Shown here: in pieces, positions 1-58,396 of the stretch
Numbering within the stretch: position 1 is the stretch's first letter
Layout of the letters: every line of letters begins with the position of its first letter
Source: Enoplolaimus lenunculus
Taxonomy: Eukaryota
DNA: 58,396 nucleotides
Direction of reading: 5' to 3'
Assembly (NCBI GenBank): GCA_030248215.1
Contig: JASANG010001128.1
Location: forward strand, 372,001-430,396
Position numbers and translations under genes: made by a program
The notes under the pieces: generated by a model
Told to the model about the DNA's origin: nothing
The model's database searches: none
The model's input: the letters and a program-made list of their open reading frames with translations, nothing else

Positions 1-311
1 TTGAGTATTTTTGTTGTAATGGATGTCTCGATCTGTATTGCGCAGCTTGCGGAAACCCAATTTTGGGTGTCGACCGGCATGCAAATGAGATAGATACATT
101 CAGGGGGTAGCCAGGACTGAAATCAGTACTAGATCAGTTGAACTTTCAATTTGCGGCGCATACTTTCGACCTTGTTTTTGCATACTGCTGCTTACATAGT
201 TTTACGGAGTGTTTGGAGTTTATTGTTTCGGTTATAGAAGACAGAACTAGTCGGAATCTTAACCCTTTCTCACATGAATATTTTCTATTTCCCCTGAGAC
301 ATACTTTTATG

Positions 312-368
312 CTAGGATTCGAACTCCAGTGACTGGAGTGGGAGGCGTATACCATCACCACTCAGCTA
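312..368 (-). mobile_element. tRNA-derived SINE-like head
   Basis: Minus strand reads TAGCTGAGTGG (box A-like) ... GTTCGAATCC (box B). No complete cloverleaf. Confidence 0.45.
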
Positions 369-1396
369 TAGGAGCTTGACGCTCGAGTCCGAGGGGGTTC
401 TCACGTCTTGTGGTGATTTAGTACTATGTGTACGTGTTGCAATTGTTAAGCACTGTGCGATATATATTATTTAACGTATATACACTGCGCTGAGTTGCCT
501 ATAGGCAACTCAATGTGAGAAGAGGTTAAGGTTGCCACGGTGGCTGAAATGTGAAGGAAAGCACTAGTTGTATTTGAGGCTGCTAATTGCTTCGCAAATT
601 TGCACAGTATTTTATATACTGCATCCTGTGCAATAACTGGGGAAATCTTTAGAAATCAGGAGGTTTGGGGAAAGTTTAGTGATTCTAACGGGGTTAGTCT
701 CACTGTTTTTGCTGAAGCCATTTAAACGGGGTGTTTGGCAAGAAATTGGTGTAATTCTAACTGGGTTAGGGTTACACGGTTTTCCGGGGGCTTGCAGAAA
801 TGTTGGTAATTTGTGAGTCTGTGCCTAGATTAAGCAGAAATTAGGCACGTCTCACAGGATTTAGGATGAAGCTACAACAACTAGGACATTTAACCTGCGT
901 CGTAATTGTGTTATATTAATAACTGGTGTCATATCGGTATTGGGGTGGGCAGAAAACATTTATACGGCCGCGTCACAGAATAGAAGCGATAAGCGTATTG
1001 GGATAGAACTAAACTAAGTGATGATTTGGGGCCTTAAAACTAGTAAATCATCAACTTCTCACACATATACGCGAATGTCTTTAATCACATATATATTTAT
1101 ATATACATGTTTTTATAGCCTGTACATAGGGTCGCAAAAGATATGAAGTACCAGATACAACTTGTTTTCTACTATTTTTATTTTTGCCTATTTTATGTAA
1201 GCAAAAGATAGAACGGCTTAATCCGCTACATGAAAAAATAGAACGTTTGCTGTTGCAATATTTTAAAATGCTATTTGCGAACACTTTGGATAGTCAACAA
1301 ATATTAACAAAATTTTACACAAAAAATTCAAATCCATATACATACATCTTTATTCATTACAAAATTCACACCGCTTCTCATAAATCCGCAAACATT

Positions 1397-4300
1397 TCAA
1401 ACAGATCTTGTTCTTTGCCGTGTTCGTATCCCAATATCTCCATCCAACACAACCCATCCTGGACTGCTGTTAAATGGCGACCCCTGAAGTAATCTTTGAG
1501 ACCCGAAAGGCATTTCCCAGTCGTCAAAGCTGCCCAACGAATTCAAACTGTCACAATTGCAAATTCCATTCAAAGGCCCAGGCTTTTCATCCAGTTGACA
1601 AGGTCCAATACGCTCTTGTTCATCTTCAATTCGAAGGGTAACCCCACTGCCATAATGCGAAAACAGCACACCACATTCACTGCTTGCGTAGTCAGCCAAA
1701 GAATAATTTGACGTAGATACGCTGAAACAAACTGCAAAACTACAATATAACGAGTGTATAACGAGCGAACTCGGACAACCATCACTCGGAAAATGAAATC
1801 TAACTGACTTCAAAGGCCAGTTTTGCACACTACTTCGTTGCCATAACTTGGTATACAATAAAAGTCGTTAGAATTTTAAATTTTACAAAACTGCGTCATG
1901 TTTTTTACATTATGCATTGCTTTCACAAATTTTAGATTAATGCGATCATGTTTTGCTATGTGGGCATACTGATACTTTCTAAGCTTACTTATTTGTTTAA
2001 GTGCATAAAATGTGAAAGCGTTACGCAAAACAAACCCCATAGTCATTAGTGGGCAACCGGACGTGAAAAATACTAGAGCCAAAGATCAACAAAATTTGGT
2101 GGTAGCGCGAGGTCGACAAAACGAATTCTTAGGTATATACTAAATCAAAAATTTACAGTGTCGTAAAAATTATTTTTTGAACATGACATTTCAGAAATTC
2201 GCCTAAATTCGAAAACAATAAAATTGTTCCAGAGTGGCCAAGAAATACAGTCAACGACGACCCAACATTGATAAAATACAAAAATTTCACTACAAAAAAT
2301 GCTCAAATCTCATGCAAAAATAAATCACCATACCTGGAATGCATAGTAGTTCCACCCGTGACCCTATGTGAGCCTGTACCGCTCCCTTCAATACCCATTT
2401 CAACAGAATCCATCTCCTGCCCACCGCTGTCTGCCGCCCACGCCGCGTCCCACATTTCGCGGAACCGTATTGTATTAACATCCCCAGCTTCAATCATTTC
2501 CGCAATCTTTTTTCCGAGCCTTGAAATCGCTTCAAAACTCGGTAAATTTCGCACAACCAACGGCGATCCGCCTAACGGCACATTTCGATAAACCCAATCA
2601 GAAATCTTTCCACCAGCAACAGGTGCAAAGCCGCTTTCAAGCGGTGGAAGCCACCGGGAGGTTGTGGTACTTTCTGACAGTCCGATTTCGGCCATCCCGC
2701 CACTGACCCTAGCGGCCCTTCCACGTGACGCGATTGAAGCTGCGAATGCGCTGCGTTCTGCAAATGCAGTTGCAACTTGTTGCGTGACGCGCAGTGAAAC
2801 ATAACCAGTTGCGCCATCCATTGCAACACAACCAATAGTATCGACATATGACCCTGTTATCATAAACATGAGCTTGTATTTTCTCTCAAATACGATGAAA
2901 GCTATATTTTCTAATTTGGGCTGTTATTTTTCCAAAATATGCTTAGGATTACGTTTAGGTTTGAGAAAAGGTTTACTTATACGTAAGGGAACCTTTACCT
3001 AGCCTCAGCCTGAGCCTTAACCTCAAATGTGAGGCCAGTGTAACCCTAATCTGTGCAAACATTGTCGGAAACACGTTCAAATACAAAAATATAATTTCTG
3101 TGTATATTGAAGAGCATTGAAATTAAATTTGAAATCATGACGTCATAAACCGCATACTTGCTACCGGACCAGGATGCAACTGAAATTCTTAATCAGTAGT
3201 GAAATCCAGTAATTTTCACTACCTGGTTCCGGTAGACTATATGATATTATCTTTTTCTGGTTTCGGTTTCATTTTCGGCATTGTGTAATTCCAGTTGCAT
3301 CCTGTATGTGAGATCAAAATACAAAGCATATACTACAATAACAACGCCACACTCGAAATTAAGCTTCGAACAGAACACCAACATTACTCGAAAAGCGTTC
3401 ATTTTCACAGAAATAGACGTCTGAAATGCCAAAACATGTACTCTGACAGGTAATTTATCTAATCTTTAAAATCAATTCATTCGCAACTGCGCTCACCTGC
3501 ATCTTTTGGATTGCGAGCAATTTTTGTTCCAAAATAAATGATTCCATTCGGACAATACGCACGCCGAACGGCTGATTCGATTCCTGTTGTAATGCCGTCC
3601 ATAGCGGCGCCTGCAGCAATTCCTGCCGCAACAGCGCCAGGCGGTCCAGACAGAAGTCCGCCGGCAACACCGGCGCCAACAACAGCCGTTGTCCTGGACG
3701 CGAGTTTCATCGCTTGATCGCCGCCTTCACTATCTCGACATGCGTAGTGGATACCTGGAGATAAATCAAGAAAGTAGACGGATAGTCAAAAATACCTGTT
3801 TAGCATCATGCCAATAATAATTAGCTAATTGTGTTTGGTGTTTGCGATTTGTATACGCAAAAGTTTTATAAGCATGCGAAAAAGTTCCGAACATGTACAA
3901 TCCAGCAGGTTATTCAAAAACCTATTGAAGCGTTTTAATCGTTTCTGCAGAAATTTCGGGAGCGCGTATATCCCCAAACGCCTTAAGGTTGCGCTTTACT
4001 TTTGTTGACGTCCGGCGCCGTCCGTCACCCGTCCGGCACCGTCCGTTACTCGAACATGGCCGTCCGTCACTGTCCATCGCTCGTTACCGTGCGTCAACCG
4101 TGCGGCGTTGTCGGTCCCCGTCCGGCGCCGTCCGTCACTATACAGTATCATACGTGTGTAATTTGCGTACGGTAACGCACGGTGACGGACGGCGCCGTAC
4201 GGGTCACGGAAGGGGCCGTACGGGTGATGGACGGCGCCGGACGTTGCCGTACGACGAGTATAGCGTCACCCATAAAAAATTACGCTAAAATATATCGGCT

Positions 4301-5673
4301 CTCGTACAAATTTCACCACGTTTATGTACCAGTTGGATTCAGGCAAGAGTGCCCCGGGTTTTCCAAATTTTTTGCCCAAGCACATCCCATTTAGGTTACA
4401 CTATAATTAATCAGAGTTGCATCCCAGTAAGGCATTCCGGTTATTCCAGGTATTTTTGCAGAAAAATTCGGGATCCAGGCGCCGGGTTTTGGCTTTGAGA
4501 AGTTCCGGGTCCGGGTTTTGGCGTTGAGAAATTCCGGGTCCGGGTTTTGGCGTTGAGAAATTCCGGGTCCGGGCTTTATAAGAAAACATTCCAGGTCCTA
4601 GTAGATATTGCAAAAAAAATCCGAACAAAATTCCCGCACTAAAATGATTTATTACAATTACCCAAATAATCGCTTTCCAAAATATATTTTGTACCGGAAT
4701 TATACAAAATTGCGTTGATTTTCGCTCGCTTCTCTCGAGAGGTTGCTTTCAACTAGTGATTATGTGGCTTACGGTTCAAATAAGCCTACATATTATCTGC
4801 TATTTTATATAATAGCTGTTTGGCCCAGATTAGTCTACCATCGAACTTTAGAACACTCAGATTTGATTGTGTGGACAGACGCAATACCGTAAACTACTTT
4901 GCGTTGGTTTTACATCATTGTTGTATTACTGCATCTCAAAGCCAAGCGTGTAATTGGACTGATTAGCAGATTGGTCTACATTTTATACATACAAATGTAT
5001 GATAGTGCTGCCAGTAACGCTCCCTAACACGCCATTGATTTCGCGTTTGCGCAAAGGTACAATAATGCGATAACGAACCTATAATAGTTTGATGTCACCT
5101 TTACGGGCCCACAAGAATGGATCTAGATGATCTGGTCACGGAAGCTACACAAAATTAAAAATTGGATTCGCGCGTACGCCGAAATTCAGTCTGCCTTCTC
5201 GCTTGCGAGTTCTTCCTTCATTATTTCTCTCTGAGGATTGCACAAGTTATTGAATAACTCGCTGGTACAATACACATCCGAATGAATAACTCGCTGGTAC
5301 ACCGTAAAGATTTTGAGAGAGTGGCAATCCTAATCTTAAACTTCCCAATCGTGCCCTTGCCTACCACCAACTGACACCAAATGATATCACTCAACCAAAA
5401 ATCCATCCTCCGAACTTTAATCCACTTACTCCCTTTGACGTGTCCCACCACTGGGATACTATCAACAAAGCTGCTCAACTCCTGAACGAATTCCAACTGA
5501 GTTGCAAGCGCCGCTTTATTATCGCCACAACTTGCTTCAACTGCCGACCGAATCTGCGATACAATAGGACATCGGCGTGAAAAATTCTCTTGAGTCACTC
5601 GAGCGCCTTCACAGTCACGACAGACGAACTGAATGAATGATTTCAACTGAGACGCAACCGGAATTGAATCCAT
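1397..5673 (-). CDS. Spliced host gene, uncharacterised protein with duplicated N-terminal PxxSQ motif and a glycine-zipper hydrophobic segment. Exons 5673-5430, 3754-3497, 2853-2334; last exon ~1800/1722-1397 uncertain.
   Basis: GT-AG boundaries with compatible phases join MDSIPVASQLKS...VGHVKG|SIHYACRD...TTAVVGAGVAGGLLSGPPGAVAAGIAAGAAMDG...PKDA|GSYVDTIG...MHS. The terminal exon frame is ambiguous. Confidence 0.7.
3983..4275. mobile_element. GC-rich palindromic MITE in intron 1 (PIF/Harbinger-like)
   Basis: ACGTCCGGCGCCGTCCGTCACCCGT near the left end is mirrored by ACGGGTGATGGACGGCGCCGGACGT near the right end. TTA/TAA at the ends. Confidence 0.6.
4412..4600. repeat. Dispersed CCGGGTCCGGG repeat family with ~30-bp internal tandems; relatives at ~13955-14065, ~14590-14741 and ~45266-45350
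   Basis: Shared AGAGTTGCATCC terminus and CCGGGTCCGGGTTTTGGCGTTGAGAAATT units. Confidence 0.6.
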
Positions 5674-6714
5674 GTTCAGAACTCCAACCGTTGAGATAAA
5701 CCAACAGCGGTAAGTTTAAAGCAAATTGACTATACCAACAGATTGCTGTGTTATAAAGCAACGCATTGCTAAAACTTTTGTTCGTTTCTATTATATATAG
5801 AAAATTATCCACTGGAATACAAAATAAAAACTCTCAATACTTAGTTAAATTAAATGCCTTATTCGCAACTAAACGCACGACCTGTCGTAAATAAGTGGCC
5901 GGTTTTAGAAAATACGTGATCAAGCTATCAAAATATAAATTTACAGAAAAGTAGTAGAGAATGCATAAAACTAATACGCTACAGCTTAAACTGATGGCTT
6001 GCAAATTGAAGTAACCTTTCTTCAAGGGGTCGCTTACGGAAAACAATCATATCGCAAGTTGGCGCCCCTACACATCAGGGTACAAAAGGATAACCGAGTC
6101 CGGCAAAAAATCTACGTCCGGCTCCGGTATTGTACATTGCCAGGAAAAGTTTACCATGACCCTATATTGTACTATTGTGACAAGATCCACAGTAAATTCG
6201 CTGTAAATTTTGTACAAATAAATACTAAATCAGTGTGATTAAGGTTAATTTTCTACTGAAATATGTAATTTAATGTCCAGAACATTGAAGTATCCGGATC
6301 CGGTATTTGCAAGCTTGACATTCGTGTTCGATGGGGCTCTCGCGTCTTGTGTAGATTCAATACCTACAGCGAACAAACGTGCAATAATTATTAAACATAT
6401 AACACTGTGACTGTTTCGGGTATTCAGTTTACGCTTAGTTGCTCATAGTATTACGCTGTTGCGCATTAGTTCAGTTGTTCAATTTCTAAGCATAGTTATA
6501 TCTTAAAACTTGAAAATGTTTGCTAGTAAACCCCCATGACAGGTTCAAACTAGGATTAATAGGCTACATTTGCATAACTTGATTTTAAAAACTGCCTATT
6601 TGTTTGCGAATATCTGCTTAATGATTAAGTTGTTTTGTTATAGAAACGTTGTCTGGATACGACTTCGAATGTACAACTTTTTTAATAAAACACATAGCTC
6701 TCATAGCCGTTGCC

Positions 6715-9350
6715 GGCCAATGTATAGCACAGGGGCTTCCAGTTTTCCACGGTGGAAAACTTATAACCAGGAGTGCAGCGCAGCCACTCCTGTTTGACGG
6801 CTAAATTTTCCGCTGATTTCGTAGGAAAATTTAATGCCTAGATTTTACCCTGGGTTGGATGGGAAATCAGAAGCATAGGTTTTGGTTGGAAAACGGGAAA
6901 AGTGGAAAATTCTAATGCCTAGATTTTCCCCTGGGTTGGTAGGGAAAATCTGAAACATAGGTTTTGGTTGGGAAACGGAAAAAGTGTAAAATTCTAATGC
7001 CTAGATTTTTCCCCTGGGTTGGTAGGGAAATCTGAAGCATGGGTTTTGGCTGGAAAATGGGAAAAGTGGAAAATTCGAATGCCTAGATTTTCCCCTGGGT
7101 TGGTAGGGAAAATCTGAAGCATAGGTTTTGGTTGGAAAACGGGAAAAGTGTAAAATTCTAATGCCTAGATTTTTCCCCTGGGTTGGTAGGGAAAGTCAGA
7201 AGCGTAGGTTTTGGAAGCAAAGGTTTTGGTTGAAAAGCGGGAAAAGTGGAAAATGCAAGCGTAGGGCATAGGTTTTGGTTGGAAAACGGGAAAAGTGGAA
7301 AATTTTAATGCCTAGATTTTTGCCCTGGGTTGGTAGGGAAATCTGAAGCATAGGTTTTGGTTGGAAAACGGGAAAATTCTAATGCCTAGATTTTTATTCT
7401 GGGTTGGTGGCAAAATCTGAAGCACAGATTTTGGTTGGAAAACGGGAAAAGTGGAAAATTCCAATGCCTAGATTTTTATCCTGGGTTGGTAGGGAAAACC
7501 TGAAGCAAAGGTTTCGGTTGGAAAACGGGAAAAGTGGAAAATACTAATGCCTAGATTTTTTCGCTGGGTTGGTAGGGAAAACCTGAAGCAAAGGTTTCGG
7601 TTGGGAAACGGGAAAAGTGGAAAATTCAAGCGTAAGGCATAGGTTTTGGTTGGAAAACGGGAAAAGTGGAAAATTTTAATGCTTAGATTTACCCTGGCTT
7701 GGTAGGGAAAATCTGAAGCATAGGTTTTGGTTGGAAAGTGGGAAAAGTGGAAAATTTAAAGACCTAGATTTACCTTAGGTTGGTAGGGAAAATTGGAGTA
7801 TAGGTTTTGGTTGGAAAACGGGAAAAGTGGAAAATTTCAATGCCTAGATTTACCCAGGGTTGGTGGGGAATATCTGAAGCATAGGTTTTGGTTGGGAAAC
7901 GGGAAAAGTTCAAATTTTAATGCCTAGACTACTTGCCCTGGCTTGGTAAAGAAAATCTGAAGCATACGTTTTGGTTGAAAATGGGAAAAGTGGAAAATTT
8001 AAAGGCCTAGATTCACCTTAAGTTGGTAGGGAAAATATGAAGCATAGGTTTTGGTTGAAAAATGGGAAAAGTGGAAAATTAAAACGCCTAGATTTACCCT
8101 GGGTTGGAAGTCAGCGACGACCAAATTTGATATATTTATGTTTCCTCGGCTTTCCGGCCATTAGCCAACAACGTCTTTAAAACAAATTAAAACTTTTTTA
8201 CAACCTTAAGGCGTCACTCAAAGCGTCGACTTTGTTAACAGACTTATGTTCTGATAATACTGGGCCACTCGGTGGTATCTTGTTTTGACCAATCTTGTGC
8301 TGAGACTATCATAATCTGATATATTTAATAGTCATGTATTATTTCGGGTAAATGCTCTGCTCATTTAGGTTTAACTGTGTAAAGTAGATTTTGTTCATTG
8401 CACTTTTCCGCTCCGCGATTTCTTGTTTTGACCAGTGTCAAAATATATCGCCTGTTAGTTTGTAGGATGTAACCGGAGGTGAAAAATGCCAGATCCGGAG
8501 CCGGAAGTGAACAAAAGTAGCCGGAACCGGAGCTGATGCCGCAGGTGAGGTGAAATCAGGTCGTTGAAATGACATTTAACTTGTTAATTTTAGCAAATAT
8601 CTGCTATATGTTGTTAAATCATTCCATTGGAATTTTCTACTTTTCCCATTTTCCAAACAAAACCTATGCTTTAGATTTTCCTTTCCAACCAAGGGGAGAT
8701 CTAGACGTAGAAATTTTCCACTTTTCCCGTTTTAAAAACAAAACCAATGCTTCAGAATTTTCCTACTAACCCAGGGTAAATTTAGGCGTTTAAATTTTCC
8801 AATTTTCCCGTTTTCCAACCAAAACCTATGCTGCAGATTTTCCCTACCAACCAAGGGAAAATCTAGGCTTTTAAATTTTCCACTTTTCCCGTTTTCCAAC
8901 CAAAATCTATGCTTCAAATTTTCCCTACCAACCCAGGAATAATGTAAGCTTTTAAAATTTCCCCTTTTCCCGTTTTCCAAACAAACTTTTACACTACAGA
9001 TTTTCCCTACCAACCAATGGAAAATCAAGGCGTTCAAATTTTCCACTTTTCCCGTTTTCCAACCAAAACCTATGATTCAAATTTTCCCTATCAACCCAGG
9101 AATAATGTAAACTTTTAAATTTTCCACTTTTCCCGTTTTCCAAACAAACTTTACACTACAGATTTTCCCTACCGAACCAGGGAATATACAGGCTTATGAA
9201 TTTTCCACTTTTCCACAGCAAAACCTATGCCCGCGATTTTGCTACCAACCAGTGAAAAATCAGGTCGTCATACAGGAGTGGCTGCGATGCACTCCTGGTC
9301 GTAAGTTTTCCACCCTGGAAAAGTGGAAGCCCCTGATCTATACAGGGGCC
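6715..9350. mobile_element. Non-autonomous foldback-type DNA transposon: modular long inverted arms of ~76-78-bp tandem repeats, ~500-bp spacer, 8-bp TSD
   Basis: The left end GGCCAATGTATAGCACAGGGGCTTCCAGTTTTCCA is inverted at the right end (TGGAAAAGTGGAAGCCCCTGATCTATACAGGGGCC). The flanks are identical, CCGTTGCC (6707-6714 and 9351-9358). The arrays at 6830-8110 and 8625-9250 are in opposite orientation. Confidence 0.9.
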
Positions 9351-11041
9351 CCGTTGCCAAACACCCTAAATCAAACTGAATTCGCAACTAACTTTCGTTC
9401 AGTGTGTCTGGGACATCACGGAAGGCGGAAGTTAAAAGATTTAAACCCCAACCTTGCCTCCAAATAATAATTCTTTTCAAACACTACTTTATTCGATGAT
9501 AGTTCTATCGAGACTCATGAAAAGTAATTTTTATTTTTGGTTTTTCAAATAGATACCCTTTATTTTACTAATAACGGATTTCCGTAGTCTGTTGATTTAT
9601 AAATATACAATCATTTCTATTAGTGTATATTTGACATATTCCGCCAGACGCCCCACAGTTTTAACTGATAGGTACGGGAAAACTAGCCATACCTTACCCA
9701 TCAGCGCCATTGAACCAGTTCAGCGCCGCCACCCGTAAAAATTTATCTGTACCCAATTATCTATAATCAGGGTGTAAACGGCGCGGAAAAGGATAGTGAT
9801 TCAAATAACACATACAGCAAACTGATTCCGATCAATAACAGTCTGTATTCCTAATTAGTTATTTGAGTCCGTTAGTGGACAGAGTCCAAAAATCCTAAAG
9901 TCCAGAAATGAGAGTAAAGCAGAATAGCCTATATTGCTCAAATATGTGACATACCAACGAACAGAAATGCTTTGGAGCAAGTCAGTTCTGCTCAAAAGAA
10001 TGAATAGTTTTGTGTTGGGTCAAATTAACATGTAGCGAATTAAAAATAAATAACAGTCCGTAACCAAATAACAGAGGGGGTACTTAACTGAAAGGCAAAA
10101 ATTCCAGCTCCCCTCAATATTCGTTCACTATAGTGGAAATGTTTACAATATACTAAAATATGCAAATACTCACCCGGCTAAGCGAAGTTTTGTTGATAAA
10201 ATAGCGAAACAACCCAAAATTCTTAAGATTACAGACCGATCTCATTTTTCATCTCAAACTGAACAATTGAAGCGTATCTCGATAGAAAAATTGAGTTAAT
10301 TTTAAACTAATTATAAAGCATAAAAACGAAGTGCCAGTATTTTTTAAACAAAACGAACTGAATGTAGTGTACACTACTACGCGCACAAGTTTACAGTGGT
10401 AAAAGGTATTTGCCTGAGTCTAAACTCCATTTGCCTGTAATATGGATCTGCTCTAACATTTATTTGCGCAAACATCGCATTCAAAAACGTTTAAAAAATA
10501 ATTTTATTCCAGTAAAAAGTCTCAGTATTAAAATAATACACATATAACAAACAACGGCTGGGAACTGGGTATATGAAAGTTTCTTAAGTTACTAAACAGA
10601 TACAAATCGCTTACATCATCGCCTTTTTGATAAAACACAATTATGTATCTTAGAAGACTACGTTTACTGGTCATTTTACACCAGTTAATAAAAAAACAAT
10701 TTTCACAATAGTTAGATTCAGCAGAGCAGCGACTTAACAAAAAATATTCAATCGTACCGCAGTGATTTAGAAACCCAGCTACTGATACTTGATTGCAATA
10801 GCCAGGATTCAGCCGTTCTGATGTTGCCAATACTTACTAGAAAATCAAAATCTAACAATTTATATTACTGTTAGCTACACTTGAGCCTCACCAACAATTA
10901 TTTCCTTTTCACAAAATCACATTAATTTCATTTTCTGTCAAAAATTACTTTCACTTTTCGTACAGCAACACTGATACAATTTTAAGCCACAGCTATGCCA
11001 TTTCGCTTTAAATTCCACTATCCAATAAACTTCGAAATATC

Positions 11042-11214
11042 GGCCAATGTATAAAACAGGGCCGTAACAGTATAATAAGCATTTTCCAAAGCTTAAGCCT
11101 AAGCTTAATCTTAAGCCTACACCTAAGCATAAGCAAAAAAGTTAGTTCAAAGCTTAAGCTTAACCTATGGCCATCCCGCGCAAAAAAGATCCGCCCCTAA
11201 TCTATACACGGGAC
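11042..11214. mobile_element. MITE with GGCCAATGTATA terminus and internal TAAGCC repeats; relatives at 38773-38982, ~42009-42165, ~40865-41040 and ~38300-38363
   Basis: TIRs GGCCAATGTATA.../...CTATACACGGGAC. Perfect 8-bp TSD GAAATATC (11034-11041, 11215-11222). Confidence 0.85.
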
Positions 11215-14200
11215 GAAATATCCAACTTCTCCGCATGCTGCTGTTTTTGCTCGCTCAAAGCACGCGATTCATGCACAATTACAGCAAGTTTGACACCCTG
11301 TAATAAACAGCCATGTTCAACATTATTTACATGAAGCTAGCATTTCATTAACCCAGGCCACACCACCCTCGAAGAACCAAATCAGCTTAAACGATTGTCT
11401 TAAGTCTACGACTATGTGACTTTGTTCGGGACTTTGCCCTACGTCTCGGTGCTTTTTATGCTCGCTACCGCTTACCTGATTATAAGCTGCTTGTACAAAT
11501 CCACGATTAGCAGTCAGCGTTATTGCATTATATGTTTCACCGGACCCAAATATCACCTGAAATTATCAAATGCAACATTTTGAGATTTACCACAGCAGTG
11601 GCACATATCATCAGCTCGTAAATGTTTTAAAAACATACGTGATGTAATTTCCATAACATATAGGATTTCAAATAGCAGTTGAAATCTCCGCCATAAACAT
11701 AGTCATAATTATAGAAATTTTAACACACTATTTTGAAATTTAGAAAAAAAACAAAAATCGCTCTAAGAACAAATTAATTCAATTCACAGTCTTAAGCTGA
11801 TTTACCTCACCACCTACTGAAACTGTCAAAAAGAATGTATAAATTTTGACCCACGCTTCCAACTAACAGCCCACAACCTTTACACGTTAAAATAAAACGT
11901 CAAAAACAATAACCTCACCCGAGATCTTTCTTTTATCTTTCCACCAATCCTTAACCTAGAACACTGTTCCGACATTGCATCTGGTACAGTTTCCACCGAA
12001 TTAAGTAGCTCAACAGCGCGGCGTTTTTCGTTAGATCCTCCAACAGTTGCAAGAATGCCGTTAAAGCTATCGTAGGCAGTCTGACAGCATATCAAACGCC
12101 TACCTGAAACAAATTAATTTGAATTTTAAAAATAATTGACTTCAACCATAGTTCCGCTACTATATTATAATAAGTTTCTTGTATTTACTTTTTTGCACCC
12201 TTCTGTAATGTTTTACTTATTTACAATCACTCCGCGTTGTGTGAAATATTTTACAAAAATCCTTCAAGATATTATGCAATGTTGTGTCTAGAACGACGGA
12301 TCTGGCACTGAGTCTTTTCTGTTTGCATGCACTACAATATTTCATCGTACACTCAAATTATTAAGAAAAATTCAGTATCCTCACGATCCCACTCTTCCAA
12401 AAAATACCGTTATTTACCTGAACTGATACGTTTCAAAAACTTTAAAACCGGTCGTGCACGTTCCCATTGTGCCTGCTGATCCAGTATAGGTTCCTTGAAT
12501 GAAAAATACGGCCCTTCTATAGGATACACCGGTTTGTCTGATTGCAAAACTTTAGGCATTGAATAATTAGTCAATGATGAAACAAACGCAAACAGAGCCG
12601 TAATGTCTAGATTAATAGGACGAAATGCGGGATCTGTTGGGCGAAAGGTGGAGTCGTCTGAAAATAAACACCTCAACAAAATATTTAGAAAGCAAACCTC
12701 TTGAAATAACATTGCCACTCTTGGATACTTCAGAACCTGTGAATGAATCTAATATCTGTCCAAACGCCATCAATGCAGTGTCCCTTGAGTATGTAATTGT
12801 AGCTTAAGCAGCGGCATAATATAGAGGTCTTCATGAAATCTTTTTGTGTGTATCCCTACTCTATGAAACCTAAACCCACGGTGCACGTAACACTGGTCCG
12901 CTGGTCAAACCGCAACGTTACGTGGCCGTGCAAACTTTTCGATACAATGGTTCTATATATATACCGTAGGTTTGGTACTTAACAGCATCTGTTTCAGAGT
13001 CACTCTCGTTCTCGTTGTCACCACAGCTAGACGCAGAATCAGCTGGAAATCCGTCAAATGTTGAGCGCTGTTGCTTAATTTCAATTCTAGGTCCACAAAC
13101 CTAAACAACACAATTTAGCTTAATCAACGTGGTCACGTTCCTTTTTAATTACCAACAGAATTTATCAAAAGTTGGTGTGTCACAAGTATTTTAAAACTAT
13201 AGCGCGAATAAAGAGTATTCTTTTCAAAATTTCATAATTATTAGTTGGACTAGACATTAATGACAACTGAAAACGTTTGAAATTTTTTAAGTTGTTTCAA
13301 AATATTACAGTTACCTTTAGCTAGTAATGTGGAGCTACAACCATCTGACATGCGATAATGAGTTCAAAATCTATAGTAAACATTCTAACTCTCATGTCAA
13401 ATCATACTAACCAGCAGCTGTTGTTAAATCAACGGAGTATGACGACTAGATTGTGGGTGTAATTAGGCAAGTAGCCAAAAGAAGCTTAACAACCCAAGCG
13501 AATTCCTCAGGAAGGTTTGGCACCACGTGCCAGTCACGTAAATTCAAGGTATGCCCTTCTAAAATTGCTTTGCTCCCTACAATATTGAGCTGGCTAAAGG
13601 CCTGACTGTAATCAAACCTCAATGCCCATTTTTTCCAACGCCGTCACAACCGGAACCGGTACTCCAAAACTACTGAAATCAAACACAATGCGAGGGTTGC
13701 AATTTTGTCGAGCAGCGGACAAAAATACTTCTGCATGATCCATAATGCTGCGTTCACCGCATTCACCCATACCTAAAAACAAAAACATCGTATTAAGTTT
13801 TGATTTCACATTGCGCTTGGTTTATTTGAGGTATGAAACATTCAAACTAGAAAAAACCAAAGTTGTTACGTAATTCAGTAAACTACAACAACTTGGAAAT
13901 TCAATTGATTGCTCGTATTTGTTACAGTTGCAAAAACAATTACCTCTGGAAGAAAACCCGGACCCGAACCCGGGGCTTTTAAGAATGCAAACCCGGACCC
14001 GGAAATTCTAGCAATGCAAACACGGACCCAGATATATTTTCCAGCAAACCCGGGTCCGGAATTTTTATAACTCAAAAGCTGAACATGATCCTAATTTTTT
14101 AATTTTAAAGATATGAAAGAATTTCTGTTTCCAACTATATTCTAGCAGCTCAGTATCTAAAATATTAATGGGTAGTATGCAATGTGAAGCGACTTATGTC

Positions 14201-15904
14201 ATTCACAAAATTTGTTTCAAGTAAATCATTAAGTAAAACGTCGAATTATCGACTCAAAATGTAACATGCCACGTCTCTGCATCCCGACCATTGCAACCAT
14301 TTCTAGTAAAACATTTGTAATCGTAACCCTGCATATTTACGTAGGATATTTATTACTCAAAGGTGAAGCGTGTAGACTAAGTATTTCCTGCTGCAGTTTG
14401 CATTTACATACTACATACGATAGTTGTCTTAAGAGACATGTTAGTAGTCTTGTTTGTAATGTATTTGACACAGTTTGGTTGGTTGTGCAACTATTTGATA
14501 AATTCTTTAACCTGTTTAATTTAGGTACGATACAGTTACTATTCAGAATATAGACGCGGAATGTTAAAACCACTAAGCTAATTTTATTCCGGTACTTTGT
14601 CCGGGTATTTTTGTAGTACTCGGAACTGGATCCGGAATGATTTATTGTGTAACCCCGGACCCGAAATTTTTTAAGCAAAATCCTGGATCCGGGAACCCGG
14701 AATAACCGGAATACCCGGACCCGGACATGGATGCGACTCTAGTATTTGTGCCAAAATTTCAGCGGAAACAACGTGCTGAGCATGATCTACCCCAAATTAT
14801 TTTATAGAGTATAGTGGGCATGTACCTTTTTCTAGCGGGCAATCCCACTCAATACCGCACTGCAACCAAAAACTTAAAAACAAAATTTAATTTTCAGCAC
14901 CTTGAAATATACGATACAGTGCATGTGGATTGCGTGCAATTACTTTCACCCAACACATTCCATAATCGGCTACGATATCTACCCGATGCGGTGAACTGGT
15001 TGTCTGAAATAAAAATGTCAAAGAAAATAAAACTACGAGCATTATACAGTTGAATCAAACAAAAAGTCATCTAAAATTTATGCTAGTAAAACAGATATGA
15101 AAAACAAATGTAATATAACATCAGAAGAAGCAAAAACCATTAAGCTGGTAGTCACTGGTTTTCGAGATGGGTGTAACGAATCTAAGTAATCGCAACGCAT
15201 AAAGCAATCTGCAATTCACTTCGAAAACCGATAAACACAATTCTTTAAAACACGATATATACATTTAAAATAAACGGCTTTATAAGGAACAAAACAACGT
15301 ATATATATCTTTGGAAAACTTACATTATCAATAGAAAAAGGCGTCAAAATTGACTGAACATCGGCATAATTTGAAATCGCATCAAGCAAGGCACGAAAGT
15401 GAATCAAATTTGAGCACCGAATATGACTGGAATGAATTATTGGTTTGTGTTGTTGCTACAACAAACACATTAAATGGCAAAGCGAACGGTAAGACAACGT
15501 CAAGTAGGGTCCGAACGGAAAATTCGATTCCTACCTTTTACGGATTAGCAGGTTCCAATTTCATGATTGCAAACCGGAACTGTTCGTTGTGCCATTTTGC
15601 AAACTCACTGTATGAAGTAGCCATATATTTTTAGGTACTTCTGTCATAGCTTTTCCAAACTATAAAATGAACAACTTGTCACGAGCACCACACTCGCACA
15701 AAAATGTACGTACAATGAAATAAAAGTGATGAGAACTCTAAGTTTATAACCTGGCAAAAAAACGCTCGTTCAGCAGCTATCTTCTTCGCTAGATGTTTGA
15801 CACCGACTTTTAAAGAACGTGGTGCAGTCTCTATAAGCGACGTGCAACGAGTGCTCAGAAGATCGGCTTCAGCAATCTTGAGCAAGATTATATTGTGTAC
15901 AGGA
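11202..15904 (-). CDS. C7orf25: UPF0415 protein C7orf25 homolog (~9 exons; start exon not resolved)
   Basis: Exons encode IRCSNLIHFRALL, VDIVADYGMCWVKVIARNP, GECGERSIMDHAEVFL, INLDITALFAFVSSL, FKEPILDQQAQWER, VGGSNEKRRA, IFGSGETYNAITLTANRGFVQAAYNQ|GVKLAVIVHESRALSE. These are collinear with C7orf25 motifs and have GT-AG junctions. Confidence 0.9.
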
Positions 15905-16659
15905 CTGAAGCAAATAAAAAATAATAAGCTCAAATTAGAAACTACAACAAGCTTGTCAAATTCACAGCAATTTAAAATTTCAATATAGGTACTTGTTCGT
16001 AGTATCTCACGTTGAAATTCTAAATTTTTACTTTTTATATTTCTAAATCACCCTCAGTCAGCTTCCTCTCTTTCCATAGTGCCCTGGGCTCTCATTTTGC
16101 TCTCGTTTTTCTATTTCTAAACTATGACTCCGCTGGCCTTAATCTGTACACGACTTTTAAGTCGCCCTGGATATTATTCCTAAACATTTATTAAAAACAC
16201 TTATTTTCATTTAAACATTTATCTAGCTAGATTTTTACGTGGATTTCAGGGTATGTTTATGTGTTGTGTATTGTGTTGTTGTTGTTGTTTTATCGGCGTC
16301 ACGCATGTAAAAACGTTCTAAAACAACATTCTAAAAATTATTCTACAAAATTTTTTTAAAACCTAAAAATAAGCCAATTAAGGTTTGCCGTGAGAATCTT
16401 CAAATTAGTTGCGTTTTGCTAAGAGTGTTTTTCGCCCCAAGTTGGTTATAAGTCCACGTGTGTATTATTCTCACTTCCCAGTTAGATCGATTATTTCCGG
16501 AACTTTTCCGTTTGGAGTACGTATTGTGTTCTCCAGTTCATCTATTCCCCGATTGGATGTATTCTTTTCGATAATTGGTGAGTTTTTGTTATATACTTCA
16601 ACGACCGACTTGTGCGATCAGTCGAGTTAGTGTTATATTTTACGTTAAAGCTGTACGCA

Positions 16660-17265
16660 GTGTCAGAACTGCACGGTCGGGACGCCCCTTTCTCTGATGT
16701 ACTGCGAATATACATGGTTTCCCAATAAATTTCTCCGAAACATATGGCGAAACCGGGAATCGAATCTCGGACCTCTCGCTCGGCAGTCAAGCGCGCTACC
16801 CATTACACCACGCGACCGGTATTATGATTTCTATAACGCTATATGTGTACGTGTATGTACGTATACGTTTCAAATTACACACACTATGCACAATGCTACA
16901 TCACGCATACCAATACCAACATTCCCCTTCTTCAAGCGATCGTGCCGGACCGCGAATACAAACTTCTCTAAAACCATGGTCCTGCTATTTACAGGGCCAA
17001 TCTTGGCGCGAACTGAATGTCAGAACTGCACGGTCCCTTTCTCCGAAGCACTGCGAATACATTGTTTTTTCCCTAAATTTCATCCAAACATATGGCCACG
17101 CCGGGAATCGAACCTCGGATTTCTCGCTCACGAGTTAAGCGCGCTACCCATTACACCACACGGCCGATATTATGATTTTCTCTGACGCTATATGTGCACG
17201 TCTCTGTATGTATGTGTTTTACATTACACCCCACTATGCACAATGCTAAACCACGCATACCGGCA
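16660..17265 (-). repeat. Two tandem ~350-bp units, each with a tRNA-like sequence (~16745-16818 and ~17093-17166); pseudo-tRNA or SINE
   Basis: Minus strand GGYCGYGTGGTGTAATGGGTAGCGCG...TTCGATTCCCGG...GCCA in both copies, with imperfect stems and shared flanks on both sides. Confidence 0.65.
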
Positions 17266-18386
17266 CGCAGGAGGTTTATTAGGCTTAGGTGGAATTGACA
17301 CATTTTCTAGCAAGGTAATTAGCCTTAGCGCTGCAGAGCGTACAGTTTGTACTGTAAAAAGTGTTATTTCTTTAAGGACTGCTATTTTAGTCCCTGAATT
17401 GTGAGCAAAATCCAGCTATTCCGTATTGTGGGTACAAATGTCTAAGCTATTCAAAATATATCGTTTTAGTACTCACTAATTCAATTTTAAAAACTACCAA
17501 ATAATTTTGGCCTTGCTTACAATGCTTTAATTGTTTCATTCGTTGCATTCAATTTCTGTAAAAACATTTCACACCGGTGTTTCCTGCTGAGAGATCGATC
17601 TTAACTGGAGTACAAACCCCAGTCCGTAATAACCCTCGATACCAATGTAGCGAAGTATCAAGCATACAAAATAACACAGCAACCAACCCATCCATTAAAA
17701 ATCGAAAACCGACAATACTGCTACGAAATTGCAAGTGATTGACAAAATAAAGCAACTTTATATAAGCACCATAAATAGACGAATTTCACACACCTTGGGT
17801 TTGGCTCCATTAGAAAATCTGAAACTCTACGCATTTTATTTAATATGCTGAAAGAATCCTGCTCTACATATAATGCTTTGCAAGCATACCTACATCTAAA
17901 TCAATTCGTTTGCTTGCCGTGGCCTTACTCTTCATTTTTATGCTGTTCATTGTTTCATAATAGTTGGATTAAAATTTAGCAAATGGCCGGGAATCTACTC
18001 TCTGTTATATCTATGATAACGACAATACCAATAAGCAGTTAATAGGCCGCAATGGACAACAGAGGAGCTGGTAAAGTTCTCCACCTTTCAAAAACCAACA
18101 TTTGTATGCAAGCAGATTTTGCAAGAATATATGCCCTAATAAACACTGCAAAAAATTTATTGTTCGGTTACGATAATTATTCGCTTATTGTTATGGTACA
18201 GAAAAAATAATTTGCTGCCATACTGCAAATGTGTCGTACACGTAGCTGCTGGTGTGCACTCTGCAAACTCTAATGTTTAGTGCCAAAAACGATAAAATTT
18301 GCTCGTGAGAAATCTCTTATTATTTTGGACTTTGATGTTTCTCAATGGAACCAAAAACCATAGAATTTTGTCCAAATTTCTCTTTC

Positions 18387-19850
18387 GGCCAATGTATAGC
18401 ACAGGGGCTTCCAGTTTTCCACGGTGGAAAACTTATAACCAGGAGTGTAGCGCAGCCACTCCTGTATGACGGCTAAATTTTCTGCTGATTTGGTAGGAAA
18501 ATTAAAAAATTTAATGCCTAGATTTTACCCTGGATTGGTAGGGAAATCTGAAGCATAGGTTTTGGTTGGAAAACGGGAAAAGTGGAAAATTCTAATGCCT
18601 AGATTTTCCCCTGGGTTGGTAGGGAAAATCTGAAGCATAGGTTTTGGTTGGAAAACGGGAAAAGTGTAAAATTCTAATGCCCAGATTTTCCCCTGGGTTG
18701 TTAGAGAAATCTGAAGCATGGGTTTTGGTTGGAAAATGGGAAAAGTGGAAAATTCGAATGCCTAGATTTTCCCCTGGGTTGGTAGGGAAAATCTGAAGCA
18801 TAGGTTTTGGTTGGAAAACGGGAAAAGTGTAAAATTCTAATGCCTAGATTTTTCCCCTGGGTTGGTAGGGAAAATCAGAAGCGTAGGTTTTGGTTGGAAA
18901 ACGGGAAAAGTGGAAAATTGAAATGCCTAGATATTTTCTTGGTTAGTAAGAAATATCTGAAGCAAAGGTTTTGGTTGAAAAGCGGGAAATGTGGAAAAGT
19001 GGAAAATTCAAAGGTAGGGCATAGGTTTTGGTTGGAAAACGGGAAAAGTGGAAAATTTTAATGCCTAGATTTTTACGCTGGGTTGGTAGGGAAATATGAA
19101 GCATAGGTTTGGTTGGAAAACGGGAAAAGTGGAAAATTCTAATGCCTAGATTTTTATTCTGGGTTGGTAGGGAAAATCTGAAGCATACGTTTTGATTGGA
19201 AAACGGGAAAAGTGGAAAATTCCAATGCCTAGATTTTTATCCTGGGTTGTTAGGGAATACCTGAAGCAAAGGTTTCGGTTGGAAAACGGGAAAAGTGGAA
19301 AATTCTAATGCCTAGATTTTTTCGCTGGGTTGGTAGGGAAAACCTGAAGCAAAGGTTTCGGTTGGAAAACGGGAAAACTGGAAAATTCAAGCGTAAGGCA
19401 TAGGTTTTGGTTGGAAAACGGGAAAATTAGAAAATTTTAATGCTTAGATTTACCCTGGCTTGGTAGGGAAAATCCGAAGTATAGATTTTGGTTGGAAAAC
19501 GGGAAAAGTGGAAAATTTAAAGGCCTAGATTTACCTTAGGTTGGTAGGGAAAATATGAAGCATAGGTTTTGGTTGGAAAATGGGAAAAGTGGAAAATTTA
19601 AAGGCCTAGATTTACCTTAGGTTGGCAGGGAAAATCTGAAGCATAGGTTTTCGTTGGAAAACGGGAAAAGTGGAAAATTTAAAGGCCTAGATTTACCTTA
19701 GGTTGGTAGGGAAAATCTGAAGCATAGGTTTTGGTTGGAAAACGGGAAAAGTGGAAAATTTAAAGGCCTAGATTTACCTTAGGTTGGTAGGGAATTTCTG
19801 AAGCATAGGTTTTGGTTGGAAGACGGGAAAAGTGGAAAATTTAAAAGGCC
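18387..19850 (+). mobile_element. Left arm only of a second foldback element (terminus plus ~77-bp tandem array)
   Basis: Starts with GGCCAATGTATAGCACAGGGGCTTCC, near-identical to 6715 onward. The array stops mid-unit at AAGGCC and abuts pPolB coding sequence. Confidence 0.9.
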
Positions 19851-22800
19851 TTTTTTCGTTGATGTCTTTGTCAGCTTTCCTTCTTTGATCGGAAACCTAA
19901 ATCGAACAATGTTGACACAAGTTTAATTTGCAGTATTCATAATCTGTCAGTTGTTATAGTAAAAATAATGTTTGTAATAAAACTTTTACAAATCGTACTA
20001 ATTGTCTTACCTCTTGCCCCAGGTGTTCGAATGCTGCCACCCGTTGATACTCAACAAATCTGTAAAGGCGGGTAATTTTCATCGCACACTTTTTAAGGTA
20101 GAATTTTAGCAGCGGTGTGCCTAAGAGTATCTTTGTTGCGTGGAAAGAGCCAATAAGAGAGCGGCGCGGTGTTGTCATCACATAGCCAACTCAGCATACT
20201 CTCGCATATGTTCCCCAATGTCTTCTATATTTATTTCAACATTTTTAAAAATAGGTGGCATTTCTTCCCATCGTTGTCTTGCTGCCTGGTCCCAATACGG
20301 TATTTGAACGTCAACTTCTACTATTCCAAACACTTCGTCAGCTAGAATACCGTCAACAACGTCTTTGATCGTCACGTTACTAGTGTCTTTAAATCCTGTC
20401 TTTGAGTTCTGACTAATCCAGTCTTGCCATTCAGGATCAATCGCAATCGCTTCACGTGTTTCGTCAAAACTGCACTCGGATCCAATTATAACTTCAGCGC
20501 CTAATGTCTGTAGGAACGCATGTTTCTTCTGTGTTTCTTCTTGGCGGTGCTGCATGTCATCATTATGTAAATAGCATCGGGGCATCCATGCCAGTAGCAA
20601 CCATCAAACACGATAATAATTGCCCGTTGGTTTCCGTACTTTCCAATTGGCACGTAACCATCCACTGGATACCGCGTTGCACCATTTTGGAACACTTTCT
20701 GTCCGCCATTGAATTTATGTTGAATGGTTAAATCGTCTCTGTTGAATCTTTTTATTAGCGCTCTCCGGTGGTACTCCACAAACAGAAGCTCCAAAAGACC
20801 GTACGTGTAACTTTTTGTGGCATTTAACTTTATGTCGTAGTTATGAGATATGGTTCGTAAATGTTCACTTTTTTCCATTTCAATCTCTCCTCGGGTACTG
20901 TTAACTGGAATGGGTTGTCCAACGTTGCCATAATGGGGACTCCATCGATGGGCCTCCAACGATATTGTCCTTGATCATCTGATGGATACCTTTGAACCGT
21001 TCATTGAATAGTGTGAATAACCCACCTTTCGGCAAGTGTTGCATCATTCTTTGCAAAGCTACGCCTGGCAGGCTTATTGCTTGTTTGAACATATTGATGC
21101 CCCATTCTTCGAACTGGTTAAACATTTTTTGCACCGCGGTAAGAAATGGTATTACATCCAGGTTATTGTACCACACCAACATGTCTTGCATTGTTTGGAA
21201 TTTTTCTTCACGCCAAACTTCCTTCACGTATTCGTAGTCGTCGTTGGTTATGTTTATCTGCCGAAGAGTGCTATAGTATGCTGCACGAGGCGGAAGATCA
21301 GTAACTTGCAGTTGATCCAAGCTTTCAAACCACTCATACGGCCAAAATCCTTTTCTCTGCTCCACTTGAAATGCTTTTAGAAATTTGTCGTAGCTTGTTC
21401 CCGGGCTTAAATAGTTTGTTATATCTAAAAACAGTAGATCCTCTGTAGCCAAAGACATAAACCCATTGTCTTTCTTTATGGTCTGGTGAATTTTCTCACC
21501 GTTGTAAATCAAATGAGGAATGTAGTATTGTTTAATTAGGTTTAGATCAAATTTGGCGCTGTTAAATCCCAATACTACAAGTTGTTTTAGCCACCTATAA
21601 AATCTGTTATAATACGACTTCCATTTCCTGGTTTCGTAGGCGCGGTTGCGAGCGTCGTGAAGGGCATCAGCTACATTAGCATCATTCTTTTCATGTTGAA
21701 GTAAACGTCGATATTCACGGTCGTATTGCTGGTGTAGAGTTCGTTCGGTCTGTAGTCGGTCAAACACGTCGCTGAATTGATGCTTAAGAATTGAGAACGC
21801 GGCATTACTAATTTCACAAAGATAAGCATGCATCTGCGAGACAATGTCCTCTCGTTCTCCAATAAAACACCGGGCGTCTTCATAACCGGGCACATTACTT
21901 GCGATAGATACACTCGCGGGTATTAGTTCTTTGGTGTATAAAAGCTTCTGGCCTTCGTGTTGTTCGACATTGAGCGACTTGAATCTGGCCTCAAAATCGT
22001 ATGTAGCACGAAATCGGTAAAAGTTTTCTGTAATATTGAAGCCTTCTTCGTTTAATTCCTGTTGTATCGTCTTCGTAAGTCCATAGCCGCCACCTTTGTA
22101 AATAAATTCTGTCACGTTGCCATTGCATCGTTTAAGGTGCCGCTGATGATGACTGTGATGGTTCCATATCCGATCGCATAACTCGCATCGCCAGGACTTT
22201 GTAAACTGTGGAAGATTCTTAATGTATGAAAAATGATTATCATAAAGATTTATGTTCAATGTGTCATGGAATAGACCACGTGACTGTCGTACAAGACATG
22301 CTGATGAAATAGGTGGAGGAGGTATGTCCGGAATCATAGGTTGGCTTCCTTCATTATCCGGTTCTACTCCTTCAGCATCATTTTCTTCTTCATCTCCATC
22401 ACCATTGTCTTCGTTGTCTTCCGCCATATCATCTAAAAACGATTTTACGCTTGTCTCTTCCTCATGTTCGCTTTCATCTTCTTCGGTAATGCCTTCGGCT
22501 TCTAGCTCATCTTCTTGTTCTTCTAAAAGCACTGCGCGTATCTGTGGAACTCCTTGATCTGCTTCACGAATTAATCTTTGAAGTTCTGTTTCAGGTCGCT
22601 GAACTTCTGTCTCATATACGGCAATGTTTACTTGGAACATGTCTTCTAATTTATCCAAATCGTCCATATCCACTCCATGAAAATTGGTTGTGTTTGTTTG
22701 ATTGCGCCAGTTGTTGCATAACATTGTTGTGTGAGCTTCGAATTCTGAATGGTTGCCCAATCTGTATCCATGCAACAGAGCTAGGCATCGAAAAAAGCAT

Positions 22801-23932
22801 TTGAATCGTCATATCTTCTTCCATATTTATCAGTTTCAAGCGAAATGATGCTCATTGTTTTTTATATGGTCCGGTAGCATCGGTGGGCGACCAATATGTG
22901 CATGCGCAACAAGTTTATTAACAACAACTGTCACATTAGTAATGCGGTCCACAACGAATTTGGCGTTAGGACGCTGCTGACGTGCCATTCAACAATATCT
23001 TGACCATCTAGTTTTTGTATCATGCTTTCGAAGTCTTTTTTGAAAGACACAAGCATCGGAGTATTGAAAAACCGCGTGTTGTTGCTGCTGTAGAAAAACA
23101 CTTTTTCATTAGTTAAAATATTGCGTAGAACAAAACCAAAATTCAGATTCCACTTAGCTCTGTGCTTCTGAACAGCGTACACTTTTCGAACAACTTGTTT
23201 AATTTCTTCTTCAGATGCTCTTTGTAATCTAAAGTTAAACTTGTCCTGAATCGGCCTTTTTTGATGATAATGTGTTCGAATTTGATGCCAGTTGGCTTTT
23301 AAAAGCTCATCTGTGCCGCCGTATAACACTGAGTCCGGACATGGTAGTGAATTTGTGGTTAGCATCTTCTGCTTTAATGACATCTGCGGAAACTTTTTCG
23401 GTGGCTGGTCTTCATTCGTCTGCATCGATTTCATTTGTCTTTTTTGTGAAAGTGTTTCATGGTCTTTGAGGTGCTCTGTCAATTTATCTTGGCACGAAAA
23501 GTTTTTGTGACATCTCGGACATGTAAGTTTTGGTTCTTTATGAATAGTTCTTATGTGTTGTAGCAAGCTCTTCTTCGCTGTAAAACTCTTTCCACACCTT
23601 CTGCATTCGATTTCTGTAAAAATAACAACAAATTCTCACATGTGTTAATAGTTAATAGATTAAATAGAAAAGTGCTTTTGACCTCTAGACCACGTATTTA
23701 ATAATTAATTATATGACTGATGACACTGTTTGTTCCTGGCATATAGCCTTAGATTTCAAAATCAGTGAAGCATTATGTATGCACGATCAATCATACGGCA
23801 TGTGGTTAATTGCTAACATTTCTGGCTCTCTAAATCAGTGAAGCGTTATTAATGCACTATCTGTCGCAAATAGTTAAGTAAAGTACACGTCATCTATGTT
23901 TGAACGAGCTTACTGTTGACCTCATCAATCAT
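19851..23932 (-). pseudogene. pPolB: Protein-primed family B DNA polymerase, frameshifted and 3'-truncated, with two N-terminal C2H2 zinc fingers, an acidic insert and a VSR-like nuclease insert
   Basis: CRRCGKSF...HIRTIH, CPRCHKNF...HLKDH; ExoI ATYDFEA; ExoII VLGFNSAKFDLNLI; KGFWPYEW; ExoIII WYNNLDV; IVGGPS; VDGY...FDGCYWHGC; FGIVEVDV; MPPIFKN; RRSLIGS; VSDQRRKADKD. The KxxxNSxYG and DTDS motifs lie beyond the truncation. The start exon 23932-23914 is inferred. Confidence 0.92.
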
Positions 23933-24146
23933 GCTTAATGGAGTCACTAGCTATGATTAATTGCTTTCAAAATCAGTGAAGCGTTATTAATGTACCATCT
24001 GTCGCAAATAGTTAAGTAAAGTACACGTCATCCATGTTTGAACGAGCTTACTGTTGACTCATCAATCATGCTTAATGGGGTCACTAGCTATGATTAATTG
24101 CTTTCAAAATCAGTGAAGCGTTATTAATGCACCATCTGTCGCAAAT
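23757..24146. promoter_or_regulatory. Direct-repeat array in the divergent intergenic region of the Polinton (putative bidirectional promoter/enhancer)
   Basis: AAATCAGTGAAGC(A/G)TTAT at ~23759, 23832, 23970 and 24107; two near-identical ~138-bp units. Regulatory function is inferred from position only. Confidence 0.55.
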
Positions 24147-24208
24147 TTCTTAGCTATTTAAAGGTCAAGTCATTTATAAAATTGATTCATTTGTAGCTTA
24201 AATTTACA

Positions 24209-24979
24209 ATGGACGGTCGCATCATTTCTCATATATTTTACTCGACTATGGACCAGCAGGATTGTGTAAGCTGGTGGAATGAGAGATCGGGTAGGATTAC
24301 AGCTTCAAATTTTGGTCGGGTTCGAAGTGCTGCATCTGACAAAGTTCTCAAAAAGTTGGTTTGTAATATTAATACACCAGCTAATACTTTCATACCCACT
24401 CCTTGTTTAGTTGGTATAACTAAAGAAGAGAATGCAAAACAGGCATACATAAGGCACTATTCTAAAGAGTTGAATGTTCCAGTAACAGTGCACAAGTGCG
24501 GTCTTTGTGTTCCACTTCAAGCTCCCTTTATAGGTAGTTCTCCAGACGGTATTGTCACTTCACCACAGTTTGCACAACCAAGAGTGCTAGAGATCAAGTG
24601 TCTCTATGATACGGAACATATCCCACGCAGACTATTAGACATTGGGTTGAGTCGTAAGTCTAGATTCTACTGTAAAATTGATAAATCTACTGGAAAGTTT
24701 ACGTTGAAAACAACCCACAAATATTATTCACAAATTTTAGGTGAACTCGCCATTACGGCTTTACCTGTAGCAGATTTGGCACTTTATGCTCCAAGAACGA
24801 AAGAAATAAAAGTTGTAACCGTTCATTTTAATCGTGAGCACTGGCAAGCTCTTTTTGAAAAAATTAGGTATTTTTACGACAACTTCATCAATGGAAAGAT
24901 TTTCGCTCAACCCCCAGAACCGAGTCGAGCAACCACTATCTCGGAAATCGTTGAGACTGAACCTATGCAGATTAACTAA
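24209..24979 (+). CDS. YqaJ/lambda-exonuclease family (PD-(D/E)xK) nuclease
   Basis: WWNERSGRITASNFG; GITKEENA; CGL...PFIGSSPDGIV; LEIKC; HKYYSQILGEL. Intact 256-aa ORF. Confidence 0.9.
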   Translation: MDGRIISHIFYSTMDQQDCVSWWNERSGRITASNFGRVRSAASDKVLKKLVCNINTPANTFIPTPCLVGITKEENAKQAYIRHYSKELNVPVTVHKCGLCVPLQAPFIGSSPDGIVTSPQFAQPRVLEIKCLYDTEHIPRRLLDIGLSRKSRFYCKIDKSTGKFTLKTTHKYYSQILGELAITALPVADLALYAPRTKEIKVVTVHFNREHWQALFEKIRYFYDNFINGKIFAQPPEPSRATTISEIVETEPMQIN

Positions 24980-25265
24980 TCCGTTACCAATCATTCATTT
25001 CCGTCATATATCGTCTGTTCATTTTAAAAACGTGAAACCAAACAAATCGTATTTCGACCTTAATAAGTCACAGTTAAAAAAGCTCATATATCACACTTAC
25101 CTTAACGCTAATGATATTTTTCAACAGTCAGAAGACAAATTTGCAATTACTATGAATGTAGGTAGCGCGATAGGTGTAGTGAAGCCTGAGCACCGTACGT
25201 CAGACACTTTGAGAATAATCTACGTATCCACCGGTCACAGAATAATAACAGCCTTTCCTTATTAA
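24891..25265 (+). CDS. Small protein resembling bacterial polymorphic-toxin RNase domains (BECR/EndoU-like); start uncertain, overlaps the YqaJ gene
   Basis: Pattern HIxxxHF...KSYF...helix...VGxxIG...LRIIY...IITAFP at the C-terminus. Confidence 0.5.
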   Translation: MERFSLNPQNRVEQPLSRKSLRLNLCRLTNPLPIIHFRHISSVHFKNVKPNKSYFDLNKSQLKKLIYHTYLNANDIFQQSEDKFAITMNVGSAIGVVKPEHRTSDTLRIIYVSTGHRIITAFPY

Positions 25266-25443
25266 TGAATATTACTAATATATTGGGTTGTTAATTAATA
25301 TTTGATTTATGCTCTATTTCTATAAGCTGTATTATAAAATTATAGTGTGCTTATCTAAAATAAATACAAAAGTAGCTTTTTAGTGCAATTACTTATTGTG
25401 TAGCGTTATTTCGCATCTATCCATTATTTACGGGCACATCATT

Positions 25444-25914
25444 ATGAATAACCATTTTTCAAAAAGTGATCTTAACAATTTATGCGATGCAATAATGGCA
25501 CTTGTTAAAGAAAATTGCGCGGGGTGTCAAGAACAACGCTCGATGGAAGAATTTTGGGAGCATGGTGGTTTCACGGGGTGTCTGTATGCGTTTGATTTTC
25601 ACGCCGATGTCTATATAGATTGTGCTATTCAAACACTGTCTTTATCATACTCAGCGCGAGATCATGCAATTCGTGTCATTTCTGAGTACTCCTACGCCGT
25701 GTATCAGCATACACACCCGTTACCTGTGGCAGATAACTTAGAAGACCAAATGTTTCGGGAAATGAACTTCGAGCATTCTGTAGAAGTGATAGCAACACCA
25801 GAAGATTATCCTCGTATAGTGAAGAAACTTTTACAGTTACGCGGAAATAACTCAGATGACTACAAAAACTATTTATCAAAAACACTGAATGAGCTAATTT
25901 TGCTACGGCCCTAA
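25444..25914 (+). CDS. Polinton accessory protein with CxGC...H...GCL putative metal-binding motif
   Basis: ENCAGCQEQRSMEEFWEHGGFTGCL. Intact ORF followed by AATAAA. Confidence 0.65.
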   Translation: MNNHFSKSDLNNLCDAIMALVKENCAGCQEQRSMEEFWEHGGFTGCLYAFDFHADVYIDCAIQTLSLSYSARDHAIRVISEYSYAVYQHTHPLPVADNLEDQMFREMNFEHSVEVIATPEDYPRIVKKLLQLRGNNSDDYKNYLSKTLNELILLRP

Positions 25915-26061
25915 CTGTACAAACTTTGATTATGATATTTTATTACTTTGCAAATATGGTAATTATGTGCAGTAACAATGGAAACTGTAAAGCGTATTTT
26001 TGAATAAATAACCATTAAAAAGGTCTTCTATACTGCAATCAGCAAGTTTCTGATATAAAAC

Positions 26062-26415
26062 ATGGAGCGTGATAGGGTAATTGCAATACTTTTGGCAACA
26101 GTTTCTTTATTATTGTCCATCAGCAATATAGGATACTTGATTGAATATACCCAGAATTATGATAACAGTGTTGTGGAGATGGGTTATTGTCAGCAGTATT
26201 ATTTGGGGATAGAAACAAAAGTAACCATTTGTTCACCACATATTTTTATTCGAAAAAGTAATGAGAAATTTCAAATCTTGCCTATGGAGTTTAGAAGACT
26301 AAAGAAAGTTGCTTGTAAGGATCATCACACTTATACTGAGCAGTATTTAAACGCTACGGAGGGTAAAAGAGTAGTTCTAAAATCAAATGAAGTACGGGAT
26401 TTATGTAAGTTTTAA
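26062..26415 (+). CDS. Small protein with N-terminal signal/TM helix, possibly with a PC4-like beta domain
   Basis: Hydrophobic VIAILLATVSLLLSISNIGYLI. YLGIETKVTIC...IFIRK...ILPMEFRRL only loosely echoes PC4. Confidence 0.55.
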   Translation: MERDRVIAILLATVSLLLSISNIGYLIEYTQNYDNSVVEMGYCQQYYLGIETKVTICSPHIFIRKSNEKFQILPMEFRRLKKVACKDHHTYTEQYLNATEGKRVVLKSNEVRDLCKF

Positions 26416-26463
26416 AAGAGCTAAACTGTAATAGCATCACATTGTCTCAAAAACTAATTATTT

Positions 26464-27536
26464 ATGGAAAAGTTATACTTTGATCCCGCTAACCCTCTAG
26501 GACTAAGCTCTATTCAAAATTTATATAAAGCGGCTAAAGAGAATGGACTAGATGTCACACTAAACGATGTTAGACAGTTTTTATCGGGCGAGCCAGCTTA
26601 TACACTTGTCAAAAAACGTCCCAAGAAAAATTTCAAACGCGTAAGATACATAGTTTCAGACCTTTATGATATATTTCAAAGCGATTTGGCTGATATGCAA
26701 GCACTAGCTAAGTTTAATGATGGCTACAAGTATATTCTAGTGGTTATCAATTGCTTTTCTAAGTTTTGTTGGGGTGTTCCTTTGAAAACCAAGACCGGTG
26801 AAGAAATAGTTAAGGCTCTTAATGCAATTTTAGATCCATTATTACCAGAAAAACCTAGAAATTTCATAGTAGATAGAGCAAAAGAACATTACAGTAAACC
26901 GATCACTGAATTATTTAAATCAAGTGGTATCAAATTGCTTTACACCACTAATGACGAGTCTAAAACCGTTTTTGCAGAAAGAAAAATCCGTGACATAAAG
27001 CGTAAAATTTATATATACCTAAAAAACATAATACTTGGCGGTATATTGATGTTCTACCAGATATCATAAAATCACTTAATGCGCGCAAGGTACGCACCAC
27101 AGGATTTAGACCGATAGATGTTACTAGGCAAAACGAACATGTTGTACGTAAGAATTTATACCCCAGCACTTTCAGTCGGCATCCCAAAACGTATAAGTTC
27201 ACTGTAGGAGACAGAGTAAAACTATTGAAACGACCCTTTCCGTTCGCAAAATCATTTTATCCAAACTGGACAAAAGAAGAATTTTTAGTTGACCAACAAA
27301 TCCCATCTTCCCCACCAACTTATCGCATTAAGTCTATTACGGGGGAGAGTATACTTGGCATATTCTACGAACAAGAAATGCAAAAAGTTATACGAAAAGA
27401 AGAAATTTACCAAATTGAAAAAATTATTAAATGTCGCAAAACTAAAACAGGTGCAACAGAGTTTTTAGTTAAATGGAAAGGTTATCCCGCAGATCAATCC
27501 AGTTGGGTTAAGGAAAAAGACATAAACAAGCTTTAA
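26464..27536 (+). CDS. Retroviral-like (rve) integrase with C-terminal chromodomain; one -1 frameshift in the A-run at ~27021-27026
   Basis: LYFDP; FQSDLADM; YILVVINCFSKF; IVDRAKE; AERKIR. After adding one A: KHNTWRYIDVLP...FTVGDRV...FAKSFYPNWTKEEF...FYEQEMQKV...YQIEKII...FLVKWKGYP...SWV. Confidence 0.93.
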
Positions 27537-27550
27537 TCGTTGCTTATATT

Positions 27551-28081
27551 ATGCATTGGAAAGTAGTAAATACGACTATTTGTGGAACATTTGAGAAATG
27601 TATAAATTTGTATGATTTGGCTTTGCAGTTAAAATTGCAATATAATCCTCGTAAATTTAGTGGTATAGTTTGGCACCCAGAATTAGGCGGTTGTTGTTTG
27701 ATTTTTGGATCGGGAAAATTCACCATTGTTGGCCTTAATAATCCCTTAGTAGCAAAATCAATTGTTGGGGAAATCAAAAAGCTAATCGGTGATTGTTCTC
27801 ATACGTATTACATGAAAAATTACGTGGTTTCCTTAGATACTAATCATAATTTCAATCTTCACAAGCTATGCAGTGTGCTATTCGCAGAACGGTATAACGT
27901 GGTATTCGATCCTCACGATTTAATGCCTCCGCTAATGCTAAGATTAGATCGAGCAACAGTATTAATACACCACACCGGTAAAGTTATCGTTACGGGAATT
28001 AAAAAGTACAAACATATTGAACCGCTTATACACCGTATCAATACCATTATTGTACCACACCATGTATGTAGTAATCGATAG
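27551..28081 (+). CDS. Divergent TATA-binding protein (TBP)-like, two-repeat core only
   Basis: Repeat 1: VVNT, INL, YNPRKFSGIVW, CLIFGSGKFTIVG. Repeat 2: MKNYV, FNL, FDP, VLIHHTGKVIVTG. The 176-aa length matches the TBP core. Confidence 0.88.
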   Translation: MHWKVVNTTICGTFEKCINLYDLALQLKLQYNPRKFSGIVWHPELGGCCLIFGSGKFTIVGLNNPLVAKSIVGEIKKLIGDCSHTYYMKNYVVSLDTNHNFNLHKLCSVLFAERYNVVFDPHDLMPPLMLRLDRATVLIHHTGKVIVTGIKKYKHIEPLIHRINTIIVPHHVCSNR

Positions 28082-28385
28082 AGTTAATCCGGAATTTTCG
28101 TATATAGTTGCACATCTACCACAACCTCTAGATTCGTCAAAAGCAGAAATAGCAGTAGTTCAGTGTAGTTTACCCCAAAAAGTACGGTTTCTACAAACAG
28201 GTTGCATTGAACCTAGTATCTACAACGATGGAAGTATGCGTTTTTTACATTCCAATACAAAATTTAGTCCTATTCCGCTTTATCATAAGCTGAGATACAG
28301 TAAGCTCGACACTATACTAATAGATACAGGAGTAACATTGTCAGAAACAGATAAAGTCTTAGTTGTTCTTCATGTAAATTATTAA
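28062..28385 (+). CDS. Minor capsid protein (penton/PX), minimal 107-aa version
   Basis: LPQPLD...EIAVVQCSLP; CIEPSIYND...RFL; PLYHKL...LDTILI; terminal VLVVLHV. Positioned upstream of the MCP. Confidence 0.7.
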   Translation: MYVVIDRVNPEFSYIVAHLPQPLDSSKAEIAVVQCSLPQKVRFLQTGCIEPSIYNDGSMRFLHSNTKFSPIPLYHKLRYSKLDTILIDTGVTLSETDKVLVVLHVNY

Positions 28386-28419
28386 AAAGACTAAATAACT
28401 ATAGTGTAGTATATTTGAA

Positions 28420-28602
28420 ATGGATCAAGCTCTTATCCGGCTACTAGCAGGCAGCTCTAGGCATTCAGTTCCCCTAAAGTTAAGTAAAGTAAAGGGGCGC
28501 CGTAAAACTATTAAAAAGGCACGTAAAACCAACAAGAACAAAATAAGTAGGCAAAAAACTAGCAACAAGACAAAGAAAAGAAGGGTCAAGAAATTATATT
28601 AA
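28420..28602 (+). CDS. Small Lys/Arg-rich protein, putative virion DNA-condensing core protein
   Basis: 60 aa with a highly basic C-terminal two-thirds, located between the penton and MCP genes. Confidence 0.65.
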   Translation: MDQALIRLLAGSSRHSVPLKLSKVKGRRKTIKKARKTNKNKISRQKTSNKTKKRRVKKLY

Positions 28603-28604
28603 TC

Positions 28605-29960
28605 ATGTCTCTTCATCCTCAACCAAAATGCAGTGTTTCAGGATTAGATTTTACTAGCTTACCACCAATACAAGATGAAATTAACAGTGTCCAAGTTGTT
28701 GAAAGTGCTTGTTTTACGGGTTTACCATCAGATGATTACCTAACACCCTTAGAATTTAGGTTTGGTGGCTCTTCGGATTATATTGATGTTGACTCAATTA
28801 TGTTATATTTAAAAGTAGAAATAATAAAGAAAGACAACAGTTCTTCCCAAGAAAAACGAGATTCTCAACCAGCACCAGCACCAAGCAAATCAGCGAAAAA
28901 GAGGCCTAAAAGGCAAGCAGGATTAGGAAACGTGGACGGTCCAGTAAATCTTTTCCTATATTCTTTGTTTGATAGAGTTGAACTTAAAATTGCAGGCAAA
29001 TCAGTATCCCTTGAGCAGTCAAATTACCAGTACATAATGTATACCCTTTTTCACTTATACTTTCCGGCAACCGTACGAAAAACTCTTCTTCAACCAGCAA
29101 TTTATGAACCCGATCAACCGTATAGTTTTGACAGTGAACCAGACGCAGTTGCTCAAAGAACTTCAATGCTAGATACAAATAAAGGCGAAATATATGGCAG
29201 AGTTTTCACAGATTTTCTTAACACGGGGAGATTTTTACCGGGTATTGTACCCTTAAGTTTAATTTTTCATCGAGCTAAACCCAACTTTTGCATTATGGAA
29301 AATTCAAAGAAAACTTATAACGTTAAGATTAAAACGGCAAAGCTTTATACACCATATGTAACCTTAACTACCGCAAGCTTAACAAACTATCACAAAATTT
29401 TGTCCACGTCGGGTTTCAAATATCCGATAGTACGCCACAACATTAGCACCAAAGCGCTGGGAGTGGGAGATATGAATGTTTCATGGTCGTTTATTAGTAA
29501 TGGAAAGATACCAAGAAAGATAGTGTTAATGCAAGTAGGCGCATCAGCTTATAACGGACAAATTGACAAAAACCCGTATAATTTTGAAGATTTTGGGTTA
29601 CAAAGTTTGCAGGTGTTTGTTAACAAAAAGTCATTTCCAAGTAGTGTACCGCTAACTTTTGAACGATTTGGAGATATATACCGCACGTACCTAAATTTCT
29701 TTAAGGCTACAGATTACGTTAATTTAGATCCAGGCTTTGATGCATTTGGCTATGGGGCAGGTTACTTTATGATACCAATAAGTTTAACGAGAGATGGGTC
29801 AACAAATTGCGGCTACCACTCCAACCCAGAGCATGGAAACCTTGATATAGAGTTAGTTTACGCAAAACCATTAACAGAACCCATAATGTTACTACTTTTG
29901 TCAGAGTACGATAGTGTTTTAACTATAAAAGAAAATGGAGAGTTCAGTTGGCAGCAGTAA
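28605..29960 (+). CDS. Major capsid protein (double jelly-roll, Polinton PY/hexon)
   Basis: LDFTSLPPIQ; PLEFRFGGSSDYID; PVNLFLYSLF; RFLPGIV; IPRKIV; AYNGQIDKNPYNF; GNLDIELVYAKPL; SEYDSVLTI. Intact 451 aa. Confidence 0.92.
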   Translation: MSLHPQPKCSVSGLDFTSLPPIQDEINSVQVVESACFTGLPSDDYLTPLEFRFGGSSDYIDVDSIMLYLKVEIIKKDNSSSQEKRDSQPAPAPSKSAKKRPKRQAGLGNVDGPVNLFLYSLFDRVELKIAGKSVSLEQSNYQYIMYTLFHLYFPATVRKTLLQPAIYEPDQPYSFDSEPDAVAQRTSMLDTNKGEIYGRVFTDFLNTGRFLPGIVPLSLIFHRAKPNFCIMENSKKTYNVKIKTAKLYTPYVTLTTASLTNYHKILSTSGFKYPIVRHNISTKALGVGDMNVSWSFISNGKIPRKIVLMQVGASAYNGQIDKNPYNFEDFGLQSLQVFVNKKSFPSSVPLTFERFGDIYRTYLNFFKATDYVNLDPGFDAFGYGAGYFMIPISLTRDGSTNCGYHSNPEHGNLDIELVYAKPLTEPIMLLLLSEYDSVLTIKENGEFSWQQ

Positions 29961-30647
29961 CGTAGCTACCACTTTAGACACACCAATATTACTAGAGCAA
30001 CCGTATAATGTATTGTGACCGGCTCTACTCAGTCTGGTAAATCGTATTTTGTACGTAAACTATTGGAACATTGTGATTCAGTTCATACAACACCATTTAA
30101 ACGCATATATTATTGCTATGGCATGCCAGAGGAAGAGTTATTTATCGTAAGCGCTCCCACTCTTCAAATCATACCAAACTTTCCCGATTTTATTTTTGAA
30201 GAAACAGATATTCCAGTTCACACACTCATAATCCTAGACGATTTTATGGATAAATTAATAGGAGACAAAAGGTTAATCACCCTATTCACTAAAATGAGGC
30301 ATCGGTTAGTATCGGTAATTTTGATTGTTCAGAATTTATATTTTTGCCCGAAAGTTGGTCCATGTATCCGCAGAAACACTGATTATTACTTTCTTTTCCA
30401 AAATAGGGGAGACCAGGCAATGATATCTAACCTTAGCAGCAGAATGTTTCCAGGCAAAAAGAATTATTTACTTGGAGCACATAAAAAATCATTAAAAAGG
30501 CAATACGGTTACCTAATGGTTAATCTCAAACCTAATATTCCCCCGGAGTTTGTGCTTTCAGAAGGGATATTACCGTGTGAACAATATTATGTTTATCTTT
30601 CATTGTTTTTCGTTAATGAATTATGTATTTTCTATAATTTAAGATGA
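29935..30647 (+). CDS. A32/FtsK-HerA packaging ATPase; true ATG probably 29935, with a 1-nt deletion near 30008
   Basis: Walker A GSTQSGKS; Walker B LIILDDFM; LFTKMRH; ILIVQN; IRRNTDY; YGYLMVNL. Confidence 0.92.
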
Positions 30648-30997
30648 GTAGTGCGTTAAAAGAAAATTTATCTACTCTCCAGTACTTACAAACAGCACCA
30701 AAAGCGTATGTAAAACAAATTCTATCAAAACCTACAAATAGTTTGGTACAAGTATTATCAGAAATTTGTAGAAACCTCGAAGTAGGAAATATAAAACTTA
30801 GACCAGAACAAAAATTGTGGGTTAAAAAACAAATTCGAAAAATTTTCGCATTAGGATCTAAACGAACATCACTAGCTCGTAAAAAATTAATATTAAAAAG
30901 GGTAGGTCACGATATAGTTCCTAAACTTTTAACGTTAGCTAAGAAAACATTGAAATCTATATTTGACTATAAACATGGTGAAGGAAATATTTTATGA
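30644..30997 (+). CDS. Conserved small basic Polinton virion protein (E..xN...GN family)
   Basis: LVQVLSEICRNLEVGNIKL...K-rich region...amphipathic IVPKLLTLAKKTL. ATGA overlap with the ATPase stop codon. Confidence 0.7.
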   Translation: MSSALKENLSTLQYLQTAPKAYVKQILSKPTNSLVQVLSEICRNLEVGNIKLRPEQKLWVKKQIRKIFALGSKRTSLARKKLILKRVGHDIVPKLLTLAKKTLKSIFDYKHGEGNIL

Positions 30998-31464
30998 ATG
31001 CTGTATATAACATGTCTAGTGATCCTAAAAAATTCGCATTAGATGAAGAATCGTTATTTGAAAAGTTAAAAGCATCGCGCGCACAATCTTCGCAACAACA
31101 ACAACCAACATCAAGCAATAACTCAATCCAGATTGTAAACGGCGCTACAGCAACAACAACGTTACAAGATATTGTAGAAGTCTTACCTCGGCAACTTCGG
31201 AATAAAGCAAAAATTCTTGCACATTACCTTGAAGACTACGCTACCGTGAACAATAAGGAGCGCATTATTTACCCAGACGGCACAGTAGGATCACACTTTA
31301 TTGATTTAGCACGATATTTTACGTCTTCACCGATACTCAGAATTCCTCATCCACCGGATGCAACACGATTCGCTGAAGTCATTAAAAAAGCAGGCGTACC
31401 AGCAAGTGCAATCACGAGAAATGGATCAAAACAACACGGTCGAAAGCAACTATGGGAATTTTAA
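30994..31464 (+). CDS. Conserved Polinton protein of unknown function
   Basis: LPRQLRNKAKIL...GSHFIDL...F...AGVPASAI motif recurrent in Polintons. ATGA overlap with the previous gene. Confidence 0.7.
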   Translation: MNAVYNMSSDPKKFALDEESLFEKLKASRAQSSQQQQPTSSNNSIQIVNGATATTTLQDIVEVLPRQLRNKAKILAHYLEDYATVNNKERIIYPDGTVGSHFIDLARYFTSSPILRIPHPPDATRFAEVIKKAGVPASAITRNGSKQHGRKQLWEF

Positions 31465-31972
31465 TCCGATAGAACATAAACGAATCATTACTGGACTTGG
31501 TGGCAGCAAGCGTTTGTTATTTTTTACAGGATGGTCTCCACTATCAAACTTTCACGTTGCTAAATTCACAGTTAAAGGAATTGGCTATCACAGTGCAGAA
31601 CAGTACTATCAAGCAAAGAAGGCATATCATTTCGGTGACTACAACTTATACTATCGCATTCTACAGTGTTAGTCTCCATCTCGAGCAAAAGAACTCTCTC
31701 AGGAAATTGACGGCTATGATCCAGTAGAGTGGGAGAAACAACAGGACAATCTAATGCTAGAAACTTTACGCGCAAAATTTAACGGAAACGCGTTACTCAA
31801 ACGACAACTCACTGACACGGGTGACATAGAATTGCTAATCGCCACACAACACGACCAATATCTTGGCACAGGTCTACCGCCATATGATCCAAGCTATGAA
31901 ACAAAAGAGGAATTCCCCGGAAAAAATATGCTTGGAAAGTTGCTTATGATTGTTAGAAGCGAACTAAAATAA
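31421..31972 (+). pseudogene. NADAR (YbiA-like) family hydrolase with a single in-frame TAG at 31670-31672
   Basis: FF...PLSNF; SAEQYYQAKKA..FGD; P..AK; M....AKF; LTDTGD; D...GTG; PGKNMLGKLLMIVR. Both ORF pieces are in the same frame. Confidence 0.88.
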
Positions 31973-32175
31973 TTATTTTAATATCTTTTAAACATTGTGT
32001 TATATGGTTTCATTTGTTTTAGAATAAACGAAAAAAATTATCTGCGCTTCTATGTGAAGCAACCCCGTTTAACGCTACACCTTAAAACAATGAATTCTTT
32101 ATATTAATATTTCAGCTATATATTTATACTTTAAACTTAACATACTTATAATTTACGTGCAAACCAATATATACG

Positions 32176-32730
32176 ATGGCGAAACATATTCAAATAATTC
32201 AACTTCTCCAAGCTAATCACCAGCTCAACGTACACTCCATAGTTTACGCCCTACACCAACACATGTCCTTAGATACGGCGCAAGATTTGTGGTGTCCAGT
32301 GTTTGGTGACATGCAGAACAGGTTTTACAGTTGGCTTCTACAGCAGTCCGGTGATGTATTTCAAGATTTCGTAATAGCACTTTACACTGAAGGCCAGCTA
32401 ACGTTGTACCGAGTGTTCGTGGCAGCGTGTAAGCAATTTGATTATCACATTGAAGAACCTAAAGCTATATCTCGAGCTGATTATATTCAGAACTACTTAG
32501 TTAACGGACAATATTTATTTTGGAGTAAAGAATTTGAACGTGAGCAGAATGAGAGTGACTTGTGTGGATTGGGCGCACGGTTTTTTATCAAGGAATTATT
32601 GAAGAAAAAAGACAAAATACAACGATTACTTTGCATGCCAGGGTCTCTGTCTGAGCGTTTTAAAGCGATGGAAAAAGATTATGAAGCTATTGATATCGCA
32701 CTAGAAATACAGGACTATTTTGTTGTTTAG
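32176..32730 (+). CDS. Polinton accessory protein with N-terminal CARD/death-fold-like region
   Basis: LNVHSIVYALHQ...FYSWLLQQSGDVFQDFVIALYTEGQLTLYRVF resembles CARD helices 2 and 4-6. Intact ORF followed by AATAAA. Confidence 0.55.
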   Translation: MAKHIQIIQLLQANHQLNVHSIVYALHQHMSLDTAQDLWCPVFGDMQNRFYSWLLQQSGDVFQDFVIALYTEGQLTLYRVFVAACKQFDYHIEEPKAISRADYIQNYLVNGQYLFWSKEFEREQNESDLCGLGARFFIKELLKKKDKIQRLLCMPGSLSERFKAMEKDYEAIDIALEIQDYFVV

Positions 32731-32833
32731 ATTGATCTATTTTATGCCTTGTAATATAAAGAAAGAAATAAATTCATTGCGTATTTATTGTTGTCTGTGA
32801 TTTTCTCAGTTCAATATAGTCAAAGATATACTT

Positions 32834-33427
32834 CTTTTACCGTTCTTGAAAATTCCCACTAGTTCTCGAGTTATGGCCCAAAAACCTCAAAATTTCAATT
32901 TTCCCGATTTTTCAACCCTCCATATCTCACCCCCTAGGCCCCATAGCCAAAAAATAAAATATATAATTTCAAGAGTTGTAACACCCCACCACATTGCAAA
33001 AGACCCCATCCCGATATCTCTATTTAGTAAAAAGTTATTAACAATTAAAGAAAGTTGATTTTCACAGGTTTTCCCCCTAAAAATTATCGAAGGTTACATA
33101 GCTAATATCGAAAAAAATTTATTAGCTTATTTGATAGAGCAAAAAATTCTAGGGAATACGTCTTTTACCGTTCTTGAAAATTCCCACCAGTTCTCGAGTT
33201 ATGGCCCAAAAACCTCAAAATTTTCAATTTTCCCGATTTTTCAACCCTCCATATCTCACCCCCTAGGCCACATAGCCAAAGAATAAAATATGTAATTTCA
33301 AGAGTTATAACACCCCACTACATTGCAAAAAACCGTATCCCGATATCTATTTCCAGTAAAAAGTTATTAACAATTACAGAAAATTGATTTTAACAAGTTT
33401 TACCCCTAAAAATATCGAAAATTACAT
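32834..33427. repeat. ~328-bp tandem duplication, possible remnant of the Polinton subterminal/TIR repeats
   Basis: CTTTTACCGTTCTTGAAAATTCCCAC...TCTCGAGTTATGGCCC starts at 32834 and again at 33162. Confidence 0.7.
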
Positions 33428-33853
33428 CACGTTTCTCAGGGGACACTGTAGACCATGGTAGATTAGTTTATTTCTGTGATACAGCAACATCAACAAACAA
33501 AGTTGGTATGCACAATCAACAAGAAAACGAAATTTTTTATTTAATCGGAAATTAGCGCTTTAAAAGATATTATGTTCTTTGTGTGGAGCAATAATAAAGT
33601 TTTTGCAATATCGTTAGTTATGACTAGGTATTGAAACACTTAATATAAAGTGTGCTGTTAAAACTTAGTAATTCGCGCTTATGTACATGAAGCTGCCAGT
33701 GTTGTATATTTAGACAATTTTCTATATTGTGGAGGTTTTGGGTACTATTTCGAAAATACTAAGTCTTTTGGTTGAACTTAATTACCATTTTTGTTAGTTT
33801 CAGCGGACTTTTGTTCGTTATTAATATGCTTCAGTTTGCAATTAAATCATCAA

Positions 33854-35023
33854 CTATGCTTTGCGGATCGGAATTATTTTCAAGACAACTTCACCGCGCT
33901 CGTTCTCTTCATAAATCGTGTGTACACCGTGAAGGAGTGTGAAGCTGAACCGTGCAACCTAAAAAGAATCTGTTTCCAGTTGAAAGATAAAGGAGATGTA
34001 CTATACCATGCGCAGTTTGTGAGGACCAGTAGAAAATAGTTCAAGGGTGTTATAAATATTAATAGCACAAGCTGAACATAAATATATATACTATATGTAG
34101 CAGTGGTGTGATCGTTTACAATTGTGAACAGTAACTGAGAGCGAACAAACAATGAGAGTTATCTAGGATGTAGCTTTCGGTAATATAGCTAACGATTCAT
34201 TCCAGTTATTTGTGAGCAAAAATATAATCACTACAGTTTTGATCTGTGGTTTGTGTAGCTGGCAGGCAGAATATACATTTCATCGCTTTCTTTTACTTAC
34301 AGAGCCATCTCCGAAATCTATTTCCAATTCCCCAGTGGAGGTGTTGCGCACTCTGGCAGACATTTGTGGCTGTGTTGCTGCGGAGATCCACCCAGGCCCC
34401 ACTCGACCTGCATAAAATTATTGTGTATTTTGTCTTTCGTCTGTGACACGTCTCTCGTCGGAGATAAGAGCATCCATCTGATAATACGAATTTAACAATC
34501 AACATAGTCCACTTAACACCAAGTATAAGTAAATGTGATTCTCTTTACAAGACAGTTGAAATAAGATAATAATTTCTTAGCACGTTACTATTTAGACTAT
34601 TTGCAAGAGATTTTCAGTAGGACTGTTTGATATTTGTCGAACATATATGATTAAAAAGGTAAAAAATATAACTAGGTGAACTGTATATTTACTTCAATCC
34701 AAAGAATTTCATAATCAGTTTCATTAAGCACTTCGTTACTTGTGACATTACTTGCCTGTTTCTTTTCCTGGGATAAGCACTTCTCCGACATTGTTTCTGT
34801 TTCCATAGTCTGCTCTTTCTAGGTCTTCAGCTTCATTGTTGCAAATCGCTTTGAAACAACTGATTTTCAGTTTAATATGAAGTGGAAAAACTGCTAATGA
34901 GCTTAAATTTATTTTTGTGTACTGTAGCTATTCTCACGATGGCAGGTTTTAATGTACAAGTAAGCGTAAACCTACTTCTTCAACAAGTACAACATGTGGG
35001 GAATCGTTAGCCGGTGGAGTTAC
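33854..35023 (-). CDS. 3' exons of an unknown spliced host gene (missed by the ORF track); 5' exons unresolved
   Basis: Phase-compatible exons give VTPPANDSPHVVLVEEV|VFPLHIKLKISCFKAIC...LIPGKET|GRVGPGWISAATQ...IDFGDGS|VARFSFTLLHGVHTIYEENERGEVVLKIIPIRKA*. One GC-AG intron is required. Confidence 0.55.
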
Positions 35024-36819
35024 CTGAAATGTTATGTACGAAAATGCGCAAATAAATAAAAAGTTCTGTAGTATACTGTAGAATATCATACAAAATTGGA
35101 TATATGTGTGGATCGTTTAATACAGAACACCACTTTCATTCGTTTAACCCTTAACTCCTTATATATGTATAGAACGATGCTTACAATGTGTTTTGCAAAT
35201 TTCCCTATACAATATACTAATTGACCGTCCGTTACCACCACATGATGAAATAACCGCGCAAATCACTTACTAAGTTAATAACTTCAACCTCAATTAACAC
35301 ATCTTCATTTTGTCTCTGTTCAAATTGCGATGCCTATAAAAACAAATATCTCCCATACTACATCAATATCGCTAACCGAATCCTATGAAAAGTACTTAAT
35401 TAAAAACCATAATGAAAACAATATGAAAACTTGGAAGAAAGCCTGCTTACTGGCATATCACAAATCTCAGAGGGGTTTACTTACTTATGTGAATATCAGT
35501 TTAGTTATACCATATTGTATGTTTCAAAAACAAATTTCATAGGCAAATAAAGTTTTGGCGTTTAAGTGAAAACTAAATACATTTCATCCACCAGTGTGAT
35601 ATATACGTATAATTTCAACCTACAAAACCCATACTGTTCAAAGGGAAAACGGTTTTCGGATGGTGTAGTCGTCTTTCATTTAGTTGAGAATTCAGTTAGT
35701 TCCACTATACTTTCATAAATTTTATGTGCGGTGATCTGAATTCATTGCAAATAGGGTACTCAACTTACCATGACAAAAGTGTAATATATTTTGGTTGCAG
35801 TTATTATACTACGAAATGTAAATATATCCGCTTATTTAGTTTATAACAATCAAAACACTGCAATTCGCAAAAAAATATTGTGGATTTCAATTAAACGCTA
35901 TCAGAAACATGCTTATGATTTGATTCAGCGAATGAAGTTTTAAAATTGCTCTTTTCCCTACGCTAGCTCGAAACTTCTTTTGACCCACGGACGACAAACC
36001 ATATTTGAATCATACAACTATAGACCGTGAACCTTATTCGCTTAGGGAAATAAATTCTAAGAAATCTGAAGTGAGCAACAAAACTAAATTCACACTTAAC
36101 CACAGTCAACCGTTATATAAACAAAATCATATAAATACTGCGCTGTAGAGTTAAAATCACTATATTTCACTTGGCTGATCGGTGATTGATGAGATTCCAT
36201 GAGTTAGATTCTAGTCGCGTTTACGCAATAATAATAATAATAATCAAACGACCATATGCCGGCTAAATTTAACAGTACGTTGATGTGCAGTATAAGTTAA
36301 TATTCATACTTTACCATACTTACCGTTAAAAGACTTCAGACACCGTTTCTAGATATATCCCGCTGTTAGAAAATTAATAAATTTTAGGTTGTCTGAAAAA
36401 TTAAATATCACGTCTTGGTTTTCTCTAATAATCACTCAAAATATAGTATTCGATCTGAACCTTGTGTTGTATTATTTTAATGACATATGTTCTATCGTTC
36501 GGTATCTTCTAAAAGTGTACAATTCTTCCGCTTCATGAATTTTGGTATTAATGAGAAAATATGGCGTGCTATCTCGGGTGATTGCGTTTAAATGTCTTAT
36601 ACGCCATAAGCTACTGCTACTTGAATTATAACATGTCAACGTTGAAGATCCATGTTCACCTCTCACACGGCTCCCGTGCACTTGACTTTGCCAATTGTGT
36701 AACCTTTTGCCTATAATAAATTTTTTAAAGTGTTACCTGCAAAAAATATCAAAGAAAAATTATCTGCAATTTCACAGGAAGCTAGGTTCTGGTAAAATCG
36801 CCAACTCCAGTTGTATGCC

Positions 36820-37435
36820 CCATAAAACACATACACTTATACATAAACACACATAAGCCTAAATAACACACACATACATACACAAACACACATAAACCTA
36901 AATAACACATGCACACGCACATACATCAACACACATTCCCTGAATAACATTCATACATACACAACCGCACAAAATACATGCACACACATACATACATCAA
37001 CACACGTAACATACGTATAAAAACATACATACATAAACACACATTACCCCAAATAACACAAACACGTACATACACAGGCATAAGCTTAAATAACACACAA
37101 ATACACACATTACCCCAAATAACACAAACACACATACATACATACACACACATAAGCCTAAATAACACACACATACATACACACATTACCCCAAATAACA
37201 CATACACACATACATACATACACACATAAGCCTAAATAACACATACACACATACATACATAAACACACATAAGCCTAAATAACACACATACATACATACA
37301 CATTACCCCAAATAACACATACACACATACATACATACACACATAAGCCTAAATAACACATACACACATACATACATAAACACACATTACCCCAAATAAC
37401 ACATACACACATATATACAAACACACACATTACCT
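36820..37435. repeat. CA/CATA-rich minisatellite (~36-40-bp units)
   Basis: Recurrent ACACACATAAGCCTAAATAACAC and ACATTACCCCAAATAACAC units. Confidence 0.9.
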
Positions 37436-37502
37436 ACCATATATATTTATATCTACAACATTGGCACCCGGCACCCTGGGATCGTACGTGCCCTCCTATA
37501 CT

Positions 37503-37656
37503 ACTGTTGTCGTCGTCGTCGTTGTTGGTGTTGTTGGTGTTGTTGTTGGTGTTGTTGATGTTGTTGTTGTTGTTGTGGTTGTTGTTGTTGTTGTTGTTGT
37601 GGTTGTTGTCGTCGTCGTCGTCGTTGTTGTTTTTATTACTGTTGTAGTTATTGTTG
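37503..37656. repeat. (GTT)n/(GTC)n microsatellite
   Basis: Seen directly in the sequence. Confidence 0.95.
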
Positions 37657-37663
37657 GTCGTAG

Positions 37664-38011
37664 CAAGAGTGGATGATGTTCACCTTGCAGAAGAGTGTGC
37701 AACTGCTTGGGCTGTGCATGGTACTAAATGTACCAGCACGCCAATCAAGGGGGGTTTATTAACAATAAAGTATGCTTCAATACACCTACCCCCATCTCAT
37801 TTAAGGGGGGGTCAACTATGTTCTTTAATTACAATTGCATGTATGACTATATTAACACAATAATTTTTCTACAATGTAAAGCTGCATACAGACCCCCCCC
37901 CTAAACAAAGGGAAGTAGGCCAAAAACGCAACGCGTGCCGGGCACATACTTTAATACACAGAATGTACCCAGTTGCACACTCTTGTTATAAAAAGTGATC
38001 ATCCACTCTTG
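37664..38011. mobile_element. MITE with CA...TG termini and 7-bp TSD (P-superfamily-like)
   Basis: TIR CAAGAGTGGATGAT/ATCATCCACTCTTG; inner AGAGTGTGCAACTG/CAGTTGCACACTCT; flanks GTCGTAG/GTCGTAC. Confidence 0.75.
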
Positions 38012-38772
38012 GTCGTACTAATGGTGAATCGTCAACTAATCGCTGTGACCAGTGCCAACGTCACCACATCCAACGAATACTGATACAGAATTTCGAGTCA
38101 GAGGTCCGTATCACCACATTGTTTCATTTGCTGAGACGGTGTTGGACCCAAAATGAGCTGGTGTTTCATAGTTTGGGAAGTATTTGACCCTGGCACCACT
38201 TTGGTTGAAGACTGGGTGATGCTGTTACTTTATACGCCGCGATATTTTGGTGACGACGCCGATCTGATCCTTGCAAGAAACGCACCTGACGTTTCCTATT
38301 AATAAGCTTACTCTATTGCAGTCCCGCAGAAAAACGTTCCGCCCCTGATCTTTTACATTGGCCGTGTTGTCTCCTGCTCACGCTGATGGACCTGCCTTTA
38401 TTTTGCAGCTTCATTGGTTCATTGTCGGGTATTCCACAGTGACCAGGTACCTATTGATTCGGCGATTGGATTCACTCTTATTAGACATCGCAGGGAACAC
38501 ATATCAGTTCCAGACAGTCCATTTGCCTGTAGATTCTTTATTGAAACCCTTCTGTCCGTGCAGACTGTCGCAGAATTAATTGAGTTAAAGACTCAGTTTA
38601 TCCACAGTTCAAGTGTTTTGACTTCTGTTACGAAGGTTGACGTAAAACTACAGACCTTGCGGTTGAGTATTTCAATTTACGAAGCGATTAGACTGGATCC
38701 GACGTGATGATGACAGCGCTTCCGCCATTCAACAAGCCTTCCAACGCTAAGAAATTCAGTGTAGCCTAATCT

Positions 38773-38982
38773 GACCAATGTATAGAACAGGGCCGGAACA
38801 GTAGTATAAGCATATTCCTAAGCTTATGCCTACGCCTAAGCCTAAAGCGTAAGGATGAGACTATTCCTAAGCTTAAGCCTAAGCCTAAGCCTAAGGCTAA
38901 GCCTAAAAGTTAGTATAAAGCTTAGACTTACTCTATTACAGCCCCGCAGGAAAACGCTCCGGCCCTGTTCTATACATGGGTC
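38773..38982. mobile_element. MITE (same family as 11042-11214) with TAAGCC array
   Basis: TIR GACCAATGTATAGAACAGGGCCGGA/TCCGGCCCTGTTCTATACATGGGTC; TSD CCTAATCT/CCTAAGCT. Confidence 0.85.
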
Positions 38983-39149
38983 CCTAAGCTACTAGTCATA
39001 GGTGGTATCAATTAGATGTTTCAATCTATTGGAGTACTAGAAATTCGGCCTGTTTTAAAATCTTTAGTGTTCGATTTGGGCAGCCATCCAGCTTTCTAAC
39101 GGCCGTCGGCCGTTGCCGATAAACAGTGCTTCAAGCTACAGCGAAATGT

Positions 39150-39410
39150 CCACACTGAAAATTCCAATGAGTTTATTAATCAACTCGGACGAATAGTCAG
39201 ATATTTATGAGTTAATAAAAGTTAACTTTAACTCACTATGAGTTGAGCTGATTCTCACTCTCTGAGTTGCGTTGATTCCGGGGGAGTTTGTTAATTAAAT
39301 CAAAATGAGTTGAATCAACTCAGAATTATGAGTTCGGATAGTCCTAACTCAGACTGAGAGTGATTCAACTCATTCTGAGTTAAAATCAACTCACTGGAAT
39401 TTACACTGCA
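39150..39410. repeat. MITE-like element rich in GAGTT/AACTC motifs
   Basis: Imperfect inverted ends AAATTCCAATGAGTT / AACTCACTGGAATTT and many internal GAGTT/AACTC copies. Confidence 0.5.
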
Positions 39411-41533
39411 CCATGTTTACTTCACTCAAGTATAGCTACTCATCAAGCTTCAACTCTGTGATGCGTTGTGTTTATCGGTACATCGATGCCAAAAGCTACT
39501 ACGATGGACAAAACGGTAATTCTAAATTGTGTTAAAAGTATTTTGTCTCTCCAGAAATTTCGCTTGCAAGGCTAGATGTTCCTCCTATATCCCTCTCTTT
39601 TCTTGACAATGGTCATTCTGTATATATAGTTGCTGTAGTGACCCGAATTAAAGCGGAAGGGTATCCATTTTGAGTCCCATAAGAGTCTGTATCCCTAATA
39701 AGAGTCCTAAGCGGGTAGAGCCTCTAATTCCTATTAGAGTCCCATAAATATCAATTATCCGTAACTGTAGTGCGTTAATGACTCCAGGACCAAATAAAAT
39801 TGAGCTCGAAACTTTAAGGAGTACTTAAGTTTTGAAAATAAATTCCTAAGCAAAACTTTCCATTATTGCTCAAGTAAATAAACATTTAATCCAACGGATA
39901 GTTGCAATTGCGTATATATATCTGTAACGAAGGGCGGCGGAGGGCAGTTTAAAAATAAATAACATTCGTAACCGAATAACACGGGGTACCCTCTGCTGAT
40001 CTGTGTATATACTTGGCTAAATTTTTTATTCAAGATATTTCTTAACTAATTGCACTTAATGAGAGTTATGCAAAATATTTTATAAAAAACTGCGTTGTAC
40101 TCGCACGTGTACTTACGTTATATTGCGTTAACGCCGTAATAATACGCAATATTCACATAGCAAAAGCATAACAGGATTTCATCTCACGAGGGCATAACCC
40201 CAAGAAAAATGTTTTTTTTCACCCCTACGATGCAGAGGATTATTCTAAATCTTGCTCTATCAACTGTTTGTTCTTGCCTCTTTATCAATTTCGTAGGTAG
40301 CATACCGTCTCTACCAGTCTTGTTACATTACAGTCCCTGACTTGTTCGCAAAATTAAGGATGTATTTAATATTTTTAGGCGACCAAAAAATATATTTTCT
40401 TAACTTTAAAACAACGCTTAAAAGTAAATGAATAAAAAATTTTCAACGTTCTCGAATCGCTAATTAATCACTTTTTTGTTAAAACTGAAGCTAAAAACTT
40501 GCTATAAAGTTTTAAGTATTTTGTTCATTTTTGATAAAGTTTATTGATAAAATTCAAGTAAATACGTGTAAATATACCGGTTGTAGCAGTGCATGCTAGA
40601 GTTGCGTTATACTCGCGGCGAGCCGCTGGGCGGCGCTAGGCACCGCATGATAAATTATGTTTGTCAAAAATTGTCGCACGCCATATTAAAATAGACTTTT
40701 CCTATGTTTTAGCAACATATATCGGCCCGTGGCGGTGTCCGGCATTGTAAAGGATAGCGCAACCTTTACGCTGAGGGCTGTCCCATTGTTCCGGGACAAC
40801 AACAATTATAGGGGTACAGCGCACGTAAACCAACGCTCAAATCACTCCTATATATTTTTCATTCCATGTAAAGTTGTTAGGGGCGGAACTTTTTTCTGTG
40901 GGGTTTGAGAAGAGTGAGCTTAAACTTTAGACAATTTTTTTGCTTAGCTTAGGCTTAAGCTTAGGCTTAAACTTAGGAATATGCTCATTCATACGCTTAG
41001 GCTTAGGCTTAGGCTTTAGCATTAGGCTTAGGCTTAAGCACCGTAGGTCACAAGTATATGACTCGGTTACAATACAAATTAAAAAATTTTGTGCTTTCGT
41101 TTCAATTTAGCGATATTACGCAAACAAATTTATCAATTTTTTGCGAGACACAACTATAAACTCTTTCCTTACGTCATTGTTTGCATACGTTAATTCATTT
41201 CAGTATATATGAATGAAGTATGAAGCAAATTGAAAATTTGCCTATCCATAGAAAAGTTCCGAAAAATAAGTTTACAAATGCCAGCTTTTCCATAAATTTT
41301 CAAGCCAAAAAATAACCAATGCCGAAAATAATGAACAATTCCACTGACAAAATACCACATTTAATACCGGAACCGGATAGTGAAAAATAGTCGGTTTTCC
41401 CTACGACGACCGCAAATCTGATTGAACCCTGAATAGGATACGCAAAAGAGCGCCTGATATCCATATGCGATAAAACATCAGATGTTCATAAATATTTCAG
41501 TTTTCAGGCGAAATTATATCAAAATAAATAATA

Positions 41534-42829
41534 ATGAAACAATTAAAGCTTACACAGCTACGCTTCATTGGACTTGCGATTTTCATATTGGAGGGTAAAC
41601 TATAATAATTATATAATTATTGACTTAAAATCGTTTCATATTAGGAATGTTACGGATGTGGATGTTTCAAAATTTTCTGATGTTTATGCGGATTTTTTGG
41701 CTTTCCAAAAGCGGACGCTTATGTTTTTCATCGTTTTCCAAGCTTCCAAATTTGGTCGTCATGAATACATCCGTTTTAATACACTGGCAAAAATGAATTT
41801 GAACATTTTTCACAAGAATATTTTACTACTTTGGCTAAGCCGCTGCCCAGCAAGCTTACAACACTGCTTAACGTTTCTTTGTGCAAATTTTTAAAATTCC
41901 ACAGAAAAAAATTTCAAAGGTACTGGGACATTCATGCCTTGTAAAACGCACAAATTTTATCCAACCAAATCAATCCTTTTTTCGTACTTTGCGTTGTATA
42001 AATGTTTCGGCCAGTGTAAAGAACAGGGGTGGAACAGTATTATAAGCATATTCCTAAGCCTAAGCCTAAGCGTAAGCCAAGGAAAAAATTGCCTAAAGCT
42101 GTTAAGCTTACTCTTTTCTAGTCCCACAGAAAAACGTTCCGCCCCTGATCTTTACTCAAAGCCGAATTTCTCTTGTTGCCAACTTAAGAAAGTTTCAAAA
42201 AATCCCTACGCCCTTGCAAGTTTAGTTTTAAACTTTTTCCTCATTTTTCAGTATTCCTCTTTGATTTGGTACAATGTGACGATTTCGGTTTACACAGTCG
42301 TATCCGCATCGGTGGTCACTCACGCGGCACGACCACTGGCGAGGGACACAAACAAACCGGGACGACTCACAAACAGGCTGGAACCGCCACCGAGATTCAA
42401 ACTCAACCCGGCCTCGGGTCACCTTTCGTCGGGATCATCCAACCAGTGCAACAAGGCGTCGCACCTGCAGTGGCACCAGGACAAAACCTTACAACACCTC
42501 AGGGCACAGGAGCCGGAACTGGTTTCTATCCGGAACTTGTCATGAATAACCGGGGCAGCGACCCAACCAGATACGTATACAATCCTTATTGGTTTGTGCC
42601 AGAGCTTAGTTCAGCAAGCGTTCAGCGTCGCGCGTTCCTTGGAAATCCTACAACGAATCCGTTCAACAATTTGGTTTACAATCCAGCGTTTGGAGCATTA
42701 TTTCCCGGTTTAATCGGAACCGGAGTTTCAAATATTAATCCGAAACTTCGCTCTAAACACAAGCATAAGCATGAGGCTCTGCCGTTGATCCGGTTACCGG
42801 ACGCTCCTGAAGAGAAGCCGATTCCTTAA
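41534..42829 (+). CDS. Two-exon secreted orphan protein (exons 41534-41594 and 42252-42829)
   Basis: A phase-1 GT-AG splice builds the signal peptide MKQLKLTQLRFIGLAIFILEVFLFDLVQC, followed by a G/T/P-rich mature region with two VYNP motifs. Confidence 0.7.
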
Positions 42830-43239
42830 AAGTTTACTATTTCAAAATGTTGTGATTTTCTATAATTATGACCAATGACCTATAGGAGACTGCGCCTAGT
42901 AAAGTATAAGATTAAATGAAAACCTACGGATGAACTTAAACATAAGCCTAATCCTAATCTAAACATAAGCTTCACAGTGGGAAAGCCGTCAGTCCCCCTT
43001 TAGTATAAGCTTCACAGTGCGTAAGTCGTCCGACCCCTGGTTTCCAAAAGTAGGATGTAACCATATATCCGTTTTCGGTAAAAGTCGGTGTCCGTTTCCG
43101 TTATAGAAATACCCTCAATTTCGAAATTTTTATAAAAATTTCGGCCCATGTTAACCTCGCTGCTGCCCTAAAATCCTACCATCCCATCACAAGAATTTGA
43201 AGTAAATATGGCTGAAGATGGGAGTTTGGTATTCTGTTG

Positions 43240-43990
43240 AATGTGCGATTTTGGGATTTCGGGAAATGGTCGAAGGTGGAATTTTGGGATATGGTCGAAG
43301 GTGTGATTTTGAGGCTTCGGGAAATGGTCGAACGTGTGATTGGGATTTTTTGATCCCGGCATGTGGTCGGTGAGATCTTTGGATATTGTCGAAAGTGGAA
43401 TTTTAGGATTTCGGGATGCGACCAAAGGTCGGTTCTTATGATTTCGGGATATAATCGTAGGTGGAATTCTCCTAAGCTCAATCCTAAACTTAAGCATAAA
43501 CGTAAGCCTAAGCATAAAGCATAAGATTTAGCCAATGGGTGAATTAGAAAGCCATGTTTAAACCAAAGCCTACTCCAAAAGCCTCAAGCCAATGCAATTT
43601 AGGATCTAATCCATGTTTAAACCAAAAACTATTCATAAAGCCTCTGCCTAACCCTAAGCCTATGCCATTTACGGTCTAACCTATGTTTACCTAATCCAAA
43701 GCCTGTTCCTAAAGCCAAAGCCAAAACCTAAGCACAAGCCTAAGCCTAATCTTAAGCTTTTTAAGCCTGTAAGCCTAACTCGTAGGCTAAGTCAAAGCCT
43801 AAAACGGTTAGGCTAAGGCACCTCTAAAGTCTATAAGCTTACGCCAGATCCTAGATCCTACGGCTATAAACTCCTAAACCTAAGCCTAAGACGGAGCCTT
43901 ACCTAATCCTAAACCTAAGACGGAACCTTGCCTAATCCTACACCTAATCTTTAGCCAATGGTTTGCCTAATCTTAAACCAAAGCCTAAGG
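43240..43990. repeat. ~25-30-bp minisatellite (GGGATTTCGGGAAATGGTCGAAGGTG) followed by a degenerate TAAGCC/TTAGGC array
   Basis: Seen directly in the sequence. Confidence 0.7.
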
Positions 43991-46016
43991 CATTGCTTGC
44001 AATGAATTCTATTGAAATCACAAAATCCCGAAATCTCTCAAATCCAGGGTGCTGACGGATAGTCAAAATAACGGAAACGGATAGTGATCAAAATAACAGA
44101 AACGGCAAACGGATATTGAAGTAAAAAATTTCAAAAACGTTTTGTATTTGAAATTTAGGCTTAAATTTTTACGACTTTTAGATGGATTTCGTAATTTTTA
44201 TTTCATTTCAAACAATTGCAGCATATCTGTAACCAAAAATTGCGAGATATTATATACGTGATTTATAACTAATTTTGAACGTAAAAAATAACAGAATTTC
44301 CTTTATTTATATAAAGGAAACGGACACCGATTTTCACCAGAAACGGATATTCGAGTACACCCTGCCAAAATCCCATCACAAACAAAAGCTATCAACGTTT
44401 TAGTTGGAACGGTGGGTGGGCTTTTGGGTCGGCAGCAAAGCATACATGGGTCAAAATTTCCGTGTATTTACCAAATAGCAGGTAGCACGTTAACATTAAG
44501 TCCCCATATTGCTTTCCTATTTTCCAAAATCTTTAGAGTATAGATGTGCGTTTGACTTCGTTTGACACAATTTTGAGCAATAAATTATCGCTAAAAATTT
44601 CTGGCAACACGTTTTAGATATTGCGGAAGGCCCACACGGCCGTTTCTACAGGCATCAATTTGGAGTTTTACTTTGTTTTTAATCTTTTGGTTCATCCTAC
44701 TTTACGGATCAACCCGTTTTCTGGGGGGACTGCAATGCTTAGAATTACTTAGCGGGATCGGTTGGGAAATACGAGAAACGCTTTCCAACCCATCGGTTTA
44801 CGGCGTATGCATTATACGTATGTTAGCGTCGCAAACCTACGGTATATATAGAAATTGTAGAGAAAAGTTTGCATGGTAGCGCATACTTCAGTGATTATAG
44901 CAGCGGACGGTAATCCGTACCTCGTATGTTCGCATTCACCGCATCTGCAACAAAATTTGCGCGAAGGGCTCTGTATGATATTGCTTAGCTTAGAATTATT
45001 TATCAAGATGCGCTTACCACTGGCTTAAAAAGTATAGCGGATTAACAAAAAACATTAGTTATATATGTATAAACAAACTTAATTGTATATATTTAAAATT
45101 ATGGTGTGAAATAAAATAAATTTGAAAGAGAAATTAAATTTTACTTAATTCCGCAAAATATGATATTGACAGATAGAAAACAAAAAGTTTCAACGAAGTT
45201 TTATACAAATATTACGGAAGATGTCTAAGGGTACTATTCACTACACTCGATGGTCACTCGATGGAAGAGTTGCATCCGGGCCCGGAATTTTAGATATTTG
45301 ACCGAATAATTCCGGCCTGGGTACTTATTTTTAAATGGCCCAACTCTACTCGACAGACCGAGCACCGCCAAACGCTGTCACGCTGTGTTCAGGAAATAAT
45401 GCCTGTATGACGTTAATCGACGCACGCAGTCGCTGTCACCAATCGCATTTTAAAATTACTATTAATTGTAACGTCGTACAGCACCAAAAGGTTGGCAGGG
45501 ACTAATCGAAGTATATAGCAACCCTTACGGAGTCTTCACCCTTACAGAGTCTTCAGGTGACGTACATGCACAATCTGTCTTGAACGTAAATACTGAAATC
45601 ACTACAAACCGACACGACTTTTGTACGCTTAGCTCAACGTTTACGTTAGACAAAGCTTACTCATGCGAAAGCATAAGCTTAACACTTTGCCGAAACTTAC
45701 GCTTAAGTGTTCCCCGATACATACGACTTAGCCTAAAACGTAAAAGGAAAGTACACATGAGCCATCAATTATTCTTCCAGTCCATGGACGCGGCCAGAGT
45801 TTTGAAAAGACAAGTGGGTTACGTTTTACAAAAAATTCAAAAGAGCCTGGGTTCTTGTGTTGCAAACTGAAACCGTGTCTAAAATCCCTGCACAAAATTC
45901 CAAAGGAAGGTTCGAGCCCTGACACCTTGGCTACGCCCTTGGTCTCTAGGCCGTAAGAATATCCGGATACTTTCAGTACACGCTGGCATTCCAGATACTT
46001 TCAGTACACACCGGCC

Positions 46017-49000
46017 TTAGGCATCTCGTGATTCTCGATCATTAATAATCCATTCTAACGCAGCTTCAACATTACCACCTGTCGCAGTTAGCGCCCGACG
46101 GTTTTCGTTCTCGTCAATGAACCCCATATCGGCCAATTGAGCCAAAGCTTCCGGTGATATTTCAATATGGGCCGGAGGTGACGGATTTCGGGCCGGTCCC
46201 TCGCCTGATCCCATACCTAACGCTTGACTGAGTGCTTCCTGAAAATATTTAAATTTTGAAACAAGAAATTCAAAAAGAAACTGTATATTATTCAACAATC
46301 TCTACAGTGAATAGGCTAAAATATTAAAATTTGTTACAAAACATTCGATATGAAAAAATACGGTTTAGTGTTGCAATTTTGGATTGAATTGAAGTTGCCC
46401 CTTAAGACAATATTAATTAAGGTCTCGGTTTACAGTATCAATTAAAATATCCAATGAATTATTATATAAGGAAAACTGTAATTGATCCGAATTCTGACCG
46501 CTCGATCAATTTTTGGTAATAAAGCAAGAGAGATATTAGCGCTTTAGCCAAACAAATACGTCATCATTCTTCAGATTCCACTAATTCAAATTTCTCGCAC
46601 ATAATAGCATGAATAATATGTATACACCGAGGGAAATCCTACTAACTATCCCTAATTGAAATTGCCAGAAACATTACTTGGTATTAGAAACTAAATATTA
46701 TAATTACACCTTTGTTAGTCTATAGCCTGTAAGTCTAGGTTTCAACCTAGCATTATACCAGGAATCTATTTAGTTTGAATATTGCGTTGTACCTTTGACT
46801 AAATACGTATAAAATTTATGCCCATATTCTCAATACGTGTTCAATACTTGCCACCAGTCGGTAATAAATCGAGAAACGTTTAAACTAATGATGGACTCCT
46901 AAACTATGCACATCATTTGCTTTAAATTTTACGCTGCCAGTAGTGTAAGAATTTCAATTTTTAAGCCCTTGGAATTCGCTTGTGTGAAGACCTATTACAA
47001 ACTGGCGATAGGTCATACACGCATTCCTCAATACCAACACTTACCTGGAACAACGACGCCGTAATAGTTGGCGGTTCTGTGCGGCCTCCACGGCTAGGCT
47101 CCGTATTTGACCTACTGGGTGCTGAATTATCGACCCCTGAGGGAGCATTCGCAGACCCGCCAGCGGATGCAGGCTCACCAGTCGCTGACGCAATTGCATG
47201 TGCCAAATGTTCCACAGTGAACTGGGGCATTACAGGAGCGCTTGAAGGACCTGCCAAATTTCCTCCGTAAGGGCGAATTGTCGAGGGTTCGGCGGCACCC
47301 TGCCGGCTACTACGATAGCCCCCAGTTTGGCTAGCGCCTTCAGTATCGTCCTCATCATCGTCTGTATCCTCGCTACGATCCATAAACATATCGTGAGGCC
47401 CTGGATTTCCAAATAGACCCATCAGCGAGCCAGCAGTACCTCCTGTTGATGCTTGCTGCTTGACAACCTTAAAAACACAAAATTTCATTTAATTTTAAAA
47501 ATGTGCTACAATTACATTTTAAATTCCGGCACTAAGACTTACGTTAACAAAAATATCGCAACCACAATTTACAACTGGTCGTATGCATAAAAATAATTTT
47601 GCAATTAATCGTTCATAAAACCAAGAGTGAGTGATCACGGTTAGCAACGCTATGCAACTGGGTACATTCCGTGCGCAAAACAATGTATCCAGCTCACGTT
47701 GCGTTTTTGCCCAACCCCCACTCAACATGGTGGGTATACATACAGCACAATAAGACTGTCAATGTAAACTGTTGCACTACTGTCAACGCTTTCGAGTTTA
47801 TGTGACTACATTCTGCAACACATATATTTACTGTCGACTTTTGGTATTAAAACCACTACGTAATACACTGTAATGTTACTGATATTTAATTTATAATTTT
47901 GTTATAAATTTTCTCATGTTTTATGTTGTTAATTTCAATATTCCACTTATTCCACTACTGTACCAAAAAATTCTAAGATAAATGTTTTCACTGATTATGC
48001 GCCGTTCACAATGATTTTTGAGTGCCTGACTTCGATTAGTACTACAAGTATTGGGGTTACCTCAAGTGCAAATTTGAAAATGTACACTCGTTAGTCCCAA
48101 CCATATTAACTCTAGTTTCTCCGTTACGCTGATCCTAACGCATGTCACAAAAAATGTTTTGAGACTTCTTATGGCAGTGCTAACAAATCACAGACACTCA
48201 AAACGTCAATAGGAACACAACACAAAAGCGGCGCGTTTGTGTTGTGTCCTATTGTCGTTTTGAGTGTGTGTAACGCGGTGTGTGTCAAAAATTTTCTGGA
48301 ACTCTCAAAAACTTCCCAATTGTCAGTCTCAAGTTCACAGTATCAATTTCGGTCTCAGTCTTTACTTTTCCATTGATAATCCGAAAACTCATCATAATGC
48401 GCATCCAAATAGTGGCATCTTCCCCATTAGAACGACACTGGGGGCTGTATATTAATTTTGCTCAACTCACCTCTTCGTGCAAAATCCCAATCAGTGCTTG
48501 AGTGCCTTCAATCAACGCCGGATGTTCGGCAAGTGTCCGGCTAGCGTTCCGCTCGCTTAGATAATGTGCCAGCAAATAATGATCTTTGAGTACAGCTTGA
48601 GCTACCGGATCTTCCGCTAGTCCGGGTACAGTTCCGGCTGTAATCAAATTGCGTACTGTATCACGACCGGATGCAATACGTCGCAGTAAACTGCGTTGGG
48701 TGTGATCGGAAAACGTTGCTGCAAATGCTTCGACAACAGACTCAATTTGATCTTTTGACACCGGAACTTTCGGTTTGTCGTCTGAAAATAAATCAGATTC
48801 GGATAATCGAAAAATTTCGAATTCCGAACCACCGAAATTCAAAATATAATTAACTTAATTTTAATTGACACCAGAATTTTGCAGTGTGTCACCTGAAAAT
48901 AGAACCGGGTTTTTATTCAATAGATTAGTAGCTTGTTACAAACCCAATTACTTTAACGCCTTACCTTTCGGCTTAACCGCACGCCGGAACACAATTACAG

Positions 49001-49244
49001 TCGAATCATCCTTGATCATAGGATTCGCAAAGGTGAGTGCTTGTTCGCTTCCATCGTTACTTTTCGAATCCAACAAAGGCTTTCCTGCAAATGTCGGTAC
49101 CAGTTCTTCTTCGTTGAAACCGGTTTGCCGTGCCGCTTCTGCCTTGAGTCGTGACACCGTCAGCGTCGCCGTGGACGCTATTTCTGGCGACAGTTTGAGC
49201 GTAGCGCTTCGATCAGAACCACAAAACAATTTCACGGTAACCAT
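46017..49244 (-). CDS. UBL7: Ubiquitin-like protein 7 homolog (UBL-UBA); exons 49244-48965, 48781-48471, 47467-47045, 46238-46017
   Basis: N-terminal UBL domain; central PGLAEDPVAQAVLKD...HPAL; C-terminal UBA LAQLADMGF...RALTATGGNVEAALEWI. Splice phases are consistent. Confidence 0.88.
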
Positions 49245-51632
49245 GTTACGATGAGTTTTAAAATTTAAATTGCGAATAATCTACCCAAAATTTAACACAT
49301 AATACAGCTTGCATTAGTTGAACAACTTGGGCTCACACGTACACTCTGATCATTATGAAGGCGCTGTCATGTAAATATGGCAAATGAAAAAATACTAAAA
49401 TTTCAAATGTAGAGCAATAGCGCCGAACTATAGACCCTAATTTAACAAAAATAACTGCAAATACCCCGTTTTTATGCTCTAAATCACGCATAAATTGCAC
49501 GATTTTTAATTCGATATGCTGCCGTTCCTCGACATGTCTTAAAACAAGACGTACTCATACATAATTTTGTGATCTGAGAACACCCGCAATCTTTTAGATA
49601 ATGGTCGGCAAAAATTTCCACACCGGCAACGGTAGGACGTAAACAGATAGTAAAAATAACGGAAACGGATATTGAAACATAAAAGTTTGGGCCAATGTTA
49701 CTTCTAGGACCGTTAAATAGCAATAGCGCTCGTTAATTGCACTTGTGCGAATTATTCTATACATGGACCAAATACTGCACACCATACTCGACGTATACAA
49801 AGCAAATTTACTAATAAATAGTAAATACATCCAACACATATTATATAGTATATGCTCTTAATATGCAATACACAAGTAGATCAAGCCATAGAATGACACG
49901 CAATTTTGTAATTTGTATTAAACTATCACGCATTTCAAGTTTTTTGGGGCTGACAAACGCTCAATATATTTAAAACACTCTAGAGCCTGTGTTCCGTTGC
50001 GACTATTAAAAATAAACTATAGGACTAGCCAACAAAACACAAAATCTGCTGAATTGGCCAAATTTGGGACCATGTATAGATTAGAATAAACGTATTCCTA
50101 AATCTAAGTTTCAGCGTAAGTTCATGTTTTAGTAAACCTGTCTACTTTGCCTAAACCAGAGAACAGTCCACGTTAACGCTGCACGCCTTCAAAAAGTGCA
50201 ATAGAATTAAAACAATATTAATACACATGCTTTTTTATCACAATATTATATACATAACATTACGGATGTGGGAACGTAAAGCGAGACCAAAACGGTTATT
50301 ATATGCCAGAATACTACATATACACGCAGCTAAACATTTTGGTCAGATTGCACGTCATTTTTTTTGACACAGAAGTCATATTCCGTCAACATGTCACCAA
50401 ACAGTCAGAATTGCTGTTCTATAACTGAGAAGACCTGTCCCCAGCTGGCGATAAATGCCACCAACTTAAAAATAATGTTACACAATGCTAACTGTAACCC
50501 GTCCCTAGATAAATTAACAATCCTAAAACTTAACTGCCAACAAAGATTGACAAAGCATGCGGACAAATTCGGATGTGAATTATCCACGAAACCTAGAAAA
50601 AATTATGTTGCAAAACAAGACAAAATTATGATCAACAGTTCAATTTTAACGGACCGAAAATCAGGCCTTGAAAGCAAATTAAATTATAACACAATTTTAA
50701 AACGTTATCACTAGTTTACAAACCATGCAATATACATAAAATACAGAAATATATACACTTAGCCTACGTCCATTATAACCAGGAGAGCATAATGAACTCT
50801 GTCGACCAGATATATCCAGGGATTTTTTGGGCAAATCCTGGAGGATTTGTCCAGAATAAGTATTTTTGTCATTTAACGCCCTTCCTTATAGGATACATCT
50901 GTTTCTCTGCAAACAACGATATTTTATCTGAAGACTAGCCAGCCTAGTTTTACCCTCACTTTATTTTCGAAACAAAATAGACCAAAAAATTTGCTAGTTT
51001 CGCTCTTAGTCCTCGCATGTGAGTGTAGTAGGATGAAAAGCTTATTTTCATAACGAAATCCAATGCTTTTTGAAATCACTAGCCAGCCAAGTTTCTTTAT
51101 TTTCTACACGAAAGTAAAAAATTTCATGATGCAGTCACAGAATGGTTGCAAGGTCGTTTGTGCATTGCCTATCAAAAACGTTGTTAACTTTTTGCTCCTT
51201 CCTTGAGTGCCATAAAGTACAAAATGTTCATTTTTGCTTACCCAGCAGCCGAAAGATTTAGAAAGCTTTTCGCTGCCCATGTCTCATTTCAATGAGCAAA
51301 ATACAAAAACAATTAACCTAACTCCGCATCCTGTTCATATGATTCACTATGTAAACGGTTTTATATTAGTCTGGACACACGACAGACTCAGAACTGATTT
51401 TAAAAATCCAAGGTTTTTGAACAAACGTTCATTAAAATTAATTTATTTGCTTTTTGCCTATGTCATCGGTCAGACACCATGATCACCGTGCGGCGGCGTA
51501 CGTCATTTTTCATTCGACTGTATACGGTTAGATAGCATACAAAGTCGCAAAATGACGGACAGCGCCGCACGACAAGTAAAGCGCTACCCTAAATGAACTC
51601 TATTGATAACACATGCGAAACATATTATCAAA

Positions 51633-54550
51633 TTAACAGTAGCTGCACCAAGAGTCAGCATCCCCTTGAACTGTCGACCCAACACGTATCGACGATTTGA
51701 CACCGGTTTCCCATAACGTTGGAGTTTGCAAGATCTAAAACATAGATCGACCGCAATAATAAAAATGGCACAAAAACAACATATAAATGGTTGCAATCGG
51801 GTTTCAGATTCCGTAATATTTTCTAGTATCCAGTTCGAGGATCACATATTTAAAAGATGAACTTTCGCGACGAATTTTCAATTTTAAAACCAATAAGCAA
51901 GACGTAACATGAGATAAATCTACAATATTGTAAACAGTTTCCAAAGTCTCGGTCTAAATATTTTGCCAAAAATAGAACATTACAGGTACTTTGCATAACT
52001 CACTTTAGCTTGTATCCGAAGCATACATTATGAAGATATCGTTAAAAAGTTGTCACTAACTGATGAAAAGATGTAAAAAAATTAATCATGGAGATTACAG
52101 TATTATCTTACTTTTTCGACAAGTTCTTCAAAGGCACACTGAATCCCTTCGCGTGTTTTTGCAGAAGCTTCAATGAACAGCATATGATGGCGTTTGGCAA
52201 ATTTTAGACCTTCTTCTCGGTCAACAGTACGACGATCAGGCTGAAAGAACATATAAAAACTCTGAAATTGAGCAACAAAATAAACGCGCATTTTACGCAA
52301 CACAAAAAATACGAAGAAATTGTTTTTCAAAACAAAAATATCAACCTAAATTATTTATGAATAAGTCAACAGGAATAAGTGACAAAAATTACGTAGAAAT
52401 TGTTTTTCACAACAAATATCAACCTAAATTATTTATGAATAAGGCAACAGGAATAAGTGGACTAGGTTAAAAACAGATACCTTGGCGAGACCGAACTACC
52501 TGAGACCGGTCGGCCATGAAAAGTTTCGGTCCCGGTCAATTTTTGGTCATCACCGAAACAAAATTAAATTATTCAAAATAAATTATTTGTAATGCAATGC
52601 TTGTAGCCTCAAAAAACCGAGACCGAGCCATGCCAAATACCGCGATTTGTCGTCACCGGGCTCCCATCCCTGATAGACAGTAAATTTTTAACAAAACAAA
52701 ATTTTGCATACAAAAATTTCTGAAAACCATGAAAAACCTTAATTTCCGTGACATATAAATTTTTGATTGTACGTATACTGCCGTGCTTTGGAAAAAGAAC
52801 GTAACTCCAGAATATGTCATTTTTTAGAAAAAGGCATTGCCGGGACCAAAATCTTACGCTGATTCTCGTGGTGAAATCAATTTTAACGTATCTCCTAGCA
52901 CTTGAGCACAGTAGTAGTATTACTGACAACAAAAAGGACGTAAGATTTATGTAAACCTGTCAGAAAAGCCGTAACTCCTGCGACTGTTGCATGTCACCCA
53001 CCAAGAGTAGACATAGCACTTACCATATCGATTTTGTTGCCAACCAACATTTTCACAACATCAGGAAGCGTTGAGTATGTGTCGAGTTCATTTTGCCAAT
53101 GTTTCAGTTTTTCAAACGACTCTCTTTTTGTCACATCATACACTAAAAATATAGAATCCCTGAATCCAAAATTCCGATAATTACCGCTCGCTGTATATAA
53201 ATAATGAATACGTTTTATTTATTGTACTGCTGCAGCGTTCATTTTTAAAGTATTTTAAGTTTTCTAGAGACATACACTTGTTTTTGACCTAAAAACAGAG
53301 TCCTAAGAAGTCCATGAAAGAGTACATAATAGAGCTACAGGACGCAGTTTTACCTTAATTGTTAAAGTCGAAAAATAGTTTATGATGACAGAAAGATGTG
53401 CTATAAGCTTCACAGTTAATAGCTAAGCCAAGCAACGTTCTAAAAAGTTATTAAATAACATAATACAAAAATAGAACAAATCTGTTGCATCCCTCACCAA
53501 AAATGACACCTTGTGCACCGCGGTAATAGCTTGGTGTTAGCGTTCTGAAGCGTTCCTGGCCAGCTGTATCCCAAATAGCAAGCTTGACCCGATTTCCTTG
53601 GACATTGATCGACTTGACTTTAAAATCGACTCCTATTGTCGCCGCCAGCTCAGGATCGTATTTGTCGTCGACAAATCGCAAGAGAACGCTACAACAATAA
53701 AAAACGGTAGGTTATTAGGGAAAGTATGACACACGGCTTTGGTGGACGGTTTGTCCACAGGCTGAGCGTGGGGGGGGGGGGGAGAAACTTGGGGGCAACA
53801 CAAGAGCGGGACAATACCCGAGTTCAAAAAGGGTGGCAATTTTATCCATTTAATGGCAGTACTTAAACCTGCTTTGTTCATTTTTCGCCATATGGGGTCA
53901 CTCGACACTTTGCCTATACATTAAAAGCTGCACAGCTGTAATCTCAAAAACAACTTTTAGTTGATATGCGGCTATTTTAGTTAACTTTAGTTTTGTTACT
54001 GACACCAGACTACAGCCAAGCAGGTAGACTCAGTAAATGCTTCTATTTTCTCCCTCGTACTTACTAGCATAATTACCAAAACTAAAGTTCTATTACGAGT
54101 CCAGCTTCACAAGGCGATTTAACCAACTTTACTATTAGGGAAAACCGGTCTCGGTTAAAAACGTTGATCTGACTACCGAGACCGGCCTCAAAAAGCTTCG
54201 GTTTCAGCCGATTGTTGGTCATCAAACGAAAAATTAACCTCTAACAATAAATTATTTCTAATGGTTTTATCGTTGTTTTTTGTGTTTTTCATAATTTTCA
54301 GAATAACTGCAAATTTCATCACGCATCACTTACTTCAACAATACTAACTTCTACTATTTACAAGTTTACCACGATTTGCTGAACAATCGAGTTCTGGTCT
54401 CAGTTTCACACCATTGAGATCAGACCTGCCAACACCGAGACGGAGTCTCCTCATCCCTACCTACTATGCTTACCTGGACTTTCCAACACCAGTTTCTCCA
54501 ATAATCAAAATTTTCAAAGTTGTCAAAATATCTTCATCTGAAAAGTTCAT
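51633..54550 (-). CDS. RAB18: Ras-related protein Rab-18 (5 coding exons)
   Basis: [96 protein letters not shown]...WCSYC*. Confidence 0.96.
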
Positions 54551-54716
54551 GACAAGCTTGGTATACTGACAAGATAGTTTAGTATCGAATTATACCGTGA
54601 ACCTATAATTAACTACAAATACAAAGTAAATGCAGAAATGCAGAATTAAACACTGTTACTGCATTGTGAACAATGGCTGAATATTTCTCTACATCTTGTG
54701 TAGTTGTTTTATAGTC

Positions 54717-54717
<1 letters not shown>

Positions 54718-54780
<63 letters not shown>
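54718..54780. repeat. (AT)n microsatellite
   Basis: Seen directly in the sequence. Confidence 0.97.
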
Positions 54781-54783
<3 letters not shown>

Positions 54784-55166
54784 GGTGCAACCGGAATTCC
54801 GGTTCCGGTTCCGGCAATTTTTCACCTTCCGGTTCCGGTAAATTTTTACCGGATTTAAAAATTCCGGTATTATAATTTGGCCGTTTTCTTAACTTTGCTA
54901 ATTTTTAAGAATCTCTTTTGACAGCCACTTGTACTCCGAATATAAGCCATTGATGGTAGATTTCACTTCAGTCGATGATGAAAATCTAAAATACAACAAA
55001 TAAAATAAATACCTATGTTCGACTAAGGTTATTTCACAAATAATAGAGCAAAAAAATAAGATTAAAATGAAATTTTTGGTGAAATGCATTTTTCATTTTC
55101 CGGTTCCGGTAAAATTTTCAAATTCCGGTTCCGGTTCCGGTAAATTGTAATTCCGGTTGCACCCTG
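54781..55166. mobile_element. MITE inserted in an (AT)n tract upstream of the RAB18 start codon
   Basis: Perfect TIR CAGGGTGCAACCGGAATT/AATTCCGGTTGCACCCTG, AT repeats on both flanks, internal TTCCGG repeats. Confidence 0.85.
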
Positions 55167-57714
55167 ATATATATATAGCCATTTTCGTAACTATGGTCCA
55201 TATTTTTTAAATGCATATTACCCCTATCATCAGTTAGCGTTAGGTTTTCAAACTGACGAACACTGCATTTGCAGGTCTCCAAATTGGTATAGAAGTAAGG
55301 CAAATTAATCACGAACAATGTGCTAGTTTTCGAAGCTCACCATGCGCTGGTTTCAAAGTTACAGGACCTATCACCAACTGGTGATAGGTGCTACACACAT
55401 TTGAGAATACGGCCGAGATCACAATTTTATTCAGCTATATATCCGCATGTAATTAGTCGACAAGATGGCAATCATAGAAACGCGGTAGTGTTCCTATATG
55501 TGATTCACGTATCTTGAGTGCATTAAGGACCAAATTCATTTTTTTCTACGTCATTTATCAAAAAACCATAAAAATGTGTTTTATAGTTAGAGCTGGGTTT
55601 GGATTTGTAGTTTTTAAAACATTTATTCGACTAATCTATTTTAATGTATTGAATATCGATAAAATGAAAACAGTTTCAACATGTCCATAAACATTTTCAA
55701 TTTGGTTCATCTAAAATAAACCACTAACTGTGCTAATTTTTATTTTTTAACGAAAAAATAATATTATAACTTTAAACAACTGTTCGGAAACTTCCCGTAC
55801 AACAATGTTTGGCAGTAATAAAATTTTAAATAACTTGTCTCTTATATCAATATTTTATTGTTATGTCGGCAATATTGGACAGAAGTCGTGAAAAAATAAT
55901 TCCTGTTCGCGAAAAAATAACCGGAATATTTGGGAAATTTTAAAATGCAAGTTTTGGATTCGGCAGATTACAATGAATTCGGATTAAGTCAAATCTTGGA
56001 TTTGGTACCACCCTGGTACCATGTATTACAAAGTATTACAACATAGGAGTTTTTCGATCTAGGACTTATAGTTGCAACAATGACGATATTTAGCTCAAAA
56101 CTGAACTTTAATCGCATAGTTTCATGGATATTGTTTTTCCAATTATCACGTTTTTCTTTGCTGGCTTCTCCAAAAGCGAAAATTTTGCCAGGAGCCACGG
56201 ACGTGGGCTCATAGTGGTTTTGATTGAAAGGGACTTCGTTTCACGAAATTCCCCCTAAAAACCAAACTTTAAAACCACTCAGAAATTATTTGTCCAATAT
56301 TATCGCAGATTCATTAATTTTTGAAAAGGATGCGCAATACATGAAAACGAAATCTCGTGAGCGAAGCCAATTGGGCCTCAAATTAAAGTACGTATGCTCT
56401 TTGTAAAAAATATTTCAGTGATACATAAGGTGCAGTAAAAGTAAAATAAATATTGCAACTGAACGCAACACTACAAAAACATAGAATAGTGGAATATGAT
56501 CGTTGTTAACGTCTATGTGTATGATAAAAACGTAGAAACGGTTAAACAATCTAAAACCATAGTCAAATGAGTTTAAATATTCAAATTCAAACCAGGTTAA
56601 GCTGGAAGTAAATTGCTCAACAAATAATAGGTAAACAGAACCTGAATACTGTAAACCAAGGCGTTACCGGATAACGTTTCCAATAGTTTTAACGTTTAAT
56701 AATTTTCCTCCTGTTCACCGTTGTGTTAATCTTACTGCTAAAAGGGTAAGGTTAAGAAACTGACTCAAACCAAATTTAAACTGGTAATTCCGTTCCAACT
56801 AAATGAACAATGAACTGTGTGAAAGTAAGCGCCGGTTTCATAAACATCATCACAGAATAACGCAAAAAGTGTTTAAAAACCTCTTCTATTTTGGTTGATC
56901 AAACTTGCAGTGCTAAACAATTTTAGTATATCATTTTTAAGCGCGGATATATCCACTGCCTGCGGTTAAAAAAGTTAATCTATAAGATACGTGCCTATTT
57001 TTCTCTCTGCTTCGAAGAAAAACTATAATATTTCAACTTTCTGAAACGATTCACATCATGCGTCATCCTTTTTGTTTAAACTATGTAGAGGGATCAAACT
57101 AGAAAAAGTGCCCAGTTTGGGCAAAAGTCATATGATCCGCATACCCTGAACTCGCTTTTAAAATATGAAAACTAGAGGTTTTAACAATTGCTTCTTTTGT
57201 TACTCTTTACCGTTGGTCTAGTCAACCAGATTGCCATTGCCTCTGAAGCATATTGTGGTGGTTCTGTAACAAAATGGATCGGAAGTGCATTAAAAGCGTT
57301 AAAAAATGAATAGAAACTTTTACCGAAACTGAAATTTTGGCTATTTCACGGCAAATACTACGCAATATTAATTTCGACGCACACAAAAAGATTGTGTGTA
57401 ATTTCAAATCTTTCGTCATTTTAATAGTTTCCGCATGAGATAAAGGAAGAATGGTTACTAAACTGATAAAAGAAACACTAGAACGTCTAAAGTAGAGATG
57501 TGTCGATACCGAAAATTTTGCCTGTGCCCAAACCAAAATTTTTGTTTTTGTCGATACCGACATTTATTTTTAAAGGTTGCCGAACCACTTGTCTCCATGC
57601 ATCCGCATGTCTTATCCCCTGGTTTTTCTACAAAGTCGTCCATTGACCGCCAACTTATGTATTTTTAGATATACCGCGGCAGTTTGCCACTGCGGTACCA
57701 CGGTTTTAGTTCTG

Positions 57715-57790
57715 AGCGCTCAGCCAGCCGATGATCGAACTCGGTCGGCAGATTGTCAGTCCAGCGCGCTAGCCACTGAGCTATGCCACC
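57715..57790 (-). mobile_element. tRNA-derived SINE-like fragment
   Basis: Minus strand TAGCTCAGTGG...GTTCGATCA, a degenerate cloverleaf. Confidence 0.45.
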
Positions 57791-58396
57791 TTACAATCAG
57801 CAGCTGAGTTTTTCCGTTTTCATGTCTTATAAGAACGTCAACATTATACACATATACTTTGGCTCTTCCATGTTTTTACTGCTGCAGTGCTGATGAATAT
57901 GAAGGCACTACATATGCAGCAGTGATTTACCGATGTACAGCATCAGCATGAGGCTACTTGTCTCCATGCATCCGCATGTCACAAATACCAATGTTACTAC
58001 GGCTTGTCGCATTGCATTTTTGGATTAAACCACGCAGCGTCAGCAAAGGACAATGTTGATGAGTTAGATGAAACTTTTAAAATATATCTGTATCGGGAAT
58101 TTTTTTGCAGCGCCGATGCCGAAAACTCACGAAAAAGACCGATTATTATACCGATACCGATTGCACATACGCTGCATTATGCTTCAGATTCAACGGTAAT
58201 AACCTTTTCGATACATGCGTAGTTTACTTACGTGTCATTTATCTCATCACAAAATCAGGCCTCCGTGTTGCACAGCCTGCCTTAAGTCAAAGCTATCAAA
58301 CTTATGTTTAAACTTTAAGTCATGACTCTGCAACCCGGTCTCTGGCTATTGTTTCCCTAATGGTTATTGTCGGGTGGGGCCCCAGTGTGCACTCTG

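Follow-up and report, generated by a model that had tools for sequence, protein, structure and literature searches.

A decayed Polinton-type element with predicted TBP, YqaJ and NADAR genes in Enoplolaimus lenunculus

Gene content and state of the copy

The element described here lies in a 58,396-nucleotide stretch of contig JASANG010001128.1 of Enoplolaimus lenunculus (the window, to which all positions refer). Its pPolB gene is read leftward (19957-23635), and 14 rightward genes (24209-32730) diverge from it, the broken integrase (INT), ATPase and NADAR genes being scored once each. As a first-pass annotation had described, these co-oriented genes are tightly packed, with intergenic gaps of -89 to +203 nt and 93% of the block coding. 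Its estimate that about half of them are accessory also holds: 7 of the 14 are non-core (TBP, YqaJ, NADAR and four other ORFs). The features are as follows.

18386..19851, plus strand: host element of 81-83-bp tandem repeats (TRF), adjoining the cut end of pPolB and outside the Polinton
19957..23635, minus strand: pPolB, C2H2 zinc fingers at the N-terminus, VSR-type insert, in six frame pieces, catalytic motifs B and C of the C-terminal part absent
23786..24177, no strand: 138-bp repeat, about 2.8 copies, between the diverging pPolB and YqaJ genes, candidate promoter region
24209..24979, plus strand: YqaJ/lambda-exonuclease-family nuclease, open frame (PF09588 E 6.8e-11; PHROG 149/434; TIGR03033)
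24891..25265, plus strand: 124-aa ORF (ORF call), 'RNase-like' in the first-pass annotation
25444..25914, plus strand: 156-aa ORF (ORF call) with a CxGC...H...GCL pattern
26062..26415, plus strand: 117-aa ORF (ORF call) with an N-terminal hydrophobic stretch
26464..27536, plus strand: retroviral-type (rve) integrase with C-terminal chromodomain (PF00665 E 1.8e-9; PF00385 E 4.1e-14), frameshifted, in two pieces
27551..28081, plus strand: divergent two-repeat TBP (PF00352 E 1.4e-20), adjoining the integrase
28062..28385, plus strand: 107-aa ORF, judged solely from position and by eye a candidate for a shortened minor capsid protein
28420..28602, plus strand: 60-aa lysine/arginine-rich ORF preceding the MCP (composition, position)
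28605..29960, plus strand: major capsid protein (MCP), 451 aa, open frame (E 5e-43 against the protein in the MCP position of Polinton L001)
29935..30647, plus strand: A32-like packaging ATPase (PF04665 E 6e-7; L001 ATPase E 1.5e-28), frameshift near the 5' end
30644..30997, plus strand: 117-aa ORF conserved in Polintons, core rather than accessory (18-locus profile E 7e-16; phmmer, 7 loci)
30994..31464, plus strand: 156-aa ORF with a weak match in a single related Polinton, L028 (E 1.9e-4)
31421..31972, plus strand: NADAR (PF08719 in two pieces, E 6.7e-6 and 7.2e-21), interrupted by an in-frame stop at 31670-31672
32176..32730, plus strand: 184-aa ORF (ORF call), predicted all-helical, 'CARD-like' in the first-pass annotation
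32812..33427, no strand: directly repeated unit, two copies with a spacing of 328-329 bp, at what appears to be the right end; candidate array of terminal repeats

Judged by its sequence, the element is of the Polinton/adintovirus type, with pPolB, rve integrase, packaging ATPase and MCP all present. The pPolB has 266 homologues at E<=0.001 (best 39%) and is about 37-40% identical to pPolBs of marine invertebrates, those with names coming from Branchiostoma, Pinctada, Patiria, Asterias and Mytilus; its alignment spans residues 24-1100 of the 1390-aa pPolB P0001. The VSR-type motif GCYWHG, at 20602, gives weak matches to 14 related loci, a GCxWHG insert is found in 117 of the 120 top homologues, and in a FastTree phylogeny of 61 rows with no outgroup the window's pPolB groups within the VSR-motif pPolBs. 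Related loci match the packaging ATPase in 22 cases and the MCP in 19. Relatives of the MCP number 3463 at E<=0.001, the best being 34-35% identical; it has no match among PDB sequences, and its tree places it in a separate, unnamed clade of 22 sequences. A minor capsid profile built from 13 sequences did not match the 107-aa ORF, and the 60-aa ORF likely encodes a DNA-condensing core protein. Word-based homologue searches returned nothing for MCP or TBP. Scans of viral contigs with MCP, TBP, pPolB, MCP alignment and YqaJ queries found no match; a pPolB alignment as query gave a single contig (L001).

The copy is dead, decayed, left-truncated and chromosomal, and is not able to replicate. In addition to the frame pieces of its C-terminally cut pPolB, it carries the frameshifts in integrase and ATPase and the stop in NADAR listed above; the frames of MCP, TBP, YqaJ and most of the remaining genes are open. 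The pPolB breaks are not assembly errors, since 4029-nt contigs of two sequencing runs (X1 and X2, see below) have 0 differences from the window over 19860-23888. No further pPolB remnant was found left of the host tandem-repeat element, whose left end is 96.5% identical to a copy at 6714. At the other end, the two copies of the repeat unit are 91.6% identical over 273 nt. A profile of the maturation cysteine protease from 16 loci had no match between 19800 and 33600 (best E 2.6), and therefore the family may not have made mature particles alone; a protease gene could have stood in the lost left part.

Accessory genes and small ORFs

The TBP scores 73 bits against PF00352 (cut-off 22.9) in two stretches, corresponding to its two repeats, and is also matched by PDB TBPs and in Atlas (0.96). 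In the TBP family, four phenylalanines intercalate DNA. Aligned to 2z8u, the window protein keeps the first pair (F36, F52) and has the second replaced (M125, H140). Another Polinton contig, L054 (MOXH01000060.1), has a TBP beside INT as well (PF00352 E 8.5e-27; 33% identity to that of the window), and on these predicted proteins TBP is not unique to the window's Polinton lineage. The two elements have in common a ZnF/VSR pPolB, INT with chromodomain, ATPase, MCP and small ORFs, and their TBPs share the two repeats, the place next to INT and HTGK. Unlike the window, L054 has protease and PC4-like genes, all four TBP phenylalanine columns and another gene order; its MCP falls outside the window's capsid clade, and its 18.3 kb contain no NADAR or YqaJ.

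Most likely the TBP would have flagged, for host RNA polymerase II, the rightward (late) promoters of the element itself; we propose this self-directed role rather than a takeover of host transcription. Herpesviruses and giant viruses steer host polymerase II, and the recurrence of TBP in unrelated Polintons suggests that Polintons may do so too. Polinton TBPs are barely in print: the literature searched yielded one label, in the legend of Fig. 5 of Starrett et al., for MELD viruses of the non-animal dataset and related elements (PMC8502044). Neither a de novo 5-6-mer search upstream of the 14 genes nor nine preset promoter words, scored over two windows, yielded a promoter box surviving correction; the best p was 0.014 among 18 uncorrected tests, and TAAGA precedes 1/14 and ATAAAC 2/14 of the rightward genes.

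The YqaJ protein scores 43 bits against PF09588 (cut-off 22) and contains SPDG and EIK, which we take to be PD-(D/E)xK motifs. It would likely have resected DNA ends in replication or in recombination between copies. None of 81 related loci yielded a YqaJ, but most of them are short and 19 alone extend to the MCP.

The two NADAR pieces cover positions 11-62 and 66-163 of PF08719. Among YbiA-type N-glycosidases, the protein matches Phytophthora 8BAU (E 3e-8) and E. coli YbiA 2B3W (E 4e-4); it keeps the W89 and D130 columns and, by eye, has an E...K like E43/K50 in its N-terminal piece. It differs from them in its internal stop and in the replaced columns E125, R79, R93 and W133, so that the catalytic column (E125/D171, aligned to 8BAU) is not acidic; residue roles, that of catalytic E125 included, are described in PMC11543638. 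The chemistry is uncertain because of this change, and the protein likely would have bound ADP-ribose on nucleic acid or removed it from nucleic acid. A related pPolB in locus L033 likewise has a NADAR remnant 3 kb upstream of it. NADARs are encoded by large DNA viruses and by RNA viruses of invertebrates and have been proposed to act against ADP-ribose immunity (PMC9503650). None was found in a Polinton in the literature searched, and a Polinton NADAR would bring such viral counter-measures to Polintons.

The ORFs labelled RNase-like and CARD-like had no significant match in Pfam, PHROGs, NCBIfam, PADLOC or PDB sequences, and Foldseek on their low-confidence models gave nothing at E<=0.001. 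The single-sequence model of the 124-aa ORF is poor (pLDDT 38.7), with a best Foldseek E of 0.72 in PDB and 0.055 in BFVD (unnamed); no EndoU/BECR-type small RNase profile matched it, and tblastn against phages and plasmids returned nothing. Two matches to it in genome contigs, both outside called frames, were discounted as chance. For the 184-aa ORF, Atlas gave no usable match and the single-sequence model is again poor (pLDDT 42.9). Death folds make up 5 of the top 50 rows of its structural comparison, with a best Z of 3.6 on this pLDDT-43 model; the match to the caspase-1 CARD (Z 3.6, rmsd 3.7, 74 aligned) involves residues 56-145 of the same pLDDT-43 model. Resemblances noticed by eye between the ORF at 25444 and a CxGC ORF of L033, and between the ORF at 26062 and a TM-PC4-like ORF of L054, were not significant on comparison and were dropped.

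Sister copies

Sister copies were read from short contigs of three sequencing runs (X1, X2 and X3), which come from two samples of a single study, possibly including the source of the window itself. Contigs less than 99% identical to the window number 453/675 in X1, 365/534 in X2 and 234/335 in X3. The sister contigs cover all 30 bins of the element, with gene order partly the same: in all three runs, a 708-nt contig of about 88% identity spans NADAR to the 184-aa ORF, and another links the ATPase (30586) to NADAR (31551). Coding differences between copies are synonymous in 16 of 35 cases, against 8.4 expected (p 0.003). Of about 1,390 rows the 40 with the best support were taken, and the 35 are those within ORFs, not a random sample. 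The synonymous share is 9/20 in the non-core ORFs, 6/14 in the four named accessory genes alone and 3/4 in the ORF at 25444..25914. The first-pass annotation had named chance capture as the outcome against which sister copies should be checked; contigs from the three runs cover all of the accessory genes, and this coverage, with the synonymous excess, argues that they are a family property and not chance captures. Of the other copies and terminal inverted repeats by which it had hoped to define the element, diverged sister contigs were recovered, whereas the right-end repeat has no inverted counterpart in the window, the left end of the element being lost.

In the runs, the pPolB arm forms one unbranched contig and the right arm many near-identical variants, and therefore the closest sisters may lack pPolB or differ in it. 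One X3 contig departs leftward from the window sequence at 24074. Diverged pPolB contigs are also present, with joints at 20662-20772 and 22238-23062. Variants of the right-end repeat occur in many contigs, and in two of these the repeat is connected with the end of the 184-aa ORF. A SMART-type adapter at a loose end in X3 was rejected as a sign of cDNA because X3 also covers intergenic and flanking DNA.

Relation to known elements and possible origins

The VSR-containing pPolB2 Polintons of the marine nematode Trissonchulus and of molluscs, in the available part of their description (10.1101/2023.08.22.554363), share the GCxWHG insert, INT, ATPase and MCP with the present element, whose own pPolB2 label (Jeong et al., 10.1101/2023.08.22.554363) is set by motif and host range. 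In contrast to these Polintons, as that part presents them, the element has no protease or fusogen that we could find, and its MCP belongs to a separate clade; none of TBP, YqaJ and NADAR is mentioned there as one of their genes. Adintoviruses and MELD viruses (PMC8502044) are likewise animal elements with pPolB, rve integrase, ATPase, capsid and variable accessory genes. However, no Adenain protease, PLA2X, gasdermin-like or Oncoid gene was found in the element, and neither YqaJ nor NADAR appears in the main text (searched for YqaJ) or in one supplement of Starrett et al. (PMC8502044), the parts covered. Patchy accessory genes, apoptosis-related ones included, are described in animal Polintons (PMC8502044; 10.1101/2023.10.06.561300), and adintoviruses encode Bcl2, IAP and gasdermin-like genes.

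How did these genes come to stand together in a broken copy? Most probably, in our view, this is a decayed member of a multi-copy Polinton family that carried TBP, YqaJ and NADAR as a selected, inherited cassette. Alternatively, the family may have been non-autonomous or long dead, its right arm passively amplified through help in trans or segmental duplication and its accessory genes passengers without current function. Such a derivative would fit the four broken genes, the missing protease, the changed catalytic column of NADAR and the near-identical sisters that apparently do not share the pPolB arm, with the X3 contig leaving at 24074. However, the synonymous excess between copies, the open frames of MCP, TBP, YqaJ and most other ORFs, and the diverged pPolB contigs in the runs speak against it, and we think it unlikely. 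Against the cassette reading itself count the non-random choice of the 35 differences and the mere 6/14 synonymous in the named accessory genes, the origin of all three runs in one study, the missing protease, the contrast between the unbranched pPolB arm and the branching right arm, and, for the late-promoter role of TBP, the result that no promoter box stands out upstream of the 14 genes.

More doubtful is the proposal closest to the first-pass annotation, an active virus lineage with a five-part kit for host takeover or counter-defence (transcription, ADP-ribose reversal, end processing, RNA cleavage and death signalling), of which this copy would be one integrated relic. Three of the five labels (TBP, YqaJ and NADAR) hold on Pfam evidence, and the anti-immunity role proposed for viral NADARs (PMC9503650), the death folds among the structural rows for the 184-aa ORF and the Bcl2, IAP and gasdermin-like genes of adintoviruses are consistent with it. 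But the RNase and CARD labels found no significant profile or fold match, NADAR is interrupted and altered, and TBP need not target host genes. The suggested gene set of a replicating virus countering host defence is not supported: this copy is broken, and its NADAR has no acidic E125 column; the wording 'host takeover' is overstated. As for the new Polinton/adintovirus lineage, the element type and the separate capsid clade stand, although TBP is also present in L054.

Improbable, too, would be an undescribed, protease-less clade of invertebrate Polintons, still mobile in its host, with its own capsid type, a minimal minor capsid, private TBP-directed late transcription, and a remodelled NADAR, a death-fold decoy and a small RNase set against ADP-ribose and cell-death defences. 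Read as the remnant of a family with a selected cassette, the copy is a fossil and contributes, rather than a new mechanism, a new capsid clade and a new combination of genes.

Gene layout and the accessory genes

The arrangement described in the first-pass annotation stands: 14 rightward genes are tightly packed between 24209 and 32730 (gaps of -89 to +203 nt; 93% coding) and diverge from the leftward polymerase gene, pPolB; 138-bp repeats lie in the region between. About half are accessory, as had been claimed, with seven core or likely core genes and seven others. Pfam matches, over 22 frames, comprise zinc fingers, YqaJ, rve, chromo, TBP, A32 ATPase and NADAR. The major capsid protein (MCP) is a 451-aa ORF (E 5e-43 against the MCP of the Polinton contig L001; 3463 relatives), and an ORF of 117 aa represents a conserved Polinton gene (profile E 7e-16). 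A 107-aa candidate minor capsid protein was not confirmed by the corresponding profile, and a profile built on the proteases of 16 related loci had no match in the retained part of the element.

Five accessory labels had been proposed. TBP is supported by Pfam, NCBIfam, PDB and Atlas; in an alignment with an archaeal TBP the phenylalanines of its first repeat (F36 and F52) are retained, and the second-repeat columns hold M125 and H140. Residues at these columns have a functional role in TBP. YqaJ was also confirmed, with an open frame and PD-(D/E)xK-type motifs. The NADAR domain is present, but the gene is not intact: it has an internal stop (31670-31672) and, relative to Phytophthora NADAR, the E125 column is non-acidic and R79, R93 and W133 differ, W89 and D130 being kept (residue roles from passages of PMC11543638).

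The 'RNase-like' (124 aa, 24891-25265) and 'CARD-like' (184 aa, 32176-32730) labels found no significant match in Pfam, PHROGs, NCBIfam, PADLOC or PDB sequences; a single PADLOC row (E 0.016) was unrelated. Single-sequence structure models of both ORFs are poor. With the poor model of the 184-aa ORF, death folds make up 5 of the best 50 VIA-align rows, but Z stays below 5 for every one of 48,161 chains, so this is no more than a hint of a possible death fold.

Decay, ends and genomic setting of this copy

The Polinton copy in the window is dead. Its pPolB is split into six frame pieces spanning residues 24-1100 of a 1390-aa homolog, and motifs B and C, which the homolog has at 1116 and 1215, were not found in the window. 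The integrase (INT) and ATPase genes carry frameshifts. Because contigs from two sequencing runs, X1 and X2, show no difference from 19860-23888 over 4029 nt, the pPolB breaks are genuine. An acidic, low-complexity long insert, unaligned in homologs, lies in the N-terminal half of pPolB (22330-22540, minus strand).

The cut end of pPolB abuts an element of 81-83-bp tandem repeats, beyond which there is no pPolB remnant; this third copy of the repeat element may have caused the left-end loss. At the apparent right end, a repeat occurs in two direct copies (91.6% over 273 nt), with no inverted partner within the window. Many variant contigs cover it, and since two of them carry both this repeat and the end of the last ORF, it is part of the family's end.

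The window consists of genomic DNA of animal type (about 38% G+C), and host genes split by introns flank the element on either side. Domains were scanned in 135 of 162 flank frames, repeat-derived frames being excluded.

Features flanking the element
6714-8107, 8550-9350 and 18386-19851, three copies, one inverted: host element of 81-83-bp tandem repeats (repeat analysis)
11040-11220, 38300-38980, 40850-41040, 42007-42150 and 43470-44000: dispersed repeat with CCTAAG/GCTTAG hexamer runs (repeat analysis)
11326-15455 (about 11.3-15.5 kb), minus strand: host gene, split by introns, bearing DUF5614 and DUF1308, immediately left of the element (domain scan)
46020-49280, minus strand: exons of a ubiquitin-like/UBA host gene (domain scan)
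52106-53711, minus strand: exons of a Ras-family GTPase host gene (domain scan)

We take the DUF5614/DUF1308 gene to be C7orf25-like, and the hexamer runs resemble the nematode telomere unit, which hints weakly at the host group. A weak C19orf12-like match (3480-3785, minus strand; E 0.0036) is perhaps a host exon.

Sister copies and the reading of the element

Sister copies were viewed in three runs (X1, X2 and X3) of one organism from one study, with contigs aligned to the window at 80% likeness. In X1, X2 and X3 respectively, 453 of 675, 365 of 534 and 234 of 335 contigs fall below 99% identity to the window, and none of the 30 bins lacks coverage. All three runs contain a 708-nt contig, about 88% identical, that spans NADAR and the 184-aa ORF, and another that links the ATPase to NADAR; further ones overlie YqaJ, ORF 25444, INT and TBP. 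Not every contig from another copy carries the indels seen in the window, so some of the decay is peculiar to the window's copy. Among the 40 best-supported of about 1,390 differences, 35 lie in ORFs, and 16 of these are synonymous, where 8.4 would be expected (p 0.003): 7/15 in core genes, 6/14 in named accessory genes and 3/6 in unknown ORFs. Given this excess and the coverage by sister contigs, the accessory genes are not absent from sister copies within this study.

The pPolB arm (19860-24180) is an unbranched contig and the right arm many near-identical variants (97-98%); one X3 contig diverges leftward from the window at 24074. This would fit loss or exchange of pPolB in the closest sisters, possibly at the 138-bp repeats; such events are documented for nematode Polintons in passages of 10.1101/2023.08.22.554363.

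Taken as a whole, the element is probably a relic of a Polinton family that was recently mobile, in which TBP would have served the element's own late genes, YqaJ would have processed DNA ends and NADAR may have acted, with altered chemistry, on ADP-ribosylated nucleic acid. Candidate promoter boxes gave a negative or weak result upstream of the 14 genes: TAAGA occurs at 1/14, TATAAG at none and ATAAAC at 2/14 (best p 0.014 among 18 tests), and a de novo motif search there returned nothing. A passive derivative appears unlikely. The full counter-defence virus initially proposed draws on TBP, YqaJ and the NADAR domain, but with two of its five labels unconfirmed and the window's copy dead it is slightly less likely still.

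Placement of the polymerase and capsid, and rarity of the cargo

The pPolB is 37-40% identical to zinc-finger pPolBs from marine invertebrates and unnamed contigs. Its GCxWHG insert, present in 117 of 120 homologs, matches that of the VSR-type pPolB2 of Jeong et al. (10.1101/2023.08.22.554363). A FastTree tree (61 rows) puts it, on a long branch (0.87), beside two unnamed proteins; the program flags this grouping as unsure. The MCP has no relative above 35% identity. It falls in a clade of 22 rows (SH-aLRT 100; quick, midpoint-rooted IQ-TREE of 63 rows, no named references) to which none of the 17 MCPs of the pPolB-fetched loci belongs; short unnamed metagenome contigs are the source of the ten nearest MCP clusters. 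From these trees, which contain no Repbase or adintovirus references, the capsid could plausibly represent a lineage of its own.

For the cargo, we compared 81 loci fetched by pPolB, 19 extending to MCP and 18 to INT. TBP lies beside INT in one (L054, MOXH01000060.1; 33% identity to the window's TBP), and because the MCP of L054 falls outside the window's clade, TBP does not mark out this lineage. A broken NADAR lies 3 kb upstream of pPolB in one other, L033. YqaJ and relatives of the four unnamed ORFs occur in none of the 81.

In the available portions of Starrett et al. (PMC8502044), TBP appears only in a figure legend, for MELD viruses of the non-animal dataset and related elements, and accessory genes include Bcl2, IAP and gasdermin-like ones. 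Passages of a coral polintovirus preprint (10.1101/2023.10.06.561300) report patchy cargo including VLTF3, exo- and endonucleases, and a figure legend on algal PLVs carries a YqaJ label. Excerpts of Iyer et al. (PMC9503650) report NADAR from phages, large DNA viruses and invertebrate RNA viruses, with no mention of Polintons. Judged by title, no paper listed for polinton with NADAR deals with Polinton genes, and none of those listed for CARD or death domain mentions a polinton; neither TBP nor YqaJ matched as a term in PMC11161782 and two 2026 preprints. Figures and bioRxiv supplements of the papers may list such genes. The gene combination and capsid clade look undescribed, their component parts being already known.

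Other genes were seen at the related loci. A 100-aa ORF adjoining TBP in L054 (16687-16986, minus strand) has a death-domain look by eye and no Pfam or NCBIfam match. Upstream of pPolB in L033 (1374-3417, plus strand), the broken NADAR is accompanied by an RPA-C-like ORF and a CxGC ORF. In L070, an ORF with a BIR (IAP) domain (7485-7832, plus strand; Pfam E 2.4e-23) lies about 2 kb from a related pPolB.

What the first reader, a model, noticed from the sequence alone, without database searches (positions are those of the whole stretch)
27551..28081. Polinton encodes its own divergent TATA-binding protein inside the integrase-capsid block
Seen: an intact, intronless 176-aa ORF with both TBP repeats, 14 nt after the integrase stop and overlapping the penton start. 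Repeat 1 keeps both DNA-intercalating Phe (YNPRKF, LIFGSGK). In repeat 2 the equivalents are replaced: YEPELFPG becomes FDPHDLMPP, and LIFVSGK becomes LIHHTGK. The first change also alters the acidic TFIIB-binding stirrup. Known: TBP homologs are typical of giant NCLDVs and are not core Polinton genes; TRF2/TLF lose these Phe and do not bind TATA. Inference: a small virus-like element carries a promoter-specificity factor to redirect host Pol II to viral late promoters, or a dominant-negative TBP decoy.
Basis: partly seen in the sequence, partly recalled or inferred. Interest (0 to 1): 0.9.

Follow-up and report, generated by a model that had tools for sequence, protein, structure and literature searches.

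The report
Polinton's half-rewired TATA-binding protein
A decayed virus-like jumping gene (Polinton) carries an intact but strongly altered copy of the cell's TATA-binding protein, and its predicted capsid genes sit behind a shared non-standard TATA-like box that this protein likely reads to switch them on.

Summary
Observation confirmed. ORF 27551-28081 is a two-repeat TBP (Pfam E 1e-20; model pLDDT 95, TM 0.83-0.86 to the best-matching solved TBPs) between integrase and minor-capsid genes of a decayed Polinton. Repeat 1 keeps both Phe; repeat 2 has Met125/His140 plus a one-residue stirrup insertion. These changes are not decay: a 46%-identical relative shares all three, and copy differences favour silent sites (pN/pS 0.27-0.39). 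The stirrup acids survive as Asp. ATTAAAAAG occurs six times in the element, all on the sense strand before capsid-module genes, never before TBP. Distant Polinton TBPs (17 of 22 loci beside an integrase) have their own clade-specific boxes in the same positions. Best reading (0.55): a minimal late-promoter specificity factor, like herpesvirus TBP mimics; binding, expression and Pol II use are untested. I found no paper analysing them.

The parts
27551..28081 (+). Divergent TBP, 176 aa, intact ORF; F36/F52 kept, M125/H140 replace the repeat-2 Phe pair, D120/D123 stirrup with one inserted residue
26464..27536 (+). Retroviral-type integrase with C-terminal chromodomain, split over two frames in this copy
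   Evidence: rve E 1.8e-9; Chromo E 4e-14; frames
28062..28385 (+). Probable minor capsid protein (penton), 107 aa; identity inferred from position and a weak profile match to the syntenic ORFs of related loci
   Evidence: hhalign E 9e-4, probability 23%; no Pfam hit
28420..28602 (+). Short basic ORF, possible core protein (inference from composition)
   Evidence: no Pfam hit
28605..29960 (+). Probable double-jelly-roll major capsid protein, 451 aa
   Evidence: Atlas feature score 0.98, one cluster with PF21738 DJR-like in 30% of members; tblastn E 1e-18 to L001; no direct Pfam or PDB hit
30009..30647 (+). A32-like packaging ATPase; this frame lacks a start codon (broken near the 5' end)
   Evidence: Pox_A32 E 6e-7
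30644..30997 (+). Small basic ORF with a counterpart after the ATPase in L016 (the label PZ-like is recalled)
   Evidence: tblastn E 7e-5 to L016
30994..31464 (+). Unassigned 156-aa ORF preceded by the box
19954..22808 (-). Protein-primed family B polymerase in several out-of-frame pieces, cut short at a satellite array; identity from recalled exonuclease motifs and weak matches to the Pfam-confirmed polymerase of L016
   Evidence: tblastn E 6e-5; BLASTP E 0.019; no Pfam, PHROG or PDB hit of its own
26014..26022 (+). ATTAAAAAG box, 48 nt before ORF 26062
26411..26420 (+). Variant box 53 nt before the integrase ATG (admitted to the pattern after inspection)
27998..28006 (+). ATTAAAAAG box inside the TBP coding sequence, 64 nt before the minor-capsid ATG
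28381..28389 (+). ATTAAAAAG box, 39 nt before the basic ORF
28510..28518 (+). ATTAAAAAG box, 95 nt before the major-capsid ATG
30491..30499 (+). ATTAAAAAG box inside the ATPase frame, 153 nt before ORF 30644
30892..30900 (+). ATTAAAAAG box, 102 nt before ORF 30994

Best explanation
The ORF encodes a saddle-fold TBP homologue that belongs to a Polinton lineage and likely works as the element's own promoter-specificity factor, predicted to bind the element's (N)ATTAAAAAG box and to start host RNA polymerase II on the capsid-module genes. Shown: fold, position in the element, purifying selection, Met/His replacement shared with a distant relative, and the box in front of capsid-module genes but not in front of TBP. 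Inferred: TBP would be made first from a host-read promoter and then switch on the boxed genes, a two-step cascade; the intact repeat 1 would grip the A-rich 3' half of the box as in normal TBP, while the rewired repeat 2 would read the non-canonical 5' half; the retained Asp stirrup would still take TFIIB, while the basic helix-2 face used by host regulators (residue list recalled) is lost. In this particular insertion the system is probably dead, since integrase, polymerase and ATPase are broken.
For: Fold. Not decay: P0002 (46% identical) has the same Met, His, Asp pair and one-residue insertion; 20 of the 40 listed copy differences are silent, pN/pS 0.27-0.39, p 7e-5 to 0.003, and none of the 40 substitutions falls in the six key codons. 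Box: 6 in the element against 0.56 expected, 0 of 1000 shuffles; it is the commonest 9-mer, a level reached by some 9-mer in 8 of 200 shuffles; 4 copies inside ORFs against 0.71 expected with the protein sequence fixed, P 0.004; all on the sense strand. Relatives: 17 of 22 loci with a distant TBP have an integrase match, 4 in the same integrase-TBP order. In the window plus 9 of those loci a clade-specific box precedes the minor capsid gene in 6 of 6, the major capsid gene in 4 of 4, the integrase in 8 of 9 and TBP in 0 of 10. The residue after F190, P191, constrains the first TATA position (PMC12529657 passage), so repeat 2 faces the 5' end, where the box departs from TATAAAAG. Precedent: herpesvirus TBP mimics read TATTWAA late promoters.
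Against: No binding, expression or start-site data; no RNA holder was listed (not evidence either way). Box patterns were chosen after seeing the sequence, so p-values are optimistic. Spacing in the window is loose (39-153 nt) against mostly 33-48 nt in relatives; the ATPase, YqaJ, NADAR and ORF 32176 have no box; two more copies lie outside the element. Four of six boxes are in Lys-rich coding sequence. In KSHV ORF24 all four Phe are required, so loss of two could mean loss of TATA-type bending; Giardia TBP, which lacks three, prefers single-stranded DNA. The context of P0002 is unknown, so the box could not be checked in a second Met/His element. The boxed loci belong to a different TBP clade (23-37% identity in tblastn) and several are near-duplicates.
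Confidence: 0.55

Rival explanations
1. The box is read by host factors (TBP/TFIID or another), and the element's TBP is only a non-specific helper that boosts transcription of viral DNA, perhaps with PC4-like proteins.
For: The boxes remain TATA-like, and one clade's box (L015) is nearly canonical. PC4 genes sit next to TBP in several relatives (Pfam for L001, L012, L013).
Against: The box differs by clade while TBP repeat-2 residues also differ by clade; a host-read box would be expected to stay near TATAWAWR.
Confidence: 0.2
2. Decoy or dominant-negative TBP that soaks up TFIIB or other host factors, or shuts off host transcription, without reading the box.
For: Two of four intercalating residues are replaced while the acidic stirrup is kept, the layout a TFIIB sponge would have. 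TRF2 lost intercalating Phe and does not bind TATA (PMC10005294 passage).
Against: Both central Asn, both repeat-1 Phe, P191 and most phosphate contacts are conserved, as expected for a DNA binder; the helix-2 basic face that a decoy for host regulators would keep (recalled) is lost; a decoy does not explain the box.
Confidence: 0.12
3. A non-transcriptional DNA-binding role, such as binding single-stranded replication intermediates or condensing or packaging the genome.
For: The gene lies inside the integrase-capsid block; Giardia TBP without three Phe binds ssDNA (PMC12209930 passages).
Against: TBP is the one gene of the block that lacks the box in 10 of 10 elements, unlike the structural genes.
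Confidence: 0.08
4. A neutral, decaying host TBP retrocopy that landed in the element.
For: Intronless; the element copy is decayed; some copies of the gene carry a stop or frameshift; an AU test does not reject grouping with eukaryote-like TBPs (p 0.18).
Against: Only 23% identical to the plant TBP core; the odd residues are shared with a 46%-identical relative; silent changes are in excess; GC3 0.31 lies within the range of the element's genes, 0.15-0.39.
Confidence: 0.03

Closest known systems
Cellular TBP (Pfam PF00352; yeast 1ytb, human 1cdw, archaeal 1mp9/2z8u)
   Same: Two-repeat saddle, TM 0.83-0.86 for the best matches; both Asn, F99/F116, P191 and most phosphate contacts kept; acidic stirrup kept as Asp.
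   Different: 20-26% identity; no N-terminal extension; F190 and F207 replaced by Met and His; one-residue stirrup insertion; helix-2 basic face lost; encoded inside a mobile element.
TBP-labelled gene of MELD viruses and related elements (Starrett et al. 2021, PMC8502044, Fig. 5 legend)
   Same: A TBP-like gene in a mid-size Polinton-like element is already recorded as a label (passages).
   Different: The legend belongs to the section on non-animal datasets; the figure is not held, so the carrier is unknown to me. No residue analysis or promoter link in the passages or in sections 3.1 and 3.2; 0 hits for TBP, TATA, TFIID, PC4 in the one supplement held as text.
Beta/gammaherpesvirus TBP mimics (KSHV ORF24) with TATTWAA late promoters (PMC12529657)
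   Same: Viral TBP fold paired with a non-canonical TATT-type box in front of structural genes, using host Pol II; three of the six boxes here read TATTAAA.
   Different: ORF24 is a multi-domain protein that keeps and needs all four Phe, lacks the acidic stirrup, binds Pol II directly and works with five partners. The Polinton protein is a bare 176-aa core with the stirrup kept; no partner homologues were found. Analogy, not membership.
NCLDV TBP-like proteins (e.g. ASFV B263R homologues, Heterosigma akashiwo virus TBP)
   Same: Viral TBP fold; Foldseek matches at E down to 4e-12.
   Different: Only about 6-18% identical, lower than cellular TBPs; these viruses mostly use their own RNA polymerase (recalled), and none was found in this element.
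TRF2/TLF and Giardia TBP
   Same: Natural TBPs that lost intercalating Phe; Giardia also has a Phe-to-Met change.
   Different: Here the loss is confined to repeat 2; no TRF2 sequence was on hand, so kinship was not tested.

Membership tests
TBP family (PF00352) | Two TBP repeats above the curated cut-off | tested here: met
   73.3 bits against 22.9, two stretches
TBP family (PF00352) | Saddle fold | tested here: met
   pLDDT 95.5 with a 34-row alignment; Foldseek E 9e-14, TM 0.83. Single-sequence fold failed, pLDDT 35
Canonical TATA-binding TBP | Four intercalating Phe | tested here: not met
   F36, F52 kept; M125, H140
Canonical TATA-binding TBP | Acidic C-terminal stirrup for TFIIB | tested here: inconclusive
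   Asp for Glu at both sites plus one inserted residue; binding not tested
Canonical TATA-binding TBP | Binds and bends TATAWAWR | not testable with these tools
   needs binding assay
Polinton/Maverick (adintovirus) | Retroviral-type integrase | tested here: met
   rve and Chromo hits; split over two frames
Polinton/Maverick (adintovirus) | Packaging ATPase | tested here: met
   Pox_A32 E 6e-7
Polinton/Maverick (adintovirus) | Protein-primed DNA polymerase B | tested here: inconclusive
   pieces match the L016 polymerase weakly; no library hit
Polinton/Maverick (adintovirus) | [quoted passage not shown] | tested here: inconclusive
   Atlas lead to PF21738 in 30% of one cluster; minor capsid hhalign E 9e-4 to unannotated syntenic ORFs
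Polinton/Maverick (adintovirus) | Adenovirus-type maturation protease | tested here: inconclusive
   no Pfam hit among the element ORFs scanned; the copy is truncated
Polinton/Maverick (adintovirus) | Terminal inverted repeats and target-site duplication | tested here: not met
   none found for this decayed copy; left end runs into a satellite array
TRF2/TLF | Sequence kinship to metazoan TRF2 | not tested
   no TRF2 sequence was fetched
Herpesvirus vTBP (ORF24 class) | Extra N- and C-terminal domains, four Phe kept, no acidic stirrup | tested here: not met
   176-aa bare core, two Phe, acidic stirrup

The most novel reading that the evidence does not exclude
Polintons run the smallest known late-gene switch: one 170-aa TBP with a privately evolved promoter box, and TBP repeat 2 co-evolves with the 5' half of that box lineage by lineage. 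The Met/His clade seen here has dropped the 5' Phe pair altogether and reads a TATT-type box, converging on the herpesvirus solution. The family would be a natural library of altered-specificity TBPs, each with its cognate box.
Probability: 0.35. Interest if true: 0.8.

Novelty: new variant of a known kind. Interest (0 to 1): 0.6.

Why it matters
How Polintons time capsid gene expression is an open question, and whether they are real viruses depends on it. A TBP plus matching box gives a direct, testable mechanism with host polymerase. It would also show that TBP can recognise a promoter without the repeat-2 Phe pair held to be essential, and supply orthogonal TBP-box pairs for studying TATA recognition.

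Tried and rejected
Word-based homologue search with P0001 alone: 0 of 24 candidates passed; with the P0001+P0002 alignment only P0002 and two distant TBPs, 3 of 382, so the Met/His clade stays at two close members. Viral-contig scans with P0001, P0002, the capsid protein, A2 and A4 found nothing. No genome was held for the window. Single-sequence folding failed. No RNA holder listed: no evidence on expression. PDB, PHROG and phage searches did not identify the polymerase or capsid. An AU test on 80 rows did not finish; the 27-row test was inconclusive. The VIA second look did not run. Complex prediction with TFIIB was not run: only an archaeal stand-in was on offer and a pass would follow from likeness to solved structures. 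A PC4 reading of ORF 26062 was considered and got no Pfam support. The repeat asymmetry count (3 against 21 non-aromatic) is biased by the query and is kept as a hint only. Literature searches and term searches in five Polinton papers found no analysis of a Polinton TBP; subscription papers, Repbase and preprint supplements were not visible.

Full report
1. Observation. The ORF is as described: 176 codons at 27551-28081, 14 nt after the stop of the integrase frame and overlapping the next ORF by 20 nt. Pfam TBP matches in two stretches at E 1.4e-20, and 35 of 36 PDB sequence hits are TBPs. With a 34-row alignment AlphaFold2 gave pLDDT 95.5 and pTM 0.87; Foldseek returned TBPs first, E 9e-14, TM 0.83-0.86 for the best matches, at 20-26% identity. 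Viral TBP-like proteins match at about 6-18% identity. In yeast numbering, mapped through the plant core of P0008, N69, F99, F116, N159, P191 and most phosphate contacts are kept; F190 is M125, F207 is H140; E186 and E188 are D120 and D123 with one inserted residue; the helix-2 basic residues are mostly lost (which residues form which surface is recalled, except the Phe, stirrup and Pro roles).

2. Surroundings. The gene lies in a roughly 13-kb element (about 19,860-32,780): polymerase pieces and a C2H2 zinc-finger ORF on the minus strand, then YqaJ nuclease, three unassigned ORFs, integrase, TBP, probable minor capsid, basic ORF, probable major capsid, A32 ATPase, two ORFs, NADAR and one more ORF on the plus strand. 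Integrase, polymerase, ATPase and NADAR are broken in this copy and no terminal repeats were found. No whole genome was held.

3. Decay or adaptation? Three DNA runs of one study hold the stretch. In run X1 at least three different contigs cover the same part of the TBP gene, so several copies exist; one carries a stop and a frameshift. Of 56 differences 40 were shown: 20 silent, 20 not (one a stop), pN/pS 0.27 unweighted and 0.33-0.39 with transition weighting, p 7e-5 to 0.003. Each difference was judged alone and pooled over contigs, so this is a rough figure. None of the 40 substitutions falls in the codons of F36, F52, D120, D123, M125 or H140; one low-depth contig lacks three bases at the His pair. 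The HMMER search of 1.84 billion representatives gave 365 hits, 150 listed; the best, P0002, is 46% identical without gaps and shares the Met, the His, both Asp and the insertion. The changes therefore predate the decay of this copy. P0002 lies on a 3,962-nt contig whose content I could not read. Among 147 listed hits, 9 have His at the F207 site and 2 (P0002, P0093) have both Met and His; 67 short divergent hits show 3 non-aromatic residues at the repeat-1 sites against 21 at the repeat-2 sites, but the query itself biases that count.

4. Is TBP a regular gene of these elements? A profile search returned 83 relatives among 1176 candidates, several in clusters of 12-66 members on megabase contigs, the pattern of a multicopy element. 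A scan of metagenome contigs with a 21-row alignment of one such clade gave 22 loci. Seventeen have an integrase match, 3 a match to the window's capsid protein, 5 to its ATPase; L014, L016, L017 and L018 have the same integrase-then-TBP order, and L016 also holds a Pfam-confirmed protein-primed polymerase. The five loci without integrase are 1.1-1.8 kb long. Several loci are near-duplicates, and these TBPs are a different clade from the window's.

5. Origin. In an 80-row tree the window protein and P0002 pair at 97, apart from the group that holds the cellular TBPs (support 89). In a 27-row tree they lie on the mobile side at 85, but an AU test does not reject joining them to eukaryote-like TBPs (p 0.18). 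Canonical animal TBP, TRF2 and NCLDV sequences were not in either tree; group labels came from the first tree and lengths, and only four rows carried source names. A recent retrocopy is excluded by divergence; the donor is unresolved.

6. The box. Earlier notes of this scan mentioned a shared TATA-like motif in other TBP-bearing Polintons, so I looked for one. ATTAAAAAG occurs 8 times in the window against 2.7 expected (1 of 100 shuffles); 6 are in the element against 0.56 expected (0 of 1000), it is the commonest 9-mer there, and some 9-mer reaches 6 in 8 of 200 shuffles. All six are on the sense strand, 39-153 nt before ORF 26062, minor capsid, basic ORF, major capsid, ORF 30644 and ORF 30994; a variant lies 53 nt before the integrase. 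Four are inside coding sequence, against 0.71 expected when the protein sequence is held fixed (P 0.004). TBP, YqaJ, ATPase, NADAR, ORF 25444 and ORF 32176 have none within 25-125 nt. In 9 of the 22 loci, picked for length and gene content, other boxes occupy the same places: CATAAGAR (L001, L004, L009), YGTAAGAA (L011, L013, L014, L016, L017) and TATAAGAG-like (L015), strongly sense-stranded (7:0, 11:0, 10:0 in L001, L016, L017) and mostly 33-48 nt before the ATG. Across all 10 elements the box precedes the minor capsid gene in 6 of 6, the major capsid gene in 4 of 4, the integrase in 8 of 9, and TBP in 0 of 10. Patterns were chosen after inspection; L004, L011, L013 and L014 are not significant alone.

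7. Mechanism. In TBP-TATA complexes Phe pairs kink the DNA at steps 1-2 and 7-8 (PMC10005294 and PMC1935006 passages), and the Pro next to the repeat-2 Phe favours T at the first position (PMC12529657 passage), so repeat 2 faces the 5' half. The window's box keeps an A-rich 3' half and departs from TATAAAAG in the 5' half, in any of three possible registers; the base before ATT varies (T in 3, C in 2, A in 1). The rewired half of the protein thus faces the rewired half of the box. I infer an early TBP that switches on boxed late genes through host TFIIB and Pol II (0.55). Against this: nothing was shown to bind, KSHV ORF24 needs all four Phe, and Giardia TBP without three Phe prefers ssDNA. 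Rivals: host-read box with a non-specific helper (0.2), decoy (0.12), non-transcriptional role (0.08), neutral retrocopy (0.03).

8. What is known. PMC8502044 (passages, sections 3.1 and 3.2, one supplement searched as text; figures not held) lists TBP only in the Fig. 5 legend for MELD viruses and related elements; its preprint does likewise (passages; supplements closed). Term searches in PMC12220804, PMC11131425, PMC8097293 and two 2026 preprints found no TBP or TATA-box mention in the main text. Eight library searches on Polintons or viral TBPs showed no analysis of a Polinton TBP or of a Polinton late box; subscription papers and Repbase were not searched. This scan had 30 earlier notes on Polinton TBPs in at least 4 other genomes; these are unchecked AI notes, not evidence. 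None matched this protein by sequence.

9. Verdict. A real, selected, element-borne TBP; a new variant of a known kind. What this window adds is a lineage that lost both repeat-2 Phe in a conserved way, paired with a TATT-type box, and evidence that boxes differ by clade. Interest 0.6; 0.8 if clade-specific TBP-box recognition holds.

Noticed in passing
window 19812-23888 versus 24000-33000: The polymerase arm is covered by one identical contig in runs X1 and X2, while the integrase-capsid block is covered by many differing contigs: other copies may lack this polymerase or carry a very different one, as in module swapping.
   Followed up: no
window 23786-24146: A 138-nt tandem repeat (about 2.3 copies, 95% alike) between the divergent arms, holding CRE-like and AP-1-like words (labels recalled); a candidate early enhancer.
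   Followed up: no
window 31358-31972: NADAR-domain gene (E 7e-21 for the second piece), split over two frames, inside the element.
   Followed up: partly
window 24209-24979: YqaJ-like alkaline exonuclease gene, intact, in the element.
   Followed up: no
L001:1321-1803, L012:1034-1582, L013:1464-1760: PC4 (p15 coactivator) genes next to TBP in related Polintons: a possible two-gene transcription module. None was detected in the window.
   Followed up: partly
window 27698-27987: A contig in X1 and X2 fits only the two repeat cores of the TBP gene and is unlike between them (joint 27731-27954): a more divergent subfamily of the element may exist in the same organism.
   Followed up: no
window 22931-23635 (-): C2H2 zinc-finger ORF upstream of the polymerase pieces, possibly the polymerase N-terminus or a regulator.
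   Followed up: no
window 6824-9214 and 18506-19851: An 81-83 nt satellite in both orientations; the element's left end is cut at one array.
   Followed up: no
window 48948-49244 (-): Ubiquitin-like ORF, probably an exon of a host gene (Pfam E 4e-4, below cut-off).
   Followed up: no
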